From Betaproteobacteria bacterium Ga0077527 (GTDB taxonomy: Bacteria > Pseudomonadota > Gammaproteobacteria > Burkholderiales > SG8-41): a stretch of DNA of 64,000 bases. The DNA lies in the NCBI GenBank assembly GCA_001464815.1, contig LNDW01000021.1:8920-72919 (forward strand). Reading direction: 5' to 3'. The notes beneath the pieces were generated by a model. The model worked only from the letters and a program-made list of their open reading frames with translations. It did not search any database and had not been told where the DNA came from. How positions within the stretch are numbered: position 1 is the first letter of the stretch; the number at the start of each line of letters is the position of its first letter. Positions 1 to 64,000 of this stretch are shown here, one piece after another. Made by a program: the position numbers and the translations under genes.

Positions 1-951
1 GCAGGCCGAGTCGCGCTGGCGGTAGCGCGACTTCGCGCCGTAGACCCACTGCGTGCGCGGCGCCTCGCCGCTGATCCAGCTGACATTGACCGCGGTGATC
101 TGGTCGGACAAGAGGCGCGGATGGTCGTGGCCCTGCACCACCACCAGGCGGTTGTTCTGCAGATCTTTTTCTGCAACGTACCAGGCATCGCCGTCACCGT
201 CGCGTGAACCGCCGATGCCCAGGCCCTGGCGCTGGCCGAGGGTGTAGAAGGTGAGTCCCATGTGGCGCCCGACGCGGCGGCCCTCCGGCGTGACGATGTC
301 GCCGGGATTCGCGGGCAGGTAACGGTTGAGGAATTCGCGGAAGGGACGTTCACCGATGAAGCAGATGCCGGTCGAATCCTTCTTGTCATGGTTGGGCAGG
401 CCTTCGCGGCGCGCGATCTCGCGCACTTCCCGCTTGTACAGCTCCCCCAGCGGGAACAGAGTCTTCGACAGCTGCTTCTGGTTCAGGCGGTGCAGAAAGT
501 AACTCTGGTCCTTGGTGCCGTCCTCGGCCTTCAGCAACTGATGCAGACCGTCGATTTCACGCACCTGGGCGTAGTGGCCGGTGGCGATGCGGTCGGCGCC
601 GAGGCTAAGCGCATGGTCGAGAAAGGCCTTGAACTTGATCTCGGCATTACACAGCACGTCCGGATTCGGGGTGCGACCGGCCCGATATTCGCTGAGGAAT
701 TCGCTGAATACGCGGTCCTTGTACTCGGCGCTGAAATTGACGGCCTCGATGTCGATGCCGATGCGGTCGGCGACCGCCACTGCGTCGATCAGGTCCTGGC
801 GCGAGCTGCAGTATTCGTCATTGTCGTCGTCCTCCCAGTTCTTCATGAACAGGCCGGTGACATCAAAACCCTGCTGTTTGAGCAGCAGGGCCGCCACCGA
901 GGAGTCAACGCCGCCGGACATGCCGATGACGATTTTCTGTTTGCGGGTCAT
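1..951 (-). CDS. mnmA: tRNA 2-thiouridine(34) synthase MnmA; the C-terminal part runs off the window start
   Basis: Reverse translation from ATG (951-949) gives [18 protein letters not shown]... with the PP-loop SGGVDS, and stays open to position 1. It is absent from the ORF track because there is no stop in the window. ATGA overlap with the upstream NUDIX gene. Confidence 0.9.
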
Positions 952-1421
952 GGTGCGAGCCGGCGGAAGTGGTGTATCGCCTGCAGAGGATAACGGATAC
1001 CGGCCAGGCAGTCGTCAACGCAGCGCTGCAGCAATGGACTGCGGTGATGGTCGGCGCAGGCGCGGATTTCGGTGGCACTCATCCACAGTGCGCGGCGGAT
1101 GCCCGCGTCAAGCTTGTATCCGGGGCGGGGTGAGGAGGCGGTGCCGGTGAAGGCGAAGCGCAGGTAGGTCACGCCTTCATCCGGATGCGCGTACTGGTAG
1201 ATGCCGAGCAGCGCCTCGGGGGTGAAATCACAGGCGGATTCCTCCAGCGTTTCGCGGATCACCGCATCGATCAGCGACTCGCCGTCCTCGAGGTGTCCGG
1301 CAGGCTGGTTATAGCGGATGCCGCTGCGGGTGTCTTCCTCGACCAGCAGGAAGCGGCCGTCACGCTCGACCACGGCGGCGACGGTGACGCTGGGTTTCCA
1401 CTGATGTTCACGATGGCTCAT
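948..1421 (-). CDS. NUDIX hydrolase
   Basis: 157-aa ORF with a NUDIX box [22 protein letters not shown] (GX5EX7REUXEEXGU). Its stop overlaps the mnmA start (ATGA). Confidence 0.85.
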
Positions 1422-1474
1422 GGGGCGTTATTTTAGCCGCCACCCATGTCTTGAAAAACGCGAAAAACGGACGC

Positions 1475-1500
1475 AAAAAAAGCAGGGCCGCAGCCCTGCT
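1475..1500 (-). terminator. Rho-independent terminator downstream of small-ORF module A
   Basis: Stem agcagggc/gccctgct with loop cgca. The minus strand reads stem followed by TTTTTTT. Confidence 0.7.
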
Positions 1501-1513
1501 TTCAGAGACGAGA

Positions 1514-1668
1514 CGAGATTACTTCTTCTCGGCTTTTTTCTCTTCTTTCTTCTCGGCTTTTTTCTCTTCCTTCTTCTCGGCGGCAACGGCCGGGGCGATG
1601 GCGACGGTCGATGGCGGCGAACAGTTTGTTCATGATTTCCTCGTTATGGGTGGATTGAATCAACCGGG
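1514..1668 (-). repeat. Small-ORF module, copy A (RBS GAGGA, ATG at 1633-1631, CT/AG-rich 27-nt internal repeat)
   Basis: 1514-1612 is 100% identical to 1794-1892, and 1627-1642 is identical to 1893-1908. Copy A carries an extra 14 nt (1613-1626). The ATG-frame ORF is 1502..1633, 43 aa: MNKLFAAIDRRHRPGRCRREEGREKS... Confidence 0.8.
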
Positions 1669-1744
1669 AGATCCCGGAGCCCGGTCGGACCCGACCCGGA
1701 GGGGGCGGCAACCGCTGGACAATCAGTACTTTAGCAATGGTGCT

Positions 1745-1780
1745 GCAAAAAGAAAAGGCAGGGGGTAAACCCCCTGCCTT
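1745..1780 (-). terminator. Rho-independent terminator downstream of small-ORF module B
   Basis: Stem aaggcaggggg/ccccctgcctt with loop taaa, followed on the minus strand by TTTTCTTTTT. Confidence 0.75.
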
Positions 1781-1793
1781 TTCAGGAGAAACG

Positions 1794-1929
1794 CGAGATT
1801 ACTTCTTCTCGGCTTTTTTCTCTTCTTTCTTCTCGGCTTTTTTCTCTTCCTTCTTCTCGGCGGCAACGGCCGGGGCGATGGCGACGGTCGATTGTTCATG
1901 ATTTCCTCATTAATGGTTGATCAACCAGG
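1794..1929 (-). repeat. Small-ORF module, copy B (RBS GAGGA, ATG at 1899-1897)
   Basis: Perfect 99-nt and 16-nt identity to copy A at a 280-bp period. The ATG frame gives MNNRPSPSPRPLPPRRRKRKKPRRKK... and runs through the terminator. A third frame (..AIAPAVAAEKKEEKKAEKKEEKKAEKK*) stops at 1801-1799, just before the terminator. Confidence 0.8.
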
Positions 1930-2057
1930 CTTTTTTAGCCCTGGACCGAACGTTCGGTCAGAGCCAATAACGCCGCGGTACGGCCCCGGTTGACAGATTG
2001 GTGTAAGTAATCCGGCAGGCACCAGGCCGGATTTGGACCAAACCAGGGAGTTGAAAA

Positions 2058-2606
2058 TTATATGTTTATTATCAATGACTTATGATCTCCTTGCGTCAGG
2101 CCATCGATACTCCAGTCACCGATGCTGTGGCGTATCAGACGCAAGGTGGGCAGGCCGACTGCGGCGGTCATGCGCCGAACCTGGCGATTTTTGCCTTCAC
2201 GCAGCACCAATTTCAGCCAGCTGGTTGGAATCTCCCGGCGTACCCGGATCGGCGGCTGCCTCGGCCATAACCAGGCGGGCGCTTCAACGATGCAGACCTC
2301 AGCCGGCTTGGCCTGAAAGTCGCTCAGACGCACACCCTTGCGCAGCGGCTCCAGGGCATTTTCGGTGGCTGCACCATCGACCTGGGCGTAATAGATCTTG
2401 GCCATCTTATGCCGCGGGTTGGCGATTTCATGTTGCAGTGCGCCATCGTCGGTCAGCAGCACCAGCCCCTCGCTGTCGGTGTCGAGCCGCCCCGCCGGAT
2501 ACACGCCGGGTGTGGTGACAAAATCCTTCAGCGTCGGTTTGTCGCCGGAGGGGCTGAACTGGCAGATTACGCCACAGGGTTTGTTGAAGAGGATCAGCGT
2601 GGACAT
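2058..2606 (-). CDS. rluE: 23S rRNA pseudouridine synthase, RluE/RsuA family
   Basis: 182 aa. MSTLILFNKPCGVICQF...GRLDTDSEGLVLLTDDG carries the catalytic Asp motif of RsuA/RluE-type synthases without an S4 domain. Confidence 0.8.
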   Translation of the reverse strand: MSTLILFNKPCGVICQFSPSGDKPTLKDFVTTPGVYPAGRLDTDSEGLVLLTDDGALQHEIANPRHKMAKIYYAQVDGAATENALEPLRKGVRLSDFQAKPAEVCIVEAPAWLWPRQPPIRVRREIPTSWLKLVLREGKNRQVRRMTAAVGLPTLRLIRHSIGDWSIDGLTQGDHKSLIINI

Positions 2607-2642
2607 GCGCGGATTTTAGGCGCTCCGGGTTTGCGCCTGCCG

Positions 2643-2669
2643 AAAAAAAGCCCCTGCCGCGGCAGGGGC
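2643..2669 (-). terminator. Rho-independent terminator after aceB
   Basis: gcccctgc/gcaggggc stem. The minus strand reads stem followed by TTTTTTT, about 20 nt after the aceB stop. Confidence 0.75.
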
Positions 2670-2688
2670 CCTGATGAGACGGCAGTCC

Positions 2689-4314
2689 TCAGGCGGCGAC
2701 GGTGTCTTCCGTGCGGCTGACCAGTTGTGCATAACCAGGCAAGGTCAGGAAGTCGACATAGTCATCGCTGCTGGTGATCTGTTCAAACAGTTTTGCCGCT
2801 TCTTCGTAACGGCCGGCCGACCAGGCGGTTTCACCGAGTTCGCGGCGCACGCGGGCCAGTTCCTCGGGCAGCATCGCGCGGAACATCTCCGCAGTGATCT
2901 TGCGACCGTCGTCGAGTACGCCCTTCGGGCTGCGTGTCCACTGCCAGATCTGCGAGCGCGAAATTTCGGCGGTGGCGGCGTCTTCCATCAAGTTGTACAC
3001 CGGCACACAACCGTTGCCGGCGAGCCAGGCGCCGATGTACTGGATACCGACGCTGATGTTGTTACGCAGGCCGGCTTCGGTGATCGGCGCTTCCGGCCTG
3101 AAGTCGAGCAGATCTTTTGCGGTGACCTGAACATCGGGGCGCTGGCGGCTGACCTGATTGGATCCCGGCATGTGTTTGTCGAAGATCTCCTTCGCGATGC
3201 CGACCAGGCCCGGATGCGCGACCCAGGTGCCGTCGCAGCCGTCGGTGGCCTCGCGCTCCTTGTCGGCACGCACCTTGGACAATGCGGCTTCGTTGGCGGC
3301 CGCATCGTTCTTGATCGGGATCTGCGCTGCCATGCCGCCCATCGCAAAGGCCTTGCGCTTGTGACAGGTCTTGACCAGCAGCAGCGCGTAGGCACGCATG
3401 AACGGCGCGGTCATCGTCACCTGGCTGCGGTCAGCGAGGCAGAAATCCTTGTTCGAGCGGAATTTCTTGATGCAACTGAAGATGTAGTCCCAGCGGCCGA
3501 TGTTCAGCCCGACGCAGTGTTCGCGCAGCTCAAAGAGGATTTCATCCATCTCGAAGGCGGCGAGCACGGTTTCGATCAGCACCGTGGCCTTGATCGTGCC
3601 CTGGGGCAGGCCCAGCTCGCGTTGCGCCATCACGAAAATGTCATTCCACAGCCGTGCTTCGAGGTGGCTTTCCATCTTGGGCAGGTAGAAGTACGGGCCG
3701 GTGTTGCGCGCCAGTGCCTCCTTGGCGTTGTGGAACAAGTACAGCGCGAAATCGAATATCGCGCCGGACACCGGCTCGCCGTCGACAAGCAGATGGTTTT
3801 CCATCAGATGCCAGCCGCGCGGCCGCACCAGCAGTGTGGCGATTTTTTCGTTGAGTTTGTAGCCCTTGCCCTCGGGGCTCTGGAAAGTGACCGTGCGCCG
3901 GATGGCGTCGCGCAGGTTGATCTGGCCTTCGATCATGTTCGACCAGGTCGGGGCGTTCGAATCCTCGAAGTCGGCCATGAATACATTGGCGCCACAATTC
4001 AGGGCATTGATCACCATCTTGCGGTCGGTGGGGCCGGTGATTTCGACGCGGCGGTCCTGCAGGTCGGTGGGTATGCCGCCGACGCTCCATTCGCTTTCGC
4101 GTATCCCGCGTGTTTCGGGCAGGAAGTCCGGCAGCTTGCCGGCGTTGAATTCGGCCTGACGCGCGACCCGTTTCGCCATCAGCTCGCGTCGCCGGGCCTC
4201 GAATTTACGCGACAGCTTGGCGACAAAAGCCAGCGCCTGCGGGCTGAGGATTTCAGGGTATGGCGCGGGTGTCGCGTCGAGAATCTGGATGCGTTCCGGT
4301 GCATTGATCGACAT
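2689..4314 (-). CDS. aceB: Malate synthase A
   Basis: 541 aa. Full-length resemblance to AceB (…FMADFEDSNAPTW…, …YFYLPKMESHLEARLWNDIF…, …GGMAAQIP…DGTWVAHPG…). Confidence 0.92.
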   Translation of the reverse strand: MSINAPERIQILDATPAPYPEILSPQALAFVAKLSRKFEARRRELMAKRVARQAEFNAGKLPDFLPETRGIRESEWSVGGIPTDLQDRRVEITGPTDRKMVINALNCGANVFMADFEDSNAPTWSNMIEGQINLRDAIRRTVTFQSPEGKGYKLNEKIATLLVRPRGWHLMENHLLVDGEPVSGAIFDFALYLFHNAKEALARNTGPYFYLPKMESHLEARLWNDIFVMAQRELGLPQGTIKATVLIETVLAAFEMDEILFELREHCVGLNIGRWDYIFSCIKKFRSNKDFCLADRSQVTMTAPFMRAYALLLVKTCHKRKAFAMGGMAAQIPIKNDAAANEAALSKVRADKEREATDGCDGTWVAHPGLVGIAKEIFDKHMPGSNQVSRQRPDVQVTAKDLLDFRPEAPITEAGLRNNISVGIQYIGAWLAGNGCVPVYNLMEDAATAEISRSQIWQWTRSPKGVLDDGRKITAEMFRAMLPEELARVRRELGETAWSAGRYEEAAKLFEQITSSDDYVDFLTLPGYAQLVSRTEDTVAA

Positions 4315-4630
4315 GACGGCCTCTCTCGGTTGAGGGTTTGAACGTTGGTTTGAAGCAGTGGATCGAAGGATGGTTCGAAGCGACGCTGCTGAAGAGTGCT
4401 GAACGGCCGAATGCGGTCATTCCATCAATTTCACATGACAAAATGTAATTATGAAATTAGTGTTGCAATGCATTATAGACACAATTCCGGCAAGTCCAGC
4501 ATTTGTTTTGTTGCGCCGCATCGCTGATTGGAATCGGGTGCTGGCGGGTAGGACATCGGCTATTGTGCAATGCGAAATAACCGGCAAGTTCAAGCCGCAG
4601 CGTGGCGCTGAAAAACCGGGGAAAAGCCTG

Positions 4631-4661
4631 GAAAAACAACGCCCGCGATTGCGGGCGTTGT
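4631..4661 (-). terminator. Rho-independent terminator after the 458-aa gene
   Basis: Stem acaacgcccgc/gcgggcgttgt with loop gatt. The minus strand reads stem followed by TTTTT. Confidence 0.8.
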
Positions 4662-4703
4662 GGATGCTGCTGCCGGCCGGGAGGCCGGAGGGGGGTTGCC
4701 GGG

Positions 4704-6080
4704 TTACTGGCTGCCCCAGGGCTTGATCGCCGCTTTCAGCTGGTTATAGCCGTCGATGTAGCGCGGACGCTTGGTGCTGTAGAGCTTGTCGAAGGTCGCG
4801 AGCTGCGCATCGAGCCAGTCGGCGAGCTGCTTGTTGCCTGGGTTGGCGGCCTTGTAGGCTTCGTTGATCAGCACGAAGTGGATGCGCGGATCGTAAGGGT
4901 CCTTGGTGCCGCCGACGGTCTCGTCGCCGTTGAGCAGACGCTGCAGCATCGCATCGGCGGAGCCGAGGGTCTGTTCGTAGATCGGCGCGCCTTCCATGCG
5001 GTACATGACACTGGTCATGTCCTTGCCATTGGTCATGGTGAAGCCCATGTCCTTCCAAACCTCGCCCATTTTCTTGCCGGTCTTGGCGTAGTCGAGAACG
5101 ATCTGGCCCCACTTGCGCAGCACGTCCGGTGCATCGGCCATCAGGTCGGTCAGGCGGTCGCCGTCGAGGTCGGTCGAGTAGACGATGCACTCACGCTGCT
5201 CGATCATGTCGTGCAGCAGCAGGCCGAAGTTGGTGTCGGAGATGTGCTCATAAATGTCACCGCCCCAGTTTTCCATGCCGGCCTTGAAGTCCTTCGGCAG
5301 CAGTGCGACGATGGCGTGCACGTTGTCCTTGTGCTCTTCGTAGGCATCCACCGCATACTGGCGCTTCAGCTGGAACTTGGTGCCCTGGATCAGCCAGCGG
5401 AACAGGCCGGCGTTGACCGCGTCCTCTTTGGCCTGGGTCGGCTTGGTGGCGACACGGCCGATGCAGCCGCGGTCGTGAACCAGTTTCAGGAACAGCCGCG
5501 CAGCGTAGGCCATGCGCACGCCCGGGGTGTTCATTTCAGAGTGGATGTTGCCGGTGGCTTTCTCGACGACGAATTTCTTGTTGTCCTGCGAGTACGGCAG
5601 GCCGGGCATGAAGCGCACGTTGGTGATCGAGCCATAGGGGCGCACATTGCAGTAGACGCCGGCGGCGGTGCGCAGCGGGGCGTTGGCCGACTTGCCGGCT
5701 ACGACGACTTTCTTGCCGCCGTCATTGACCATGAAGTCACCCGCTGTGGACCATTTCAGGCAGGTGTAGTCCATCTTGCCGAACCATTCCAGCGACTTCA
5801 GCTTGGTGTCGTGCCGGAACTGGGCCATCATCGGGACGCCGAGGAAGGGCAGGCCGAGTACGTCGAGGGCCATGATCGTGCCATTCAGCGCGAAGGTGTC
5901 GGTGAGGGCGTGGGCGACCGGATTGACACCGCCGGAGAAGTTGCCGCCTTCCCAGATAATGGCGTCGCTGATGCCGCGCGGCTGGGTCTTGGAGCGTTTG
6001 AACACGCCGTCCAAGTATTTGAAAAGATCGCCGTTGGCTTCTTCCTGCGCGATTTTCAGCAGGTCCAGTTTTCCACTCAT
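4704..6080 (-). CDS. Conserved-looking hypothetical protein (458 aa, cytoplasmic); family not recognised
   Basis: Clean ORF with RBS GGAGA 6 nt before the ATG, its own terminator, GC3-rich codon usage like the neighbouring genes, and no signal peptide or TM segment. I cannot assign it to a family from memory. Confidence 0.7.
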   Translation of the reverse strand: MSGKLDLLKIAQEEANGDLFKYLDGVFKRSKTQPRGISDAIIWEGGNFSGGVNPVAHALTDTFALNGTIMALDVLGLPFLGVPMMAQFRHDTKLKSLEWFGKMDYTCLKWSTAGDFMVNDGGKKVVVAGKSANAPLRTAAGVYCNVRPYGSITNVRFMPGLPYSQDNKKFVVEKATGNIHSEMNTPGVRMAYAARLFLKLVHDRGCIGRVATKPTQAKEDAVNAGLFRWLIQGTKFQLKRQYAVDAYEEHKDNVHAIVALLPKDFKAGMENWGGDIYEHISDTNFGLLLHDMIEQRECIVYSTDLDGDRLTDLMADAPDVLRKWGQIVLDYAKTGKKMGEVWKDMGFTMTNGKDMTSVMYRMEGAPIYEQTLGSADAMLQRLLNGDETVGGTKDPYDPRIHFVLINEAYKAANPGNKQLADWLDAQLATFDKLYSTKRPRYIDGYNQLKAAIKPWGSQ

Positions 6081-6297
6081 TTCAGTCTCCGTTCGGATTG
6101 GGTCTTGTGGGCAGTCTTGCAGTCAGATGCGTCTGATCGGTGCGTGGTCGCGCCCGGGATGACCGACGCGGATTGTCCGGTCGCCGTAGCCGCCCGGTCT
6201 GACAAGGTTTGCCGCCGGGCCGGGCCCGTGATTATCGCATTATTTGCCACACCGGTTTGCTTCAGCGGGGAACTGGAGGCGGCGGTCAATGGCAAAG

Positions 6298-6325
6298 AAA
6301 AAAGCCCGCGCAAAGTGCGCGGGCT
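6298..6325 (-). terminator. Rho-independent terminator after the csp gene
   Basis: agcccgcgc/gcgcgggct stem. The minus strand reads stem followed by TTTTTT. Confidence 0.75.
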
Positions 6326-6378
6326 TAGTTCAGCAGGGCCGCTTCCGGGAGTTCCGGCCGCGGCAGGGAATCACAGCT

Positions 6379-6582
6379 TCAGGCTGCTTGGATGTTAGAG
6401 GCTTGTTTACCCTTCGGACCCTGGGTGACTTCGAAAGACACCTTTTGACCTTCTTTCAGCGTCTTGAAGCCGTTCATCTGAATCGCCGAAAAATGGGCGA
6501 AAAGATCTTCGCTGCCATCATCCGGCGTGATGAAACCGTAGCCCTTGGAGTCATTGAACCATTTCACAGTGCCAGTTGCCAT
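6379..6582 (-). CDS. cspA: Cold-shock protein, CspA family
   Basis: Internal start gives a 67-aa product [34 protein letters not shown] (RNP1 KGYGFI, RNP2 motif). The upstream 23 codons of the track ORF are not CSD-like. Confidence 0.9.
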
Positions 6583-6874
6583 ATGCCTGCCTTGATAGAA
6601 AAGCGGATGGGCTCCGCGATTTGTTCGAGTTCCAAGGATCGCACCGGCCAAAATCTGGGACTGCCCTGGTCTTGCGATGAAGCCTGAACCCCAACACCCG
6701 ACTGCTTTCTAGGGTATTTGTCCGGGAAAGTCAAGTTCCAGAGCCGACGCACCGCGATGGGTTCGCAGGGCCCTTTTTTGGTGCCATTTCAACACTTGAA
6801 AAATTCCTGATTCCAGACACAATAGTTGTGCATACCCACTGAATGGACACGGAAATTTCCCGACCCCCGCAGGC

Positions 6875-7183
6875 ATGGCGAACAGGCAGCGTGAAGACAC
6901 CGTCCTTGAGGCGAAACGCAGCAAGACAAAGCCGCCACCGATGTTCAAGGTGCTGCTGCTCAATGACGATTACACCCCAATGGACTTCGTCATCAGCGTC
7001 TTGCAGAGGTTTTTCGGCTTGAGTCGGGAACGCGCCACCCAGGTCATGCTCAAAGTGCACCGCGAGGGCATGGGGGTGTGCGGTGTTTTCCCCAGGGATG
7101 TTGCGGCGACCAAAGTCGAACAGGTAAAGTCGTACTCGAAGCAGCACCAGCACCCGCTGCAATGCGTGATGGAAGAGAATTAA
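6875..7183 (+). CDS. clpS: ATP-dependent Clp protease adaptor ClpS
   Basis: 102 aa with …[27 protein letters not shown]…, the typical ClpS core, lying immediately upstream of clpA. Confidence 0.92.
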
Positions 7184-7212
7184 ACCGTCCAACAGCCCAG
7201 GAACAGGACACC

Positions 7213-9489
<2,277 letters not shown>

Positions 9490-9657
9490 TTGACCCCGGT
9501 CCGGGGTGGCGCCGTGGAGATGTCCGCGGCGGCGTCTTGACAGTGTCTGCCAGCCCGTGGACACTGCCTTCACAACATCAATAAAAACGGATTGCCGCGT
9601 CTTCTGCTGACGGAGGCGACGGCGCAAGGTCTTTCCCCCAGTTTCAGGAGATCAATC

Positions 9658-10008
9658 ATGTCGAGCAAATCGACCCTGCTGGCAATGCTGTTCTTCAGCG
9701 TGCTAAGCCCCCTTCCGGTGCAGGCTGCCGAAGCCGCGAACCCGACTTATGCGCGCAGCCTCGCCGCGACCTGTTTCACCTGCCACGGCACCGACGGCCG
9801 CAGCGTCGGCGGCGTCCCGCCCAGCCTCGCCGGTCAGAACCGCGACTATCTGCTGCAGCAGATGCGCGAATTCCGCAATGGCAAACGGCCGGCGACGATC
9901 ATGCACCAGCACGCGCTGGGCTATACCGATGAACAACTGGTGCTGATCGCCGGCTACTTTGCCGGTATCACCCCCGGTCCCGCGGCCGCCGCGCCGGCGG
10001 CCCGCTAG
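9658..10008 (+). CDS. fccA: Monohaem cytochrome c, flavocytochrome c sulfide dehydrogenase small subunit-like
   Basis: RBS CAGGAG, signal peptide MSSKSTLLAMLFFSVLSPLPVQA, a single CFTCH haem motif, and it is followed by fccB. Confidence 0.75.
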   Translation: MSSKSTLLAMLFFSVLSPLPVQAAEAANPTYARSLAATCFTCHGTDGRSVGGVPPSLAGQNRDYLLQQMREFRNGKRPATIMHQHALGYTDEQLVLIAGYFAGITPGPAAAAPAAR

Positions 10009-10018
10009 GAGAGTTGTG

Positions 10019-11305
10019 ATGAAAAACGCGATGACGACATTCAAGCGACGTGAATTCCTGAAATGGGCCGCGGCTGGCACAGGTGTTGCCGCGATGGGCG
10101 GCTGTGCAACCGCCGGCAGCGGCAGCGCGGGCCGCGTGGTGGTGATTGGCGGCGGTTATGGCGGCGCGACCGCGGCGAGGTTCATCAAGCTGTGGGCGCC
10201 GGACATCGATGTTGCGCTGATCGAGATGAACGATTATTTCGTCTCCTGCCCGATCAGCAACCTGGTGCTCGGCGGCAACGCCCAGATGAACCAGATCACC
10301 TTCAGCTACGACGGCCTGCGCAAGCGCGGCATCCGCGTCATCCGCGACGAGGCCATGGGCATCGACCCGGTGAAAAAAGTGGTTTCGCTGGCCAGCGGCG
10401 GCTCGGTGTCTTTTGACCGCGTCATCGTGTCCCCCGGCGTTGATTTTCTGTATGACCAGATTCCCGGCCTCAACACCCGGGAGGCGCAGATGCGCTTTTT
10501 CCATGCCTGGAAAGCCGGTCCGCAGACGGTGGCGCTGCGCAAGCAGCTCGAGGCGATGCGTGACGGCGGCGTTTACGCCATTCAGATTCCGATGGCGCCT
10601 TATCGCTGTCCGCCCGGCCCCTACGAACGCGTGTGCCAGGTGGCCGACTATTTCAAGAAGGCGAAACCGAAGTCGAAGATTCTCGTGCTCGACGCCAACC
10701 CCGACCTGGTATCGAAAAAAGGCCTGTTCCTCGCCGCCTGGGATGGCCTGTACAAGGGCATGATCGAATACCGTCCGAACAGCGAGATCGCCGATGTCGA
10801 CACCAAGGGCATGACGATCAAGCTGCAGTTCGATGATGTCAAGGCCGATGTCATCAATGTGGTGCCGGCGCAGCGCGCCGGAGATGTCGCGTTGCGCAGC
10901 GGCCTGATCACCGCCAACAACCGCTGGTGCGGCGTGGACTGGACCACCTGCGAATCATTGGCGGTGAAGGGCGTACACGTGCTGGGTGATGCCACTCTGT
11001 CCGGACCCGCGATGCCGAAGTCGGGCAGCATGGCCAACCAGCATGCCAAGGTCTGCGCGGCGGCGGTGATCGAGATGATCAAGGGCGGGCCGGTGAACAC
11101 CGACACCATGATGATGAACACCTGCTACAGCTTCGTCAGCGGTGACAGCGCGATGCACGTCGCTTCCGTGCATCGCTACGATCCGGCGCAGAAGACGATT
11201 GCGCCGGTGAAGGGCAGTGGTGGTGTTTCCACCGCGGCGAGCCAGGCCGAAGGCCTGTATGCCTGGGGCTGGGCCAGAAACATCTGGGCCGAAGCGCTGA
11301 CCTGA
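10019..11305 (+). CDS. fccB: Flavocytochrome c sulfide dehydrogenase flavoprotein subunit
   Basis: Tat signal (KRREFLKWAAAG), FAD fold VVVIGGGYGGATAA, and overall FccB/SoxF-like length (428 aa). Confidence 0.85.
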   Translation: MKNAMTTFKRREFLKWAAAGTGVAAMGGCATAGSGSAGRVVVIGGGYGGATAARFIKLWAPDIDVALIEMNDYFVSCPISNLVLGGNAQMNQITFSYDGLRKRGIRVIRDEAMGIDPVKKVVSLASGGSVSFDRVIVSPGVDFLYDQIPGLNTREAQMRFFHAWKAGPQTVALRKQLEAMRDGGVYAIQIPMAPYRCPPGPYERVCQVADYFKKAKPKSKILVLDANPDLVSKKGLFLAAWDGLYKGMIEYRPNSEIADVDTKGMTIKLQFDDVKADVINVVPAQRAGDVALRSGLITANNRWCGVDWTTCESLAVKGVHVLGDATLSGPAMPKSGSMANQHAKVCAAAVIEMIKGGPVNTDTMMMNTCYSFVSGDSAMHVASVHRYDPAQKTIAPVKGSGGVSTAASQAEGLYAWGWARNIWAEALT

Positions 11306-11320
11306 CGGTTTTTCTGGCAT

Positions 11321-11356
11321 AAACAACAAGGGGCGCCGCGGCGCCCCTTGTTGTTT
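11321..11356. terminator. Bidirectional terminator hairpin between the convergent genes fccB and the DUF2784 gene
   Basis: 17-bp perfect inverted repeat aaacaacaaggggcgcc/ggcgccccttgttgttt. Confidence 0.7.
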
Positions 11357-11744
11357 ATGTCCTTGGCTTTCCATCCATCCTGCGCGGCGGCACCCGCCAC
11401 CAGGTCACCGCCACCAGTGCAGCAAAGGCGAGGTAGGCCGCCGTGAACACCCACAGCGGCAGATCGTAAAAAAGCAGTGCATGGACCCAGCGTGCGACAA
11501 AACTGCGCTCGGCCACGCCGCCGCGCAGCGCATCCTCGAGCAGGGTCAGCGGACACCACACACCTGCGAGTGCCTCGGCGCTGACAAAGAGGATGGCGAA
11601 CAGATGCAGCGCACGAAATCCGAAATGGCGCACCCAGCGCCAGTTGGCCGCGGCACCGAGCCAGATCAGCGGCAGGCTGCCGGTGATGAACAGCGCGACG
11701 CCAAAATGCACAACGAGGACGAGATCGGCGAGGAGCAGATTCAT
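11355..11744 (-). CDS. DUF2784-like small membrane protein
   Basis: 129 aa with 4 predicted TM helices (MNLLLADLVLVVHFGVALFITGSLPLIWLG…). Confidence 0.6.
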   Translation of the reverse strand: MNLLLADLVLVVHFGVALFITGSLPLIWLGAAANWRWVRHFGFRALHLFAILFVSAEALAGVWCPLTLLEDALRGGVAERSFVARWVHALLFYDLPLWVFTAAYLAFAALVAVTWWRVPPRRMDGKPRT

Positions 11745-11789
11745 TGCGCAGACCCGGGGAGCTGACCCGGGGTCCCGCTCCCTGGCGGA

Positions 11790-12641
11790 TCAGGCGGCCC
11801 CGGTGGCTACCGGACGCCGGCGGTCGCTGACCCATTCGCTCCATGAGCCGGGATAGAGGCGAGAGCCGCCGAGCCCGGCAACCTCCATCGCCAGCAGGTT
11901 GTGGCAGGCGGTGACACCGGAGCCGCATTGATGGATCACCGACTGGGGTGCAGCGCCGTTGATCGTCGCCTCGAACTCTTTTTTGAGCGCGTCCTGCTGT
12001 TTGAAGCAGCCGTCCTCATCGAGGTTGGATTTGAAAAAACGGTTCGTCGCCCCCGGGATGTGCCCGGCCACCGGATCCAGGGTTTCGTTTTCGCCGCGGA
12101 AACGGTCGGCCGCGCGGGCGTCGATGATCTTCGACTGCGCATCCTTCAGTTGTGCCAGCACCTGGCTGCTGTCGACCGACAGCTGGAGCTGCGGTTTGCC
12201 GGCGAACATCGCCGACGGAAACTGCGGCTGCTCGACGGTGTACGGCAGCTTGGCGCGGTTCCATGCAGCCCAGCCGCCGTCGAGCACGGCGACGTTCTGG
12301 TGGCCCAGCCAGCGCATCATCCACCACAGGCGCGCAGCGAAAGGCCCGCCACTGTCGTCATAGGCCACCACCTGCTTGCTGTTGTCGATGCCGAGTGCGC
12401 CAAGGCGCAGGCAGAAGGTGGCCGGATGTGGCAGCGGATGGCGGCCGTTGAGTCCGGTCTTCGGGCCCGAGAGGTCGACGTCGAGGTGCAGGAAGCGCGC
12501 ACCGGGAATGTGGCCGCTGCGATAGGCGCGGTATCCCGCGCTGTAGTCGGCCAGGTCGTGGCGGCAGTCGCAGAACACCCAGGACGGGTCGCGGAGGTGT
12601 TCGGCGGCATCGGTGGCGTTGATCAGTGTGGTGAAAGGCAT
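11790..12641 (-). CDS. sseA: Thiosulfate/3-mercaptopyruvate sulfurtransferase (tandem rhodanese)
   Basis: Start MPFTTLINA…; two rhodanese domains; active-site loop HQCGSGVTAC; …SGHIPGA… motifs. Confidence 0.85.
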   Translation of the reverse strand: MPFTTLINATDAAEHLRDPSWVFCDCRHDLADYSAGYRAYRSGHIPGARFLHLDVDLSGPKTGLNGRHPLPHPATFCLRLGALGIDNSKQVVAYDDSGGPFAARLWWMMRWLGHQNVAVLDGGWAAWNRAKLPYTVEQPQFPSAMFAGKPQLQLSVDSSQVLAQLKDAQSKIIDARAADRFRGENETLDPVAGHIPGATNRFFKSNLDEDGCFKQQDALKKEFEATINGAAPQSVIHQCGSGVTACHNLLAMEVAGLGGSRLYPGSWSEWVSDRRRPVATGAA

Positions 12642-12795
12642 TGCGGCGTCAGGAAAATCCGGAGCTGGGTTTGCGGGAGCGGCAAAGGTAGCAAACGCCG
12701 AACGAAAATCAAGCGCTGAAAACAGCACCGGCAGCCTGACCAATCGATCAATGCTGCCGGTCCGGCATCAGGACAGCCAGGACAAATATTTGTTT

Positions 12796-13923
12796 TTATT
12801 GATTATTTTCAATCTTTGAAGACAGGTGCGGGGCAACTTCACGGCGCAGGAACTGGTGGAAGTGCACCATGCCGTCCTCATAGGGAGTCTGGTACGGGCC
12901 AGCTTCGCTGCGTCCCTGCTTCCACAGCGCGCGGCGGCCCTCTGTCATACGCGCGATGATCTCGGCATCTTCGATCGCGGTTTCGCGGTACGCCGCCTGC
13001 TCGGCCTCGACGAACTCGCGCTCGAACAGCGCGATGTCCTCGGGGTAGTAGAACTCGACCACGTTGCTGCAGGCCTCGGGGCCGCGCGGCACGATGGTGC
13101 TGACCACCAGCACATGCGGATACCACTCGACCGTGATGTTTGGGAAATAGGTCAGCCAGATCGCGCCGTGCGCGGGCTGTTTTCCTTCGTTGTAACGCAG
13201 CAGCTGTTCGTGCCAGCGCTGGTAGACCGGACTGCCCGGACGTGCCAGCCGGTTGGCGACACCGCAGGTCTGCACGCTGTACCAGTCGCCGAATTCCCAG
13301 CGCAGGTCGTTGACGTTGACGAAGCGGCCGAGGCCCGGATGGAAGGGCTCTACGTGGTAGTCCTCGAGGTAGACCTCGATGAAGGTTTTCCAGTTGCAGG
13401 CGTATTCCTCGATCTCGACGCGGTCGAGCATGTAGCCGCTGAAGTCGAGGTTCTTCATCACGCCGAGCGCGGCAAGGTCGCGTGCGATGTCGCGGCGGCC
13501 GGCAAACAGCAGGCCGTTCCAGCGTTGCAGCGGTGTACGCGCGAGGTCGAGGCAGGGTGTTTCCGGAAAATGCGGCGCACCGAGCAGCTTGCCGTCGAGG
13601 CCGTAGGTCCAGCGGTGCAGCGGGCAGATGATGTTCTGCGTGTTGCCGCGATCCTTGAGGATGATCGCCTGGCGGTGGCGGCAGATGTTCGAGATCAGCT
13701 CGACGCCGTTGCTGTTGCGCACCAGAGCCTGCGAGTTGTCGAGCCAGGAGATCGCGTGATAGTCGCCGTTGTTCGGCACCATCAGTTCGTGGCCGACGTA
13801 GCCGGGGCCGCGGTCGAACAGCAGTTGCAGCTCAAGCGCGTGGATCTTCGGATCGAAGTACCAGTGGACCGGGAGTTGCGTTCCCGAGTGAATGAGTGCG
13901 GAAACGCTGGAAAGATCGGACAT
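12796..13923 (-). CDS. Rieske [2Fe-2S] non-haem-iron oxygenase, alpha-subunit-like
   Basis: 375 aa. Rieske ligands CRHRQ…(17)…CPLHRW, with a C-terminal catalytic domain and conserved His/Asp region (EDYHVEPFHPG). Confidence 0.8.
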   Translation of the reverse strand: MSDLSSVSALIHSGTQLPVHWYFDPKIHALELQLLFDRGPGYVGHELMVPNNGDYHAISWLDNSQALVRNSNGVELISNICRHRQAIILKDRGNTQNIICPLHRWTYGLDGKLLGAPHFPETPCLDLARTPLQRWNGLLFAGRRDIARDLAALGVMKNLDFSGYMLDRVEIEEYACNWKTFIEVYLEDYHVEPFHPGLGRFVNVNDLRWEFGDWYSVQTCGVANRLARPGSPVYQRWHEQLLRYNEGKQPAHGAIWLTYFPNITVEWYPHVLVVSTIVPRGPEACSNVVEFYYPEDIALFEREFVEAEQAAYRETAIEDAEIIARMTEGRRALWKQGRSEAGPYQTPYEDGMVHFHQFLRREVAPHLSSKIENNQ

Positions 13924-14131
13924 GCAGCAGGGTGTCTGGGGAGGGGCGGTTGAGCTGGTTGGGGCTGGGTTTTAAGGGCCTGATTCTAAAAGGGTTTTTG
14001 CGTGCCCGACGGACAGCAAAAATGAGGCGCTATTTTTCCCCACACCCCCTCAAAAGGCAACAAGATTTTCCCGACAGTGCGGTGGTGAGCCAGCGATGTA
14101 TTTTTGTAACTCATTGTTTTAATTATTATTT

Positions 14132-14794
14132 TTATCCCTCGCTTGTTGCGAATGAGCCATCGCCGCCGAGCAGGCCGCTCGCCTGCAGGCGCAGCCAGTC
14201 CTGCGGGCGGTCGATGTCCCACAGCGTTTCGAGTTCCTGCCAGCGCAGGCCGCAGTCGCGCAGGCGTGCGCGGGTTTGCGCGAGCACCTGATCGCCGCCC
14301 CAGCTGATGCTGCCGAACAGCCGCGGCTCATCACACGAGAGTCCGATCAGCACATAACCGCCATCCTCTGCCGGGAGCAGCACTGCATCGTTGCCAGCCT
14401 CCAGCTGCTTCGCAGCCGCAAGCAGATGCGCCGCGGTCAATGCCGGGCAATCGCTGCCGATGCACAACACGCGTGGTGCATCCTCCAGCGCCGAAGCAAA
14501 GGCGTGGGCGAGCCGGGCACCGAGATCTGCACCTTGCTGCACATGCAGGCTGGCGCTACAACGTGCCGCCGCGGCGATCAACTGCGGATGTGTTGCATCC
14601 GGTGCGCACCACAGTTGCAGCCGCGTTGGAGCCGCGGCGGCCGCGGTGTCGAGGGCATGGTTGAGCAGGCGCAGTTGCGCCGCTGCCGCACCTTCGGCAC
14701 CGAGCAGCGGTATCAGCCTGGTCTTGCTGGCGCCGGGCAGCGGTGCCCTGGCGAAGATCACCAGCGTGAAATCGCCGTGTTCAGCGGCGCGCAT
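14132..14794 (-). CDS. DUF2064/CofC-like transferase (rSAM/selenodomain-associated transferase 1 type)
   Basis: 220 aa. N-terminal VIFARAPLPGASKTRL nucleotidyl-transferase-like motif. Overlaps the upstream GT2 gene by 14 nt. Family assignment is from memory of TIGR04282 and from gene context. Confidence 0.7.
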   Translation of the reverse strand: MRAAEHGDFTLVIFARAPLPGASKTRLIPLLGAEGAAAAQLRLLNHALDTAAAAAPTRLQLWCAPDATHPQLIAAAARCSASLHVQQGADLGARLAHAFASALEDAPRVLCIGSDCPALTAAHLLAAAKQLEAGNDAVLLPAEDGGYVLIGLSCDEPRLFGSISWGGDQVLAQTRARLRDCGLRWQELETLWDIDRPQDWLRLQASGLLGGDGSFATSEG

Positions 14795-15461
14795 AACGTT
14801 GTGCCAGCAGCGCGGGGTCGGCGCCGCGCCAGTAGGCGTAACGCAGCTGCCACATCAGCATGATGGTGCGCCACAGGCCGTGGCGCTCCCAGCGCCGGCC
14901 GGAGGTGATGGCGCGATGGCTCAGGCACAGCGGCGCGCCATAGTGCTTGAGCTGCCGGCACAGCGCGATGTCCTCCATCAGCGGGATGTCGGCGAAGCGG
15001 CCTGCCGCCTCGAACAGGGAGCGGGTGACAAAGATCGCCTGATCGCCGGTGGCGATGCCGCTGAGCCGCGAGCGCCAGTTCATCATCACGGCGACCATGC
15101 CCAGCAGCGGATGACTGCCGCTGATCTGCACATCAAAACGGCCCCAGCTGCGGCGGCTGCGCGCCAGCCCGTCGCGGATCAGGCCGTCGGCACCTTCGGG
15201 CAGGCGGGTGTCGGCGTGAAGGAAGCACAGGATTTCCTTGCCGGACACCGCGGCGCCGGCATTCATCTGTCGGGCACGGCCGGCATCGGCAGGCAGCACT
15301 TTGTCGGCGAGCGGCCTGGCCAGCACCACCGTATCGTCACTGCTGCCGCCGTCGACGACGATGACCTCGCAGCCGCGCGCGCGTAATGGCGCGAGGGCTT
15401 CAAGCGCGGCGGTAATGCCTTCGGCCTCGTTCAGCGTCGGGACGATGAGGGACAGCGGCAT
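14781..15461 (-). CDS. Family-2 glycosyltransferase (rSAM/selenodomain-associated transferase 2 type)
   Basis: 226 aa with LIVPTLNEA…VIVVDGGSSDDT…, the GT-A DxD-type fold. Context matches TIGR04283-type genes. Confidence 0.75.
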   Translation of the reverse strand: MPLSLIVPTLNEAEGITAALEALAPLRARGCEVIVVDGGSSDDTVVLARPLADKVLPADAGRARQMNAGAAVSGKEILCFLHADTRLPEGADGLIRDGLARSRRSWGRFDVQISGSHPLLGMVAVMMNWRSRLSGIATGDQAIFVTRSLFEAAGRFADIPLMEDIALCRQLKHYGAPLCLSHRAITSGRRWERHGLWRTIMLMWQLRYAYWRGADPALLAQRYARR

Positions 15462-15467
15462 GCGGGA

Positions 15468-16298
15468 TCATTTTTTGATGTCATTCAGTGTCCAATCATA
15501 GTCGAGATGGCGCAGTGCGGCCTTGCCCGCGCGCAGGATGTTCTGCTGTTCGGCATTATCGGTAAGCAGGTTCGCGTAACGCCCGAACCACTGCTCGCGC
15601 GAGGTGACCGCGGGTGTCTTGCCGTCGAAACCGCGATAGCCACTCGTCCAGTCGACGCTGAACCACTTGAAGATTTCCGAGACTTCGAGGGTGTTGTCCT
15701 GTGCGTTGTAACGGTTGCGGCTGCGGTCCGACAGGAAGCGCCGGGTCTGTTCCTCGAGCTGGGCATCCAGGCGCGTGGCGACATAGGGCTCCTCGCGCAG
15801 CATCGGGCAGCCGACCGAGGCACAGTTCACCGCGAAGTGTACGCGCGGCTCGTCGTAGGCGCCCGGCTTGCGCAGCGTGTCGTGCTCGATGCCATCGAGA
15901 GAGAACTCGCGGCCGAACAGCGTGAAAAAACGGTCCTTGAACGGGTTGCCGAAGACCTTGCCGAAATCCCAGATCGACTTGATGTTCGGATGACGGGTCA
16001 GTATTTTTTCAATGGTGTAGGCGTTGTAGGCATTGATCAGGAAGGCCATCTGCTGCGGTTTGCTCCAGCCGTTGAACTCGGCCTGGCTGACCTTGGACAG
16101 CGTGGCGAGGTAGGCCCTGAGTTCAGCGCGGTCCTGGCTGAAGCCGGCGTAGCGGACCTGCGAGGATTTGCCGCCGTCGATAAGGACGACGTGTTTTTTG
16201 AGCAGGGCGGACCAGGCTTTGTGGTCGTGGTCGAAGGATTGGGCCAGGCCACCCGCCGGAAAAAACAGTATCAGTAGAGCTAATCCCAAGATTTTCAT
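15468..16298 (-). CDS. DUF547 domain protein (secreted)
   Basis: Signal peptide MKILGLALLILFFPAGGLAQ. …FLINAYNAYT…HFAVNCASVGCP… is the characteristic DUF547 core. Confidence 0.8.
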   Translation of the reverse strand: MKILGLALLILFFPAGGLAQSFDHDHKAWSALLKKHVVLIDGGKSSQVRYAGFSQDRAELRAYLATLSKVSQAEFNGWSKPQQMAFLINAYNAYTIEKILTRHPNIKSIWDFGKVFGNPFKDRFFTLFGREFSLDGIEHDTLRKPGAYDEPRVHFAVNCASVGCPMLREEPYVATRLDAQLEEQTRRFLSDRSRNRYNAQDNTLEVSEIFKWFSVDWTSGYRGFDGKTPAVTSREQWFGRYANLLTDNAEQQNILRAGKAALRHLDYDWTLNDIKK

Positions 16299-16319
16299 GA
16301 TTCTTTCCTTTGAAAGGCT

Positions 16320-16460
16320 TGTTGGCCGGGCGTAGCCCGGCGGCTAGTTACTTTCTCTTGCTTCGCCAAGAGAAAGTAACCAAAGAGAAGGCAACTCTGG
16401 CTCGCCGGTCCTTCGGACTCCCCTGCGCTGCTCAGCGGCTTACAAGGGGTTTAAATTCAA
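16320..16460. repeat. REP-like intergenic repeat element
   Basis: Hairpins gccggg-cgta-cccggc and a 14-bp stem gttactttctcttg/caagagaaagtaac (16347-16380). The sequence resembles a widespread proteobacterial intergenic repeat that yields spurious ORFs (…QEKVTKEKATL…). Confidence 0.6.
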
Positions 16461-16475
16461 AACCGGTGGCGCGAC

Positions 16476-18620
16476 TCATCCTCTTTGCCATGCGTGGAAT
16501 TTTTCCACCCATTCCAGCAATCGTTTCGGCGCATGCGCGCGCTTCCAGTTCCCCGCCACATATTTGTTCGCTTCCGCCAGCGTCGGGTAGATGTGGATGG
16601 TGCCAAGGATCTTGTTGAGGCCGATGCCGTGTTTCATGGCGCTGACAAATTCGGTAATCAGGTCGCCGGCGTGTTCGCCGGCGATGGTGGCGCCGAGGAT
16701 TTTGTCGCTGCCGGGCACGGTGAGTATTTTCACCAGGCCGTGGGCGTTGCCGTCGGCGATGGCGCGGTCGAGGTCGTCGATGCCGTAGGTGGTGATTTCG
16801 TGCGGGATGTTCTTTTCGCGGGCTTCAGTTTCGTTGAGGCCGACGCGCGCAACCTCGGGATCGGTGAAGGTGGCCCAGGGAATCACTGAAAAATCGGCGC
16901 GGAACTTCTTGAAGCCGCCGAACAGGCCGTTGACCGCCGCGTACCATGCGGTGTGCGCCGCGGTGTGGGTGAACTGGTATGGACCGGCAACATCACCGCA
17001 GGCGAGGATGTTGGGGTATTTGGTCTGCATGAACTCGTTGACTTCGACGGTGCGTGCCCTGGTCACCGGGATGCCGAGTTCCTCGAGGCCGTAGCCAGTG
17101 GTGTTGGCGATGCGGCCCACCGCGCAGAGCACGGCGTCGAAAGCGATGCGCAGCGCACCGCCAGCGTGGTCGCAGTAAAGCACCTTCTCACCATTTTCAA
17201 CGGCAAAGCGCTGCGCCTTGTGGCCGGTAAGCACGGTGATACCTTCGCTGCGGAATTTTTCCTCGACCATCGCCGAGATTTCAGGGTCTTCGCGCACCAT
17301 GACCCGCGGCAGCATCTCGACCTGGGTGACCTGTGCGCCGAGGCGTGCGAAGCACTGCGTCAATTCGCAGCCGATCGGGCCGCCGCCGAGCACCACCAGC
17401 CGCTTCGGCAGTGTGCGCAGGTCCCATACCGTGTCCGAGGTCAGCACGCCGACTTCGTCGATGCCGGGAATCGGCGGCACAAAGGGCCGCGCGCCGGTGG
17501 CAATGACAATGCCGCGCGTAGTCAGCGTTTTAGTCAGGCTCTGTTTGCCGGTGGCCGTGGTGATTTCAACAGACCATGGCGAAGTGATTTTGGCCTCGCC
17601 GCTGATGCACTCGACACCCAGCTGGCTGTAGCGCTCGACCGAGTCATGTGGCTCGATGTCGCGGATCACGCGCTGCACGCGTTCCATCACTTCGGCGAAA
17701 TCGAAGTCGACCTGCGTATCCTTCAGGCCGTAATGGCTGGCCTGCTTCATTGTCGCCACCAGTTTCGCCGACTTGATCAGCGCCTTCGATGGCACGCAGC
17801 CGGTGTTCAGGCAGTCGCCGCCCATCTTGTGCCGCTCGATCAGCGTCACCTTCGCCTTCACCGCGGCGGCAATGTAGGAGGACACCAGGCCGGCCGAGCC
17901 GGCGCCGATCACCACCAGGTTGCGGTCAAAGCGCGCCGGCCGGGTCCAGCCGGCGTAGACCTTGCGCGCCTTCAGCACATCCAGCACTTTTTTTGCGATC
18001 AGCGGAAACAGGCCTAGCAGCACAAAGGCGCCTATCAGTCCGGCACCGATCTTGAATGCGCCGAGCTGGGTGCCGGCATAGACATACACCGCGGTGCCGG
18101 CGAGCATGCCGAGCTGGCTCACCCAATAATAGGTCCAGGTGCGGATCGGGGTCAGCCCCATCAGCAGGTTGATCACAAAAAACGGAAACACCGGCACCAG
18201 CCGCAGGGCGAACAGGTAGAACGCCCCCTCCCGCGCCACGCCGTCATTGATCGATTTGAGTTTTTCGCCAAACCGGCCCTGCACCCAGTCACGCAGCAGA
18301 AAACGCGATGCAACAAAGGCGAGCGTGGCGCCGATGGTTGACGCAAACGACACGATCACCAGGCCCCAGAGCAGCCCGAAGATCGCGCCGGCGACCAGCG
18401 TCAGAATCGCGGCACCCGGCAGCGACAGCCCGGTGACGGCGACATAGATCGCGAAGAACAGCAGCGCCGCGCGCAGCGGATGCGCGGCGACCCCGGCCTC
18501 GATCGTGGCGCGCTGGGTCTGGAAATATTCCAGGGAAATGAAGCGCTGCAGATCGAGCGCGAAGAAGGTGATCACCGCGGTGACCACGATGATTCCCAGT
18601 AACATCTTGTTTTTATTCAT
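16476..18620 (-). CDS. TVP38/TMEM64 (DedA-like) membrane domain fused to a class-I FAD-dependent pyridine nucleotide-disulfide oxidoreductase
   Basis: Start MNKNKMLLGIIV…. The N-terminal ~230 aa are multi-TM. Then VVIGAGSAGLVSS, redox-active GGDCLNTGCVPSK, and a dimerisation domain. The track ORF extends 48 codons upstream without support. Confidence 0.85.
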   Translation of the reverse strand: MNKNKMLLGIIVVTAVITFFALDLQRFISLEYFQTQRATIEAGVAAHPLRAALLFFAIYVAVTGLSLPGAAILTLVAGAIFGLLWGLVIVSFASTIGATLAFVASRFLLRDWVQGRFGEKLKSINDGVAREGAFYLFALRLVPVFPFFVINLLMGLTPIRTWTYYWVSQLGMLAGTAVYVYAGTQLGAFKIGAGLIGAFVLLGLFPLIAKKVLDVLKARKVYAGWTRPARFDRNLVVIGAGSAGLVSSYIAAAVKAKVTLIERHKMGGDCLNTGCVPSKALIKSAKLVATMKQASHYGLKDTQVDFDFAEVMERVQRVIRDIEPHDSVERYSQLGVECISGEAKITSPWSVEITTATGKQSLTKTLTTRGIVIATGARPFVPPIPGIDEVGVLTSDTVWDLRTLPKRLVVLGGGPIGCELTQCFARLGAQVTQVEMLPRVMVREDPEISAMVEEKFRSEGITVLTGHKAQRFAVENGEKVLYCDHAGGALRIAFDAVLCAVGRIANTTGYGLEELGIPVTRARTVEVNEFMQTKYPNILACGDVAGPYQFTHTAAHTAWYAAVNGLFGGFKKFRADFSVIPWATFTDPEVARVGLNETEAREKNIPHEITTYGIDDLDRAIADGNAHGLVKILTVPGSDKILGATIAGEHAGDLITEFVSAMKHGIGLNKILGTIHIYPTLAEANKYVAGNWKRAHAPKRLLEWVEKFHAWQRG

Positions 18621-19615
18621 TATTTTTCCTGTGAGGCTTGGAGTGTTCGCAGCAGCATGCCGTTCACCGTGACGCCAGCGCCCATCGCGCGGTTCAGGCC
18701 GTAGCGCGGACCGTTGCGGATGCGCGCGCCATACGACAGTTCGGCGTCGCTGCCGGCCGGCCACTGCGTATCGAATTCTGTCTGCCAGGCAGCGCGGTCG
18801 TAGTGCAGCGGCAGTGCATCGACATGGATGCCGTCAATCACCGTGCCGTACAGCGCAGGCAGTGATGTCGCGGTGGTGGCGATGCGGGTGATCACGCCGA
18901 AGCCGGTGCCGGCGAAATTGGGCATGCCGGCGGCGCCGTTGTTGAACAGCGCGCAGTCGCGGCCATCGGCGCTGAAGCGCAGCGCAATCGGAAGACAGGT
19001 GTGGCTGCTGGCGATCACACGCGCGCGCGCGGCCACGCAGTGCGCGGCGAGGCGGCTGATGCCGGCGGCATCACGCAGCGCAGATTCGTCATAACTCCAG
19101 CCGGCCAGTGATTCGCAGTCGCCGTGCACGATGGCCACGCGCAGGCCGCCGACCTCGGCGACCAGCGTCATCGGCAGCGCGCCCAGCTTTTGGCGCAGCA
19201 CGCTCATGTCACTTGCCGTGCCGCGCAGCCGCGCGAGTATGGCGTTGGAGCGGCCGACTTCCGCCGCGCCAACTGATTCGGGATAACCGCAACCGCAACC
19301 CGCGGCATCATCGTCGCCGGCGAGTTCGGTTTCAACATTGCCGCGCAGCGCGTGGTGGCGCAATACACCGTCGTTGATGTCGACAAAGGCGCCGGCATCG
19401 ATGTTGAACCAGTTGAAGTCGCCGTTGAAGGCAAGGGTGGCGGGCGATGCTTCTTCGGCGGCCATGGTTTCGACGGCGCGCAGCGCAGGGCGGTTGCCGT
19501 AGAGGCCGCCGATCACATACAGCGTGTCGCTGACGATCTCCGGCGCGCGTGCGAGCGAAGTCGCCGCATAGCGGTAATGCAGCGGGCAGCTGCGACCGGG
19601 CTCATGGCTGTTCAT
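18620..19615 (-). CDS. Metallophosphoesterase-fold protein with degenerate metal-ligand motifs
   Basis: 331 aa with YVIGGLYGN / FNGDFN / RGNVE / IVHGD / SSHTC in the order of calcineurin-like motifs I-V, but with several ligand substitutions. TAATG junction with the downstream gene and ATGA junction with the upstream gene. Confidence 0.55.
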   Translation of the reverse strand: MNSHEPGRSCPLHYRYAATSLARAPEIVSDTLYVIGGLYGNRPALRAVETMAAEEASPATLAFNGDFNWFNIDAGAFVDINDGVLRHHALRGNVETELAGDDDAAGCGCGYPESVGAAEVGRSNAILARLRGTASDMSVLRQKLGALPMTLVAEVGGLRVAIVHGDCESLAGWSYDESALRDAAGISRLAAHCVAARARVIASSHTCLPIALRFSADGRDCALFNNGAAGMPNFAGTGFGVITRIATTATSLPALYGTVIDGIHVDALPLHYDRAAWQTEFDTQWPAGSDAELSYGARIRNGPRYGLNRAMGAGVTVNGMLLRTLQASQEK

Positions 19616-20997
19616 CGCGGGCCGCGCAGCCGCTGTAGCGCCAGCGGCAGCAGGAAGCCGGCGATGCAGATCAGCAGGCCGTAAAGATTGGTGCCAAGCA
19701 GCAGCGCGTATTTGCCGTCCCCGATCGCCCAGCTTTGCGGAATCTGTCCCGCGGCGAGCAACACACCGAGGATCACGCCGGGCCAGAAGGCGAGGTGGAA
19801 GCTCGATGGCGAATGTTTCACCAGCGGCGCCAGCAGGAAAATGGGTGCGAGGCCCATCACCATGGTGCCGCTGACCGTGGTGGCCTTGAGGATGTCAGTG
19901 CCGGCGATCATCGGCAGGTTGCCGAGCAGCGCGAAGGCGCACATGGTCCACATCCCAATGAGCATCGCCCGCGGGCCGGGTTTGCGGCCGGCCAGCATTG
20001 GCAGTTCCTGACCGATGGATTTCGCCACCGAGGAGAAAGTTGAATCGAGCGTGGAGCCCGCGGCCATGATCATCACCACCGTCATCAGCAGGTAGGGCAG
20101 CACGCCAAAGGCGCCGGCAACCGCGCCCGGCATGTTGTCACCGGCGGGCAGTCCTTCGAGCCTGGCATGTACGCCAACAAGGCTGAAGGCGAAGATGCAT
20201 GCAAAGCCCAGCACGCCGGCGGTGATCATCGCGCGCAGCATGGTTTTTTCGCGGGTGATGAATCCGCGGTCGGTCAGTACTGGATCGTGGAAGGGATAGG
20301 ACAGCACCTGCAGCAGCGCCACCAGGATCAGGTCGACGCCGGCGTTGAGGCGGAAGTCGCCGTCGGTGAGCAGTGTGCCGAGGCCGTGCTGCGGCAATAC
20401 CAGGAACAGCACCACGCCGAGGACCACCACGAACAGCACCGCCTGGATGACGTCAGTGAAGATCGAGCTGCGCAGCCCGCCCTTCAAGCTGTAGAACAGG
20501 GTGGCCGCGGTGAACAGCAGCGCCGAACCGATGAAAGTCCATTCCCCGGCCTTGCCGTAATAGGCGCCGACCACGGCGGTGTTGCTCCATACCTCGTTGT
20601 AGAGCCGGATCAGGATTGCCAGCGTGAAGGCCAGCGCGGCAAGCCGGCCGTAGCGCTGGATCAGGAAAGACACCATGCCGGTCGCGCCGTGTCGGGTGCG
20701 CAGCCAGTAGATGACCAGCCCTGCGACCGGAATCGACAGCCAGTAAGTGGCGTAAGCCAACCCGCCGACGACGCCCCAGGCCGCGCCGAGGTTTGCGGCG
20801 TTGGTCACCGACTTGGCGAAAATCCAGCTGATGAAGATGCTGCACATCAGCGCCCATTCGGTTGCGGGGCGCCCGGCATCGTCACTGCCGGTAAAAAAAC
20901 TGGCCTCGCTGCGCGCGTTGGGCGAGATCGCATACATCACCCCGCCGTAGAGCAGCAGGAAGCCCCAGAAGTAGATGGCGAAGGCCGGTTCGATCAT
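19612..20997 (-). CDS. Sodium:solute symporter (SSS) family transporter
   Basis: Start MIEPAFAIYFWGFLLLYGG…; ~12-13 TM helices; ATGA overlap with arsS. The track ORF is extended 74 codons upstream into arsS. Confidence 0.75.
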   Translation of the reverse strand: MIEPAFAIYFWGFLLLYGGVMYAISPNARSEASFFTGSDDAGRPATEWALMCSIFISWIFAKSVTNAANLGAAWGVVGGLAYATYWLSIPVAGLVIYWLRTRHGATGMVSFLIQRYGRLAALAFTLAILIRLYNEVWSNTAVVGAYYGKAGEWTFIGSALLFTAATLFYSLKGGLRSSIFTDVIQAVLFVVVLGVVLFLVLPQHGLGTLLTDGDFRLNAGVDLILVALLQVLSYPFHDPVLTDRGFITREKTMLRAMITAGVLGFACIFAFSLVGVHARLEGLPAGDNMPGAVAGAFGVLPYLLMTVVMIMAAGSTLDSTFSSVAKSIGQELPMLAGRKPGPRAMLIGMWTMCAFALLGNLPMIAGTDILKATTVSGTMVMGLAPIFLLAPLVKHSPSSFHLAFWPGVILGVLLAAGQIPQSWAIGDGKYALLLGTNLYGLLICIAGFLLPLALQRLRGPR

Positions 20998-21965
20998 GAT
21001 TCGTGCCCCAGCGCGCCGCCGCAGCTCGAGCCCTGGCCGGCGGTGCAGCCATAACAATGGTCCTTGACGACGATCGGATTGCCGTCGAGATCGGCGCCGA
21101 TCAGCTCGCGCAAATGCGTGCCTGGCCTGCCCTTCCACTCCAGGGGCAGGCCGAGCATCTGGTTGAAGTCGCAGTCGTACACGTAGCCCTGCCAGTCCAC
21201 CGACAGCAGCGAGCGGCACATCACGGTATCCAGGTTTTCGGGACGATAGGCGCTTTTGAGCAACTGCATATAGGGATCGAACTGGCCTTTGCTGACCAGC
21301 GTGCTGCCAAAGCGCTGGATCGGCATGTTGGCCAGCACATAGAGCTGGTTGAAGACGATGCCGTGGGCTGCACCGAGGCGCTGCTTGTAGTCCTGCTCGA
21401 GTTTTTGCTGGGCGGGCGGCAGCACCGGGCCCTGCGGGTTGTAGACCAGGTTGAGCACCAGCCCGGAGCCGGGTTTGCCGTAGCCGAGTGCGTTGAGGGT
21501 TTGCAGCGCGCGGATGCTGGCCTTGAACACGCCGTCGCCACGCTGGCGGTCAACGTTGTCTTCAAGGTAACAGGGCAGCGAGGCGGTGATCTCGACCTGC
21601 TGGGCGGCGAGGAATCCGGCGAGCCCTTCCTGTCCGGGCTCAAAAAGGATGGTCAGGTTGCAGCGGTCGATCACGCGCACGCCCAGCCGCCGCGCCGATT
21701 GGACCAGCAGGCGGAAATGCGGATTGAGTTCCGGCGCGCCGCCGGTGAGGTCGAGGGTTTTGATGGCCGCGGCCTTGAGAAAGGCAACGACTTCAAAAAT
21801 GGTGTCGCGCGCCATCAGCTCGGTGCGCGTGGGGCCGGCGTTGACGTGGCAGTGCAGGCAGCTCTGGTTGCATTTGTAGCCGAGGTTGGCCTGCAGCGTG
21901 TCCGGCGCGCGGCGGCGTAGCGCCGGAAAGTCACTTTGTTCAAGCAGGGGCAGCGTCGCGCGCAT
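20994..21965 (-). CDS. arsS: ArsS-type radical SAM / Cys-rich (selenodomain-type) protein
   Basis: 323 aa. CNQSCLHC radical-SAM cluster motif. C-terminal CYGCTAGQGSSCGG, which is the Cys version of the Sec-containing tail I recall for this family (TIGR04167). Confidence 0.8.
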   Translation of the reverse strand: MRATLPLLEQSDFPALRRRAPDTLQANLGYKCNQSCLHCHVNAGPTRTELMARDTIFEVVAFLKAAAIKTLDLTGGAPELNPHFRLLVQSARRLGVRVIDRCNLTILFEPGQEGLAGFLAAQQVEITASLPCYLEDNVDRQRGDGVFKASIRALQTLNALGYGKPGSGLVLNLVYNPQGPVLPPAQQKLEQDYKQRLGAAHGIVFNQLYVLANMPIQRFGSTLVSKGQFDPYMQLLKSAYRPENLDTVMCRSLLSVDWQGYVYDCDFNQMLGLPLEWKGRPGTHLRELIGADLDGNPIVVKDHCYGCTAGQGSSCGGALGHES

Positions 21966-22286
21966 CAGTCGGGTCTCCGGGATGGCCTGTGGTATCGCTG
22001 GCCGGGAACTGGGTATTCAAATAAATAAGTCAGTCGAGTATGCCGCGCCAACCTTACAACGCTGGCGGGCTCGTTGGTGTATACCGATGATATTTCATAA
22101 GTAATTGATTTTGTTTATTTATTTTTGATGCTGATCGTGGCTTCGAGTCATGACTTGTCAGTCGTGCCGGCATCGCTGGCGCAGTGCCGCGGATTGCGCA
22201 AAACCGTTCGCCGGATTCAACCACACGCTGTTATGGAATGAGCAGTCTATAATGAAAAAAAACCGGTTCCGCCACGAGGAGACGAG

Positions 22287-22733
22287 ATGAAACCGTTCTG
22301 GATGCTGTTGCCGCTGCTGTCGATGCTGGCTGGACCTGTCAATGCCACCGACGGCATGATTGCCCTGAAAAGCCCGCACAACGTGAAGACCACGCTGGAC
22401 CGCTTCGAAGCCGCGGCGAAGGAGCGCGGGCTCAATGTGTTCTTGCGCGTTGACCACGCCGCCGGCGCGCTGAAGGTCGGCAAGACCCTGCGACCGACCG
22501 AGCTGCTGGTCTTCGGCAACCCCCAGGGCGGAACGCCGCTGATGGAATGCGCGCAGGGTGCCGGCATCGATCTGCCGCTGAAGGCGCTGGCCTGGCAGGA
22601 CGCGGCCGGACAGGTCTGGCTCGGGTACAACGATCCGGCTTATCTCGCGAAGCGTCACGCCGCCGCGGATTGTGCCGTGGTGCCCAGCCTGCAAAAGGCG
22701 CTGGCCGGCCTGGCCCAAGAGGCCGTGCGCTGA
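22287..22733 (+). CDS. DUF302 domain protein (periplasmic)
   Basis: 148 aa. Signal peptide MKPFWMLLPLLSMLAGPVNA. …LLVFGNPQGGTPLM…DLPLKALAWQD… is the DUF302 core. Confidence 0.8.
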   Translation: MKPFWMLLPLLSMLAGPVNATDGMIALKSPHNVKTTLDRFEAAAKERGLNVFLRVDHAAGALKVGKTLRPTELLVFGNPQGGTPLMECAQGAGIDLPLKALAWQDAAGQVWLGYNDPAYLAKRHAAADCAVVPSLQKALAGLAQEAVR

Positions 22734-23314
22734 TGGCACGGCCGCGTGAATTTGACGCTGATGCGGCACTTGGCAGCGCAATGCAGGCGTTCTGGGCCCG
22801 TGGTTACAGGGCGACCTCAATCGACGATCTGTGCGCGGCCACCGGGCTGAGCCGTTCCAGCCTGTACGCGGCCTACGGCGGCAAGCGCGCGCTGCTGCAC
22901 CTCGCGCTGGAGCGTTACGAGCAGGATGCGCTCAGGCGCATCCGCGCCGTGCTGGCGCAGCCGCTGCCGGTGCGCGAGGCCATCGCCGCGTTCATCGACG
23001 GCCAGATCGAGCGTATCGTCGCCGGCCCCGGGCGTGCCGGCTGCTTCATCGGCAACTGCGCCGCGGAATTGTCCGGCGACCGCGCCACCGCGGCGCGGGT
23101 GCGGCGCAGCCTTGCCAGCATCGAGGCGGCGTTCAGCGAGGGCCTCGCCCGTGCGCGGGTGAATGGCGAGATCGCCGCCGACGCGGACATCGCATCACTG
23201 GCACGGTTTCTGGTGTCCGGTATCCAGGGGCTGCGGCTGGTGGGCAAGGCCAATCCCGACCGTGTAGTGCTGGGCGACATTGCCTCTGTAATGCTGCGCT
23301 GTCTCGACCGCTGA
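22733..23314 (+). CDS. TetR/AcrR family transcriptional regulator
   Basis: Start MARPREFDADAAL…; HTH …GYRATSIDDLCAATGLSRSSLYAAYGGKRAL; TGATG overlap with the DUF302 gene. Confidence 0.88.
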   Translation: MARPREFDADAALGSAMQAFWARGYRATSIDDLCAATGLSRSSLYAAYGGKRALLHLALERYEQDALRRIRAVLAQPLPVREAIAAFIDGQIERIVAGPGRAGCFIGNCAAELSGDRATAARVRRSLASIEAAFSEGLARARVNGEIAADADIASLARFLVSGIQGLRLVGKANPDRVVLGDIASVMLRCLDR

Positions 23315-23347
23315 GACTGCAACCGATCCATGACAACAGGAGGACTC

Positions 23348-23959
23348 ATGCAAAACCGAAAACCCGATCCGCGGCTCGCACCGTTGCCGCAGGAAACCAC
23401 GCCTGAGCTCGCCGGCGCTTTTCAGACCTATGTGCGCGTGCTTGGTTTTGTGCCGAACAGCGTGCTGATCATGCAGCGCAAGCCGAAGCTGGTGCAGGCC
23501 CTGTCACAACTCGCCGCCGCGACCTGGGATCCGCAGAGCGAGGTGCCGATCGCGTTCAAGCGCATGCTCGCCCATGTCGCGAGCCGCGCCCACGGCTGCC
23601 ATTACTGAATGGCGCACACGGCCGGGGCGGCGCTCGGGCTGGGTTATGACGATAAAAAGCTGGAAGCGGTATGGGAGTTCCGCAGTAATCCGTTGTTCAC
23701 GGACGCGGAGCGCGCGGCGCTGGAAGTGGCCATCGCGGCGGCGGCGCAGCCAAACGCGGTGACCGACGAGATGTTCGCTGAACTGAAAAAGCACTGGAGC
23801 GAAGGCCAGATTGTCGAGATCGTCGGCGTGGTTTCGATGTTCGGCTTCATGAACCGCTGGAACGACACGATGGCGACGCCACTGGAGGAGGAGCCGGTCC
23901 ACGTCGGCGAGAAGCATCTCGCAAAAAGCGGTTGGAACGTGGGCAAGCACCAGCGTTGA
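23348..23959 (+). CDS. AhpD/carboxymuconolactone-decarboxylase-like peroxidase-related protein, candidate selenoprotein (in-frame TGA at 23606-23608)
   Basis: AGGAGG RBS 5 nt before ATG 23348. ORFs 23330..23608 and 23609..23959 are contiguous in one frame. Read-through gives …ASRAHGCHY-U-MAHTAG…, which puts the TGA at the second Cys of the AhpD-type CxxC motif. Confidence 0.6.
23620..23640 (+). promoter_or_regulatory. Possible SECIS-like hairpin (weak) for TGA 23606
   Basis: Begins 11 nt after the TGA. GGCCGGG/CUCGG(G)CU forms a ~7-bp stem with one bulge and G:U pairs, loop GCGGCG. Imperfect. Confidence 0.3.
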
Positions 23960-23980
23960 AACCCCAAGAAAGGATTGAAC

Positions 23981-25198
23981 ATGGCCCGATTGTCTGATTT
24001 TTCGGAAGCTGAAAAAAAACACCACCTCGACAAGATCCTCGATTTTCCGGATTTCGGCGAGACGCCCATTGCGGAAGGTCCGGCGCTGGCGCAGCGCCGG
24101 GTGGCGATTATCACCACCGCCGGCCTGCATCTGCGTAATGACCGGCCGTTTGACGGCGGCGCCGCCGATTACCGGGTGATTCCCGGCGATGCGCCGGCCG
24201 CGGACCTGGTGATGAGCCATGTCTCGGTGAACTTCGACCGCACCGGTTTCCAGGAAGACCTCAATGTGGTGTTTCCGCTGGACCGCCTGCGCGAGCTGGC
24301 GGACGAAGGCATGGTTGGCGCCGTGGCTGACATCCATTACTCGTTCATGGGGGCGACGCAGATGCGCGCGCTGGAGGCCAAGGCGCGTGAACTGGCCGGG
24401 CTGCTGAAAAAAGACCGTGTCGATGCGGTGCTGCTCAGTCCGGTCTGACCGAACTGCACGTGCGCCGTGGGCGCACTCGGTCATTACCTGGAACGCGAAG
24501 GCATTCCCACCGCGCAGATCAGCCTGATCCGCGAACAAACCGCGGCGATTCGGCCGCCACGCGCGCTGTGGGTGCCGTTCATGCTGGGCCGCCCCTTTGG
24601 CGTGCCGGGTGATGCCGCTTTCCAGCGCCGCGTGCTGGTGGCGCTGTTGTCGCTGTTCGAACGCAAAGCGGGTCCGCTGCTCGAGGATTACGCTGAAGAC
24701 GCGCCCGCGGAATCGCTGGACGCCGGCGGCTTTGCCTGCCCGGTGAGTTTTGCCGGCAGTGCCGCGGCGGATCGCGGGCTGGCCGAAGCGCTGAGGGATG
24801 AGGTGAGGCAGCTCGCGTCGTGGCACGGACTGGCTTTGCGCCGGCGTGGCCGCAGTACGGTCGGCGTGTTCGGCCCCACGGTGGATGCCGCCGTGGAGCA
24901 TGTGGTTTCATTTCTTGATCAGCATCCGCAGACGCCGCCGGTTGAGGGCATGACCGCTGGCACCGCGATCAAACGCGCCTGCGACGATCTCAGGGCCTAT
25001 TACTTCGAGGCGGCCGCGGCGCAGCCGGGAAATCTGTCTTCGGCGGCAATCGATCGCTGGTTCTGGAGCGACACCGCCGCTGCGCGAGCGTTGTTTGCGA
25101 TTCGCGATATCTGCCTGGGCAGCAGCGATCCTTCGCTCAGGCCGCTGGGCAAGCTCAGCCTGATTCCGCGAGCGGTGGCGGAGGGCCGGCCACGCTAA
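23981..25198 (+). CDS. Glycine/sarcosine/betaine/D-proline reductase selenoprotein-B (GrdB/PrdB) family homologue, candidate selenoprotein (in-frame TGA at 24446-24448)
   Basis: ORFs 23975..24448 and 24467..25198 share a frame. Read-through gives …VDAVLLSPV-U-PNCTCAVGALGHYLEREGIPTAQISLI…, which parallels the GrdB motif …TST-U-GTCTRCGA…ERAGIP… as I recall it. Confidence 0.72.
24460..24476 (+). promoter_or_regulatory. SECIS-like stem-loop for TGA 24446
   Basis: 17-nt hairpin GUGCGC-CGUGG-GCGCAC (perfect 6-bp stem, GU in the loop) starting exactly 11 nt after the UGA. This is the geometry of the minimal E. coli fdhF SECIS. Confidence 0.6.
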
Positions 25199-25308
25199 AT
25201 CTGCAGCCTGAATCAGCGGGCGCGCCGTGCCGGCTCCGGCGCGCCTGACATTGACCGCAAGCCCCTGATTGCGTTACATTTCTGCTCCTTTTCGCGGGGT
25301 TCACCGGC

Positions 25309-25545
25309 ATGTCCAAAACAAGTAAAAACGCCGCCGAGCCCAGCTTCGAATCCGCGCTGGCCGAGCTCGAAAAAATTGTCGAGGCGATGGAAGAGGGGCA
25401 GATGCCGCTCGAGCAGTCGCTGACGGCATACAAACGCGGCGCCGAGCTGCTCAAGTTCTGCCAGGCACAGCTGCAGGATGCCCAGCAGCAGGTGAAGATC
25501 CTCGAAAACGGCGTGCTGAAGAATTTCAGTGCGACCGAGCAGTAA
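25309..25545 (+). CDS. xseB: Exodeoxyribonuclease VII small subunit
   Basis: 78 aa. …SFESALAELEKIVEAMEEGQMPLEQSLTAYKRGAELLKFCQ… is typical XseB. It is followed by ispA-dxs. Confidence 0.92.
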   Translation: MSKTSKNAAEPSFESALAELEKIVEAMEEGQMPLEQSLTAYKRGAELLKFCQAQLQDAQQQVKILENGVLKNFSATEQ

Positions 25546-25583
25546 TCGGGCGGTCAGTTTCCCCCTCGCAAACCTCCCCCATC

Positions 25584-26480
25584 GTGACCGCTGCCGATTT
25601 TCAGTCCTGGGCTGCCGCCGGGCAGGCCCTCATCGAAGCGTTTTTGCAAAAGGTGCTGCCTGCGCCGGAGATCGCGCCGCAGCGCCTGCACGCCGCCATG
25701 CGTTACGCCGCGCTCGGCGCCGGCAAGCGGGTGCGCCCGCTGCTCGCCTATGCCGCGGGTGAGGTGTCGCAGGCGGATCCCGAGCGTGTCACCGCCGCCG
25801 GTGCCGCAGTCGAACTGATCCACGCCTATTCGCTGGTGCACGACGATCTGCCGTGTATGGATGACGACGTGCTGCGCCGGGGCAAACCGACCTGCCACGT
25901 TGAATTCGACGAAGCCACCGCGCTGCTGGTCGGTGATGCGCTGCAAAGCCTTGCCTTCCAGCTGGTGGGTGAATACCGCCTGGCCGATGAGGCATCGGCG
26001 CAGCTCGAGATGGTGAAGCTGCTCGCGGCTGCCTCCGGATCGCGCGGCATGGCCGGCGGCCAGGCGATTGATCTGGCCGCTGTGGGCAAGACACTGTCGG
26101 TGCCGGAACTCGAATTCATGCACATCCACAAGACCGGCGCGCTGATCCGTGCCGCGGCCGTGCTCGGTGCGCGCTGCGGCAGCGGTTTGAGTGAAGCCGA
26201 GTTCGCACGGGTCGATACCTATGCCAAGGCGGTGGGTCTTGCCTTCCAGGTGGTGGATGACGTGCTCGATGCCGATGCACCCTCGGCGACGCTGGGCAAG
26301 ACCGCGGGCAAGGATGCCGCGCAGGGCAAACCCACCTATGTCAGCGCGATGGGTATTGTGCAGGCGAGGGCGCTGGCGGAGCAGTTGCGCGGCGAAGCCC
26401 ATGCCGCCATTGCGCCTTTTGGCGCGCGCGGCGCGCGGCTGGCGCAGCTCGCCGATTTCATCGTGCTGCGCAAGTTCTGA
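25584..26480 (+). CDS. ispA: (2E,6E)-farnesyl diphosphate synthase
   Basis: GTG start. First DDxxD (HDDLPCMDDD…RRGKPT) and second DD motif (FQVVDDVLD). Confidence 0.9.
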   Translation: MTAADFQSWAAAGQALIEAFLQKVLPAPEIAPQRLHAAMRYAALGAGKRVRPLLAYAAGEVSQADPERVTAAGAAVELIHAYSLVHDDLPCMDDDVLRRGKPTCHVEFDEATALLVGDALQSLAFQLVGEYRLADEASAQLEMVKLLAAASGSRGMAGGQAIDLAAVGKTLSVPELEFMHIHKTGALIRAAAVLGARCGSGLSEAEFARVDTYAKAVGLAFQVVDDVLDADAPSATLGKTAGKDAAQGKPTYVSAMGIVQARALAEQLRGEAHAAIAPFGARGARLAQLADFIVLRKF

Positions 26481-26583
26481 GAGAATGGGGCAATGACGCA
26501 GGTAATTGGGCAATGAAGCCGGTGATGAGACGGCAATGAGCGGCACACTGACCATTGATGGCGCTGGTGAACCGGAGCGGCCG

Positions 26584-28458
26584 ATGTATGAATTGCTGAA
26601 ATCGATCGAATCGCCGGCGGACATGCGCCTGCTTGAGCGCAGCCAACTGCCGCGGCTTGCCGACGAGTTGCGCCAGTATCTGGTCGAGTCGGTGAGCCAG
26701 ACCGGCGGCCATCTGTCATCCAATCTCGGCACGGTGGAACTCACCATCGCGCTGCACTACGTCTTTGATACGCCGCATGACCGCCTGGTGTGGGATGTCG
26801 GCCACCAGACCTACGGCCACAAGATTCTCACCGGCCGCCGCGAGGGCATGAGGAACCTGCGCATGTGGCAGGGCCTGTCGGGTTTTCCGCAGCGTGGCGA
26901 ATCCGAATACGACACCTTCGGCACCGCGCATTCCAGCACTTCGATCAGCGCCGCGCTGGGCATGGCGGTGGCGGCGAAGCTGAAAGGTGAACCGCGCCGC
27001 GCGGTGGCGATCATTGGCGACGGTGCGATGACCGCGGGCATGGCCTTCGAGGCGATGAACAACGCCGGCGACATGGATGTCAACCTGCTGGTGATCCTCA
27101 ACGACAACGACATGTCGATTTCGCCGCCGGTGGGCGCGCTGAACAAATACTTTGCCAAGCTGATGTCCGGACGCTTTTACGCTGCGGCCAAAGACCTCGG
27201 CACCAAGGTGCTCGGTGACTTGGCGCGCCGCGCCGAAGAACACGTCAAGGGCATGGTTACGCCGGGCACGATGTTCGAGGAGTTCGGTTTCAACTACATC
27301 GGACCGATCGACGGCCACGACCTCGATGCGCTGCTGCCGACCCTGCACAACATCAAACGCCTCAAGGGCCCGCAGTTCCTGCACGTGGTCACGCGCAAGG
27401 GCCAGGGTTACAAACTGGCCGAGGCCGATCCGATCCTGTACCACGGCGTGTCGAAGTTCGACCACAAGGCCGGCATTTCAACGGGAAAAGCGGGCGCCAA
27501 ATCCGGCAGCAAACCGACTTATACCCAGGTCTTCGGTGAATGGCTCTGCGACATGGCTGAGCGCGATCCGCGGCTGGTGGCGATCACGCCGGCGATGCGC
27601 GAAGGTTCGGGCATGGTCAAGTTCGCGCAGCAGTATCCGAAGCGTTATTTCGACGTGGGTATTGCGGAACAACACGCGGTGACCTTTGCCGCGGGTATCG
27701 CCTGCGAGGGCTACAAGCCGGTGGTGGCGATCTATTCCACCTTCCTGCAGCGCGGTTACGACCAGCTGATTCACGACGTGCAGATCCAGAACCTGCCGGT
27801 GGTGTTTGCGCTGGATCGCGGTGGTCTGGTCGGCGCTGACGGCGCCACGCACAACGGCAGTTTCGATCTTTCCTATCTGCGCTGCCTGCCGAACATGACG
27901 GTGATGGCACCGGCCGACGAGAACGAATGCCGGCAGATGTTCCATACCGCTTTCCAGATGAATTCGCCGGTCGCGGTGCGTTATCCCCGCGGCACCGGCC
28001 CCGGCGTGCCGGTGCAGAAGGAAATGACCGCGCTGCCGGTGGGCAAGGGTGAAGTGCGCCGCCGCGGCAACGGGTTGGTGGCGATCCTGTCCTTTGGTTC
28101 GATGCTGGCACCGGCGCTGGCGATTGCCGATGAATTCGATGCCACCGTTGCCAACATGCGCTTCGTGAAGCCGCTGGACGAAGATCTGGTGCGCGACCTT
28201 GCGCTGACACACTCGCTGCTGGTCACCGTCGAGGAGAATGTGGTGATGGGTGGCGCCGGCAGTGCGGTGATGGAGTCGCTGGAGCGCCAGGGCTGCACGG
28301 TGCAGGTGCTGCAGCTGGGCCTGCCCGACCGTTTCATCGAGCAGGGTGACCCGGCGGTGCAGCTCGCCAGTGTCGGACTCGATGCCGAGGGCATCGCCCA
28401 GTCGATCCGCAAGCGCCTCGCGGCAATGGCGGCCGGCAAGGTTGCGCAGCGGAGCTGA
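26584..28458 (+). CDS. dxs: 1-deoxy-D-xylulose-5-phosphate synthase
   Basis: Start [17 protein letters not shown]…. [13 protein letters not shown]…[15 protein letters not shown] and the TPP motif [18 protein letters not shown]. Confidence 0.93.
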
Positions 28459-28460
28459 TC

Positions 28461-29072
28461 ATGTCCAAGGAAAACCTGAAGGACGGCTACGCCAAGATCG
28501 ACCAGTACAACCCGAAGACCATCCGCAGCATCGCCAAGAAATACACCAGCATCCTTGAGGACATCGGCGAAGACCCCAACCGAGAAGGCCTGGTCAAAAC
28601 GCCCGAGCGCGTGGCCAAGGCGCTGCAGTTCCTGACCCACGGCTACGACCTCGACCCCGCGGAAATCCTCAAGTCCGCGATGTTCACCGAGGACTACCAG
28701 CAGATGGTGATCGTGCGCGACATCGAGGTGTATTCGCTGTGCGAGCACCACATGCTTCCGTTCTTCGGCAAGGCGCATGTCGCCTATATTCCGAAGGGCC
28801 GTATCGTCGGCTTGTCGAAGCTGCCCAGAGTGGTCGATGCGTTTGCGCGCCGGCTGCAGGTGCAGGAGCGCCTCACTGTGCAGATCCGCGACTGCATCCA
28901 GGACACGCTGCAGCCCGCGGGTGTCGCGGTGGTGATCGAGGCGCAGCACATGTGCATGATCATGCGCGGCATCCAGAAGCAGCATTCGGTGGCGACGTCC
29001 TCCGCCTTTACCGGCGAGTTCAACAAGGACGTCACCCGCTCCGAATTCCTGCGCCTGATCGCTGCCAAATAA
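28461..29072 (+). CDS. folE: GTP cyclohydrolase I (FolE type 1)
   Basis: 203 aa. …[12 protein letters not shown]…[21 protein letters not shown]…QVQERLT…. Confidence 0.93.
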
Positions 29073-29106
29073 TATTAATCAAAACAAATACTTGCGTAAT
29101 AATCCC

Positions 29107-30354
29107 ATGAGCGCCGACGCCCGGATCAGCGATTACATCACCGGGAAGGTGCTGCCCGCGGTGCGTCGTGGCGAGATGGTGATTCTGGTCGACAGCGAGG
29201 AGCGCGAGAACGAGGGCGACCTCTATGTCGCCGCCGAACGCGCCACACCCGAGGCGATCAACTTCATGGCCGCCGAGGCGCGCGGCCTGGTGTCGCTGGC
29301 GCTGAGTGAAGACCGGCTGCGCACGCTGGGGCTGTCATTGATTACGGACGACACCGGCAACCAGACCAAATTCGGCACCGCCTTCGCCACGCCGATCGAT
29401 GCGCGCGAGGGTGTGGGTTCGGGCATGTCAGCAGCAGACCGTGCGCGAACCATCGCGGTGGCGATTGCCGACAACGCCAAACCCACCGACCTGATCCGCC
29501 CCGGCCGCCTGCAGACCCTGCGTGCGGTGGATGGCGGTGTGTTGTCGCGGCGCGGTCACACCGAAGCCGCGGTGGACCTCGCGCGGCTCGCCGGCCTCAA
29601 ACCCGCCGGCGTGATCTGCGAGATCATGAATCCCGACGGCAGTATGGCGCGTATGGCCGAGCTGGAAGCCTTTGCGCAAAAGCACAACATCCTGATCCTG
29701 AAGATCAACGACCTCGCCAAACACCGCGAGCGCGAGCGCGACATCCGGCGCAAGGCCGAGACCGTACTGCCGACCAGCAAGGCCGGCGAGTTCAGGATGA
29801 TCGTCTATGCCGATAACCTTGAAACCCAGCTCTTCGTGGCGCTGGTCAAAGGTGAAGTGAACGACGGTGAGCCGGTGCTGGTGCGCCTGCATTCGCAGTG
29901 CCTGACCGGTGACGTTTTCGGCTCCGAGCGCTGCGACTGTGGTGAACAGCTCGATGCTGCACTGACCAAAATCGAAGAAGCCGGCCGCGGCGTGCTGGTC
30001 TACATGTTCGACGAAGGCCGCGGCATCGGCCTGCTCAACAAGATCCGCGCCTACGCGCTGCAGGACCAGGGCCACGACACCGTCGAAGCCAACCACGCGC
30101 TGGGTTTTGCCGCCGACATGCGCGACTACAGCGCCGGCGCACACATCCTCTCAGACCTTGGTGCCCGCCACGTGCTTCTGATGACCAACAATCCCGACAA
30201 GGTCGCGGCGCTCGCCGACTACGGCCTTGAAGTGGTGGAGCGTGTCGCGGTGGAAGTGCCGCCGCGCAAGGCCAACGAAAACTACCTTGCTACCAAGCGC
30301 AGCAAGTTTGGACACCTGCTGTCGATGGTGGGTGGGGCGCCGGAGAAAAAGTAG
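29107..30354 (+). CDS. ribBA: Bifunctional 3,4-dihydroxy-2-butanone-4-phosphate synthase / GTP cyclohydrolase II
   Basis: N-terminal domain …[11 protein letters not shown]…. C-terminal domain …[23 protein letters not shown]…. Confidence 0.9.
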
Positions 30355-30427
30355 GGTTGGTCGTTTAGCGTTTGTTACATGCGGACGCTAAAAGAGAAAT
30401 TGACCCCTGTAACTTTAGGTTCTGGTG

Positions 30428-30763
30428 CTAGTCATGTTTAAGGGGATCAATGGTAAATACTTTGATCGCGCCTTCAATGTCGCGCTGCCGTTCCTTAGAC
30501 AGCCTTTCCCACCCAATAGCAATCCGCTGAGCTGCTTTAGATAGGTTACTAGGCGGTCGCGAACGGGCATCTCCAAAAAGAAGCCAATCTGCTGACACAT
30601 CTAGTGCTTGGCAGATCTGCATGAAGCGTTCCACTGAGGGCTCGTTGTGGCCGGTAAGGTAGTGGCTCACCGCTCCCTGAGTGATTCCAAGTATCTTTCC
30701 CATTTCGCTATGGGTTAGATTGAGATCTTTCATTCTTTGCCGGGTTCGGTTGCGCCAGTTCAT
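30428..30763 (-). CDS. XRE-family helix-turn-helix transcriptional regulator (orphan, in a low-GC islet)
   Basis: 111 aa. …LTHSEMGKILGITQGAVSHYLTGHNEPSVERFMQICQALDVSADWLLFG… is a Cro/CI-type HTH. The local base composition is visibly AT-richer than the flanks. Confidence 0.8.
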   Translation of the reverse strand: MNWRNRTRQRMKDLNLTHSEMGKILGITQGAVSHYLTGHNEPSVERFMQICQALDVSADWLLFGDARSRPPSNLSKAAQRIAIGWERLSKERQRDIEGAIKVFTIDPLKHD

Positions 30764-30872
30764 AATTGTTTTCTAGCGTTTATTTGAGCGTCTGCTGTGA
30801 GTCTCGATAAGTCGGTTCGGAGAGATTGTATAAACTAAAAATTAGTCGCCCCTGATTTTTTTCGCGACTGCC

Positions 30873-31550
30873 TTAAAACCGCTTCACCAGCGTCAGCGTC
30901 TGTCCATCCCGCTGCATCTCCGTGCGGTTCAGAAAACTCATCCCCAGCAGCACCACCTTCAGGCCGTCGCCTTCCATCACCACCGCCTCCACGCTGTAGA
31001 GCGTGATGTCACCGACCTTCACCGAATCCAGCGTGACTCGGTAGGCCGCGGCTTTGCCGTTGGCGGTTTCGGTGAAGCCGCGCTGGCCGGAGAGGTAGTT
31101 GATGCCGAGGCGGCGCGCTTCGGCGGCGGGTAGCGCGATCATCGTGGCACCGGTGTCCACCAGGAACTGCACGGTGCCGCCGTTGATCTGGCCCAGCGTC
31201 AGATAGTGGCCGCGGGCGTCGGGGCTGAGCACGACGCGGCCGCTGGAGGCCGAGGCAGGGCTGCCGCCGGCAAAACGCCCACTGGCGCCGGGCACCAGGG
31301 TCTGGCGTTTGCCCTGGAATTCGATCACCGCGCTGCTGCTGTCGGCGCTGATCAGGCGGATGCCTTCGGGCGTGGTCTGGCCCACCGAAACGGTGCGCGG
31401 CGCACCGCTGTTGATCACCAGCACAGCCTTGCCGGGGAACAGCGCCGCGACGCTGATGTCATTGGCATGGGCCATGCCTGCAATCAGCAGCAGTCCGGCC
31501 ACCACGCAGGCACTACAATCCATCCACCGTTTGAATCGCCGCATCGCCAT
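30873..31550 (-). CDS. Retropepsin-like (clan AA) aspartic protease, membrane-anchored
   Basis: N-terminal TM/signal (CSACVVAGLLLIAGMAHA). Catalytic FLVDTGATMIALP (DTG). The start is ambiguous (31574, 31550 or 31544). Confidence 0.75.
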   Translation of the reverse strand: MAMRRFKRWMDCSACVVAGLLLIAGMAHANDISVAALFPGKAVLVINSGAPRTVSVGQTTPEGIRLISADSSSAVIEFQGKRQTLVPGASGRFAGGSPASASSGRVVLSPDARGHYLTLGQINGGTVQFLVDTGATMIALPAAEARRLGINYLSGQRGFTETANGKAAAYRVTLDSVKVGDITLYSVEAVVMEGDGLKVVLLGMSFLNRTEMQRDGQTLTLVKRF

Positions 31551-31557
31551 TGTCCCC

Positions 31558-32274
31558 ATGAAGCCCGTTGCCATTTTTCGCCACTCGCCGACGGAAGGTC
31601 CGGCTTATTTTGCCATGTACCTCGAGCGGCACCGGATGCCGTACCGCATCATCAGGCTTGATGCCGGCGAGGCGGTGCCGGCGTCTCTGGACGATTTTGC
31701 CGGGTTGTGTTTCATGGGCGGACCGATGAGTGTGAATGACGATCTGCCCTGGGTGGCACCGGCGTGCGCGCTGATCCACGACGCGGTGGCGCAGGATGTG
31801 CCGGTGATCGGGCATTGCCTCGGCGGTCAGCTGATGGCCAAGGCCCTGGGGGCGCCAGTGACGCGCAACCCGGTCAAGGAAATCGGCTGGGGTGAAGTGC
31901 GTGTGCTGGATGAACCGCTGGCTCGGCAATGGCTGGGGGATGACCTGCAGCGCTTTTTGTCCTTCCACTGGCATGGCGAAACCTTCGCCATCCCGCCGGG
32001 GGCGACGCGGCTGATGGAAAGCGCCTGGTGCGCCAACCAGGCTTATGTGCTGAACGACCGCCACATCGGCATGCAGTGCCATGTCGAGATGACGCCGACG
32101 CTGATCCGGACCTGGTGCCGCGACTGGGCGCAGGAAGTCGAGGCGCTGGCCGGACGCGTGGCTTCGGTGCAGACGCCCGCCGAGATGGAAGACGGCATCG
32201 AGGACAAGGTGCGGGCGCTGAATGCCGTGGCTGACCGGATTTATGACCGGTGGGTGTGTGGGTTGGCGGAGTAG
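31558..32274 (+). CDS. Class-I glutamine amidotransferase-like protein
   Basis: Start MKPVAIFRHSPTEGPAYF…. Nucleophile elbow PVIGHCLGGQLM, later HVE. The track ORF is extended upstream, antisense to the protease gene. Confidence 0.8.
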   Translation: MKPVAIFRHSPTEGPAYFAMYLERHRMPYRIIRLDAGEAVPASLDDFAGLCFMGGPMSVNDDLPWVAPACALIHDAVAQDVPVIGHCLGGQLMAKALGAPVTRNPVKEIGWGEVRVLDEPLARQWLGDDLQRFLSFHWHGETFAIPPGATRLMESAWCANQAYVLNDRHIGMQCHVEMTPTLIRTWCRDWAQEVEALAGRVASVQTPAEMEDGIEDKVRALNAVADRIYDRWVCGLAE

Positions 32275-32300
32275 CTTGGGCCTGAGTGAGTTGCGTTGTT

Positions 32301-32480
32301 GCCCCTCACCCTAACCCTCTCCCCATCAGTCGATGGGGAGAGGGGATTAAAACCATTAGCGCTGCTCCAACTGTGAAGTTGTTCAAGATGAGCAGCCCAC
32401 TTCACATCAGATCCCCTCTCACCGCAGTCTTGCGTGGAGACAAGGGCGCACTTGAAGCGAAGCAGGTTTAGGGTGAGGGC
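32301..32480. repeat. MITE/REP-like element with terminal inverted repeats
   Basis: TIRs gcccctcaccctaa (32301-32314) and ttagggtgagggc (32468-32480). Inner hairpin ccctctcccc-N10-ggggagaggg (32315-32344). No coding capacity. Confidence 0.6.
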
Positions 32481-32512
32481 TACCGCGGAACTTGTTACCA
32501 GCCCGTAACGGT

Positions 32513-33856
32513 TCAGGTCAGTAAAGTCCACGCGGCGCCTACAACGGCACACACCCCGATCACCGGCATGATGCCCACCTTGTAGCGCCACAGCGCGACA
32601 AAGGCGGCGATGCCGATCACCGCCGAAGGCCAGTCGAAGCGGCCCTGCAGGCCTTCGGGCCACAGCACGTGGTAGGCGAAAAACACTGCAAGGTTGAGAA
32701 TCACGCCGACCACGGCGGCGGTGATGCCGGTGAGCGGGGCGGTGAATTTGAGTTCGCCGTGGGTGGTCTCGACCAGAGGGCCGCCGAGCAGGATGAAAAT
32801 GAAGCTGGGCAGGAAGGTGAACCAGGTCACCACCGCGGCGGCGAGCGCGCCGGCCGCGACCAGCCGGTCAGTACCGAGGAATTCGGTGGTCCAGCCGCCG
32901 ACGAAACCGACGAAGGCCACCACCATGATCAGCGGGCCCGGCGTGGTTTCGCCCAGCGCGAGGCCGTCGATCATCTGGTGGGGCGTCACCCACTGGAAGT
33001 GCTCCACCGCGGCCTGGTAGACATAGGGCAGCACGGCGTAGGCGCCGCCGAAGGTAAGCAACGCAGCTTTGGTGAAAAACCAGCCCATCTGGCGCAGCGT
33101 GCTGTCCCAGCCGAAGCTGGCGACGATGATCGCCATGCCCGTGGCCCACAGCGCGAGGCCGAAGGCAAGCACGCGGTAGAAGCGGCCCCAGGAGAAACGC
33201 GCATGTTCGGGCGTCGGCGTGTCGTCGTCGATCACCGCCGGGCCGTAGTCCTTGTCCGCCGCGCCATGTCCGCCGCCCATCTCGAACAGCTTCGGCCGCA
33301 GCCGGCCGCCGATCCAGCCGGCAATGCCGGCGCCGATGACGATCAGCGGGAACGGCAAATCCAGCGCGAACAGGCCGATGAAGGCTGCCGCGGCAAAACC
33401 CCACAACACGCCGTTTTTCAGCGCGCGTGAACCGATGCGGATGGCGGCAAAGACCACGATGGCGGTCACCGCGGGCTTGATGCCGTAGAGGATGCCGGCG
33501 ATGGCGGGCACGTCGCCCCAGGCCATGTAGATCCACGTCAGCGCGATCAGGATGAACAGCGAGGGCAGCACAAACAGCCCGCCGGCGACGATGCCGCCCC
33601 AGGTGCGGTGCATCAGCCAGCCGATGTAGGTGGCCAGTTGCTGCGCCTCGGGGCCGGGCAGCACCATGCAGTAGTTGAGCGCATGCAGAAAGCGGCGCTC
33701 GGAGATCCAGCGCCTTTTCTCCACCAGCTCCTGGTGCATGATCGAAATCTGCCCCGCAGGGCCGCCGAAGCTGATGAAGCCGAGTTTGAGCCAGAAGCGG
33801 AAGGCTTCGGCGAAGGAGATGCTGCGTGTTTCGCCTTCCGGTGCGGCTGCGCTCAT
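32513..33856 (-). CDS. chrA: Chromate efflux transporter ChrA
   Basis: 447 aa. …FRFWLKLGFISFGGPAGQISIMHQELVEKRRWISERRFLHALNYCMVLPGPEA… and a duplicated CHR domain. Confidence 0.9.
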   Translation of the reverse strand: MSAAAPEGETRSISFAEAFRFWLKLGFISFGGPAGQISIMHQELVEKRRWISERRFLHALNYCMVLPGPEAQQLATYIGWLMHRTWGGIVAGGLFVLPSLFILIALTWIYMAWGDVPAIAGILYGIKPAVTAIVVFAAIRIGSRALKNGVLWGFAAAAFIGLFALDLPFPLIVIGAGIAGWIGGRLRPKLFEMGGGHGAADKDYGPAVIDDDTPTPEHARFSWGRFYRVLAFGLALWATGMAIIVASFGWDSTLRQMGWFFTKAALLTFGGAYAVLPYVYQAAVEHFQWVTPHQMIDGLALGETTPGPLIMVVAFVGFVGGWTTEFLGTDRLVAAGALAAAVVTWFTFLPSFIFILLGGPLVETTHGELKFTAPLTGITAAVVGVILNLAVFFAYHVLWPEGLQGRFDWPSAVIGIAAFVALWRYKVGIMPVIGVCAVVGAAWTLLT

Positions 33857-34188
33857 CGCGGTTCCCCGCTGCGGGCTTCGATTGCGCCACCTGTGGCACG
33901 CCAGGCCTCAAGGCCGCCCTCCAGGAACCGTGCCTGCAGGCCCTGCGCGCGCAGCGCGGCGGCGGCGTTCTGGCTGACCTGGTGGCCGTGCACGCAATAC
34001 ACCACCACCGGTGTATCGCGCGGCAGGGCCGGGCCCCAGGCGGCGACGGCTTCGGGGTCGCGGCGCATAGCGCCGGCAATGCGGTCAGGGGCGACGACAT
34101 ACACGGCCTCGCGCCTCACATCGATGACCAGCGGGGCGGGGTCTTGCCGGCGGAGGGTGGAAAGTTGCTCAGGGGTGATGTGGTCCAT
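33853..34188 (-). CDS. Single-domain rhodanese-like protein (chrA-associated)
   Basis: Start MDHITPEQLSTL…. Active-site loop VVYCVHGHQVSQ. The stop overlaps the chrA start (ATGA). Confidence 0.75.
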   Translation of the reverse strand: MDHITPEQLSTLRRQDPAPLVIDVRREAVYVVAPDRIAGAMRRDPEAVAAWGPALPRDTPVVVYCVHGHQVSQNAAAALRAQGLQARFLEGGLEAWRATGGAIEARSGEPR

Positions 34189-34329
34189 GCCGGCTCCTTC
34201 GCGATGGCGAATACACACGAAGGCAGTGCTTGGACGCGGGGCGTCTGAGCCGGGGAGCCTGCCGATATCCCCGTGAAACAACAACGATTCTGCGTTACGG
34301 GTTATGCCGCGTCAATGCCGCAGACGGGA

Positions 34330-34821
34330 TCAGTCCCGGAAATTCTTGAACTGCAGGGGAAAGTCGGTGATGGATTTGCGGATCAGCGCGATGGCATCCT
34401 GCAGCAGATCCTTCTTGGCGCCGGAGACGCGCACCACGTCGCCCTGGATGCTGCCCTGCACCTTCATCTTGCTGTCCTTGATCGTCTTGACGATTTTCTT
34501 GGCCAGTTCCTGCTCGATGCCTTCGCGCACGGTGACCGGCTGCTTCATCTTGTTGCCGCTGATGGTCTCGGCATCGCCGAGTTTCAGGCAGCGGGTGTCG
34601 ACGCCGCGCTTGGCCAGTTTGCCGGTGAGCACGTCGCGCACCTGACTCAGCTTGAAATCATCGTCGGCGAAGACAGTGAGGGTTTTTTCCTTTTCGTTGA
34701 TTTCGACGCGGGCATCGGAGCCCTTGAAATCAAAGCGGGTGGAGACTTCCTTGTTGGTCTGGTCGACGGCGTTGCGTATTTCGACCTGATTGACCTCGGA
34801 AACAATGTCGAACGAGGGCAT
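34330..34821 (-). CDS. yajQ: YajQ family nucleotide / cyclic-di-GMP-binding protein
   Basis: 163 aa. [35 protein letters not shown]…. Confidence 0.92.
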
Positions 34822-34921
34822 GAGCGGCTCCCTGCGGTTGATGCGGCTTGGATGCTTGGTGAAAGGCTGCTGAAGCGGCCGCGATTAAACAGCGCGGATT
34901 ATACGCCGCGGCCGTGGAGCA

Positions 34922-35506
34922 TCAGGCGCGGGTGGCTTTCAGCGCGATGCGGTGCGATTGCAGCGGCAGGCCGGTGGCGTCATCGAATTCGGCGGCGGTC
35001 TCCACCGCGCGCCGTGCCAGGGTTTCGGCGTCGAGTTTGGGATCGTTGTACAGGGCGTGCAGCGCACCCATCGCGTAGGTGCTGCCGCTGCCGAAGGCGT
35101 AGTAGCGGGTGAATTCCTGAACCGTGCGGTGTGCAACCACGCCGAAGATGCCGTGCGGGTTGGCGACCAGCGCATCAAAGCGCGTCGATTCCAGCGGTTC
35201 GTCATCCTGGCCGCCGATGTGCAGGAAGTAGTCATTCTTCAGCGCGGCGTGCAGCGCCTGCCAGGTGCGGAAGATTTCCAGTGGCGAATCGAAGCGCGCG
35301 CGGACCTTCGGTTTGCCGAAATAATCGCGCAGGATGGTCTTGAAGGTGGCGTTTCCGGTGAGACCCAGCCAGGTGTCTCCAACCTGCAGCAGCTTGCCGT
35401 TGTTGGCGACGTATTCGGCGGTTTCCTTGGCCGCGCCCCATTTGGTCATGGTGTCCGCGGCGATTGCCACCGAACGTCCCTTGCGTACCACAACGATGGT
35501 GGTCAT
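34922..35506 (-). CDS. Proteasome-type Ntn hydrolase, HslV-like (BPH-type betaproteobacterial proteasome homologue)
   Basis: 194 aa. M-TTIVVVRKG… places Thr1 directly after Met. …YAFGSGSTYAMGAL… parallels HslV GSGGPYA. There is no adjacent AAA+ unfoldase gene. Confidence 0.65.
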   Translation of the reverse strand: MTTIVVVRKGRSVAIAADTMTKWGAAKETAEYVANNGKLLQVGDTWLGLTGNATFKTILRDYFGKPKVRARFDSPLEIFRTWQALHAALKNDYFLHIGGQDDEPLESTRFDALVANPHGIFGVVAHRTVQEFTRYYAFGSGSTYAMGALHALYNDPKLDAETLARRAVETAAEFDDATGLPLQSHRIALKATRA

Positions 35507-35521
35507 TGAGTCAGCGCTTTA

Positions 35522-35827
35522 TCAACCAAAATGGCAGACGTAGTGCAGGGCTTCGACCGCCTCGATGTCGAAGCCCGATTTGCCGGGCACGTCAAAGCTC
35601 TCGCCGCCTTTGACGGTTTTCCAGTCGGCACCAGCAAGGCGGTAACGGCCGTTGCCGGCGATGATTTCCATGCGCTCCGGTGCGTCGGTGTTGAAGTTGA
35701 GGGTGGCGGGCAGGATCACGCCCACGGATTTGCGCACCCCCCCGGCGAGGATCACGGTGTGGCTGACACACTTGCCGTCGAAGTAGACGTTGGCCTTTTT
35801 GATGACGGAGACGTTGTCGAATTGCAT
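35522..35827 (-). CDS. ppnP: Pyrimidine/purine nucleoside phosphorylase PpnP (DUF1255)
   Basis: 101 aa. …[18 protein letters not shown]… cupin-like. Confidence 0.85.
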
Positions 35828-35928
35828 GGAAATTTCCTTGGATTAAACCGTTGATGCTGGACCTGCCGAAGCCCGGGCGCCCGGATGCGTTCGCCCTCGG
35901 ACAGGCTCGGGGCGAACGGGATGGTTGC

Positions 35929-37158
<1,230 letters not shown>

Positions 37159-37178
37159 GACTCTTCACTTTGCTGAAA

Positions 37179-38102
37179 TTACTTGGATTCAACTTTGCCC
37201 AGCAACAAAAACTCCATCAGCGCCTTCTGCGCATGCAGGCGGTTCTCTGCTTCATCCCAGACCACGCTCTGCGGCCCGTCGATGACTTCGGCGGTGACCT
37301 CCTCGCCGCGGTGGGCGGGCAGGCAGTGCATGAACAGCGCGTCCTTTTTTGCGGCGCGCATCATCTCGGCATCGATGCACCAGTCCTCGAAGTCGCGTTT
37401 GCGCTCCTCGTTTTCGGCTTCGAAGCCCATGCTGGTCCAGACGTCGGTGGTCACCAGGTCGGCATCCTTCACCGCGTCCATCGGGTCCGGGAATTCCTCG
37501 TAGTGGTCGGTGCCGTATAGTCCCGCACGCTCGGGTTCGACTTGGTAGCCCGGGGGCGTGGATACATGCACGTTGAAGCCGAGCACTTCCGCCGCCTGCA
37601 ACCAGGTGTTGCAGACGTTGTTGGAGTCGCCGATCCAGGCCACGGTCTTGCCGCGGATGGCGCCGCGATGCTCGATGTAGGTGAAGATGTCGGCGAGGAT
37701 CTGGCAGGGATGGTATTCGTTGGTCAGGCCGTTGATCACCGGCACCCGCGAGTAGGCGGCGAAGCGGTCGATGATCTGCTGCTCGAAGGTGCGGATCATC
37801 ACCACGTCGACCATGCGCGTGATCACGCGTGCGACGTCCTCGATCGGTTCGCCGCGTGAAAGCTGGGTCTGGCTGGAGGTGAGGTTGATCACCGAGCCGC
37901 CCATCTGCAGCATGCCGGCCTCGAAGGAGACCCGGGTGCGCGTCGAGTTCTTCTCGAAGATCATTGCCAGCGTGCGGTCGTGCAGCGGCAGGTACGGCTC
38001 GTAGCGTTTGAACCGCGTCTTGATCCAGGCGGCACGCTCGAATACGTGGGCGTATTCGTCGGCGGTGAAATCCCTGAACTGGAGATAGTGGCGGAGTTGC
38101 AT
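37179..38102 (-). CDS. argF: Ornithine carbamoyltransferase
   Basis: 307 aa. STRTRVSFE, HPCQILAD and HCLPAHRGEE motifs. Confidence 0.93.
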   Translation of the reverse strand: MQLRHYLQFRDFTADEYAHVFERAAWIKTRFKRYEPYLPLHDRTLAMIFEKNSTRTRVSFEAGMLQMGGSVINLTSSQTQLSRGEPIEDVARVITRMVDVVMIRTFEQQIIDRFAAYSRVPVINGLTNEYHPCQILADIFTYIEHRGAIRGKTVAWIGDSNNVCNTWLQAAEVLGFNVHVSTPPGYQVEPERAGLYGTDHYEEFPDPMDAVKDADLVTTDVWTSMGFEAENEERKRDFEDWCIDAEMMRAAKKDALFMHCLPAHRGEEVTAEVIDGPQSVVWDEAENRLHAQKALMEFLLLGKVESK

Positions 38103-38135
38103 GATGGTTTCCGGCGCAGCGGTCGCGCTGCGCGG

Positions 38136-39326
38136 TCAGGCGGCTGCCGGGGCGGCCTTCAACAGGAACGAGCGGATCATCGGAGCCAGCTGGCCGACCA
38201 GCTGGTCGGCCTCTGCGCGCGACATCACCAGCGGTGGCACCAGCCTGATGACGTTTTCGGCGGTGACATTGATCAGCAGCCCGGCTTCGAGTGCGGTTTT
38301 CACGAGATCACCACAGGGCCGGTCGAGTTCGACGCCGATCATCATGCCCTTGCCGCGGATGTCGCGAACGCCCGGGGTTTCGGCCAGCGCGCGCTTCAGG
38401 CTGGTCTGGATGTGTTGTCCCACCTCGGCGGCGTTGCGGCACAGGTCTTCGGAGTCGATGATCTCGAGGGTGGTCAGCGCCGCCGTGCAGGCGAGCAGGT
38501 TGCCGCCGAAGGTCGAGCCGTGGCTGCCCGGCTTGAACAGCGTGGCCGCTTCGCCGCGGGCGATGCAGGCGCCGACCGGTACGCCGCCGCCAAGACCCTT
38601 GGCGAGGGTGACCACGTCGGGCATCACGCCGTAATGCTGGAAGGCGAACATTCTGCCGGTGCGGCCGATGCCGGTCTGCACTTCGTCGAGCATCAGCAGC
38701 CAGCCGTTGGCGTCGCAGATTTCGCGCAGGCCCTTCAGGTAGCCGTCGCCGCAGACGCTGACGCCGCCTTCACCCTGCACCAGTTCGGCGAGTACGGCGA
38801 CGACGTTGCGGTTGGAGGCGGCAACGCGTTGCACGGCTTCAAGGTCATTGAACGGCACACGCACAAAGCCGGTAACCAGCGGTTCGAAGCCGGCCTGCAC
38901 CTTGCGGCTGCCGGTGGCTGACAGTGTCGCCATGGTGCGGCCGTGGAATGATTTTTCGAGCACCACCACTGCGGGGGTCTCGACGCCCTTCTTGTGTCCG
39001 TAGTAGCGCGCGAGCTTGATCGCCGCTTCATTGGCTTCGGCGCCGGAATTGCAGAAAAACACGCTGTCCATGCCGGAGGCCGCGGCGATACGATCGGCGA
39101 GTTTTTCCTGCGCCGTGATCTGATAGATGTTGGAGGTGTGGATCAGCTTGCCGACCTGGTCGCGCAATGCCGCCACCAGCTTCGGGTGGCTGTGGCCGAC
39201 CGCGTTCACGGCCACGCCGGCGAGCGCGTCCAGGTAACGTTTGCCCTGGGTGTCCCACAGCCAGACGCCTTCGCCGCGCTCAAAAGCCACGGCCAGCCGG
39301 CCGTAGGTATTCATCACATGTGACAT
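38136..39326 (-). CDS. argD: Acetylornithine (/succinyldiaminopimelate) aminotransferase
   Basis: 396 aa class-III aminotransferase. …NSGAEANEAAIKLAR…, …DEVQTGIGRTG…, TLAKGLGGG (PLP Lys). Confidence 0.9.
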   Translation of the reverse strand: MSHVMNTYGRLAVAFERGEGVWLWDTQGKRYLDALAGVAVNAVGHSHPKLVAALRDQVGKLIHTSNIYQITAQEKLADRIAAASGMDSVFFCNSGAEANEAAIKLARYYGHKKGVETPAVVVLEKSFHGRTMATLSATGSRKVQAGFEPLVTGFVRVPFNDLEAVQRVAASNRNVVAVLAELVQGEGGVSVCGDGYLKGLREICDANGWLLMLDEVQTGIGRTGRMFAFQHYGVMPDVVTLAKGLGGGVPVGACIARGEAATLFKPGSHGSTFGGNLLACTAALTTLEIIDSEDLCRNAAEVGQHIQTSLKRALAETPGVRDIRGKGMMIGVELDRPCGDLVKTALEAGLLINVTAENVIRLVPPLVMSRAEADQLVGQLAPMIRSFLLKAAPAAA

Positions 39327-39589
39327 GGTCTCGCACCCGCCAGAAAAAGCAGCCGTTGGAGACGGCCGGTTACTGCAATCGCCGTGTAATCAACGGGAGT
39401 TTTTCCCGTCTGAAATGACACGGCACGCGCTGCAAAAGCAGACGGCGGCTTTACGCCGCCGGTAAAACTGATTCTCGGCCAAGCCGGCGCGGCTTGGCAA
39501 GTGAATTTTCCGGGGACATGTCCCGGTTTTGCAGCGGCTTCTGCTAGACTTTTTTCCATCAGCGGCAGTGGAACGCAGGGGAATCCGGC

Positions 39590-39907
39590 ATGTTCGAAGG
39601 CGCACCTGAAATTGTCATCGAAGGCATCACCGATCTCGGGGAGAAGTTCCGGCCCAGCGACTGGGCGGAGCGCCTTTCCGGGATGCTCTCGGTGTTCAGC
39701 GACAGCGGCTATCTCGAATATTCACCGTACCTGAAGCCGATTTTTGCCGGCGGCAACCATTGTGTTGCCGTCGACCGCGCACTCGAGGCGCTGAACCCCG
39801 CGGCGTTCGCCTTTTTGCTGCAATTTGCGAAGGACAACCGGCTGAAGATACGGCCGGGGCGCCGGGTCAGGCGGCCGGATGAACCCGCCGCCATAGGGCA
39901 ATCCTGA
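39590..39907 (+). CDS. DUF3579 domain protein
   Basis: 105 aa. …IVIEGITDLGEKFRPSDWAERLSG…. Family recognition is from memory only. Confidence 0.55.
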   Translation: MFEGAPEIVIEGITDLGEKFRPSDWAERLSGMLSVFSDSGYLEYSPYLKPIFAGGNHCVAVDRALEALNPAAFAFLLQFAKDNRLKIRPGRRVRRPDEPAAIGQS

Positions 39908-39963
39908 GGGATTGCCAAACGCGGCGCTGCAGTACGGGAACTGAAGGCGCCGCGGAAAACCGA

Positions 39964-40227
39964 TCAGGCCATCGCCTTGATCGCGGCCGACAGGCGGCTT
40001 TTGTGACGGGCGGCGGTGTTCTTGTGCATGATGTCCTTGTCGGCGATCGAATCGATGGTGCTCACCGACTTCTGGAAAATCGTCCTGGCAGCGGTTTTGT
40101 CGCCAGCCTCGATCGCCTTGCGCACATCCTTGATTGCGGTACGCAGCTCGGAACGCTGTGAATTATTATGCGCGCGGCGTTTCACGGCCTGACGGGCGGC
40201 TTTTTTGGCTGAAGCAGTGTTGGCCAT
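39964..40227 (-). CDS. rpsT: 30S ribosomal protein S20
   Basis: Start [26 protein letters not shown]…; 87 aa. The track ORF is extended 21 codons upstream. Confidence 0.93.
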
Positions 40228-40332
40228 GTAAACTCCGGATTTCGTTCGGAAAAAGGGCGCAATGATAAAGAACTTGGGCCTTTTCCGCAAGCCGCATCAC
40301 TCTGTGGCGCCAGTTCGTTCCGGCCAAAAATA

Positions 40333-41865
40333 ATGAATTTAATCAAGGCTTTAGCGACAGTCAGCAGCATGACGCTGGTGTCGCGGGTGCTGGGCTTCGT
40401 GCGCGACGCGGTGATTGCCCGGGTTTTCGGTGCGGGGCTTGCCACCGACGCTTTTTTTGTCGCCTTCAAGATTCCGAACCTGTTGCGCCGGCTGTTTGCC
40501 GAGGGCGCCTTCTCCCAGGCCTTCGTGCCGATCCTCGCCGAATACAAGAACCGGCGCGGTGAGGACGATGTCCGGGCGCTGATCAACCAGGTCAGCGGCG
40601 CGTTGTTGCTGGTTCTGCTGCTGGTCAGTGCGCTGGGCATATTGATAGCACCGTGGATCATCGCCGTCACCGCGCCGGGTTTCAGCGCGACGCCGGAAAA
40701 ATTTGCTCTGACGGTGGAACTGCTGCGCATCGTCTTCCCCTACATCCTGTTCATTGCGCTGACGGCGCTGGCCGGTGGCATCCTCAACACATGGAGCCGT
40801 TTCGCGGTGCCGGCTTTCACGCCGACGTTGCTCAATATTTCCTTCATCGGCTTTGCGCTGCTGGCCGCGCCTTATTTTGACCCGCCGGTGAAAGCGCTGG
40901 CCTGGGCGGTGTTTGTTGGCGGCGTGCTGCAACTGGCTTTCCAGATTCCGTTTCTGGCCCGGGCCGGCGTGTTGCCGCGGCCGCGTTTCAGCTGGCGCGA
41001 TGAAGGTGTGCGGCGGGTGTTGAGGCAGATGGCGCCGGCGCTGTTCGGCGTGTCGGTGGGGCAGGTCAGCCTGCTGATCAACAACATCTTTGCCTCTTTT
41101 CTGGTTACCGGCAGTGTGACCTGGCTCTACTTTGCCGACCGCCTGATGGAGTTTCCGGCAGGCCTGCTTGGTGTGGCGCTGGGCACAGTGCTGCTGCCCA
41201 GCCTCGCCAAAAGCCACGCCGAACGTTCAGCGCAGGCCTATTCCGAGTTGCTCGACTGGGGGCTGCGGCTGACGTTGATGCTGGCCTTGCCGGCGGCCGT
41301 GGCGCTGGCGGTGTTGTCGGTACCGCTGGTGGCAACGCTGTTTCATTACGGGGCTTTTACCGCCACCGATGTCATCAATACCCACCATGCGGTGATCGCC
41401 TATGCCGTGGGCCTGGTCGGGCTGATCGCGGTCAAAGTGCTGGCACCTGGTTTTTATGCGCAGCAGGACATCCGCACGCCCGTGCGCATCGCGGTGGTGA
41501 CGCTGGTGGTGACCCAATTGCTCAATCTGGTGCTGGTCTGGCAGTTGCGCCATGCCGGGCTCGCGCTGGCGATCAGTCTTGGTGCCTGCCTCAATGCTGC
41601 GTTGCTGCTGCGCGGACTGCGCCGGCGTGGCATCTATCAACCGCAGCCGGGCTGGGCGGTGTTCTCGTTGAAGCTCTTGCTGGCGGTGTATGCAATGGGG
41701 ATGGTGCTGTGGTGGCTGGCCGGTGCGCCGGCGGAATGGCTCGCAGCAAGCGCCTGGAACCGGATGCTGAAACTGGCATTGCTGGTGCTGGCGGGCAGCA
41801 GCACCTATTTCGGCATGTTGTGGCTGTGCGGATTCCGCTGGCGCGACTTTAATAAACGCAGCTGA
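40333..41865 (+). CDS. murJ: Lipid II flippase MurJ (MviN)
   Basis: 510 aa. [35 protein letters not shown]…; ~14 TM. Conserved rpsT/murJ divergent pair. Confidence 0.93.
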
Positions 41866-41872
41866 TATCGTC

Positions 41873-41914
41873 GTAACTGAGTCGCCGAAACTGAGTCGCC
41901 GTAACTGGGCGTCA
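41873..41914. repeat. 14-nt tandem repeat x3 (imperfect)
   Basis: gtaactgagtcgcc / gaaactgagtcgcc / gtaactgggcgtca, between the convergent genes murJ and phnE. Confidence 0.7.
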
Positions 41915-41923
41915 CGCCTACGC

Positions 41924-42766
41924 CTAGCGTTGCATTACCCGCCGCGCTACATACGACAGCGCGTCAACCAGCGCCACCAGCAGCAGCATCGCGATCAGGA
42001 TCGAACTGGTTTCATTCATGTGGAACAGGCCCATGTGGAAGGCCAGCATCTGTCCCAGCCCACCGCCGCCGACGACACCGAGCACGGCCGCGGCGCGGAT
42101 GTTGTTCTCCCAGCGGTAGAGTGTGTACGACAGCAGTTGCGGCAGGATTTGCGGCAGCGTGGCATAGCAGAACACCCGTGTTTCGGCCACGCCGCGGGCA
42201 CGCAGCGCGAAACCAGGCCCGGCCGGTGCATTCTCGACCGCCTCGGAGAACAGCCGGCCGAGCACACCGGTGGTGTGCATCGCCAGCGCCAGCGTGCCGG
42301 CGAAAGGGCCGAGGCCGGCGGCGATGATCAGCAGGGCAGCCCAAACCAGTTCCGGAATCGAGCGCAGTGCGTTGAGCACCAGCCGCGTCGGCGTGCGCCA
42401 GTACGCCGGATCGCCGGCATGTGTGCGACTCGCCGGCAATGCAAGCAGGATGCCGGCGATGGCCGCGAGCAGTGTGCCGAGCGCCGACATCGCCAGCGTC
42501 TCGAAGCTGGCGCGCATCACTTTGAGCAGGAATGCGCTGTCGGTTGAAGGCGACATCAGCTCGCCCAAGAAGCGGCCCATCTTGCGCAGCGCGTCCACCG
42601 ACAGGAACTTCGCCCACTGCAGGTCCAGCGACCAGAAGCTGGCGGCGGTCAGCACGACCAGTCCGCACAGGAACCAGCACATCGCGCAGCGAGCGCTGAA
42701 CAGCTTCGGCGGCATGCGCCAGGCCTCGTTGGCGGCCTGGTTGATATCCTTGTGCGGGTCGTTCAT
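41924..42766 (-). CDS. phnE: Phosphonate ABC transporter permease PhnE (second copy)
   Basis: Start MNDPHKDINQ…; 280 aa; permease EAA-type loop. ATGA overlap with the upstream phnE. The track ORF is over-extended. Confidence 0.85.
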   Translation of the reverse strand: MNDPHKDINQAANEAWRMPPKLFSARCAMCWFLCGLVVLTAASFWSLDLQWAKFLSVDALRKMGRFLGELMSPSTDSAFLLKVMRASFETLAMSALGTLLAAIAGILLALPASRTHAGDPAYWRTPTRLVLNALRSIPELVWAALLIIAAGLGPFAGTLALAMHTTGVLGRLFSEAVENAPAGPGFALRARGVAETRVFCYATLPQILPQLLSYTLYRWENNIRAAAVLGVVGGGGLGQMLAFHMGLFHMNETSSILIAMLLLVALVDALSYVARRVMQR

Positions 42767-43611
42767 GCGAGGTTCCGGCGCAGCCACGCGCTGACCTGGT
42801 CGGCCAGTGCCACCAGCAGCATGAACACGATCAGCATCGTTGCAACTTCCGAGCCCTGGAACATCTTCATCGAGTTGTCCATCTGCTGGCCGAGACCGCC
42901 TGCACCGACGAAGCCGAGCACCGCGGAGGAGCGGATCGCGCATTCCCAGCGATAGACGGTATAGCTGGTCAGTTCAGGGCCGCTGTGCGGCAGCAGGCCG
43001 TAGAAAAAGGCCTGCAGGCGGCCGGCGCCATTGCGCAGCAGCGTGCGTGTGGAATGGGTTTCGTCGCTTTCGAGGATCTCGCCGTAGACCTTGCCGAGCA
43101 TGCCGCCATAGGTCAACGCGATGGCCAGCACGCCGGCGGTGGGGCCGAGGCCGACGACACGCACGAAAACCAGCGCCCACACCAGCTCCGGGATGCTGCG
43201 CAACAGGATCAGCAGCCAGCGCACGGCCTGGCGCAGGATCAGCGGCAGCGTGTGCATGCGGCCGGACAGTGCGGACACCGAGATCGCACTGGTGGAGAGA
43301 AGCGTCAGCGGAATCGCGATGACCATCGCCAGTGCCATGCCGGCGGTGGCGATGGCGACGGTGCGCCAGCACTCTGTCAACACCATCAGCAGGAACTCGC
43401 CGTCGATTTTCGGCGGCAGGAAATCGGCGATGAAGCGCCGTGTTGATTTCAGCGCGTCGGGCTCGAACAGCAGCCAGGGCTTGAATTCAGTCGCGACCAG
43501 CGCCGGTGCGATCAGCACGCAGGCGGCGAGCAGCCAGAACACGCGGCCGATCCAGGCCGGGTCGCGCAGTTGCGGCGCTGCGATGGTTGCCGGGGCTTGC
43601 GAGGTTGACAT
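42763..43611 (-). CDS. phnE: Phosphonate ABC transporter permease PhnE (first copy)
   Basis: 282 aa, paralogous to the downstream gene (…RSIPELVWAL…GLGP.AGVLA.A…). Confidence 0.85.
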   Translation of the reverse strand: MSTSQAPATIAAPQLRDPAWIGRVFWLLAACVLIAPALVATEFKPWLLFEPDALKSTRRFIADFLPPKIDGEFLLMVLTECWRTVAIATAGMALAMVIAIPLTLLSTSAISVSALSGRMHTLPLILRQAVRWLLILLRSIPELVWALVFVRVVGLGPTAGVLAIALTYGGMLGKVYGEILESDETHSTRTLLRNGAGRLQAFFYGLLPHSGPELTSYTVYRWECAIRSSAVLGFVGAGGLGQQMDNSMKMFQGSEVATMLIVFMLLVALADQVSAWLRRNLA

Positions 43612-43641
43612 GATCAGCCTCGGTTCATCAGGCGCAACACA

Positions 43642-44472
43642 TCAGCGGCAGTACATTGCCGGCGTCTGTGGCGGTGCGGGCGGGGTATCGCCATCTGCCG
43701 CGGGCGCACCCAGCAGTTCGTGCTCGTGCTGGGCGTACAGCTGGCGCAGCCGTTCGGGCGTGACGTCCGCAGCGGGCAAATCGAAATGTAATTCGCCGTC
43801 ACGCAGTCCGAGCACGCGCGGAAAACGGGTCGCGACATCGACTTGGTGCAGGGTGCAAACCAGGGTCGCGCCAGCCTCACGTGCGGCTGTGGTCAGGGTG
43901 TCGATGGCGAGACGGGAGCGGGACGGATCGAGCGAGGACAGCGGTTCGTCCACCAGCCACAACGAGGCCGATGAAAGCAGCGCACGCGCGAGGCCGACCC
44001 GCTGGCGTTCGCCGCCGGAGAGGCGGTCGACGCGGTCCCACAGCTTGTGTGCGAGGTCGAAGCGGGTGAGCGCCGTTTCCGCTTCGGCGATGCCGGTGGG
44101 ATAGATCAGCGAGCGCAGGCTGGCGAGCAGAGACTGTCGCGGCAGCCTTCCGGCGAGCACCGCGGTGATCACCCGCTGTCGCGGCGGCAGCGGTGGTGTC
44201 TGCGGGCCGAGGAACAGCCGGCCGCGCAGTTTCTGCAGTTGTGAAACCGGCAGCGTCCAGGGATCAACGCCGTCCAGCGTGAATGAGCCGGCCGCGGGTT
44301 TAAGGGCGCAGGCCAGCGCGTGCAGCAGCGTGGTCTTGCCGGCACCCGAGGGGCCGATCACGGCGATCTGTTCGCCAACCGCGATGTCGAGCGTGACCGG
44401 CTTGAGCGCCGGTACGCTCGCCATCGTGGCGGCAGGATGGCGGGCGGCAAGCCCGCGCAGACTGATGCGCAT
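43642..44472 (-). CDS. phnC: Phosphonate ABC transporter ATP-binding protein
   Basis: Walker A GPSGAGKTT, signature LSGGERQRV, Walker B LWLVDEP. Confidence 0.88.
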   Translation of the reverse strand: MRISLRGLAARHPAATMASVPALKPVTLDIAVGEQIAVIGPSGAGKTTLLHALACALKPAAGSFTLDGVDPWTLPVSQLQKLRGRLFLGPQTPPLPPRQRVITAVLAGRLPRQSLLASLRSLIYPTGIAEAETALTRFDLAHKLWDRVDRLSGGERQRVGLARALLSSASLWLVDEPLSSLDPSRSRLAIDTLTTAAREAGATLVCTLHQVDVATRFPRVLGLRDGELHFDLPAADVTPERLRQLYAQHEHELLGAPAADGDTPPAPPQTPAMYCR

Positions 44473-44500
44473 CGCTGAGTGCTGGGTGGTCTGATCAGGC

Positions 44501-45376
44501 TTACTTGATCAGGCCGGCACTGCGTCCCGCGTTTTCGAGGCCCTTGTAGTTCTCGGCGCGGGTCGGGATGTATTTGGTGGCCCGGTTCAGGGTCAGTATT
44601 TCCTTGCCCTCGGGATCGTTCATCGACAGCGCCAGCAGTGCCTTGGTGACCCGCTCGCGCAGGGCTGCCGGCATGTCGGCGTGAACCGACCAGTTGTAGT
44701 TGTAGAACGGTGGTGTGGTGAAGAATACGTTGACCTTGCTGGTGTCGACCTTTTTGTCTTCGACGAATCTGCGCCACACGGTGATGTCCAGTGCCGCGGC
44801 ATCCACGCGGCCACCGACCACCGAGGCGATGGTGGCGTCGTGTGCCCCGGAATAGGCGACACGCTTGAAGTCCTTGTCGGGATCGATCTTGGCGTCAAGC
44901 AGGAAGCTGCGCGGCATCAGGTGCCCGGAAGTGCTTGATTGCGAGCCAAAGCTCACCTGTTTGCCTTTGAGATCAGCCAGCGTCTTGATGCCGGAGTCAG
45001 TCTGGGTGATGAAGACCGAGCGGAACTGGGTGTCTTCCTCGCGCTGTGCGATCGGGATGATCTTGCCACCCGAGCGCAGTTGCGCCTGCACATGGGTGAA
45101 GCCGCCGAACCACACCAGATCGACCTGCTTGTTGACCAGCGCCTCGACCGCGGCCGGATAGTCATTGACCGGGGTGAACTCGACCTTCATGCCGAGGGTG
45201 CGTTCGAGATAGCGCGTGATCGGTCCGAACTTGCGGATCTGTTCGGTCGCGGCTTCTTCGGGAATGGTGGTGACCTTGAAGGTCTGCTGGGCCAGCGCGG
45301 GTGCTGCAAGGCTGATGGTGATGGCCAGAAGGCCCAGCTTGCGGATCAATGCGGACGGCGAAAACAGGGATGACAT
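44501..45376 (-). CDS. phnD: Phosphate/phosphite/phosphonate ABC transporter substrate-binding protein
   Basis: Start MSSLFSPSALIRKLGLLAITISLAAPALA (signal peptide) with RBS AAAGGAAA. PhnD-like core …VNDYPAAVEALVNKQVDLVWFGG…. Confidence 0.85.
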   Translation of the reverse strand: MSSLFSPSALIRKLGLLAITISLAAPALAQQTFKVTTIPEEAATEQIRKFGPITRYLERTLGMKVEFTPVNDYPAAVEALVNKQVDLVWFGGFTHVQAQLRSGGKIIPIAQREEDTQFRSVFITQTDSGIKTLADLKGKQVSFGSQSSTSGHLMPRSFLLDAKIDPDKDFKRVAYSGAHDATIASVVGGRVDAAALDITVWRRFVEDKKVDTSKVNVFFTTPPFYNYNWSVHADMPAALRERVTKALLALSMNDPEGKEILTLNRATKYIPTRAENYKGLENAGRSAGLIK

Positions 45377-45606
45377 GGGGTTTCCTTTCAGCAACGTGGA
45401 TGTTGAGAGGCGGGGTCGGAGCTGCAGGCCTGGCTCGCATGGAGCTGGGCACCGTAGCCGATAACCACCCGGCGGGTGCGGGAGGGGCTCAGGTCGATCA
45501 TGGGTTTGTCCTGAATGTGAACCGGAAGTCATCGCGCGACCTGCGCAATGCTGCGTGACAAGCTACCGCAGCGGCCTGCGAATTGCAAAGGTGTCGCCGG
45601 AAAGAT

Positions 45607-46584
45607 TTATGCCGCGGGTTGAACACCCTCAAGGCCGGCCTGCGCCGCCAGCGTGTTGGCGGCCGAGGTCTTCAGCGCGGCATCCACGGTGACGCGCTTC
45701 AGTTTTGGCGCGAACAGTTCGATGAAGTCGTAGACATAGCCGCGCAGCCAGGCATTGGGCCGCAGCGCGATGCGCGTGGTGCTGGCCTCGAACAGATGGT
45801 CGGCGTTGACCAGGCGGATGCCGATGTCGCGCGCCGGATCGAAGGCCATCTTGGCGAGGATGCCTATGCCCATGCCCTGTTCGACATAGGCCTTGATCAC
45901 GTCGGCGGCGATGGCGGTGAGCACGATGTTGGGCTTGATGCCGGCGGCGTCGAAGGCGCGCTGGATCGGTGAATTCGGGGTGAACGCGAAGTCGTAGGTG
46001 ATCAGCGGGTACTGCGCGATCTTTTCCAGGGTCAGCGGTCCGCTGCCGAGCAGCGGGTGGCGCAGCGGCGTGATCACGCTGCGTGTCCATTGCGCGCAGG
46101 GCAGGGTCACCAGGTGGGTGAAGCTTTCGTCGGATTCGGTGGCGATGCCGACTTCGGCGCTGCCCTCGCGCAGCATGTCCGCGATCTGTGCCGGGCTGCC
46201 CTCGCGCAGTGTCAGCCGCACCTGCGGGTAGCGCTGGGTGAAGCGCGACACCACCGGTGGCAGCGCATAGCGTGCCTGGGTGTGGGTGGTGGCGATGACC
46301 AGGGTGCCGCGGCCGCCGGAATTGAATTCGCGGCCGACCTCGCGCAGGTTTTCGGTGTCGCGCAGGATGCGTTCGGCGATGTCGAGCACGATCCTGCCCG
46401 GTTCGGTCAGTGCGGTGATGCGTTTGCCGTTGCGCACCAGGATGGTCACGCCCAGCTCCTCTTCCAACAGCTTGATCTGTTTGCTGATGCCGGGCTGGGA
46501 GGTGAACAGGGCCTCGGCCGCATCTGACACCTTCAGGCCGTTGCGGGCAATTTCGCGCAAATAGCGTAATTGCTGTAAATTCAA
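45607..46584 (-). CDS. cysB: LysR-family regulator, CysB/Cbl type
   Basis: MNLQQLRYLREIARNGLKVSDAAEALFTSQPGISKQIKLLEEELG… Divergent from the sulfite reductase operon. Confidence 0.85.
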   Translation of the reverse strand: MNLQQLRYLREIARNGLKVSDAAEALFTSQPGISKQIKLLEEELGVTILVRNGKRITALTEPGRIVLDIAERILRDTENLREVGREFNSGGRGTLVIATTHTQARYALPPVVSRFTQRYPQVRLTLREGSPAQIADMLREGSAEVGIATESDESFTHLVTLPCAQWTRSVITPLRHPLLGSGPLTLEKIAQYPLITYDFAFTPNSPIQRAFDAAGIKPNIVLTAIAADVIKAYVEQGMGIGILAKMAFDPARDIGIRLVNADHLFEASTTRIALRPNAWLRGYVYDFIELFAPKLKRVTVDAALKTSAANTLAAQAGLEGVQPAA

Positions 46585-46702
46585 TGGGTTATCTCAAAAT
46601 AAGGCTGTATATAACAAAAAACGCTTAATAATAAATAACATATTCTTGGACGATATATAAGGGGGTTTTTACCATCAGCGGCGTCAATCAGAGGTGCCGC
46701 AG
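46585..46702. promoter_or_regulatory. AT-rich divergent cysB / cysI control region
   Basis: ~115 nt, very AT-rich relative to the genome, between divergent cysB and cysI. Specific operator sites are not resolved. Confidence 0.4.
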
Positions 46703-48403
46703 ATGTATCAATACGACGCAATCGATCAGAAGCTGGTGGACGAGCGGGTGGCGCAGTTTCGCGACCAGACCCGGCGCCATCTCGCCGGCGAGTTGTCAGA
46801 AGACAATTTCCGCCCGCTGCGCTTACAAAATGGTCTTTATATTCAACGGTTTGCGCCGATGCTTCGGGTCGCGATCCCCTACGGGCTGTTGTCGTCTAAA
46901 CAGCTGCGAGCACTAGCTTACATCGCCCGCAAATGGGACCGCGGCTACGGCCATTTCAGCACTCGCCAGAACATCCAGTTCAACTGGCCCAGGCTGGAGG
47001 AGGTGCCGGATATCCTGGCGCACCTGGCTTCGGTGCAGATGCACGCGATCCAGACCAGCGGCAACTGCATCCGCAATACCACCACTGATCACCTCGCCGG
47101 CGTGGCACCGGACGAGATCGTTGATCCGCTGGTGTGGTGCGAGCTGATCCGCCAGTGGTCGACTTTCCATCCCGAGTTCGCCTACCTGCCACGCAAGTTC
47201 AAGATCGCGGTGTCCGGCGCGGAAAATGACCGTGCGGCGATCCAGGTGCACGATATCGGCCTGCAGGCGGTGCGCGGCGAGGATGGCCAGACCGGTTTCC
47301 GCGTGCTGGTTGGCGGCGGCCTCGGGCGCACGCCGATCATCGGCACGGTGATCCGCGAATTCCTGCCCTGGCAGCATCTGCTGTCGTACCTCGAGGCGAT
47401 CCTGCGTGTGTACAACCGCCATGGCCGCCGCGACAACAAATACAAGGCGCGCATCAAGATCCTGGTCAGGGAAACGACGCCGGCGGTGTTCCGTGAGCAG
47501 GTCGAGGCCGAGTGGGCGCATCTGAAGGATGGTCCGATCACCTTGAACGCGGCCGAAGTCGCCCGCATCGGGCGCCGTTTCGCCCGTCCGCAGTACCAGA
47601 ATCTTGATGCGCTGTCGGTGCAGTACACGCAAGCACTGGCACGCGAGTCAGGCTTTGCGCGCTGGTCCGGGCGCAACGTGCATGCGCACAAGGTGCCCGG
47701 TTATGCCGCGGTCACGCTATCGCTGAAAAAAACCGGCATTGCGCCGGGGGACGCCACCGCCGAACAGATGGATGCCGTGGCCGACCTTGCCGACCGCTAC
47801 AGTTTCGGTGAGTTGCGCGTGTCGCATGAGCAGAACCTGATCCTGTCCGATGTGCGCCAGAGCGATCTTCATGCGCTGTGGCAGGAGGCGAAGGCGCTGG
47901 GACTCGCCACGCCGAACATCGGCCTGATCAGCAACATCATCGCCTGCCCCGGCGGCGACTTCTGCTCGCTGGCGAATGCGAAATCAATTCCTGTGGCGGA
48001 GGCGATCCAGCGCCGCTTCGACGACCTCGACTACCAGCACGACATCGGCGAGCTCGACCTCAACATCTCGGGCTGCATGAACTCCTGCGGCCACCACCAC
48101 GTCGGTCACATCGGCATCCTCGGCGTCGACAAGCAGGGCGCCGAGTTCTACCAGGTGTCGATCGGCGGCGCGCAGGGCAACGCCGCCTCGCTGGGCAAGG
48201 TGATCGGTCCTTCGTTCGCGCAGGACGATGTGCCGGATGTCATCGAAAGACTGATTCAGACCTACCTCGCCTGCCGCGACAGCGAGGAAGAACGCTTCAT
48301 CGACGTGGTGCGCCGCATCGGCATCGAACCTTTCAAGGAGTCCGTATATGGCAACGCTCATCAAAAACGCGAACATCACCATCGACAGCTGGCAGCGGCT
48401 TGA
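46703..48403 (+). CDS. cysI: Sulfite reductase hemoprotein (ferredoxin/NADPH-type nitrite/sulfite reductase)
   Basis: Two NIR_SIR repeats. Sirohaem/4Fe-4S Cys cluster CPGGDFC…SGCMNSCGHHH. The start may be GTG 46694 or ATG 46703. Confidence 0.88.
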   Translation: MYQYDAIDQKLVDERVAQFRDQTRRHLAGELSEDNFRPLRLQNGLYIQRFAPMLRVAIPYGLLSSKQLRALAYIARKWDRGYGHFSTRQNIQFNWPRLEEVPDILAHLASVQMHAIQTSGNCIRNTTTDHLAGVAPDEIVDPLVWCELIRQWSTFHPEFAYLPRKFKIAVSGAENDRAAIQVHDIGLQAVRGEDGQTGFRVLVGGGLGRTPIIGTVIREFLPWQHLLSYLEAILRVYNRHGRRDNKYKARIKILVRETTPAVFREQVEAEWAHLKDGPITLNAAEVARIGRRFARPQYQNLDALSVQYTQALARESGFARWSGRNVHAHKVPGYAAVTLSLKKTGIAPGDATAEQMDAVADLADRYSFGELRVSHEQNLILSDVRQSDLHALWQEAKALGLATPNIGLISNIIACPGGDFCSLANAKSIPVAEAIQRRFDDLDYQHDIGELDLNISGCMNSCGHHHVGHIGILGVDKQGAEFYQVSIGGAQGNAASLGKVIGPSFAQDDVPDVIERLIQTYLACRDSEEERFIDVVRRIGIEPFKESVYGNAHQKREHHHRQLAAA

Positions 48404-48893
48404 CTGGGCCGCTGATGGCGGCCTGCCCACCGTCCCGGCGACCGGCGACGTGCTGATTCCGCTGGGCCTGTGGCGCGGCCTCGCCGAAGAGTTGCTTGAG
48501 CGCAAAAGCGGCCGCATTGGCGTCTGGCTCGACAGCCATGAAGATCCGGCCGAGCTTGCGGACAGCCTTGACCGCATCGCGCTGATCGCGGTGCGTTTCC
48601 CGCAATTCACCGATGGCCGCGGCTACTCGATCGCGCGCCTGCTGCGCGAGCGCCAAGGCTGGAAGGGCGAACTGCGCGCCTTCGGCGACGTGCAACGTGA
48701 CCAGCTGCATTACCTCGCGCGCTGTGGTTTTGATGCCTTCGAACTGAACGACGGCATCGATGTCCCCCAGGAGGACCTGCTTCGCAGCGCGCAGGCCGCA
48801 CTGTCCGCATTCCGCGATTTCAGTGACAGCTACCAGGCCGCGGTGGACCAGCCGTTGCCGCTTTACCGCCGCCGCGTGCCGGAAGCGGCCTGA
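48348..48893 (+). CDS. DUF934 protein (sulfite-reduction associated)
   Basis: 181 aa. …FPQFTDGRGYSIARLLRE…GDVQRDQLHYLARCGFDAFEL…. GGAG RBS. Overlaps the cysI 3' end by 56 nt. Confidence 0.8.
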   Translation: MATLIKNANITIDSWQRLDWAADGGLPTVPATGDVLIPLGLWRGLAEELLERKSGRIGVWLDSHEDPAELADSLDRIALIAVRFPQFTDGRGYSIARLLRERQGWKGELRAFGDVQRDQLHYLARCGFDAFELNDGIDVPQEDLLRSAQAALSAFRDFSDSYQAAVDQPLPLYRRRVPEAA

Positions 48894-49699
48894 TGAACCC
48901 CGGCGGGATCAACGGCAGGGGCACGGTGTACCTCGTCGGCGCGGGCCCGGGGGCGCCGGACCTGCTGACGCTGCGCGCGGCGGAATTGCTCAAGCGCGCG
49001 GACATCGTGTTCCATGATGCGCTGGTGCATCCAGAGACGCTGGCGCTGGCGGTGAACGCGGAGAAGGTTGCCGTCGGCAAACGCTGCGGACGCCACAGCA
49101 CGGCGCAGCGTTTCATCAACAAGCGGCTGGTTGATGCCGCACGCATCCACCGCGTGGTGGTGCGGCTCAAGGGCGGTGATCCGCTGCTGTTCGGCCGTGC
49201 GCAGGAAGAGATCGATGCGCTGCAGGCCGCCGGCATCCCTTGCGAGATCGTGCCGGGCATCACCGCGGCGCTGGCGGTGGCCGCCGAACTGAAGGTGCCG
49301 CTGACACAGCGTGGTGTGGCGCGCAACGTCGTGCTGACCACGCCACGGGTTGGCCAGGATGAACGTGGCAGCGACTGGGCTGCCGGCATCCACGCCGGTA
49401 ACACCGCCGTGGTTTACATGGGCGCCGGCATGGCAGCCGCCGTGGCGAAAGAGCTGCGCGCGCGCGGTGTGCCTGCGGACACACCGGTGGCGGTTGTTGA
49501 AAATGCCAGCCTGCCGTCACGCAGCGATCGCTGGTGCACCGTCGGCACCTTGGCCGAAACGGTAGCGGCAGCGGGTCCGGTCGCCGGGCCGGCACTGATC
49601 GTCATTGGCGAGGTGCTGCGGCGGGCGCAGCAATGCGCAACATTCACCCCGGCCGGTGCGCAGAACTTTCATGAAGCGGCTGTCCAGGCAGGCCGTTGA
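48893..49699 (+). CDS. cobA: Uroporphyrinogen-III C-methyltransferase
   Basis: VYLVGAGPGAPDLLTLRA…RLKGGDPLLFGR…. Confidence 0.9.
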   Translation: MNPGGINGRGTVYLVGAGPGAPDLLTLRAAELLKRADIVFHDALVHPETLALAVNAEKVAVGKRCGRHSTAQRFINKRLVDAARIHRVVVRLKGGDPLLFGRAQEEIDALQAAGIPCEIVPGITAALAVAAELKVPLTQRGVARNVVLTTPRVGQDERGSDWAAGIHAGNTAVVYMGAGMAAAVAKELRARGVPADTPVAVVENASLPSRSDRWCTVGTLAETVAAAGPVAGPALIVIGEVLRRAQQCATFTPAGAQNFHEAAVQAGR

Positions 49700-49742
49700 G
49701 CGGACTGTGCGCCGTCCCCGGTGACCACGGAGCCCTCTGAAA

Positions 49743-49769
49743 CACGCTAAAATTCAGCCTTTTAGCGTG
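49743..49769 (+). terminator. Hairpin after cobA (possible terminator)
   Basis: 10-bp stem cacgctaaaa/ttttagcgtg with loop ttcagcc, followed by cctttc (poor U-tract). Confidence 0.4.
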
Positions 49770-49794
49770 CCTTTCAGGGCCCCGGGCGAGTGCC

Positions 49795-50730
49795 ATGCAA
49801 ATCCTGCGCAGCGTGCCTGACGCTGCCTCCAGCCCCGTCGCGCTGACCATCGGCAATTTCGACGGCGTGCATCGCGGCCATCAGGCGATGATCGCCAAGT
49901 TGCGCGCGGCATCTGCCGCTCGCGGGCTGCCGTCCTGCGTGATGACTTTCGAGCCGCATCCGCGCGAGTTTTTCGCGCCGGATCGAGCGCCGGTACGCCT
50001 GACTTCGATGCGCGACAAGCTCGAGCTGCTGGCGGCGCAGGGTGTCGAACGTGCCTATGTGCTGCGTTTCAATTTTGCGCTGGCCCAGGTGACTGCGCAG
50101 GACTTCATGACGCGCATCCTCTCCCGCGGGCTCGGTGTGCGCTGGCTGCAGGTTGGTGATGATTTCCGCTTTGGCGCGCGCCGTGCCGGTGACCTTGCGA
50201 TGCTGCGTGCGCAATCTGCCGCGCTTGGTTACGAAGTCGAGGGTATGGCCACTGTCGAGCGTGATGGTGAGCGGGTGTCGAGCACCGCGGTGCGTGATGC
50301 ACTGGCCGCCGGCAAGGTAGAACACGCCGCACATCTGCTCGGCCGGCCGTTCAGCATCAGCGGGCGTGTGGTCTGTGGCGACCGTCTGGGTCGTCAGCTC
50401 GGTTTTCCGACTGCGAATGTGCGCATCACCCAGCCGCAGCCGCCGATGACCGGGATTTTTGCGGTAGAGCTGTTGCGCGCCAGCGGTGTCCGTCTGCAGG
50501 GTGTGGCCAGTCTTGGTGTGCGGCCGACGGTGAAGGCGCAGGGTGCTGCGCCCGTGCTTGAGGTCTATGTATTTGATTTTAATGAAGAAATTTATGGGGA
50601 GCGGGTGCGGATTGAATTCCTGCACAAATTCCGCGACGAAGCGAAGTACGTTGATCTGGAAACGCTGAAGCTGCAGATCGCACGTGACGTGGCTGATACG
50701 CGGGCCTATTTTGCGCGCCGTGCCGCGTAA
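49795..50730 (+). CDS. ribF: Bifunctional riboflavin kinase / FMN adenylyltransferase
   Basis: 311 aa. …ALTIGNFDGVHRGHQAM…, C-terminal kinase domain …GFPTAN…. Confidence 0.92.
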   Translation: MQILRSVPDAASSPVALTIGNFDGVHRGHQAMIAKLRAASAARGLPSCVMTFEPHPREFFAPDRAPVRLTSMRDKLELLAAQGVERAYVLRFNFALAQVTAQDFMTRILSRGLGVRWLQVGDDFRFGARRAGDLAMLRAQSAALGYEVEGMATVERDGERVSSTAVRDALAAGKVEHAAHLLGRPFSISGRVVCGDRLGRQLGFPTANVRITQPQPPMTGIFAVELLRASGVRLQGVASLGVRPTVKAQGAAPVLEVYVFDFNEEIYGERVRIEFLHKFRDEAKYVDLETLKLQIARDVADTRAYFARRAA

Positions 50731-50777
50731 ATTTGCAGAAGAATCCGTAGAAAAATCCGCAGCAGAACAGAAGACTC

Positions 50778-53585
50778 ATGGCTGACTACAAACATACCCT
50801 GAACCTGCCCGACACGCCGTTTCCGATGCGTGGCGATCTGGCCAAACGCGAACCAAAAATGCTCGAGCAGTGGCGCGAGCGGCGTTACTACCAGCGCATT
50901 CGCGCGGCGGCGAAGGGGCGTGAACGTTTTGTGCTGCATGACGGCCCGCCGTACGCCAACGGTGATATCCACATCGGCCACGCCGTCAACAAGATCCTGA
51001 AGGACATCATCGTCAAGTCGAAATCGCTGTCGGGTTTTGATGCGCCGTACGTGCCGGGCTGGGACTGCCACGGCATGCCGATCGAAGTGCAGATCGAAAA
51101 ACTGCACGGCAAACACCTGCCGACCGCGGAAACACAGAAGCTGTGCCGCACCTACGCCGGAGAGCAGGTGGAGCGGCAGAAAAAGGATTTCCAGCGTCTG
51201 GGCGTGCTCGGCGACTGGGACCAGCCGTACCTGACCATGGCCTACCGCAACGAGGCCGATGAAATCCGCGCGCTGGGCAAGCTGCTGGAGAACGGTTATG
51301 TCTATCGCGGACTGAAGCCGGTGAACTGGTGTTTCGACTGCGGCTCGGCGCTGGCCGAGGCCGAGGTCGAGTACGAAGACCGCAAGGATCCTGCGGTGGA
51401 TGTCGGGTTTCCTTTTGCCGAACCGGAGAAAGTGGCGAAGGCCTTCGGCCTGGCGGCACTGCCGGACAAGCCCGGCTTTGCGGTGATCTGGACCACGACG
51501 CCGTGGACGCTGCCGGCGAACCAGGCGCTCAACGCGCATCCTGAATTCAGCTACAACCTGGTCGATACCGAAAAGGGTCTGCTGATCCTCGCCGCCGACC
51601 TGCAGGAAGCCTGTCTTTCGCGGTACGGCTTGACCGGAGCGACACTGGCGTCATGCAAGGGTGCGGCACTGGAGTTGGTCAAGTTCCATCATCCCTTTTA
51701 CGACCGGCTGTCTCCGGTGTACCTGGCGGATTACGTCACGCTTGAGACCGGCACCGGCATGGTCCACGCCGCGCCGGCCTACGGTGTGGAAGACTTTCAA
51801 TCCTGTCGCAAGCATGGCCTGAAGGACGATCAGATACTCACCCCGGTGATGGGCGACGGCAAGTATGTATCGACGCTGCCGTTGTTCGGCGGGCTGATGA
51901 TCTGGAAGGCCAATCCGCTGATCATCGCCCACCTCGAAGAGAAGGGTGTGCTGTTCGCCAACCGCACAGACCTGCACAGCTACATGCACTGCTGGCGGCA
52001 CAAGACGCCGATCATCCTGCGCGCGACCACGCAGTGGTTCGCGGGGATGGAGGATGTGCCCGGCTTCAACGGCGTGAAGCCGAAGGAAACGCTGCGCAGC
52101 ACCGCGCTGCGGGCCGTCGAGGCGACGCAGTTTTTCCCGGCCTGGGGCCAGGCGCGGCTGCACGCGATGATCGCCAACCGGCCGGACTGGACCTTGTCGC
52201 GGCAGCGGCAGTGGGGCGTGCCGATGCCGTTCTTCGTGCACAAGGAAACCGCGCAATTACATCCGCGTACACTGGAATTGCTGGAGCAGGTGGCGCAGCG
52301 GGTGGAGCAGCACGGCATCGAGGCCTGGCAGGCGCTTGATCCGGCGGAGCTGCTCGGCGCCGAGGCTGCGCAATACGACAAGATCAAGGACACGCTGGAT
52401 GTGTGGTTCGATTCGGGCACCACGCACCTGACGGTGCTGCGCGGATCACACGCCGCTGACAGCAAGTTTCCGGCTGACCTCTATCTCGAGGGCTCGGACC
52501 AGCATCGCGGCTGGTTTCATTCTTCGCTGCTCACCGGTTGCATGACCGACGGCCGCGCGCCGTACAAATCGCTGCTGACCCACGGCTTTGTGGTTGATGG
52601 CCAGGGCAAGAAGATGAGCAAGTCCAAGGGCAACGTCATCGTGCCGCAGCAGGTAATGGACGAGCTGGGCGCCGACATCCTGCGCCTGTGGGTGGCGAGC
52701 ACGGATTACTCCGGCGAGCTGTCGATCTCGAAGGAGATCCTCAAGCGTGTGGTCGAGTCGTACCGCCGCATCCGCAACACGCTGCGTTTCCTGCTCGCCA
52801 ATATCAACGACTTCGATCAGGAGAAACATGCGCTGCCGGTGGATCAGTGGCTGGAGATCGACCGTTATGCGCTGGAACTGACCCGCGCCCTGCAGCAGCG
52901 GGTGGCGGCAGGTTACGAGCGTTACGAATTCCATGCCGTCGTCAAGGAACTGACCGCGTTTTGTTCCGAGGACCTCGGCGCGTTTTACCTCGACATCCTG
53001 AAGGACCGGCTGTACACCACCGGCGCGGATTCCCGCTCGCGGCGCTCCGCACAGAGCGCCCTTTGGCATATCACCGCCACGCTGGTGAAGCTGCTGTCGC
53101 CGATACTGAGTTTTACCGCCGAGGAGTCCTGGCAGGTGTTCCGCGGCGATGCCGGCGGCAGCATTTTTGAGCAGGAGTGGCATCCGCTGCCGGATGCGCA
53201 AATCGAGGAATCGCTGATCAGGGCCTGGCGGGATGTCCGTGACGTGCGTGATCTGGCCAACAAGAAAATCGAGGAATTGCGCGCACAGGGCAAGGTGGGT
53301 TCTTCGCTGCAGGCCGAGCTCGAAATCCGGACATCCGGGCCGGTGTTCGAGGCCTTGCAGCGGCTTGGTGACGACCTGCGCTTCGTGCTGATCACCTCCA
53401 GCGCCGGGGTGGCGAGGGAAGCCGGTTCCGGTCTCATCATCCAGGTGCAGCCGAGCGGCTACATCAAATGTGAACGCTGCTGGCATTACCGGGCCGATGT
53501 CGGTCACGATCCGCAGCATCCCGAGTTGTGCGGGCGTTGTACCTCGAATCTGTACGGTGCCGGTGAACCGAGGAGTTACGCCTGA
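50778..53585 (+). CDS. ileS: Isoleucine--tRNA ligase
   Basis: 935 aa. HIGH ([11 protein letters not shown]), KMSKS, C-terminal Zn-finger Cys pairs. Confidence 0.96.
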
Positions 53586-54055
53586 TGCTGCGCTGGCTGG
53601 GAGTGTCGGCGGTGGTGGTTGTGATCGACCAGCTGACCAAATACATTGCGGTGGCGGAACTCACGGCGAGGGGCGCGGTGGAGGTGACGTCGTTTTTTAA
53701 CCTGGTGCTGGTCTACAACCGCGGCGCGGCGTTCAGCTTCCTCGCCGGGGCCGGTGGCTGGCAGCGCGAGTTCTTCATCACCATCGCGCTGATCGCGTCG
53801 GCGTGGATCGTCTGGCTGTTGCGCCGTCATCCGCAACAGACGCTGTTCTGTGCCGCGCTGGCGCTGGTGCTGGGTGGTGCCATCGGCAATGTCATTGACC
53901 GCGTGCTGCTTGGCGCAGTGGTGGATTTCCTCGATTTCCATGCCGCGGGCTGGCACTGGCCGGCATTCAACGTCGCCGACTCGGCGATCTGCTGTGGGGC
54001 CGCGCTGCTGATCTGGGACGGTATGCGCACCCAGCCACAACCAAAAGTAACATAA
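53585..54055 (+). CDS. lspA: Lipoprotein signal peptidase II
   Basis: 156 aa. …NRGAAFSFL…, …FNVADSAI…. TGATG overlap with ileS. Confidence 0.92.
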
Positions 54056-54125
54056 GTAATTGATTTAATTAATAAAAACATCATGCCACCGCGACCGACC
54101 GAGGGCTGCAGGCTATAATCCCGCC

Positions 54126-55058
54126 ATGCAAGTATTACTCGCCAATCCCCGTGGTTTCTGTGCCGGCGTTGACCGTGCGATCGAGATCGTCGAACGCGCG
54201 CTGGTCCTCCACGGCGCGCCGATCTACGTGCGCCATGAAGTTGTGCACAACACTTTTGTCGTCAATGACCTGCGCACCAAAGGCGCGGTGTTTGTTGAAT
54301 CGCTGGATGAAGTACCGCCGGGCAGCACGCTGATCTTCAGTGCGCATGGTGTGTCGCAGGATGTGCGCCGCGAAGCCGGGACACGCGGCCTCAAGGTGTT
54401 TGACGCGACCTGCCCGCTGGTGACCAAGGTGCACGTCGAGGTATCGAAGATGCGCGAGCAGGGACGCGAGATCGTGATGATCGGTCACCGTGGCCACCCC
54501 GAGGTCGAGGGTACTATGGGCCAGAGCGAGGGTGGCATGTACCTGGTCGAAGGCCCGCAGGATGTGGCGACGCTGAAAGTCGGCGACGAGCAGAACCTCG
54601 CCTATGTCACCCAGACCACGCTGTCGATGGACGATGCCGCGCGCACCGTGGCAGCACTCAAGGCACGTTTTCCCGAGATCGTCGGCCCGAAAAAGGACGA
54701 TATCTGTTATGCCACGCAGAACCGCCAGGACGCGATCAAGACGCTGGCGCAGCGTTGTGACGTGGTGATCGTGGTCGGCTCGCCGAACAGCTCCAACTCC
54801 AACCGCCTGCGTGAAGTCGCCGAGCAGCAGGGTATCGCCGCATACATGGTAGATAACGCGTCGGAGTTGCTGCCTGACTGGGTTGCCGGCAAGCAGACGG
54901 TGGGCATCACCGCGGGTGCCTCGGCGCCGGAAGTGCTGGTGCAGGCGGTTATCCAGCGTCTGCGTGGTCTTGGCGCCACCGAGGTGCGGACACTGGATGG
55001 TATTTCCGAGCGGGTGATCTTCCCGCTGCCCAGGGGTCTGGCCGCGCCCGCAGCCTGA
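54126..55058 (+). CDS. ispH: 4-hydroxy-3-methylbut-2-enyl diphosphate reductase
   Basis: 310 aa. [19 protein letters not shown]…HEVVHN…SAHG…CPLVTKVH…. Confidence 0.95.
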
Positions 55059-55075
55059 AATTTCCGGCGCCGGCC

Positions 55076-55747
55076 TCAGCGCTGGTAACTGCCGCCACGG
55101 AAGGCATCGACGGCGGAAAAAGTCTCGAACTGCACTTCAATCATCACTTCGCTGGGCACGGCGAGGCCGTTCTTGACGCCCGGCGTATAACGCGCGGCGC
55201 GGAAAGCGGCGACCGCCGCTGCCGCGAAGGGGTCGCCGGCGTCGCGGCCCGACGCGATCACGTCGTCGACCCTGCCCTGGGCATCGATCAGGATGCGCAG
55301 CCTGACGCTGCCCGCCTGGCCCTGCTCGAAGGCGCTGCGCGGATAGGACGGTTCGACCTGGCTGCGGATCTGCGGCCGGATATCGAGTTCACGGGCCGGG
55401 TGGTAACGTGTTGGCGCAGCCAGCCCGATGCTGCTGCCGGGCTGGCCACCTCCTGCTTGTTCCGACGGATTGGCGCCGGGCCCTGCGTTGGCAGTGGCTT
55501 CTATCGCAACCGGCAGTGTATCGGCGACAGCAAGGGTATCCGCAGCATTGCCGGTCAGTGTTGCAGAAATCACCGGTCGCGGTTGTATTGATACCGCCGC
55601 GGGCCATCCGTCGCCGCTGCCGCGTCCGCCGGTCACGGTGATCAGCAGCGCATGGGCCAGCAGCGAAGCGGTGACGGCCCAAACAACCCGCCCCGCGGTT
55701 GCGGGGTGGTTGAGTTCAGCCGCGGTCATGACGCGGACCGTAGGCAA
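55076..55747 (-). CDS. TonB C-terminal-domain protein (last gene of the pilus minor-pilin operon)
   Basis: 223 aa. N-terminal TM (VVWAVTASLLAHALLITV), low-complexity linker, TonB_C-like …VEPSYPRSAFEQGQAGSVRLRILIDAQGRVDDV…AAAAVAAFRAARYTPGVKNGLAVPSEV…. Starts 7 nt after the pilY1 stop. Confidence 0.7.
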   Translation of the reverse strand: MPTVRVMTAAELNHPATAGRVVWAVTASLLAHALLITVTGGRGSGDGWPAAVSIQPRPVISATLTGNAADTLAVADTLPVAIEATANAGPGANPSEQAGGGQPGSSIGLAAPTRYHPARELDIRPQIRSQVEPSYPRSAFEQGQAGSVRLRILIDAQGRVDDVIASGRDAGDPFAAAAVAAFRAARYTPGVKNGLAVPSEVMIEVQFETFSAVDAFRGGSYQR

Positions 55748-55754
55748 GGTGACA

Positions 55755-58700
55755 TCAGTCGATGGTCAGCTCGCGCCATGATACCCGGCGGCCCTGGGTG
55801 GTGGTCGGTGCCACCGGCGTGTTCTGCGTCAACTGCTGGTTGTCAGCGGTGGTGACGATGGTCTTCACCGTGCCGCCCGGCAACTGCACCACGTTGACAC
55901 CGACGATCAGCGAGGCGCCGATGCGCGAACCCGACATGTTGTCGGTGGAGCCCGGGATGTAACTGCCGGTGCGAGCATCCATGAAGTTGACCCAGCCGAA
56001 GCCGCCTGCGACGCAGTCGTCATCCGACGGGATGTTCGACGGCACCACCAGCGTGCCCAGTTGCAGCACAGGATCGACCGAGACGCGCTCCGAGGGATTG
56101 GTGCCAGTGCCGCCATCAGGCAGGTCGACATACCAGCCCTTGTCGGTGAGCAGGTTGACCGCGTTGTTGGTGGTGGTGCGGCGGTCGGTTTCCGAGCCAA
56201 TCAGGTTCAGCGTTTGCTGCACAAAGCCGGTGACACCGCGGATTGCCGCATAGACCGGTGATGTGACCGAGTCCATCGGATCCTTGATCGCATAGACACT
56301 CTGGCGCTGTGTGGTGTCCTTGTCCGAGGCGCCGAGCAACTGGCCGGTGCCGATGTAAAGCACGCGGTTGGTGCCGATCAGGGTCAACTCGGGCCGGGTG
56401 GTGACCGGCTGCGTCTGGCTGCTGCCGTTGACCAGCGTGGTGATGCGGGTGACGGTGCTGGCCGCGACATCGGTGGTGTTCTCGAGCTGGAAGCGCCAGA
56501 CATTGCCCTTCAGGTCGCCGCCATAAACCGTCAGCGCGGTGTTGTTCTCGGTGGCATTGTTGACCCAGGCATTGATCCGCGACAGGCCGCTGGGGTCGAT
56601 ATTGCCAGCGGTGCAGGGCGCCGTGGTGCTGACGCCGTCGCAACCCACGCCGGTGGTCATGCGCTGCAGGATCAGCCCGGTCTGGGCATCCACCACATAC
56701 AGATAACCCTTGCCGTCACCGGGATTGACGTTGTTGTGGCCCGAGGTGACCAGCACCACCCAGCGCCCGTCGGAGGGACGCTTGACGATCAACGGATTGC
56801 CGAAGGAGAGACCGATGTTGCAGTCTTCACCGAAGGTGCCGCCATTGGCCTGCACAGCCGTAAGGCAGGTGGCGCCGGTGCCGCCTTTCAGTTCCCACAG
56901 GCCTTTGGGGTTGGCCGGATCGGTGATGTCCAGTGCGTAATAGCCGCGACCGCCGGCGTTGAGGCCGGCCACAATAATCGTGCGCCAGTTGCTGGCACTC
57001 GAGCAGGGGGCTGCGGTGGTATGGCCGAGGCAGATATCGCCGACCACCGGAGAGCCGTCGGTCAGGTAGCGGTGATTGGTCGAGTAATTGGCTTCGGCCA
57101 GCCGCTTCAGCGTCGGGAACACCATGCTCGGGATGTACGCCCATCGCTCCGATCCCTCGCCATTGATTGGATCGGTGTTCAGGGTGCCGGTGAAGGTATC
57201 GTCCGAGGAGGTGGTGGTGCCGATACCGGCGGTCTGGAAGTAGGGGTTGTTGTCGGGGTCGGTGGCGAAAGCGTGCAGCATGCCGTCGTTGGCGGCCGCG
57301 AACACCGTGCCCAGCCGGTTGGCGTTGTTGGACTTGTAGGTGCTGTAAAAGGGATCGGTGTAGCTGAACGGCGGCGCCTTCACATAGGCAGGCTGGGCGT
57401 TGACGATGTCTCCCAGGATATGGGTGCGGTTGCGGTAGAGATCATTGAGACCGGTGGCGCCGGCGATGGAAATCTCGTTGGTGGGGTCCCCACGCAGATA
57501 ATCGACCAGCGTGGCATTGGTGGCGACAGTATGGCGCAGGCTGCCGTCGGTCGGCCATGGTATCGACTGCAGCAGGGCGCCATTGACGCCACCCTGAGGG
57601 TTGAAATGGGTGGACATTTCGCTGGCCGTCAACAAGCCACCGTCGTCACAGTTCGGATAGGCCGCTATCGGTGCGTCGGTAGCGCAGAAACTGCGCAGCT
57701 TGTTGACATTCTGCGTGCGCGACACGCCGTTGACCGTGACGGTTGCCCCGACCACCGTATCGCTGGCATCAAAAATGAAAATCTTGCGCGAGGTGTGCAC
57801 CCGTTGATCGAGCTGTTCCTGAGCGGACCACAATTCGCGGTTGGATACCGTGCCGGTGCTCAGGTCAATCGTGCGTGCACGCAGATCGCCCGTCCAACTG
57901 ACGGTTTCATACTGCGCGGTGAAGGCGAAGTTGTCGCCGGCCACCGGCTGCAGGTTCGAGGTGGCCGCCGCAGCGCCGGCTCCAACCCGGGCCTGCACCG
58001 AGTTCAGGGTGTCGGCAATGCCGTTGGCGAGGGCCACCGGATCCTGAGCACTGAAGAAGGTGCCGCGGCCGTTGACCGCGGCGTGCCACAGGTCGTCCAG
58101 CGTGGTCTCGGCATCTGCGGTGGGAACAGGCCACGACTTGGTGCCCTGTTTGATGTCAAAGAAATCGCCGCTCGTCTGGCTTTCGTAATTCGGGTCGTAT
58201 TGCAGCGTGCCGGCCAGACCCAGGCCCACGGTGAAGGTGACCATGCGCTGATGGGAGGCGTTGTCCTTCTGCGTGGCCGGTACCTGATTGGCGAGGTCGG
58301 TGCGCAGATCGGTCTTGTAGTAATACATCGCCACATCGGCAAGGGTGTTGCTGGCGCCGAGGGCATCGAAGGCGCCGATGGCCTGCGTCGAGTAACCCGA
58401 GTTCACGCCGTCCTGGTCGCCGACGTTGGTGGTTCCGTTCAACTGCACGAAACCGGAGCTGTCGTTCCAGTAACCGTCCGTGGTCAGGATCGTATAACTC
58501 GGCTGGCAGGCGAGCAGGATCGGGCTGGCCCCCATGTTGCCGCCGGGATTCTGGTTGCCATAGTAGCGGCCGGCGCGGGCCAACGCGGTGCGCAGCGGTG
58601 TGCTGGAGCTGGGCGGGGTCGCATATAGCCGGGTAAACCAGGTTTCTTTCTGGCCGCCTGCCGTTGTTGTGAAGTCGTTGACGGCCAGGTAGCGACTGGT

Positions 58701-60638
58701 GCTGAAATTGATGGTCATGAAGCCGACGCGGAAATCGCTGCCCAGTGTCAGGAAGGCACGGCCGATCGAAGTCTTGGCCATCATCATCCGCGTCCGGTAG
58801 TAGGCGAACCAGTTGGCGAAGTTGGTCATTTCCTCGGCATAGGTGCAGGTGGTGGCTCCGGTGCAATCGGTGCGCGCCGGGAATTTGGAGTAGGTCTGTC
58901 CGGACACGATGTTGGTGCGGACAAAGTTGCCGACGTTCTGCCGGGACCATGTGCCCGCGGGGATGGCGTTGATGCCGCCGGAGAAATTGGTGGTGGTATT
59001 GGCAAGGTCACCCACCGAAACACCGCCGCTCATGGTGCCCGATTCATTGTCAAGACCGGTATGGACATATGACAGTGTCGAGCCGTTGCGGTCAGAACCC
59101 GTTCCGGAAGGGGCGGTGATGGTCACCGTCCGGGTGGCAACAGAGGCGGTGTATCCATGCGTACCCGTACCGGCGTTGATGGCGTTGCGGATGGATGTCG
59201 CCATTTCGCCGTTTCTGGCGTTGGAGTTGCCGGTGGTGACGCAGCAGGTGATCACCGAACTGATCAGGGTGTCGAGGGTCGAGTTGGGCCGGACAATACC
59301 CAGCGAATTCAGCGTGTTGCCCTGGTCGGAGCCGCTGACCTCAAACGACAGGCTGGCCTGGGAGGTGCTGGAGGTGACAGGCGCGGTCACGGTAATGGTC
59401 GAGCCGTTGTTGACAATCCCGGCAGCCGGCGCGTCGATCAGGATTTCGGTGGTGTTGCTGGCGTCAAGCGCGCCCAGCAAGGCGACATAGCCATGCCCGC
59501 CCTCGTTCAGATTGATCTTGTCGCGGATCGCAGTTGCCGCGGCCTGGCGGTTGGCGTCGTTGGTGGGCGCAACAGTCGTCAGTGAGGAAGTCATCAGGTT
59601 GACGGTGCTGGCATCCGGCTTGGTAATGGTGATCTGGGTGATCGTCGGGGCACCGCTGTCGTTGGAAAGAATGATTTTTCCACGCGCCTTGGCACCGGGA
59701 TTGGCCGGCGTGGCTGCATTCACCGTGCCGAGGAACTTGGGGAAGCGGAAGGTGCTGGTCCGAGTGCCCTGGCAAGTGGTGTGCGCGGCGCTGTTGCAAA
59801 AGCGCACCGGTGCCGGTTTGTCATAGGTAACACCGCCTGAAACCGTGGGTGTCGTGGCTGCAATACAGTTGGTCAGCGCGATATCCGAGCAATATTCGGT
59901 GGGGATGATGTTGTAGTAATAGGGGGCGCCCAGCTTGTATTTGCGGTTGCTTGAATCGTCGCGGCCAAAGCCGTGTACGTCATTGGGGTAGCTGTACGAG
60001 CTGTTGGTCTTGCATGCCGCGGTATCGGTCGCGGTTGCACCCGTGCTGTCACACCACACCCGGTCGGGAAATTCGCTGACCAGGTTCACCGTAAGGATTG
60101 CGGGACTGGCGGAGTCCAGACCCCATTGTGTATCGTCAGGGGAGTTGTTGCTGAGGTTGCCCAGATGCAATGATTTGCGACTGGCATTGGTGGTGCTGGT
60201 GCTGACGTTGTCGGTCGGCACCGCGGTCCAGTTGCTGGTTGCCGCGGCGGTCATGTCGCCCTTGGAGGTGCCGTCGTAGTTGACCGCCGGGAAATAACGG
60301 ATGCGGGGGTTGTAATACTGGGTGTTGAAGTCCGGTGACATCACCGGCGGATCACCCGGGAAACAGGGTACCGGCGAAGAAGTCGGCGGACTGTTGCTGT
60401 CCCGCGGGTTGAAGCAGTTGCTCAGTGCCAGGTAATCCGGCGTGTACTGGCGCGCCATCGACCCCGAGTCGTCCAGGATCAGCAGCATGTTCGGCTTGAC
60501 GCTGGTGGCGGGCGCCGCCAGCGGTCCGCTGGAGATGTCGGTGATCGCGCCGTGGGCGGCGAACGCCGAACCCAGCACCACCGCAACAGGAATGGCGTAA
60601 GGGAGGATTTTGGCAACAAGTTTCATGCGCATGGTCAT
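55755..60638 (-). CDS. pilY1: Type IV pilus tip adhesin/assembly protein PilY1 (unusually large, 1627 aa)
   Basis: Signal peptide. vWA MIDAS LILDDSGSM (aa 53-61) and …NFANWFAYYRTRMMMAK… (aa ~606). C-terminal PilY1/PilC beta-propeller region. Position after pilX. Confidence 0.85.
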   Translation of the reverse strand: MTMRMKLVAKILPYAIPVAVVLGSAFAAHGAITDISSGPLAAPATSVKPNMLLILDDSGSMARQYTPDYLALSNCFNPRDSNSPPTSSPVPCFPGDPPVMSPDFNTQYYNPRIRYFPAVNYDGTSKGDMTAAATSNWTAVPTDNVSTSTTNASRKSLHLGNLSNNSPDDTQWGLDSASPAILTVNLVSEFPDRVWCDSTGATATDTAACKTNSSYSYPNDVHGFGRDDSSNRKYKLGAPYYYNIIPTEYCSDIALTNCIAATTPTVSGGVTYDKPAPVRFCNSAAHTTCQGTRTSTFRFPKFLGTVNAATPANPGAKARGKIILSNDSGAPTITQITITKPDASTVNLMTSSLTTVAPTNDANRQAAATAIRDKINLNEGGHGYVALLGALDASNTTEILIDAPAAGIVNNGSTITVTAPVTSSTSQASLSFEVSGSDQGNTLNSLGIVRPNSTLDTLISSVITCCVTTGNSNARNGEMATSIRNAINAGTGTHGYTASVATRTVTITAPSGTGSDRNGSTLSYVHTGLDNESGTMSGGVSVGDLANTTTNFSGGINAIPAGTWSRQNVGNFVRTNIVSGQTYSKFPARTDCTGATTCTYAEEMTNFANWFAYYRTRMMMAKTSIGRAFLTLGSDFRVGFMTINFSTSRYLAVNDFTTTAGGQKETWFTRLYATPPSSSTPLRTALARAGRYYGNQNPGGNMGASPILLACQPSYTILTTDGYWNDSSGFVQLNGTTNVGDQDGVNSGYSTQAIGAFDALGASNTLADVAMYYYKTDLRTDLANQVPATQKDNASHQRMVTFTVGLGLAGTLQYDPNYESQTSGDFFDIKQGTKSWPVPTADAETTLDDLWHAAVNGRGTFFSAQDPVALANGIADTLNSVQARVGAGAAAATSNLQPVAGDNFAFTAQYETVSWTGDLRARTIDLSTGTVSNRELWSAQEQLDQRVHTSRKIFIFDASDTVVGATVTVNGVSRTQNVNKLRSFCATDAPIAAYPNCDDGGLLTASEMSTHFNPQGGVNGALLQSIPWPTDGSLRHTVATNATLVDYLRGDPTNEISIAGATGLNDLYRNRTHILGDIVNAQPAYVKAPPFSYTDPFYSTYKSNNANRLGTVFAAANDGMLHAFATDPDNNPYFQTAGIGTTTSSDDTFTGTLNTDPINGEGSERWAYIPSMVFPTLKRLAEANYSTNHRYLTDGSPVVGDICLGHTTAAPCSSASNWRTIIVAGLNAGGRGYYALDITDPANPKGLWELKGGTGATCLTAVQANGGTFGEDCNIGLSFGNPLIVKRPSDGRWVVLVTSGHNNVNPGDGKGYLYVVDAQTGLILQRMTTGVGCDGVSTTAPCTAGNIDPSGLSRINAWVNNATENNTALTVYGGDLKGNVWRFQLENTTDVAASTVTRITTLVNGSSQTQPVTTRPELTLIGTNRVLYIGTGQLLGASDKDTTQRQSVYAIKDPMDSVTSPVYAAIRGVTGFVQQTLNLIGSETDRRTTTNNAVNLLTDKGWYVDLPDGGTGTNPSERVSVDPVLQLGTLVVPSNIPSDDDCVAGGFGWVNFMDARTGSYIPGSTDNMSGSRIGASLIVGVNVVQLPGGTVKTIVTTADNQQLTQNTPVAPTTTQGRRVSWRELTID

Positions 60639-60662
60639 ACTCCGGGACTTTCGCCCCGGGTC

Positions 60663-61256
60663 CTAGAAGACGGTGCTCTGGATGAAGCTCAGGGTGTTGC
60701 GCGGGCCTTCGACACGTACGGTGATCCGGTACAGCGCAGCGGTGGGAACGGTAATGGCATAACTGCCATAGGCCGCCGCGCCCTTGGTGCCGGTCGAGGT
60801 GGAACTGGAGGTCACATTGGTTTTTACGCAGTTCGCGCTCGAACCCGTGGGGTCACCGGCGGCTTCGCACAGGCGGTGGATGACGTAGCGCACCGTGTAG
60901 CCGGTCGGCGCGGCAAAAGCGCCGGTGGTGGCGATCGCGGTTGACCAGTTGTAATCGGTTTTACCAGGGTCGTTACCGAGGAGGTCGATACTTTCCTGCC
61001 AGGTGGCAAAGTAGGCATTGGCGGAAGAGTCAGCGAACAGCGAGGTACTGGTGCTGGTGAGCCATGCCCTTGCTGCTTCAACGCCGAAATCAGCCACATG
61101 GGTGGCGGTCTGGCGGAAGGCCAGGTTGCCGGCGATGATGGTGCCGGTGTCAACTCGACGCATCAGGGCGATGCCGGCCAGCGTCATCGCCACCAGAACG
61201 ATCAGCGCGGTGAACAACACCACGCCGCGTTGACCGAATGAGCGGGTGTTCATCAC
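60663..61256 (-). CDS. pilX: Type IV pilus minor pilin/assembly protein PilX
   Basis: 197 aa. …QRGVVLFTALIVLVAMTLAGIALMR… is a PilX N-terminal domain. Confidence 0.8.
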   Translation of the reverse strand: MMNTRSFGQRGVVLFTALIVLVAMTLAGIALMRRVDTGTIIAGNLAFRQTATHVADFGVEAARAWLTSTSTSLFADSSANAYFATWQESIDLLGNDPGKTDYNWSTAIATTGAFAAPTGYTVRYVIHRLCEAAGDPTGSSANCVKTNVTSSSTSTGTKGAAAYGSYAITVPTAALYRITVRVEGPRNTLSFIQSTVF

Positions 61257-62377
61257 ACGGCCCTCCAGATCATGTTGCGCAGCGGAATCACCGACTCAAA
61301 GGAACGGTAGCGGTAGCAGCGGTCCTCGCTGGTTGCCGTGGCCACATCAAGACGGGCATAGGTGCCGCCGGACCAGGTGCGCGCGGTGGTGGTCGCGTCG
61401 CAGTTGCCACCCGCCGCGGGTTTCTCGTACACCCCGATCCGGGCCAGCACGCCGATCCGCACGGAAAGCACCTGCTGCCATTGCGCGGCGGTGGTGGGGG
61501 TGGTCGTGGTGTACTGGTCGACGATGCCGTCGTTGGCGGTGCCGCCACCAGCGCCGTTGTCCATGCCGTACTGGGCGCGCAGGTCGACGATGCCATCAAC
61601 GATGTCCAGTGCAGCCGCTCCCGCGGTCTGCAACAGGGCATCGTTGACGCGCAGCTTGTTGTTGTTCACGGAATAGGTGCGCACCGCAGGATTGCCGAGG
61701 TTGAGCATCAGGTCGCCACTGGCGTAGGTGCCGGGGAAGGAGCCCCAAGCGGGCGGGTTGTACGGCGCACTGGCTCCGGGATTCATCTGCAACTTCTGCG
61801 GGCCTGGCTGGACTTGGGTGATCTTCGCCAGCGTACAGCGCGTGGTGCCGGTGGTGTTGACCAGCAGCACCAGATCATTGGCGCGGAAGCCGTAGGTGCC
61901 GTCAACGGTGATTTCCGAGGATTTTGCATTGAATGAAGTGATCTGCGTTGGCATCAGCCGTTCGGCCGAGGTCGAGAACATCACGGTTATGCTGTGCGGA
62001 TTGGTGCCGCTGCTGGAGATGACCACCGGGGCCAGGGTCAGCGTCGGCAAAGGAGAACCGGCGGTGATGCTCGCCGAGTAGTTGGGGTCGTAATACCAGT
62101 CGATGGTGCCGCAACCCAGCGCCGAGGAGCTGGAGATGCCGTAGCCGGCCATGCGGATGTCGCGCTCCATCGTGTACAGGGCAACCAGGCCGCCGGTCTG
62201 GGCGCTGCCTTCGCCGGTGGTTGAGCGGTTGAACTGATCACTCATGATGTAGGCCTGGGTCATCGCCAGGATGCCGACCAGGCCGATCACCACGGCCACC
62301 ATCAGTTCGACCAGACTCAAACCGGATTGACGGTTAGGCAGCATGTGCGGCTCTCCGCGAAGTGGCTTGTTCATCAC
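61253..62377 (-). CDS. pilW: Type IV pilus minor pilin PilW
   Basis: Prepilin-type N-terminus …NRQSG/LSLVELMVAVVIGL…. ATGA overlaps on both sides. An alternative start at 62344 would give a short leader. Confidence 0.82.
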   Translation of the reverse strand: MMNKPLRGEPHMLPNRQSGLSLVELMVAVVIGLVGILAMTQAYIMSDQFNRSTTGEGSAQTGGLVALYTMERDIRMAGYGISSSSALGCGTIDWYYDPNYSASITAGSPLPTLTLAPVVISSSGTNPHSITVMFSTSAERLMPTQITSFNAKSSEITVDGTYGFRANDLVLLVNTTGTTRCTLAKITQVQPGPQKLQMNPGASAPYNPPAWGSFPGTYASGDLMLNLGNPAVRTYSVNNNKLRVNDALLQTAGAAALDIVDGIVDLRAQYGMDNGAGGGTANDGIVDQYTTTTPTTAAQWQQVLSVRIGVLARIGVYEKPAAGGNCDATTTARTWSGGTYARLDVATATSEDRCYRYRSFESVIPLRNMIWRAV

Positions 62378-62799
62378 AGGGAATCATTGATCTGGGCGAC
62401 AGCCTGGTGCCGGCTTGGCGCGGTTTCTCCGGGCCGTTGCCAGGAAACAGTCACCGTGGCCTGGCGGCCGTTGACCACTATGGTCGGGGCATTACCGGCC
62501 GCCGCCCCGGGCAGGGTTTCCTGGACGCTGGAAATCCACGCGGTGCGCTGGGTGGTGCCGGCGCCGGAGGTGGTGTCGTAGGCGCTGATATTGGCCCGGT
62601 CCACCCACATCGTGCCGATGATCTGGTTGGTTAGAAAGCTCGCCTCGGAGCGGTATTTGGCATCGATGGTGTATTGCATCGCGATGCCCTGCATGCCGAT
62701 CAGCGCAAGGATGCCGAGCATGAAAATCAGCAGGCCGATCAGGGCCTCGATCAGCATCACGCCGCGCTGCGTTGAAACCGGGTGTGGGATGGTGGTCAT
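62374..62799 (-). CDS. pilV: Type IV pilus modification protein / minor pilin PilV
   Basis: 141 aa. …STQRG/VMLIEALIGLLIF…. Confidence 0.8.
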   Translation of the reverse strand: MTTIPHPVSTQRGVMLIEALIGLLIFMLGILALIGMQGIAMQYTIDAKYRSEASFLTNQIIGTMWVDRANISAYDTTSGAGTTQRTAWISSVQETLPGAAAGNAPTIVVNGRQATVTVSWQRPGETAPSRHQAVAQINDSL

Positions 62800-62812
62800 G
62801 GCATTGCCTCGT

Positions 62813-63418
62813 TCAACTGCAGTGCCGCGGGTCGGTGGTGGCGGTGACCTTGGGATCGCAGAGCTTGGCGGATCCGCCGGTGCTGATCAGCACACGCAGG
62901 CAGCGCGCAGTGCCGGCGACATTGACATGCTCACATACGGCGGTGGTGTGGGTGAAGTCGATTTGCGTGGTGCCGGCTCCGGAAACGCGACCCAGGCCGT
63001 TGAAGGTCACCAGCCCGCCGCCGGTGGCGGCGATGGTGACCTTGGGCGCGCCGTCACCCAGCGAGTATTTCTGGATGGTGCGCGGCGCGGTGCTGTCGGA
63101 AGCGGCGACATCGCAAAGTCCTGCCGGATTATCAAGGCTGACCACCCAACTGCCGCTGGCCGTGCTCACCGCGCAGGTGGCGGTCATCGTGCTGACGAAC
63201 TGAAAACGTACCGGGGCGTTGCGGCGCACCGCTTCGGCTTTGGCCAGGTTCAGTCCGTTCAGTGCGTTCTCGGCCGCGTTCTTGATCTGCGTATTCTGGA
63301 TGAAGGTCGTGAACGCCGGCAGACCCAGGGACAACAGTACGCCAAACAGGGCCAGCGTGACCACAAGTTCAATGATGGTGAAGCCGCTGCCCCGGCGCTG
63401 CTTGCCGTGTATCAGCAC
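62813..63418 (-). CDS. fimT: GspH/FimT-family minor pilin
   Basis: GTG start. …RRGSG/FTIIELVVTLALFGVLLSLGLPAF… and a GspH-like body. Confidence 0.78.
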   Translation of the reverse strand: MLIHGKQRRGSGFTIIELVVTLALFGVLLSLGLPAFTTFIQNTQIKNAAENALNGLNLAKAEAVRRNAPVRFQFVSTMTATCAVSTASGSWVVSLDNPAGLCDVAASDSTAPRTIQKYSLGDGAPKVTIAATGGGLVTFNGLGRVSGAGTTQIDFTHTTAVCEHVNVAGTARCLRVLISTGGSAKLCDPKVTATTDPRHCS

Positions 63419-63840
63419 GTTTCGCCCTTCTTGGTGACCCAGCAGGTGGTCGAATTGTTCCAGCCGCTGACGCCGGTGAAGGTTGAGGTGCGGGTGTTGG
63501 CGTGATTGATGGTGTAGGAGAAGCCGCCCATGCCTGCGCTGGCAAGGCCGGTGGCGGTACAGGTGAATTCATTGGGTGTGGCAACTACGGCAGTGCAGGC
63601 GTAGCTGAAGTTGCGCGCGTTGCCGATGGCGGCATTGAAGCCGACATAGGTGCGGTTGTCGGAATAATGTTTCTCGGCGCGAAGCCGGAGTTCGCCGAGG
63701 GCGCCGGTGGCTTCGGACACTTTGCCGCGCGTGACGTAATCCGAATATTGGGGCACGGCAATCGCTGCCAGGATGCCGATGATGGCGACCACAACCAATA
63801 CTTCGATCAGCGTGAAACCGTTGATTTGATGCTTGTTCAT
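63412..63840 (-). CDS. pilE: Type IV pilin (PilE-like)
   Basis: Start MNKHQING/FTLIEVLVVVAIIGILAAIAVPQYSDY…; 142 aa. C-terminal Cys pair (…STTCWVTKKGETC). The track ORF is extended 42 codons upstream. Confidence 0.85.
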   Translation of the reverse strand: MNKHQINGFTLIEVLVVVAIIGILAAIAVPQYSDYVTRGKVSEATGALGELRLRAEKHYSDNRTYVGFNAAIGNARNFSYACTAVVATPNEFTCTATGLASAGMGGFSYTINHANTRTSTFTGVSGWNNSTTCWVTKKGETC

Positions 63841-64000
63841 GCGACTCCCCTTTTCTTGCCGGTGAAAGAATAAGGAGATTGTATGCCGGCGTCGCGCACC
63901 GCCGACGGGTGGCCGGATAAGCGGCATCAACGGTAAGACACTGCTTTGTTTCGTGAAAAATGCCACGTTACGAACACACGAAGTTTCGCGACTGGGCGCC

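Follow-up and report, generated by a model that had tools for sequence, protein, structure and literature searches.

The genetics of arsenosugar formation by arsM and arsS in cyanobacteria have reportedly been addressed by Xue et al. 2019 and Cheng et al. 2021. In Synechocystis sp. PCC 6803, ArsS, the DDMAA synthase, is a radical SAM protein with a CxxxCxxC motif and a Cys-rich DUF3641 domain. Published work on this family describes the reaction of the 5'-deoxyadenosyl radical of SAM with a trivalent dimethylarsenical to form 5'-deoxy-5'-dimethylarsinoyl-adenosine, and ArsS adenosylates DMAs(III) to DDMAA (PMC13598754). Besides this system, TIGRFAMs and NCBIfam describe a gene neighbourhood, once labelled 'rSAM/selenodomain-associated' and now 'arsenosugar biosynthesis', in which both 'glycosyltransferase' names rest on gene context.

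This paper describes an ArsS locus in a 64,000-nucleotide stretch of DNA (the window) from a non-phototrophic betaproteobacterium, a host that differs in this respect from the cyanobacteria, recovered from drinking-water and activated-carbon metagenomes. The locus shares with the cyanobacterial system the ArsS architecture and the expected adenosylation of DMAs(III), but it has no adjacent or fused arsM, and it adds a transporter, a 331-aa protein (MPE331), a VTT-flavoprotein and a DUF547 protein to which the cyanobacterial work assigns no role. It contains TIGR04167, TIGR04282 and TIGR04283 in the usual order of the NCBIfam set; however, the NF038099 ArsM of that set is missing at this locus, and the set holds no model for MPE331, the transporter or the AhpD-like selenoprotein encoded nearby. 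The transporter and MPE331 in the place of ArsM point to a putative second way of feeding arsenic into the pathway.

Organization of the gene cluster

All seven minus-strand open reading frames that an earlier note on this DNA had placed in 14132-21965 were present (7/7), and the public gene calls for three independent contigs agreed with these products. The cluster and its associated elements, in reading order, are the following.

22033..22056, minus strand: TAAGG-N15-CGAC motif, 91 nt upstream of arsS, candidate ECF-type promoter
20994..21965, minus strand: arsS, radical SAM with C-terminal DUF3641, 323 aa (TIGR04167; Pfam Radical_SAM and DUF3641)
19612..20997, minus strand: polytopic membrane transporter, distantly SSS-like, 461 aa, start overlapping the arsS stop
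18620..19615, minus strand: MPE331, Cys-rich degenerate metallophosphoesterase-fold protein, 331 aa, in the slot of ArsM in sister loci
16476..18620, minus strand: fusion of an N-terminal VTT/DedA (TVP38) domain to a class I pyridine-nucleotide disulfide oxidoreductase, 714 aa
16299-16475, minus strand: structured intergenic gap, 177 nt, with two hairpins, a perfect 17-bp one (16346-16381) and a GC one
15468..16298, minus strand: DUF547 protein, 276 aa, with a signal-peptide-like N-terminal segment and an NCASVGCP Cys pair
14781..15461, minus strand: GT2-type (GT-A fold) transferase, TIGR04283 (269.7 bits, cut-off 182)
14132..14794, minus strand: DUF2064/TIGR04282 protein, CofC- or MobA-like nucleotide-diphospho-sugar transferase fold (197.1 bits, cut-off 134)

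Direct reading of the sequence showed ATGA overlaps between arsS and the transporter gene (20994-20997) and between the latter and the MPE331 gene (19612-19615), a TAATG junction with 1 nt shared at 18620 between the MPE331 and VTT-FAD genes, and a 14-nt overlap of the GT2 and DUF2064 genes (14781-14794), each exactly as the earlier note had described. Its wider claim that all seven genes are translationally coupled goes too far, because the 177-nt gap splits the genes 4+3; moreover, DUF547 and GT2 are spaced by 6 nt. The minimum free energy of the gap was -70.9 kcal/mol, vs -55.0 for shuffled sequences (z = -3.8), and both arms of its perfect hairpin occur nowhere else in the window. A T-run terminator was looked for in the gap and not found. 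Among relatives a gap is frequent between the same genes, but its sequence is not kept. In 14/127 loci the TAAGG-N15-CGAC motif stands 52-138 nt ahead of ArsS, vs 2/127 on the reverse complement; it is alignable among close relatives, and 11 of the 80 related proteobacterial genome loci that served as the comparison set (counts within fetched flanks) have ECF sigma genes upstream of ArsS. The sequencing runs containing the locus sequence were DNA runs only.

ArsS scored 455.6 bits against TIGR04167 (cut-off 300), and its translation contains the two motifs noted before, C-N-Q-S-C-L-H-C (CxxxCxxC) and the C-terminal CTAGQGSSCGG, which is the Cys form of the Cys/Sec motif of the family; these cysteines are kept in a 48-sequence alignment. 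In the HMM check that the earlier note had proposed, this protein and the two transferases all scored well above the NCBIfam cut-offs, and public annotation of close homologues indeed uses the 'arsenosugar biosynthesis' names. The DUF2064 protein matches PDB 3cgx ('putative nucleotide-diphospho-sugar transferase') at E = 3e-18.

The assignment of the transporter to the SSS family is weak on sequence comparison, with scores below cut-off against TIGR00813 (32 bits, cut-off 184) and Pfam SSF (18.6 bits, cut-off 22.8) and a match to SGLT1 at E = 2e-4. The Pfam domains of the 714-aa protein (VTT_dom, Pyr_redox_2, Pyr_redox, Pyr_redox_dim) agree with its earlier description as a TVP38-FAD disulfide reductase fusion; its translation contains GGDCLNTGC (redox) and HIYPTLAE, it falls below the cut-offs of both the LpdA and MerA equivalog models, and the fusion is present in 40/80 genome loci. 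The DUF547 protein (Pfam DUF547, 94 bits), the N-terminus of which reads MKILGLALLILFFPAGGLAQ, has counterparts in 12/80 and 18/80 related loci, and no solved structure was found among its relatives.

MPE331 in the position of ArsM

The earlier report that the window holds no arsM or ars genes was borne out: tblastn with seven ArsM-family queries against the 64-kb window returned nothing even at E <= 10, SAM-methyltransferase motif I is absent from every frame of the window, and the rest of the window is accounted for by Pfam-annotated gene calls. An arsM immediately outside the window had been named as evidence against the earlier reading, and on the 558-kb contig none was found in the window or in the 5.3 kb beyond its start. 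Among the 80 loci, 15 have an ArsM-family gene directly beside ArsS, some of these reaching the cut-offs of NF038099 'arsenosugar biosynthesis ArsM' or NF008823, and independent ArsS-ArsM fusions (five representatives) occur with the domains in either order. Because of these neighbouring genes and fusions the ArsS family is tied to arsenic, and this link is strong. Loci without arsM in cis are the majority (65/80, within fetched flanks), and therefore its absence alone does not put the identity of the element in doubt again. The cross-genome comparison suggested in the earlier note recovered a recurring core, with GT2 adjoining ArsS clusters in 56/80 loci and DUF2064 present in 50/80, and showed that the missing arsM is not unusual; the note's reading of the product as an open choice between arsenic, selenium and sulfur is only partly borne out, no positive evidence for selenium or sulfur having been found. 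An MTAP-type phosphorylase lies directly upstream of ArsS in nine of the 80 loci (TIGR01694, 320 bits, cut-off 274.85), and the 64-kb window contains no MTAP gene.

What sets the locus apart is MPE331, because it is a positional alternative to ArsM, both being found in the slot that follows ArsS. MPE331 and ArsM occurred together in 0/20 MPE331-positive genome loci vs ArsM in 15/60 MPE331-negative loci (Fisher p = 0.017), counts that are not phylogenetically independent because they come from related Proteobacteria only (63-82% ArsS identity). ArsM was also found in 0/80 MPE331-anchored metagenome loci (725 kb in total), giving 0/100 MPE331-positive loci across both sets. In a neighbour-joining tree the ArsS sequences of MPE331-type and ArsM-type loci are interleaved, and one locus within the window's own ArsS clade (L006) carries ArsM at precisely the position that the transporter and MPE331 take up in the window. 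Of the 38 loci with sufficient flank, 35 have ArsS upstream of MPE331; the two proteins are fused in P0168 and P0206, each on two contigs. MPE331 is almost always beside an importer: the transporter adjoins it in 20/21 occurrences, and in L111, where ArsS is absent, it follows a phosphonate-type ABC importer.

MPE331 has no Pfam or NCBIfam match and no family model. Its AlphaFold (AF2) model (pLDDT 89.2) matched the small metallophosphoesterases 1nnw, 3qfm and 3rqz of the YfcE/SapH/PF1218608 type in a Foldseek search of the PDB (E about 1e-9; TM-score 0.50-0.58 by query and 0.66-0.74 by target), in agreement with its earlier designation as a degenerate metallophosphoesterase. It keeps motifs II, III and IV and, of motif V, the first His, but differs from these proteins in its identity of about 16%, its lack of a Pfam Metallophos match, G-G-L-Y-G-N in place of the motif I Asp-x-His, Cys in place of the last His, a floppy inserted loop with G-C-G-C-x-Y-P and about 60 additional residues at the C terminus. 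Across 102 sequences GGxYGN, NGD, GNVExE, GCGCxYP, HGD, HTC and C10/C107/C109 are invariant, and C207 is kept in 100. The alignment indicates that the predicted metal site is half lost, with D66, N93, H164 and H205 retained and the motif I Asp and His gone, and that four cysteines are essentially invariant.

Flanking genes and the divergent operon

The conserved unit reaches past 14132-21965 on both sides, with Rieske, rhodanese and DUF2784 genes downstream and an operon encoding an AhpD-like selenoprotein upstream.

12796-13923, minus strand: Rieske oxygenase (Pfam/NCBIfam)
11790-12743, minus strand: two-domain rhodanese open reading frame; 283-aa product with a later start in public gene calls
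11355-11744, minus strand: DUF2784 protein (Pfam/NCBIfam)
11316-11361: strong bidirectional terminator with a 20-bp stem, closing the downstream run 11355..13923
22287-22733, plus strand: DUF302 protein of the divergent operon (gene calls, Pfam)
22733-23314, plus strand: TetR-family regulator of the divergent operon (gene calls, Pfam)
23348..23959, plus strand: AhpD/CMD-like selenoprotein, 203 aa, in-frame UGA at 23606-23608 (C-H-Y-U-M-A-H)
23981..25198, plus strand: GrdB/PrdB-like putative selenoprotein, 405 aa, in-frame UGA at 24446-24448 (V-U-P-N-C-T-C)

Pfam confirmed the Rieske oxygenase that had been reported to flank the cluster. The three downstream genes also follow DUF2064 in L005, L008, L087-L091 and L098, and their membership of the pathway is uncertain. 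Upstream, the DUF302 and TetR pair adjoins the ArsS/SSS/MPE331 genes in L087, L090, L092 and L107. The AhpD/CMD-like gene had been called as two open reading frames; its homologues have Cys within one frame at the UGA position in 11 loci and TGA in three, and the protein scored 65.6 bits against TIGR01926. It lies directly upstream of ArsS and co-oriented in about 12 soil loci. This arrangement resembles the AhpD-Lpd thiol relay, in which a CxxC AhpD-like protein is reduced via a lipoamide-dehydrogenase-type flavoprotein, in that ArsS is accompanied by both an AhpD/CMD-like CxxC/CxxU protein and a flavoprotein resembling lipoamide dehydrogenase/MerA, and an ArsS-CMD fusion exists (P0199); it differs in that the locus has no peroxiredoxin partner, its flavoprotein carries a fused DedA/VTT membrane domain, and the AhpD-like protein of this organism has a selenocysteine, as read from the in-frame UGA.

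The GrdB/PrdB-like protein scored 101.6 bits against the PrdB model TIGR04483, below cut-off; a hairpin begins at its UGA (z = -1.75), and the TGA recurs in L087. The divergent operon holds two selenoprotein genes, the second putative, that were without annotation. The contig also has selA/selB, some 20-22 kb away from the cluster, and a TIGR03169 'N-terminal to SelD' oxidoreductase is found in 14/80 and 16/80 loci.

Proposed pathway and alternative explanations

At about even confidence, we propose that the locus encodes a proteobacterial version of the ArsS-dependent arsenoriboside pathway in which the importer and MPE331 supply the trivalent arsenical. ArsS would adenosylate a trivalent dimethylarsenical to 5'-deoxy-5'-dimethylarsinoyl-adenosine, and adenine would then be removed, as suggested by the MTA-phosphorylase-type gene directly upstream of arsS in relatives, though not here. 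Gene context further suggests that the DUF2064 protein and GT2 would activate the arsenoribosyl unit and subsequently move it onto an acceptor, and that the VTT-flavoprotein, the exported DUF547 protein and the AhpD-like CxxU protein may supply thiol/selenol redox chemistry driven by NAD(P)H, together with a step at the membrane. This predicted transfer and membrane step make an arsenoriboside of the membrane or envelope the likeliest product. In this variant no neighbouring ArsM would make the trivalent arsenical; the translationally coupled importer and MPE331 would together take in a pentavalent arsenical oxyanion that is already methylated, e.g., dimethylarsinate, bind it, reduce it and pass it to ArsS, with the reduction powered by the disulfide reductase and the AhpD-like relay. 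ArsM-type loci have the reductase too, and it is therefore not specific to such a salvage route.

The two known arsenate reductase families, ArsC (LMW-PTPase type) and Acr2 (Cdc25-rhodanese type), descend from phosphatase folds and use cysteines. MPE331 resembles them by analogy in its reduced phosphoesterase scaffold, essential cysteines, arsenic gene context and thiol-reductase partner, but it has a calcineurin-like metallophosphoesterase fold and no sequence relationship to either, and we know of no arsenic reductase with that fold. Its four conserved cysteines could equally be ligands of Zn or an Fe-S cluster.

If another part of the genome encodes ArsM, MPE331 would not have to be its replacement. 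The same pathway might then receive DMAs(III) from that enzyme, with MPE331 acting after ArsS as a scaffold or as a hydrolase of an adenosyl or phosphorylated intermediate and the transporter moving acceptor or product, an explanation that we regard as possible but doubtful. Supply in trans must be common, because 65/80 ArsS loci have no nearby arsM, and a hydrolase would suit the one metal site that MPE331 keeps intact (D66/N93/H164/H205), its closest structures among nucleotide pyrophosphatases/phosphodiesterases (SapH Ap4A hydrolase, LpxH) and the nature of the ArsS product as a 5'-substituted adenosine. MPE331 also co-occurs with MTAP in L019, L058 and L082, and is therefore not a replacement for the MTAP step. 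This explanation does not account for the complete separation of MPE331 and ArsM (0/100), for their common slot, or for the pairing of MPE331 with an importer even without ArsS (L092, L111, L162); moreover, the lost second metal site and the gained invariant cysteines disfavour a standard binuclear hydrolase.

Adenosylation of a selenium or sulfur nucleophile by the ArsS homologue, yielding an organoselenium or organosulfur riboside, is unlikely. The family was first noticed through its C-terminal Cys/Sec motif, a rhodanese lies downstream, the window has no ars genes, and selenium-linked neighbours (AhpD-like CxxU, GrdB-like, selA/selB, TIGR03169) occur here and in relatives; however, selenoproteins show selenocysteine as a catalytic residue and not selenium as a metabolite, and biosynthetic genes specific to selenium or sulfur (e.g., selD, senB, egtB) are not conserved beside ArsS in 160 loci. 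Furthermore, the methyltransferases that recurrently adjoin ArsS or are fused to it all belong to the arsenite methyltransferase family, the ArsS score is far above the equivalog cut-off, and the published biochemistry of the family concerns DMAs(III) (PMC13598754). Least probable is a chance or local-synteny juxtaposition of two unrelated operons, arsS-transporter-MPE331-reductase and DUF547-GT2-DUF2064. The structured gap and the weak promoter-like matches between genes 4 and 5, and the presence of DUF547 in just 12/80 loci would fit such a division, but it is already contradicted by neighbourhood conservation: GT2 and DUF2064 directly follow ArsS in many loci without intervening genes, the order ArsS-(MPE331)-VTT_FAD-(DUF547)-GT2-DUF2064 recurs in Beta-, Gamma-, Alpha- and Zetaproteobacteria and soil metagenomes, and the VTT_FAD-GT2 gap is < 60 nt in 27 loci.

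Organization and encoded functions of the arsS gene cluster

The seven minus-strand genes of the cluster (14132-21965), encoding ArsS, a transporter, a 331-aa cysteine-rich protein (MPE331; 18620-19615), a fusion of a VTT/DedA (TVP38) membrane domain with a disulfide reductase (VTT-flavoprotein), a DUF547 protein, a GT2 transferase, and a DUF2064 protein, were confirmed at the positions assigned to them in an earlier note on this DNA, with the exception of the coupling of the genes and the family assignment of the transporter. Publicly available gene calls for three independent contigs from metagenomes gave identical products; one of these contigs (557,939 bp) originates from drinking-water treatment and the others from activated carbon. 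An ATGA sequence is common to the arsS stop and transporter start codons (20994-20997) as well as to the transporter stop and MPE331 start codons (19612-19615), the MPE331 and VTT-flavoprotein genes overlap by a single base in TAATG (18620), and an overlap of 14 nt (14781-14794) joins the GT2 gene to the DUF2064 gene. The description of all seven genes as translationally coupled is overstated, as a 177-nt gap (16299-16475) divides the fourth gene from the fifth. This gap has a folding energy of -70.9 kcal/mol versus -55.0 kcal/mol for shuffled controls (z = -3.8), and contains a perfect 17-bp hairpin (16346-16381) that is unique in the window, as well as a second GC hairpin, without a T-run. 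In relatives, too, the flavoprotein gene is set apart from the DUF547 gene by a gap, but the gap sequence is not kept, and since the 17-bp hairpin is not a REP-like repeat in the window either, it was rejected as a defined regulatory element. The gap hairpins may serve in the processing or stability of the RNA, or may be the scar of a mobile insertion.

The HMM scores of ArsS (TIGR04167, 455.6 bits, equivalog cut-off 300, model positions 2-303 of 303), the GT2 protein (TIGR04283, 269.7 bits, cut-off 182), and the DUF2064 protein (TIGR04282, 197.1 bits, cut-off 134) were all above the curated cut-offs, so that the family memberships proposed earlier stand. ArsS contains the cysteines of the radical SAM motif CxxxCxxC (C32, C36, and C39), C250, C265, C304, and C307, as well as the CTAGQGSSCGG motif, and its C-terminal domain matches Pfam DUF3641 with 186.9 bits; no ArsS structure was found in the PDB. 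The DUF2064 protein has the fold of CofC/MobA-like nucleotide-diphospho-sugar transferases (PDB 3cgx, E = 3e-18).

In gene 4, the VTT/DedA membrane domain is fused to a complete class I pyridine-nucleotide disulfide oxidoreductase that includes the motifs CLNTGC and HIYPTLAE. It was rejected as a mercuric reductase (MerA) because its TIGR02053 score (363.8 bits) is below the cut-off of 454.45, and it is also below the LpdA equivalog cut-off. Moreover, MerA has an NmerA domain and a C-terminal cysteine pair, whereas the gene 4 product has the VTT membrane domain at its N-terminus and ends in KFHAWQRG without a cysteine pair. It is a class I disulfide oxidoreductase of the generic type, with CLNTGC. 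The DUF547 protein has a signal-peptide-like N-terminus and the cysteine pair NCASVGCP, and a PDB sequence search with this protein was without match. The transporter, previously called a member of the SSS family, scored below both family cut-offs (TIGR00813, 32 versus 184 bits; Pfam SSF, 18.6 versus 22.8) and matched SGLT1 weakly (E = 2e-4, residues 14-205). It looks like a distant relative of the sodium:solute symporter family (TC 2.A.21) rather than a demonstrated member, so that the earlier call is weak.

ArsM, MPE331, and the transporter in related loci

The cluster was compared with 80 proteobacterial genome loci (ArsS identity 63-82%), retrieved with a diverse ArsS alignment, and with 80 metagenome loci (725 kb altogether), retrieved with an MPE331 alignment. 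These loci were mapped by tblastn of the window proteins and recurrent neighbours, and by de novo ORF clustering. The gene set recurs in approximately 160 related loci. The GT2 and DUF2064 genes, which share a gene run with arsS, recur as a pair in 50-56 of the 80 genome loci; their catalytic role is putative.

Genes recurring near ArsS (number of the 80 genome loci)
GT2: 56
DUF2064: 50
VTT-flavoprotein: 40
MPE331: 20
ArsM-family: 15
DUF3047: 14
TIGR03169-type oxidoreductase: 14
DUF547: 12
ECF sigma: 11
MTA-phosphorylase-type (TIGR01694, above cut-off): 9
SSS-like transporter: 7

ArsM-family genes directly adjoin ArsS in relatives, and some of these score high enough for the cut-off of NF038099 ('arsenosugar biosynthesis ArsM') or of NF008823. 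Among the ten long ArsS fusion representatives that were scanned (from 50%-identity representative clusters), five are ArsS-ArsM fusions, in which both domain orders occur. The original study, by Cheng et al. in 2021, reportedly found active homologues in several phyla. In a redox-neutral radical reaction, ArsS adenosylates DMAs(III), which gives 5'-deoxy-5'-dimethylarsinoyl-adenosine (PMC13598754). The ArsS family is tied to arsenic by the adjacent ArsM-family genes, the ArsS-ArsM fusions, and this published activity. The neighbourhood of ArsS, TIGR04282, and TIGR04283 had already been recognized as an annotated one, and this part of the earlier interpretation holds; the link with arsenic is stronger than was granted there. 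The N-terminal ArsS extensions of two further representative homologues, P0126 (residues 1-428) and P0135 (residues 1-220), have no match in Pfam, the window, or the fetched loci, and may be additional ArsS fusion partners.

As stated in the earlier note, the window lacks arsM: ArsM domains representing four subtypes gave zero tblastn matches, even at E <= 10, and methyltransferase motif I was absent from all frames of the window. Neither was arsM found in the 5.3 kb past the window start on the same contig. The other genes in the window have housekeeping functions or are related to sulfur, selenium, or chromate. In cyanobacterial-type arsM-arsS loci, the arsenite methyltransferase is adjacent or fused, whereas here there is none within the 64-kb window and the additional 5.3 kb. 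Absence of arsM in cis is the majority state, as 65 of the 80 proteobacterial genome loci are without it, and arsM may be located elsewhere in the genomes of the compared loci.

None of the 20 genome loci with MPE331 contained ArsM, versus 15 of the 60 loci without MPE331 (Fisher p = 0.017, for related Proteobacteria that are not phylogenetically independent), and ArsM was likewise absent from all 80 MPE331-anchored metagenome loci (725 kb). In the ArsS tree, MPE331-type and ArsM-type loci interleave, and one locus from the window's own ArsS clade (L006) has the order ArsS-ArsM-VTT-flavoprotein-GT2-DUF2064, in which ArsM fills the exact place of the transporter and MPE331 genes of the window. 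ArsS is immediately upstream of MPE331 in 35 of the 38 MPE331-anchored loci with enough flank, and the transporter adjoins MPE331 in 20 of its 21 occurrences. MPE331-ArsS fusions were detected in two representative clusters; these are unlikely to be read-through artefacts, as each was found on two contigs and their domain order is the reverse of the gene order. In three loci with MPE331 and without ArsS, MPE331 still directly follows an importer.

MPE331 in loci without ArsS
L092, 6371-8814: after an SSS-like transporter
L162, 6437-8601: after an SSS-like transporter
L111, 4962-8494: after a phosphonate-binding-protein-type ABC system

The locus in the window is a distinct and widespread variant, in which a transporter and a cysteine-rich metallophosphoesterase-like protein not covered by family models take the place of ArsM.

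MPE331 matched zero Pfam or NCBIfam families at E <= 1e-3, and a PDB sequence search was also empty. Its AlphaFold (AF2) model, predicted from a 40-sequence alignment (pLDDT 89.2, pTM 0.90), matched small metallophosphoesterases in the PDB (1nnw, 3qfm, 3rqz, and LpxH; best E = 1.2e-9), and the best 50 Foldseek matches were all metallophosphoesterases, so that, judged by the model, the label 'degenerate metallophosphoesterase' given earlier is right. Calcineurin-like metallophosphoesterases have the full binuclear ligand set DxH, GDxxDR, GNH[DE], H, and GHxH, whereas the set is incomplete in MPE331: motif I is GGLYGN and lacks both Asp and His, motif III reads GNVE, and the last His is replaced by Cys207. 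The ligands of one metal site (D66, N93, H164, and H205) are kept, as they are throughout the 102 sequences aligned. In an alignment of 102 sequences, which took in fusion domains of 36-38% identity, GGxYGN, NGD, GNVExE, GCGCxYP, HGD, HTC, C10, C107, and C109 are invariant, and C207 is kept in 100 of the 102; the CGC pair is located in a low-confidence loop of the model. The comparison reveals a large protein family of more than 6,000 sequence clusters (6,431 at E <= 1e-3), which has no Pfam or NCBIfam model, alternates with ArsM, and occurs fused to ArsS. The best 120 of these 6,431 clusters all lack a precomputed Pfam domain, and the majority carry the label hypothetical.

Candidate steps in organoarsenical synthesis

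The major arsenic species of aquatic food webs include arsenosugars and arsenolipids, and to our knowledge ArsM and ArsS, the first two enzymes, are the only ones in their biosynthesis to have been characterised in the literature searched. The approximately 160 related loci provide candidates for the missing steps, including an S-methyl-5'-thioadenosine phosphorylase (MTAP)-type protein, DUF2064 and GT2, the VTT-flavoprotein, DUF547, and an AhpD-like Cys/Sec protein. ArsS would make the As-C5' bond, an activity shown for the family and assigned here by membership. In nine relatives (L019, L022, L025, L053, L058, L062, L064, L071, and L082), an MTAP-type gene (TIGR01694, 320 bits, above cut-off) directly precedes ArsS at a distance of about 30-200 nt; the window has no such gene. 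Judging from this context, such a phosphorylase is the obvious candidate to free adenine, yielding arsenoribose-1-phosphate. MPE331 was rejected as a substitute for the adenine-removing step, as three loci have both MPE331 and MTAP. DUF2064 and GT2 could subsequently activate and transfer the arsenoribose sugar, for which the VTT/DedA domain and the exported DUF547 protein suggest a membrane or envelope acceptor. A thiol relay driven by NAD(P)H could be made up of the flavoprotein together with the AhpD-like CxxC/CxxU protein.

In the variant represented by the window, the trivalent arsenical for ArsS would be supplied by the importer and MPE331 from imported pentavalent methylarsenic. Each of the two known families of arsenate reductases derives from a phosphatase fold and bears cysteines, a precedent that by analogy offers a basis for an arsenical role of MPE331. 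The importer and MPE331 might constitute a hitherto unrecognised salvage module that takes up dimethylarsinate or methylarsonate and, by means of the four conserved cysteines on a remodelled metallophosphoesterase scaffold and electrons from the relay of VTT-flavoprotein and AhpD-like protein, delivers DMAs(III) directly to ArsS, although we consider this unlikely. The main alternative, that arsM is present in trans and MPE331 acts after ArsS as a hydrolase, agrees with the structural neighbours of MPE331; it is at odds with the mutual exclusion of MPE331 and ArsM and with the pairing of MPE331 with the importer, and we regard it as possible but rather doubtful. A selenium or sulfur product, for which selenocysteine use in neighbouring proteins is the one argument, appears very improbable.

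If the salvage of imported methylarsenic by the importer and MPE331 were true, MPE331 would be the third case in which a phosphatase fold was independently recruited to reduce arsenic(V), and a candidate bacterial methylarsenate/dimethylarsinate reductase; we know of no such bacterial enzyme identified so far. Non-methylating bacteria could then make complex organoarsenicals from the methylarsenic of other organisms, which would uncouple organoarsenical synthesis from arsenic methylation. Such synthesis would extend to chemolithotrophic and heterotrophic Proteobacteria of soils and drinking-water biofilters, the latter being the habitat of this organism, with a bearing on the arsenic speciation of treated water.

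Flanking genes, selenoproteins, and putative regulatory signals

The features that flank the cluster are listed below.

Features in and near the window
about 9.6-11.3 kb: flavocytochrome c sulfide dehydrogenase gene pair
11316-11361: bidirectional terminator with a 20-bp stem, between the DUF2784 and convergent sulfide dehydrogenase genes
22033-22056, minus strand: TAAGG-N15/16-CGAC motif
23348-23959, plus strand: AhpD/CMD-like selenoprotein gene, called as two ORFs (86 and 116 aa), with in-frame TGA at 23606-23608 (C-H-Y-U-M-A-H)
23981-25198, plus strand: GrdB/PrdB-like gene with in-frame TGA at 24446-24448 (V-U-P-N-C-T-C); a stable hairpin begins at the UGA
32513-34276, minus strand: chromate transporter of the ChrA family (447 aa), with a small rhodanese ahead of it
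L004, 19439-21377: selA and the beginning of selB, on the same contig and about 3-5 kb outside position 1 of the window

Downstream of the cluster, genes for a Rieske oxygenase, a rhodanese, and DUF2784 continue in the same direction up to the strong terminator, and this trio also follows DUF2064 in eight loci (L005, L008, L087-L091, and L098). An Rfam search of the 10-27 kb region detected no riboswitch or known RNA, the single sub-threshold match being to sraL at the terminator (24.7 versus a gathering score of 39). The chromate transporter and sulfide dehydrogenase pair fit an oxyanion- and sulfur-handling lifestyle; the evidence in the window for the earlier designation of the organism as a sulfur oxidiser consists solely of this dehydrogenase pair, rhodaneses, and a sulfite-reductase-type gene.

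The TGA codon in the AhpD-like gene corresponds to a cysteine codon (TGC or TGT, in CxYCMAH) in eleven homologous loci, where one ORF of about 202 aa spans the gene. This alignment, together with the presence of selA and selB on the contig, which implies that the organism has the selenocysteine insertion machinery, identifies the gene as encoding a selenoprotein, although its SECIS hairpin is statistically undistinctive (z = 0.43). In about a dozen loci from soil metagenomes, the AhpD-like gene immediately precedes arsS, often as the first gene of the operon, and an ArsS-CMD fusion exists. The GrdB/PrdB-like gene probably encodes a second selenoprotein, of about 405 aa, as predicted from its TGA codon, which is shared by L087, the sole other locus compared. 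Despite this machinery, ArsS has Cys rather than Sec in GSS[C/U]GG.

In 14 of 127 loci (including L005, L007, L010, L016, and L087-L089), the conserved TAAGG-N15/16-CGAC motif precedes ArsS by 52-138 nt, versus 2 of 127 for the reverse complement. The motif is reminiscent of an ECF-sigma promoter, and ECF sigma genes are found upstream of ArsS in 11 of the 80 genome loci. A repeat search revealed no short palindromic operator between arsS and the divergent operon.

A TIGR03169 oxidoreductase (373 aa, 337 bits, above cut-off) recurs at the ends of ArsS clusters, after DUF2064 or, often, DUF3047 (e.g., L052, L053, L058, L099, L103, L105, and about 24 further loci); both this protein and DUF3047 are absent from the window. 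The TIGR03169 family is fused N-terminally to SelD in some species. Finally, the divergent upstream operon (DUF302, TetR, and two further genes) belongs to the recurrent ArsS context. The best NCBIfam match of its DUF302 protein (22287-22733, plus strand) is 'fluoride efflux transporter CrcB' (positions 141-246 of 270; 121 bits, cut-off 312), a model that apparently includes a fused DUF302 part and thereby carries a risk of misannotation.

Follow-up and report, generated by a model that had tools for sequence, protein, structure and literature searches.

Our results favour, with a rough probability of 0.55, a TetR-controlled operon that encodes a Sec-Cys reductase recycled by an AhpD-like selenol/thiol protein. 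The genes concerned occupy positions 22287-25198 of the window, that is, the whole 64-kb stretch of DNA that was analysed, and follow one another on the same strand in the order DUF302, TetR, AhpD/CMD-like and PrdB/GrdB-like. The last two contain an in-frame TGA each, and both TGAs are very probably selenocysteine (Sec) codons, judging from comparison with homologous genes.

Organisation of the four genes

The coordinates and the junctions of -1, 33 and 21 nt given in a preliminary description of this DNA held on re-reading, and its four family labels were recovered by Pfam (DUF302, 2.8e-20; TetR_N, 1.6e-10; CMD, 1.6e-08; GRDB, 3.1e-09). The features are the following.

21966..22286, no strand: intergenic region, presumed promoter and operator of the operon, common to the divergent arsS
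22287..22733, + strand: DUF302 protein, 148 aa (Pfam PF03625, 2.8e-20; PDB 7tj1, 9.4e-36)
22733..23314, + strand: TetR-family regulator, 193 aa (Pfam TetR_N and TetR_C_13)
23348..23959, + strand: AhpD/CMD-like predicted selenoprotein gene, 203 aa (Pfam CMD; TIGR01926)
23606..23608, + strand: UGA read as probable Sec in the AhpD-like gene, motif G-C-H-Y-[TGA]-M-A-H
23621..23639, + strand: AhpD-like gene, SECIS-like hairpin that starts 12 nt past the UGA (loop GGC, 8 positions in each arm)
23981..25198, + strand: PrdB/GrdB-like predicted selenoprotein gene, 405 aa (Pfam GRDB)
24446..24448, + strand: UGA read as probable Sec in the PrdB-like gene, motif S-P-V-[TGA]-P-N-C-T-C
24460..24476, + strand: PrdB-like gene, SECIS-like hairpin GUGCGCC-GUG-GGCGCAC, with its start exactly 11 nt past the UGA

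The ATG of the TetR gene overlaps the TGA of the DUF302 gene by 1 nt, Shine-Dalgarno-like sequences accompany the operon junctions, and the AhpD-like gene is preceded by AGGAGG, 8 nt upstream. A scan of the coding strand placed no terminator-like site within the four genes. Judging from this spacing, the four genes are likely to form one transcription unit. The intergenic region 21966-22286 includes an AT-rich stretch at about 22090-22140; it yielded no match to the sigma-70 consensus and, in the search for a TetR operator, no inverted repeat of at least 10 nt. The divergent neighbour had been described as an ArsS-type radical-SAM protein, an assignment upheld by TIGR04167 (455.6 bits), and it is here a Cys form.

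The regulator scores above the cut-off at both ends, with 41 bits against 24 for TetR_N and 37.5 bits against 27 for TetR_C_13 (3.3e-09). The PrdB-like gene has a TetR gene upstream of it in the window and in 10 of the fetched loci. The DUF302 protein has a signal-peptide-like N-terminus, MKPFWMLLPLLSMLAGPVNA|TD, as judged by eye, and is the least firmly attached member of the operon.

Probable selenocysteine decoding

The preliminary description had placed a Sec codon at a redox-motif Cys position in each of the two genes, and homologues bear this out, the AhpD-like motif being CxxU and the PrdB-like motif UxxC. In the AhpD-like gene, the UGA falls on the second CxxC cysteine of all 12 homologues, which read GCxYC[MQI]AHT, and is conserved as TGA in the orthologues of seven fetched loci (L001, L002, L004, L005, L007, L008 and L029). 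As the mark of a SECIS element, a conserved stem-loop about 11 nt past the UGA with a G in the apical loop was taken. The AhpD-like hairpin has 93.8% of its cells paired across 10 Sec-form sequences, compared with 30-62.5% after sliding of the partners, and its loop is GGC or GUC in the Sec forms. A compensatory change from C-G to U-A is found in L004, and in Cys-form homologues with the same peptide, Leu is encoded by CUG and the stem is gone. It is highly likely, on these comparisons, that the UGA of the AhpD-like gene is read as Sec.

The PrdB-like gene allows a broader comparison. Its Sec position is occupied by Cys in all eight full-length database homologues, which read PVCPxCT, and the TGA is kept in 83 of 83 PrdB-like copies from 81 loci (80 fetched genome loci and the window), with the flanking peptide PV-U-PxCT conserved. 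Pairing reaches 90% of the cells across 80 distinct hairpin sequences and drops to 26-64% with slid partners. Covariation is seen at pair 16-30 (C-G in 35, U-A in 35 and U-G in 4), the loop is GUN, and the fold z-score for positions 24436-24495 is -3.13. The closest database homologues all split exactly at the TGA into fragments of 155 aa and about 245 aa, with identities of up to 91% for the C-terminal fragments, and such fragments make up 149 of the 150 top representative clusters for the C-terminal domain. That the UGA of the PrdB-like gene is a Sec codon is thus predicted with near certainty.

The two TGAs could also be regarded as ordinary stops, arising from pseudogenes, split genes or sequencing errors. 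Gene callers do split both genes, the AhpD-like into 86 and 116 aa and the PrdB-like into 155 and 243 aa, the fragments being annotated as hypothetical proteins or PrdB; Rfam returned no SECIS match, and the AhpD-like hairpin of the window is imperfect, with one G.G mismatch in its stem that is absent from the orthologues. However, the universal conservation of the TGA in the PrdB-like copies with strong protein conservation on either side, the covarying hairpins in both genes and the Cys found at both positions in homologues already contradict ordinary stops, to which we give almost no credence. Four independent metagenome assemblies of the organism have identical TGAs and flanks, so that assembly error, which the preliminary description had listed as a refutation, does not explain the TGAs. 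The adjacency of sel genes in relatives points the same way. The 64-kb window showed no tRNA, and none of its ORFs that were tested proved to be selA, selB or selD, but selA-selB-tRNA(Sec) stands directly upstream of the PrdB-like gene in the alphaproteobacterial locus L041, selA, selB and tRNA(Sec) together with selD adjoin it in the alphaproteobacterial locus L064, and tRNA(Sec) lies about 3.5 kb from it in L051.

The AhpD-like protein

With U replaced by C, the AhpD-like protein scores 34.9 bits in Pfam CMD (gathering cut-off, 23). Its score of 65.6 bits in TIGR01926, against a cut-off of 81.8, makes it a relative of the 'peroxidase-related enzyme' subfamily and not a certified member. Of the motif C84-H-Y-U87-M-A-H90, residues C84 and H90 do not vary among 13 aligned sequences. 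The protein belongs to the same CMD fold family as the AhpD-like selenoproteins (CxxU; COG2128/TIGR01926), whose first prediction came from the Sargasso Sea selenoproteome, and resembles them in having Sec for the second Cys of CxxC, a downstream bacterial SECIS and widespread Cys homologues. Unlike them, it falls below the TIGR01926 cut-off, and the Sec forms of its subgroup specifically adjoin PrdB-like genes.

The peroxidase-like role suggested for this protein in the preliminary description is unsupported; its closest solved relative is a debrominase. It shares 33% identity over 174 aa (3.1e-28) with the Pseudoalteromonas tetrabromopyrrole debrominase Bmp8 (PDB 6ohi, 6ohj), including the active-site segment G-C-x-Y-C-x-x-H, and other solved AhpD-like proteins match at 1.7e-08 or weaker. 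The reductive chemistry of Bmp8 relies on thiols and leaves a disulfide at its end (PMC5577590). Bmp8 has a Cys-Cys pair, a known substrate and a place in a natural-product cluster, whereas the AhpD-like protein has Sec as the second residue and stands in another context.

The PrdB-like protein

The PrdB-like protein consists of an N-terminal alpha/beta core (about residues 35-222) with the motif U156-P-N-C159, and a C-terminal helical domain of about 180 aa (about residues 223-405), which has no Pfam match and is present in all copies. Its membership of the GRDB superfamily (PF07355) is supported by 37 bits against a gathering cut-off of 22, in a match that stops at residue 153 (profile position 345 of 347), three residues short of Sec. 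For the Cys homologue P0040, AlphaFold2 gave a model with a mean pLDDT of 85.5, and no solved structure resembling the PrdB-like model was found. The family is large (1164 clusters at 50% identity), and its hosts are mostly Burkholderiales and Alphaproteobacteria of lakes and groundwater.

Several names tie this protein to the B subunit of a true D-proline, glycine or betaine reductase, whose Prd/Grd partners would then be encoded elsewhere in the genome: the top NCBIfam matches are PrdB (TIGR04483, 4.4e-29) and GrdH (2e-15), the 155-aa fragments are labelled PrdB by JGI, and selenoproteome papers call the environmental family proline reductase. The scores, however, lie far under the curated cut-offs, with 101.6 bits against 300 for the PrdB equivalog and, for the protein B profiles TIGR01917, TIGR01918, NF040794 and NF040795, 41.4 against 602.2, 50.1 against 65.45, 49.6 against 800 and 56.6 against 775. 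PrdB is expected to be a single domain of about 240 aa with Sec in UxxC; UxxC is present here, in a protein of 405 aa, and the extra C-terminal domain is found in every copy. No Gly_reductase (PrdA/GrdE) or GRDA gene was found within 10 kb of the PrdB-like gene, which agrees with the preliminary description, where no known pathway partners had been seen, and no Prd/Grd partner family recurs beside PrdB-like genes in 80 loci. Together with the host range, these data make a true reductase subunit highly improbable. Within the GRDB superfamily, the PrdB-like protein is most likely a stand-alone protein, distinct from the proline and glycine reductases.

PrdA/PrdB and GrdB/E, GrdF/G and GrdH/I share with the PrdB-like protein a homologous core with Sec in UxxC, and a catalytic cycle through a selenoether and an Se-S bond has been presumed for Prd/Grd-type reductases (review PMC13188914). 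In contrast to these systems, the PrdB-like protein has neither a pyruvoyl/partner subunit nor GrdA/C/D, carries the additional helical domain, and comes from lineages largely not known for Stickland fermentation.

An environmental 'proline reductase PrdB' (UxxC, pfam07355) has been reported in the Sargasso Sea, GOS and Olavius delta-1 surveys (PMC1088965, PMC2398784, PMC1976440). It belongs to the same Pfam family, has the same UxxC Sec motif and likewise shows Sec forms far exceeding Cys forms, and the locus L058, from the Olavius delta-1 symbiont, holds a PrdB-like copy; we infer that the two families are one. The surveys name PrdB by homology only, do not describe the stand-alone two-domain architecture or the missing PrdA, and make no mention of AhpD-like, HAD-II or sel-gene neighbours.

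Gene neighbourhoods

Synteny of the four genes, as raised in the preliminary description, was found in a handful of close relatives, which share a chromosomal site upstream of xseB-ispA-dxs, and did not extend beyond them. Of the 80 fetched loci, only three (L001, L004 and L006) have a DUF302 call upstream in the same orientation, and tblastn located DUF302 copies further away in L029 and L020. Adjacency of AhpD-like and PrdB-like genes is confined to one Burkholderiales clade and is not found in all of its loci: L056 has no AhpD-like gene in the locus sequence covered, and the sole AhpD-like gene of L006 is a Cys paralogue further upstream.

Where the AhpD-like gene lies within about 400 nt of the PrdB-like gene, it has a TGA and an 8-bp hairpin in 10 cases out of 10. 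The intergenic gaps measure 17-44 nt, and in L002 and L029 two Sec-form AhpD-like paralogues flank the PrdB-like gene. The upstream AhpD paralogues of L001, L004 and L006 are Cys forms, as are the close homologues P0121, P0123 and P0127, for which DNA was fetched (70-79% identical). Most PrdB-like genes have unrelated neighbours and no adjacent AhpD-like gene; across the 80 fetched loci no neighbour family occurs in more than 17. The PrdB-like gene of other clades adjoins one for a YfcG-like GSH-dependent disulfide oxidoreductase. CoA_transf_3, TctC and Ldh_2 surround both AhpD-like and PrdB-like genes, in different genomes.

Discussion

The two-component selenol-based reductase proposed in the preliminary description is reasonable insofar as every nearby AhpD-like gene is a Sec form and those in other contexts are Cys forms, but most PrdB-like genes have no AhpD-like neighbour. 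Functional coupling of the two selenoproteins is a tentative proposal, with chances slightly short of even. In the scheme that we favour, the hairpin 11-12 nt past each UGA would recruit SelB-tRNA(Sec), as the comparative evidence suggests, and the UGA would be read as Sec. By analogy with PrdB, the selenolate of Sec156 may attack a small substrate, probably one with a carboxylate, at an electrophilic centre, and Cys159 would resolve the adduct, leaving an Se-S bond. The AhpD-like protein (C84-x-x-U87) may then act as a dedicated thiol/selenol oxidoreductase that re-reduces this bond, a role that a YfcG-like GST or general thioredoxin may take in other lineages. The substrate, or a related stress compound, would cause TetR to release the operon from repression, and the DUF302 protein would be periplasmic.

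It is somewhat unlikely, but deserves consideration, that both are real selenoproteins and yet functionally independent neighbours, the AhpD-like protein being a general antioxidant or stress oxidoreductase and the PrdB-like protein an unrelated reductase using thioredoxin or glutathione. Their adjacency would then reflect shared regulation or the shared ancestry of one chromosomal site, in line with the restriction of the full arrangement to close relatives with the xseB-ispA-dxs site and with the lack of an AhpD-like neighbour for most PrdB-like genes. Moreover, this site is occupied in one case by a Cys-form AhpD orthologue (79% identical) that follows an ECF sigma/NrsF pair, and the PrdB-like gene is missing there; Cys-form homologues also occur in CoA-transferase/glyoxalase/TctC/Ldh_2 clusters, again with no PrdB-like gene. 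Independence is harder to reconcile with the specific placement of Sec-form AhpD-like genes beside PrdB-like genes, the flanking Sec-form pairs, the tight gaps and the neighbour families common to both proteins.

A quite unlikely alternative is that the operon constitutes a module for reductive dehalogenation or haloacid detoxification. The Sec of the PrdB-like protein would expel the halide of an alpha-halo carboxylate, in the way suggested for FarB acting on fluoroacetate. Either instead or as well, the AhpD-like CxxU would attack the halogen atom, like Bmp8 and, with Sec, the thyroid deiodinases. Besides the Bmp8 match, the GrdB homologue FarB, with FarE, has been proposed as the fluoroacetate reductase of Cloacibacillus porcorum (PMC10838667). 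This GRDB-family selenoprotein would break, according to the proposal, a C-X bond that is not C-N, at the alpha carbon of an acetate derivative. Its host is an anaerobe, in which it works alongside FarE (GrdE-like), a radical-SAM protein and the Grd A/C machinery shared by such systems; these components are all absent here. A type II haloacid dehalogenase lies beside or near the PrdB-like gene in five loci from three classes (L029, L035, L051, L055 and L067; 145-227 bits against the TIGR01428 cut-off of 125.4), with the order HAD-TetR-AhpD(U)-PrdB(U)-AhpD(U) in L029, and MEDS (DcmR-type) regulators adjoin the PrdB-like gene in Desulfobacterota loci. The missing pyruvoyl partner would suit a substrate that can lose its leaving group with no Schiff base, and the source is an activated-carbon metagenome. 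These links, however, are all indirect and were chosen after the fact, in a very large family most of whose loci have no such neighbours. There is no dehalogenase in the 64-kb window, the link between DUF302 and 'CrcB' may be an annotation artefact, and the neighbours Ldh_2, CoA-transferase, TctC and glycerate kinase indicate no more than small organic acids. The organohalide lead from the HAD-II neighbours and the Bmp8 match is speculative.

A doubtful, wider proposal joins this lead to the favoured recycling scheme. The 405-aa PrdB-like protein would represent a separate, almost obligatorily Sec-dependent, stand-alone family that reductively takes a good leaving group, such as a halide, off small carboxylic acids with no pyruvoyl subunit. 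Lineage-specific thiol/selenol partners would recycle it, here a Sec-containing, Bmp8-like AhpD that may itself be a deiodinase-like dehalogenating protein. If this were true, the PrdB-like family could sustain the Sec trait in many aerobic Proteobacteria, a possibility suggested by the sel genes that adjoin it in some Alphaproteobacteria.

The pair is not a novel class of selenoproteins, as both families have been catalogued since 2005, under the names "AhpD-like, CxxU" and "proline reductase PrdB, UxxC" (PMC1088965, PMC2398784). The surveys rank environmental "PrdB" and "AhpD-like" proteins among the most abundant selenoproteins of the oceans and fresh water, with GOS gene counts of 235 and 299, respectively. 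The name PrdB implies an anaerobic Stickland enzyme, which is probably absent from these organisms. The operon sets both families side by side under one regulator, presumably a small-molecule-responsive TetR, and offers an experimental handle on two abundant selenoprotein families that have no assigned reaction.

Organisation of the predicted operon

Four same-strand genes, encoding a DUF302 protein, a TetR regulator, an AhpD-like protein and a PrdB-like protein, lie at 22287-25198 with junctions of -1, 33 and 21 nt. Each start is preceded by purine-rich sequence resembling a Shine-Dalgarno site. The open reading frames, junctions and Pfam families all agree with the preliminary description, which had the four genes and their coordinates right.

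Features of the predicted operon
22287-22733, + strand: DUF302 protein, 148 aa (Pfam)
22733-23314, + strand: TetR regulator (Pfam), its ATG using the A of the preceding TGA
23348-23959, + strand: CMD/AhpD-like gene (Pfam), with an in-frame TGA
23606-23608, + strand: TGA in the AhpD-like frame, context G-C-H-Y-[TGA]-M-A-H
23981-25198, + strand: GRDB-family (PrdB-like) gene (Pfam), with an in-frame TGA
24446-24448, + strand: TGA in the GRDB-family frame, context S-P-V-[TGA]-P-N-C-T-C
24460-24476, + strand: SECIS-like hairpin of the PrdB-like gene, GUGCGCC-GUG-GGCGCAC, exactly 11 nt past the UGA

A search for a TetR operator revealed no inverted repeats of at least 10 nt in 21960-22300, and no match to the sigma-70 consensus was found upstream of the operon. 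Comparative evidence shows two selenocysteine (Sec) codons, each with its SECIS hairpin, in a compact same-strand gene set that has a TetR gene at its head. It had been suggested that the two proteins form a two-component selenol-based reductase system; this interpretation is supported in part. The reading of both TGAs as Sec codons stands, and the locus is most likely a clean, regulated two-selenoprotein operon, not a new class of system.

The DUF302 protein has two CrcB-named matches: PDB entry 7tj1, 'Putative fluoride ion transporter CrcB' (9.4e-36), and NCBIfam model NF002454 (4.2e-35), of which the C-terminal half is matched. Since these matches are to a soluble DUF302 domain, the CrcB names probably go back to a gene model that was fused or wrongly annotated. 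A link between DUF302 and fluoride was given little weight, because it rests on the names of this model and this PDB entry, a probable naming artefact; a literature search gave no DUF302-fluoride connection.

Probable selenocysteine decoding

The TGA of the PrdB-like gene is predicted to be a Sec codon, with a probability of about 0.97. The closest database homologues are all fragments: proteins of ~240-260 aa align only past the TGA, and 118 of the best 120 N-terminal matches are exactly 155 aa long, that is, they stop at the TGA. Full-length homologues (n = 8; 43-49% identity) carry the motif P-V-C-P-x-C-T, with Cys where the TGA stands. In the family alignment, which covers 80 fetched loci and the window, TGA occupies the Sec codon in 83 of 83 copies; the 80 loci come from Burkholderiales and other Betaproteobacteria, Alphaproteobacteria, Desulfobacterota, Gammaproteobacteria and one Dehalococcoidia MAG. 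The hairpin has the same 11-nt spacing as the SECIS of Escherichia coli fdhF. Among 80 distinct sequences, 90% of its stem cells are paired, versus 26-64% with slid partners, and one pair occurs as C-G (35), U-A (35) or U-G (4), the 3' partner of this switching pair being a synonymous third codon position (GCA versus GCG/GGG). In two alphaproteobacterial loci (L072, 8001-10433; L078, 8001-10423) the PrdB-like gene is duplicated in tandem, and both copies have a TGA and a hairpin.

The TGA of the AhpD-like gene is very probably a Sec codon as well. Its position is Cys in 12 of 12 aligned homologues, and TGA recurs in the orthologues and paralogues adjoining PrdB-like genes in the fetched loci L001, L002 (two), L004, L005, L007, L008 and L029 (two). 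The Sec forms have in common an 8-bp hairpin 12 nt past the UGA, with a GGC or GUC loop, in which 93.8% of cells are paired compared with 30-62.5% when slid; the L004 hairpin shows a compensatory change from C-G to U-A. In Cys-form homologues the peptide AHTAGAALRLG is unchanged, but its Leu codon is CUG in place of CUC, and the stem is gone. In the window, the stem (23621-23639) has one G.G mismatch, due to a change from Arg CGG to Gly GGG, at a position that pairs in 9 of 9 orthologous or paralogous Sec forms; the mismatch is found in all three independent assemblies spanning the gene, and it slightly reduces our confidence in the Sec reading here.

The organism has been assembled from at least four samples, among them two metagenome samples of activated carbon as well as JGI metagenome 3300002461 (contig AADWTP_10000071, 557,939 bp). 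The TGAs and their flanks are identical in four independent assemblies, which answers the concern that they might be assembly errors. At gathering thresholds, the only Rfam match in the window was a chrB-b motif, with no SECIS match. The window contains no tRNA genes, and neither selA, selB nor selD was found among 20 of its large ORFs tested. In Alphaproteobacteria, the order selA-selB-tRNA(Sec)-PrdB-like was observed in L041 (4306-9221); selA, selB, tRNA(Sec) and selD lie immediately upstream of the PrdB-like gene in L064 (1290-9227); and a tRNA(Sec) is ~3.5 kb from it in L051 (4381-4475). This suggests that the PrdB-like protein may be a principal reason why such genomes keep the Sec trait.

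Gene neighbourhood

All ORFs within 5 kb of 81 PrdB-like loci were clustered. No universal partner gene was found among these loci, TctC being the commonest true neighbour family (17 loci). The statement that the pair has no known pathway partners held here within 10 kb, where no gene of the PrdA, GrdE or GrdA families occurs.

The full order DUF302-TetR-AhpD(U)-PrdB(U), where U denotes the Sec form, was found only in the window, L001 and L004. The order TetR-AhpD(U)-PrdB(U) occurs in L005 and L029, L002 has the same three genes with TetR further upstream, and L006 has DUF302-TetR-PrdB(U). All these fetched loci share ispA, dxs and folE downstream, so they are orthologous sites in related genomes and not independent evidence; the synteny proposed as a check on the four-gene set was thus recovered, but within one group of relatives.

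TetR is upstream of the PrdB-like gene in 10 fetched loci and the window. In L007 and L008 the order is TetR-PrdB(U), followed by a Sec-form AhpD-like gene; in L002 and L029 the PrdB-like gene is flanked by two Sec-form AhpD-like paralogues. When an AhpD-like gene lies within ~400 nt of a PrdB-like gene, it is the Sec form in 10 of 10 cases. In 7 loci the gene immediately upstream encodes a dehydrogenase of the Ldh_2 family, and genes for CoA-transferase III and glyoxalase also recur. A YfcG-like glutathione-dependent disulfide oxidoreductase is next to the PrdB-like gene in L008 and L042 and in its vicinity in L039 and L011. Five Desulfobacterota loci carry MEDS-HTH regulators, which in four of them immediately follow the PrdB-like gene. 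Type II haloacid dehalogenases, all above the TIGR01428 cut-off, are found by or near PrdB-like genes in five loci from three classes.

Haloacid dehalogenase genes at PrdB-like loci
L029, 6134-6646
L035, 7238-7969
L055, 7263-7949
L067, 9249-9953
L051, 9364-10215

The order in L029 is HAD-TetR-AhpD(U)-PrdB(U)-AhpD(U), which puts the dehalogenase in the slot that DUF302 has in the window. Burkholderiales-like PrdB-like genes, 57-69% identical to that of the window, were also found in MAGs labelled Streptomyces/Streptomycetaceae or 'Bordetella parapertussis' (L003, L012, L022; L011, L013, L017, L026); these contigs are probably mis-binned or mislabelled.

Elsewhere in the window

Upstream of the operon, a divergent cluster on the - strand (14132-21965) contains arsenosugar-type genes. 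The preliminary description had noted an ArsS-type cluster here, from a family that often encodes selenoproteins; ArsS is indeed present, but in a Cys form with no in-frame TGA.

Other features of the window
9959-11305: flavocytochrome c sulfide dehydrogenase flavoprotein
11790-12743: double rhodanese
14132-14794, - strand: TIGR04282 transferase
14781-15461, - strand: TIGR04283 glycosyltransferase
15468-16298, - strand: DUF547 protein
16476-18764, - strand: fusion of a DedA/VTT membrane domain and a pyridine-nucleotide-disulfide oxidoreductase, 762 aa
18620-19615, - strand: 331-aa protein, no family match
Start at 21000 by the gene call of the twin locus L081, ORF frame extending to a GTG at 21219, - strand: weak sodium/solute-symporter-like protein
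20994-21965, - strand: ArsS (TIGR04167, 455.6 bits)
34223-34273, - strand: chrB-b RNA motif (Rfam, 56.8 bits versus a gathering threshold of 36.5)
46694-48403: sulfite/nitrite reductase

The chrB-b motif adjoins a rhodanese gene (~33853-34188, by the L081 offset) and a chromate transporter gene (32513-33856). Sulfur-metabolism genes are present at 9959-12743 and 46694-48403.

The two proteins and their possible function

The PrdB-like protein passes the Pfam GRDB threshold and falls far below every curated PrdB, GrdB, GrdF and GrdH cut-off (101.6 versus 300 for TIGR PrdB). Its homologous core spans approximately residues 35-222. The rest, residues 223-405, is an additional domain unmatched in Pfam and kept throughout the family; its invariant positions include C253, W281, R289, R291, T293, G295, D336 and E343. 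The protein also has an RRGRxTVG motif. The AlphaFold2 model of a Cys homologue, P0040 (mean pLDDT 85.5, pTM 0.85), predicts an alpha/beta domain at the N-terminus and, at the C-terminus, one that is all-helical. A fold search of the PDB with this model gave nothing significant (best E-value 0.04, query-normalised TM ≤0.20), a sequence search of the PDB gave no PrdB or GrdB relative, and neither the fold nor the C-terminal domain provided a functional clue. A search with the C-terminal part returned 1164 clusters (50% identity), of which 204 matched with an E-value no higher than 1e-30; among the best 150 there were 149 fragments, most of ~245 aa and starting just past the TGA, and one full-length Cys form, which indicates that the family is large and almost always Sec-containing.

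The AhpD-like protein, with Sec in place of the second Cys of CxxC, passes the Pfam CMD threshold and is slightly short of TIGR01926 (65.6 versus 81.8 bits). By far its best solved relative is the tetrabromopyrrole debrominase Bmp8 (3.1e-28, 33% identity over 174 aa); the remaining AhpD-like proteins of known structure match at 1.7e-08 or weaker. Bmp8 has been proposed to strip bromine reductively, its two Cys being oxidised to a disulfide (PMC5577590). The Cys form is found in three fetched close homologues, P0121, P0123 and P0127 (70-79% identity), and in the upstream AhpD-like paralogues of L001, L004 and L006. Cys-form homologues have CoA_transf_3, glyoxalase, TctC and Ldh_2 neighbours, as PrdB-like genes do. 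The Cys-form orthologue P0121 (79% identity; L085, 793-3285) occupies the chromosomal site of the operon, immediately before xseB and behind genes for an ECF sigma factor and an NrsF-type anti-sigma factor (order ECF sigma-NrsF-CMD-xseB), and no PrdB-like gene accompanies it. The pattern resembles a switch from Sec to Cys, or from Cys to Sec, that went along with losing or gaining the partner.

By analogy with PrdB (PMC13188914), the Sec156 selenolate would attack the substrate, Cys159 would resolve the adduct to form a Se-S bond, and a thiol/selenol oxidoreductase would then restore the PrdB-like enzyme. The AhpD-like protein is the best candidate for this recycling partner in the present clade, given that solely its Sec form stands beside the PrdB-like gene and that a disulfide-reducing GST fills the same place in other clades. 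Nevertheless, the two are neighbours only in a restricted lineage, and either can be found without the other, so we put functional coupling of the two at somewhat short of an even chance. The absence of a pyruvoyl subunit favours a substrate that can release its leaving group independently of Schiff-base activation, and the gene neighbours suggest small alpha-substituted carboxylic acids. A role in organohalide chemistry, hinted at by Bmp8, FarB, the haloacid dehalogenase neighbours and DcmR-type regulators, is an appealing reading; these links are indirect and were picked in hindsight, and we consider it unlikely.

AhpD-like (CxxU) proteins and proline reductase PrdB (UxxC, pfam07355) are among the most abundant predicted selenoproteins of the Sargasso Sea and Global Ocean Sampling (GOS) metagenomes, with 299 and 235 genes, respectively, in GOS, and both families are also present in the Olavius delta-1 symbiont (PMC1088965, PMC2398784, PMC1976440; reviews PMC9312934, PMC13188914). 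The two selenoprotein genes of the window are therefore members of families already known, and the interpretive gain is that the name PrdB is probably wrong for the PrdB-like family. In the literature searched, we found no description of its stand-alone two-domain architecture, its failure of PrdB membership, its pairing with the AhpD-like protein or its adjacency to sel genes; a search for 'PrdB-like' or 'GrdB-like' returned only papers on fluoroacetate in Synergistota. Taken as a whole, this operon brings the function of two selenoprotein families that are abundant in the environment within reach of experiment.

Follow-up and report, generated by a model that had tools for sequence, protein, structure and literature searches.

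Two open reading frames that abut in one frame, with a TGA at their junction, raise the question of whether the ribosome stops at that codon or translates through it. In the window, which is the whole stretch of 64 kb that was analysed, such a pair is formed by the frames 23330..23608 and 23609..23959. An earlier note on this DNA had proposed that the two belong to one AhpD/CMD-like gene whose TGA replaces the second Cys of a CxxC motif. The locus could then encode a selenoprotein, or it could be a gene broken by mutation, a pair of coupled coding sequences, or a gene whose UGA is read as an ordinary amino acid. The evidence described below makes it very probable that there is one gene here, whose product is a selenoprotein of the AhpD fold with C84-x-x-U87 as its redox centre, and into which Sec would be inserted through the hairpin at 23621-23639. 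The features needed to follow the argument are listed here.

22733..23314, forward strand: gene for a TetR-family regulator, immediately upstream of the AhpD-like gene
23338..23343, forward strand: Shine-Dalgarno sequence AGGAGG, read from the sequence, 4 nt 5' of the ATG at 23348
23348..23959, forward strand: putative AhpD/CMD-fold selenoprotein gene, complete, of 203 codons and a stop (M1 to R203; TGA stop)
23597..23617, forward strand: redox motif C84-H-Y-U87-M-A-H90 (CxxU..H), placed by alignment to GCxYCMAHT in the best 120 homologues
23606..23608, forward strand: in-frame UGA, the proposed Sec codon U87, based on TGA in the same column of homologues and on the coding signature 3' of it
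23621..23639, forward strand: SECIS-like hairpin whose 8-pair stem begins 12 nt 3' of the UGA and closes on the 3-nt loop GGC
23981..25198, forward strand: PrdB/GrdB-like gene of 405 codons, downstream of the AhpD-like gene, with an in-frame TGA in the context SPV-U-PNCTC (24446-24448), followed by a hairpin (24460-24476)

Translation of 23348-23959 gives ...VASRAHGCHY*MAHTAGAAL..., in which the TGA at 23606-23608 (residue 87) is the sole internal stop, and the terminal stop at 23957-23959 is also TGA. The segment is a single reading frame, and its product has the family membership and the fold of the CMD/AhpD proteins. The list of open reading frames and the sequence itself agree with what the earlier note had said of the arrangement: the two frames abut in the same frame, AGGAGG precedes the ATG at 23348, and nothing resembling a Shine-Dalgarno sequence lies 5' of the ATG at 23609. 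Gene callers likewise start the 86-aa N-terminal piece at the ATG at 23348, as seen on identical metagenome contigs. Metagenome assemblies from activated carbon and drinking water contain 9 contigs that encode the exact 116-aa downstream piece, split in the same way and flanked by the same genes. Because the identical split occurs on 9 contigs of several metagenome assemblies, the TGA is not an error of sequencing or assembly. Public records (GenBank, IMG) list two products for the gene, one of 86-87 aa called "hypothetical protein" and one of 116 aa called "carboxymuconolactone decarboxylase family protein".

The assignment to the AhpD/CMD family holds at the level of both sequence and structure. 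With U replaced by C, residues 46-128 match Pfam CMD (PF02627) at 34.9 bits against a gathering threshold of 23. Among NCBIfam models, the highest score, 65.6 bits, goes to TIGR01926 ("peroxidase-related enzyme"). It falls short of the curated cut-off of 81.8, a level that only about 2 of 38 close Cys homologues roughly attain; IMG nevertheless names the Cys homologues "uncharacterized peroxidase-related enzyme". Two AhpD-related families with recognised Sec forms give weak matches only: the window protein is a member neither of NF053654 (YciW-related (seleno)protein; 52.6 vs 310 bits) nor of NF041238 (AhpD_rel_CFYUT; 23.3 vs 175 bits). Of the 6,076 relatives retrieved in a protein search, the 120 that rank highest are full-length proteins of 197-221 aa that are 64-82% identical to the window protein. 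All of these best 120 carry G-C-x-Y-C-[MQI]-A-H-T, with a Cys aligned to the TGA, so the claim that the TGA stands in for the second Cys of CxxC is borne out. Orthologues neither end at this position nor carry unrelated residues there; they have Cys or TGA. The C, Y, C, A, H and T of the motif are invariant in the alignment (A2). Directly after the first Cys, His is found in 48/86 Sec forms vs 1/150 Cys forms.

The fold was examined by proxy: P0001, the Cys homologue nearest to the window protein at 82% identity, was modelled with AlphaFold in its place. This model is confident (pLDDT 92.1, pTM 0.88) and all-alpha, and is matched by Foldseek to Bmp8 with TM 0.79-0.88 and 36-37% identity, and to AhpD-like structures with TM 0.7-0.8. 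Sequence matches in the PDB follow the same order, with Bmp8 (6OHI) closest at E=3e-28 and AhpD-like "peroxidase-related" proteins next. In the model of P0001, residues 86-98 form a helix whose first turn contains the second position of the motif, while the first Cys is in the loop that precedes it. C84-H-Y-U87-M-A-H90 thus shows the arrangement of CxxC followed by His at a helix N-terminus, the helix placement being taken from the P0001 model.

The TGA form is not confined to this genome. A degenerate pattern, GGNTGYNNNTAYTGAATGGCNCAYAC, was scanned against one genome per GTDB species (596 Gb, both strands). The pattern has 18 fixed and 3 two-fold positions, and by our own arithmetic about 2 matches would be expected by chance. 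It was found at 66 loci, all in MAGs, and every match is a true homologue with protein conserved on both sides of the TGA. The titles of these records are mostly Burkholderiales or Betaproteobacteria, with few others (Bordetella, Streptomyces, plain "bacterium"). A protein-guided scan of metagenomes gave a further 24 TGA forms, together with 31 TGC/TGT forms. In all, TGA is found in the same column in 99 gene copies at more than 90 loci, and TGC or TGT in 31 copies; about 86 of the TGA-form sequences are distinct, and they come from dozens of species-level MAGs. An in-frame UGA that is aligned to Cys in homologues and lies between conserved flanks is what is generally looked for in a selenoprotein gene, and it is what is seen here.

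The region 3' of the TGA shows the marks of translation. Among the 93 TGA-form tails that the fetched DNA covers in full, 79 have a length of 116 codons and the remainder 114-134. Nucleotide diversity 3' of the TGA is 0.165, 0.134 and 0.451 at the three codon positions (70 distinct genes), and codon changes against the window gene are largely synonymous, examples being 34 synonymous to 4 non-synonymous, 33 to 6, and 23 to 5. Conservation is 73% after the TGA vs 66% before it (83 distinct TGA forms). Judged by this pattern of substitution, the stretch of 116 codons 3' of the TGA is evolving as translated coding sequence. At least 11 switches between Sec and Cys are counted on a tree of TGA and Cys forms, a rough figure because the tree is a crude UPGMA tree built on p-distances. 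As TGA is also the true stop in 56/70 of these genes, it has not been reassigned in these genomes.

The signal that would direct Sec insertion was sought directly downstream of the UGA. The earlier note had described an imperfect G-rich hairpin just 3' of this codon and had considered the SECIS evidence weaker than for the neighbouring gene. The hairpin is present, and in this one sequence the evidence for it as a SECIS is indeed weak. The hairpin, GCCGGGGC-GGC-GCUCGGGC, lies at 23621-23639, is G-rich, contains one G.G mismatch, and can be prolonged by a weak 2-pair extension to 23619-23641. In the window sequence alone, it is no more stable than shuffled sequence (folding z-score -0.28), so the thermodynamic argument from a single sequence was replaced by comparison. 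Searches of Rfam found nothing relevant, either at gathering thresholds over the window or at E<=10 over 23300-25300; as Rfam is not known to include a general model for SECIS elements of bacteria, this negative is uninformative.

Across 72 distinct TGA-form sequences, 95.5% of the cells of the 8-pair stem are paired vs 30-60% in slid registers, and compensatory changes are found at three pairs (C-G to U-A, C-G to G-C, and G-C to U-G). Codon choice follows the stem in TGA forms only: GGG or GGA is used for the Gly whose third codon base pairs with U by 71/72 TGA forms vs 4/20 Cys forms (p=2e-13), CTC or CTT is used for the Leu by 72/72 vs 6/15 (p=1e-8), and the median hairpin energy is -15.3 vs -7.4 kcal/mol (p=8e-15), all three p-values overstating independence because the compared sequences are phylogenetically related, which the p-values ignore. 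The apical loop of TGA forms is GGC or GUC, small and with G first, in agreement with the small G-containing loop described for bacterial SECIS elements. On this comparative evidence, the locus has a stem-loop of the SECIS kind directly after the UGA. Part of the conservation of the hairpin stems from the peptide TAGAALRLG, as the hairpin sits in coding sequence, and the G.G mismatch in the window results from a change of Arg (CGG) to Gly (GGG) that is common to at least 16 distinct TGA-form sequences of the window's clade. Cys forms in general do not have this hairpin. Two of them, L089 and L092, are nested among Sec forms and keep it save for one CTC-to-CTG change, and from their sequences they look like recent Sec-to-Cys conversions. 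Taken together, the alignments indicate that the hairpin is conserved, with a synonymous constraint confined to TGA forms. The SECIS case is thus a comparative one, and judged across the TGA forms it is strong.

A further line of evidence comes from the neighbouring genes. Around the AhpD-like gene, the window contains TetR, DUF302, PrdB-like, xseB, ispA-like and dxs genes and an arsenosugar cluster. The protein of the PrdB-like gene matches Pfam GRDB, while its matches to the NCBIfam PrdB and GrdB models all lie far below cut-off, and it has a C-terminal extension of ~180 aa without family assignment. Its gene carries the in-frame TGA in 32/32 related loci, followed 11 nt 3' by a conserved hairpin, GUGCGCC-GUG-GGCGCAC. 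Because the PrdB-like gene has a conserved TGA and hairpin of its own, two adjacent genes appear to rely on the same recoding. A scan of the window for ORF pairs joined by TGA returned 129, mostly spurious, as is typical of high-GC DNA; only those at 23606 and 24446 have a redox-motif context.

The association of these genes recurs in other genomes. Where the fetched DNA leaves room for the neighbour, a TetR gene is upstream in 31/81 TGA-form loci, and a PrdB-like gene is directly downstream in 22/66 TGA-form loci vs 1/19 Cys-form loci. The nearest Cys form, P0001, adjoins the same xseB gene but lacks the PrdB-like gene. The AhpD-like gene lies between a TetR gene and a PrdB/GrdB-like gene in the window genome and in about one third of related loci, and the PrdB/GrdB-like gene is likely to be its operon partner. 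In TGA forms that lack the PrdB-like gene, the neighbours resemble, as judged by eye, housekeeping genes (UvrA-like, ABC-F ATPase) or antisense artefacts.

Each of the other explanations can be weighed against these observations. A single base change converts TGC or TGT to TGA, and public annotation does show two ORFs; a Cys-type AhpD-like gene could thus have acquired a nonsense mutation, leaving the downstream ORF as a decaying remnant. Such a mutation would not be expected in ~86 distinct sequences with the same TGA, tails of 114-134 codons and variation dominated by third positions, nor would it leave the part after the TGA more conserved than the part before it, and it offers no explanation for a hairpin specific to TGA forms. 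The tail lengths, third-position diversity, synonymous excess and post-TGA conservation exclude a pseudogene for all practical purposes, and the probability that we would still assign to one is vanishingly small. Termination at the UGA followed by reinitiation at UGAAUG is a second alternative, as stop-start coupling is common in bacteria and AUG follows the UGA directly in 97/99 TGA forms; two polypeptides of 86 and 116 aa would then assemble into an AhpD-like fold without the second Cys. However, Cys forms conserve this Met to the same degree (CMAHT), which means that the protein sequence accounts for the AUG, and in two TGA forms ACG replaces the ATG. The lack of a Shine-Dalgarno sequence 5' of 23609 and a break that falls exactly at the redox residue also argue against reinitiation. 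In addition, the TGA of the PrdB-like gene is followed by CCN and not by a start codon, yet its tail is conserved. Reinitiation is therefore considered extremely unlikely.

It is also conceivable that the UGA is read through without Sec. A UCA suppressor resembling tRNA(Cys) could insert Cys, or near-cognate decoding could insert Trp, so that the product would be an ordinary CxxC or CxxW protein. Unusual tRNAs with which some bacteria translate Sec UGA codons as Cys were reportedly described by Mukai et al. in 2016. The failure to see Sec machinery might be taken in favour of this reading: selA, selB, selC and selD were found neither in the 64-kb window nor in the fetched loci, Pfam detected no SelA, SelB or SelD among 28 ORFs of the 64-kb window, ARAGORN found no tRNA-Sec in the window or any fetched locus, and a probe based on E. 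coli SelD had no match in either. These regions amount to a small fraction of any genome, hence the result is uninformative, and the Sec-decoding trait is reported to be common among sequenced Betaproteobacteria. Against such read-through stand the position and size of the hairpin and its small G-containing loop, which fit descriptions of SelB-dependent SECIS elements; the presence of TGA at the Sec positions of the AhpD-like and PrdB selenoprotein families in both neighbouring genes; and the use of TGA as the normal stop in these same genes. Decoding as Cys or Trp is accordingly rated very unlikely.

The reading as a selenoprotein, with CxxU in an AhpD/CMD-like gene as the earlier note had it, is supported by the family assignment, the Cys alignment, the comparative hairpin and the literature. 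Under this reading, 23348-23959 would yield a 203-residue thiol-selenol oxidoreductase of the AhpD/CMD fold, with the UGA at 23606-23608 decoded as U87. As a bacterial SECIS, the hairpin at 23621-23639 would recruit SelB-GTP-Sec-tRNA(Sec) to a ribosome arriving at the UGA, so that Sec insertion replaces termination. Modelled on the 82%-identical Cys homologue, C84 would lie in the loop before the helix and U87 in the first helix turn, and the pair may cycle between a selenol/thiol state and an Se-S bond. The attacking nucleophile of M. tuberculosis AhpD is Cys133; by analogy, U87 would take this role. The AhpD-like protein and the UxxCxC selenoprotein of the PrdB/GrdB-like gene may in turn form a redox pair.

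That AhpD-like selenoproteins have been reported in selenoproteome surveys, which the earlier note mentioned, is documented for CxxU families. They were predicted from the Sargasso Sea in 27 sequences (Zhang, Fomenko & Gladyshev, 2005; PMC1088965) and from the GOS data as AhpD-like 1 (COG2128, 299 sequences) and AhpD-like 2 (PF02627, 70 sequences) (Zhang & Gladyshev, 2008; PMC2398784), and they appear under TIGR01926 and PF02627 in a review of 2026 (PMC13188914). The window clade shares with the COG2128/TIGR01926 family the superfamily, the CxxU motif with Sec at the second Cys, the abundance of Cys homologues, and a SECIS-like hairpin directly after the UGA. It differs in falling below the TIGR01926 cut-off and, by the origin of the records, in that its loci are in MAGs mostly titled Burkholderiales/Betaproteobacteria, whereas the AhpD-like family was defined from marine datasets. 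Because AhpD-like CxxU selenoproteins have been known since 2005, the window gene represents a new clade of a known family.

The closest solved structure is that of Bmp8, the tetrabromopyrrole debrominase of Pseudoalteromonas (PDB 6OHI/6OHJ), which shares G-C-x-Y-C-x-x-H with the window protein. Bmp8 is proposed to carry out a cysteine-based reductive dehalogenation, with catalysis proceeding via oxidation of its cysteines to a disulfide. It is, however, a Cys protein encoded within a bromopyrrole biosynthetic cluster, whereas the window protein is predicted to be a Sec form, and no halogenase or other bmp gene is near the window gene. Identity between the two is too low for substrate specificity to be transferred. 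AhpD of the M. tuberculosis type shares the all-alpha fold and the CxxC...H active site at a helix N-terminus, and solved AhpD proteins are ~17-25% identical in sequence to the window protein. The His follows the second Cys or Sec by 3 residues in the window protein and Bmp8; in the M. tuberculosis enzyme the spacing is 4. No ahpC or other peroxiredoxin gene (AhpC-TSA/Prx), which could point to a role as AhpC reductant, is present among the called genes within +/-10 kb.

The pairing with the PrdB/GrdB-like gene invites another comparison. As in grdA-grdB operons, a small CxxU selenoprotein is encoded beside a UxxC selenoprotein of the GRDB family, and by analogy this may point to a likeness to the GrdA/GrdB system. 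The CxxU protein here would, however, have the AhpD fold and not that of GrdA, and the PrdB-like protein departs from PrdB and GrdB in its scores, far below the equivalog cut-offs, and in its long C-terminal extension. No PrdA, GrdC, GrdD or GrdE gene is near the window locus. It is possible to imagine that the AhpD-fold CxxU protein and the PrdB/GrdB-like UxxCxC protein constitute a dedicated two-selenoprotein reductase module of fresh-water and drinking-water Burkholderiales, under TetR control and with the AhpD-fold protein in a GrdA-like role, or alternatively that the AhpD-fold protein performs a Bmp8-like, selenol-based reductive dehalogenation. This proposal is speculative, and we regard it as unlikely.

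PrdB homologues are a known abundant selenoprotein family, and neighbouring selenoprotein gene pairs have been described in the literature (Prx/SelW, Prx/Prx-like 2 and Prx-like/AhpD-like). The operon of TetR, AhpD-like(U) and PrdB-like(U) genes is the one aspect that is mildly new. What goes somewhat beyond the literature consulted is a clade that lies below NCBIfam cut-offs and is annotated as two ORFs, the recurrent operon of its AhpD-like gene with a PrdB-like selenoprotein gene, and the enrichment of His after the first Cys in Sec forms. Since records split the gene and no NCBIfam model captures the clade above cut-off, at least 66 species-level MAGs would carry an unrecognised selenoprotein. 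As of 2006, no selenoprotein other than FdhA was known from Betaproteobacteria; the present gene would extend their selenoproteome beyond formate dehydrogenase. The recurrent pairing with the PrdB-like gene offers a testable handle on two environmentally abundant selenoprotein families and on their function outside clostridia. The natural Sec/Cys series, which includes Cys forms with a nearly intact hairpin, should in turn be useful for following how a SECIS arises and decays within coding sequence. Among the individual copies, L022 is preceded by a long in-frame stretch that by eye is rich in Arg and Pro and shows no domain fusion.

The residue that follows the first motif Cys of the AhpD-like protein (x1) was compared across homologous loci L005-L150 and protein homologues P0001-P0120, and it was found to vary with the Sec/Cys state. 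Among the 86 distinct Sec forms, 48 have CHYU; CHYC is seen in one of about 150 Cys forms, most of which carry CQYC or CRYC instead. Two Cys forms, L089 (TGC at 796) and L092 (TGC at 1458), are nested among the Sec forms. Both retain the hairpin except for a single synonymous change (CTC to CTG), with energies of -14.1 and -12.0 kcal/mol, respectively, and these loci look like recent Sec-to-Cys conversions in which the SECIS is decaying.

The nearest Cys form, P0001 (loci L151/L152), adjoins the xseB gene that is also among the neighbors of the window gene. Upstream, the place of TetR is taken by a gene pair for an ECF sigma factor and an NrsF anti-sigma factor, and the locus is without a PrdB-like gene. 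Loss of the PrdB-like partner and loss of the Sec state appear to go together. Some MAGs carry a tandem pair of TGA-form paralogues (L013, L016, L042, and L061), with L045 and L016 belonging to the same MAG, and MAG SG8_41 has three copies spread over two contigs.

In public records, the two halves of the AhpD-like gene are annotated separately (clusters of P0121 and P0136). The N-terminal half is listed as a "hypothetical protein" (e.g., MBX9903016.1, MBY0265322.1, and MGE0559461.1) and the C-terminal half as a "carboxymuconolactone decarboxylase family protein" (MGE0559462.1) or an "alkylhydroperoxidase family enzyme."

Other features of the window are as follows.

14132-21965, minus strand: arsenosugar-type cluster, just upstream of both selenoprotein genes
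22287-22733, plus strand: DUF302 gene, preceding the TetR gene
23981-25198, plus strand: PrdB/GrdB-like gene, in-frame TGA 24446-24448 in SPV-U-PNCTC, hairpin 24460-24476
34223-34273, minus strand: Rfam chrB-b RNA motif (56.8 bits, E=5e-9)

The in-frame TGA of the PrdB/GrdB-like gene is kept in all 32 of 32 related loci, and its hairpin, 11 nt 3' of the TGA, features a 7-bp stem and a 3-nt loop. Approximately 180 C-terminal residues of the protein are without a family assignment, and a PDB sequence search returned no relative of it.

The arsenosugar-type cluster encodes the radical SAM "(seleno)protein" ArsS, which is a Cys form in the window and scores 455 bits with TIGR04167, along with TIGR04283 and TIGR04282 glycosyltransferases, a DUF547 protein, a 762-aa VTT-domain/pyridine-nucleotide-disulfide-oxidoreductase fusion, and two ORFs without assignment. 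The DUF302 gene gives a sub-threshold hit (121 bits against a cut-off of 312) to an NCBIfam model that bears the title fluoride efflux transporter CrcB, and the match is limited to the C-terminal part of the model (profile positions 141-246 of 270); this model presumably describes a fusion protein. Elsewhere, a rhodanese gene and a chromate-transporter gene form a pair on the minus strand (approximately 32513-34190), and the chrB-b RNA motif is situated 5' of this pair.
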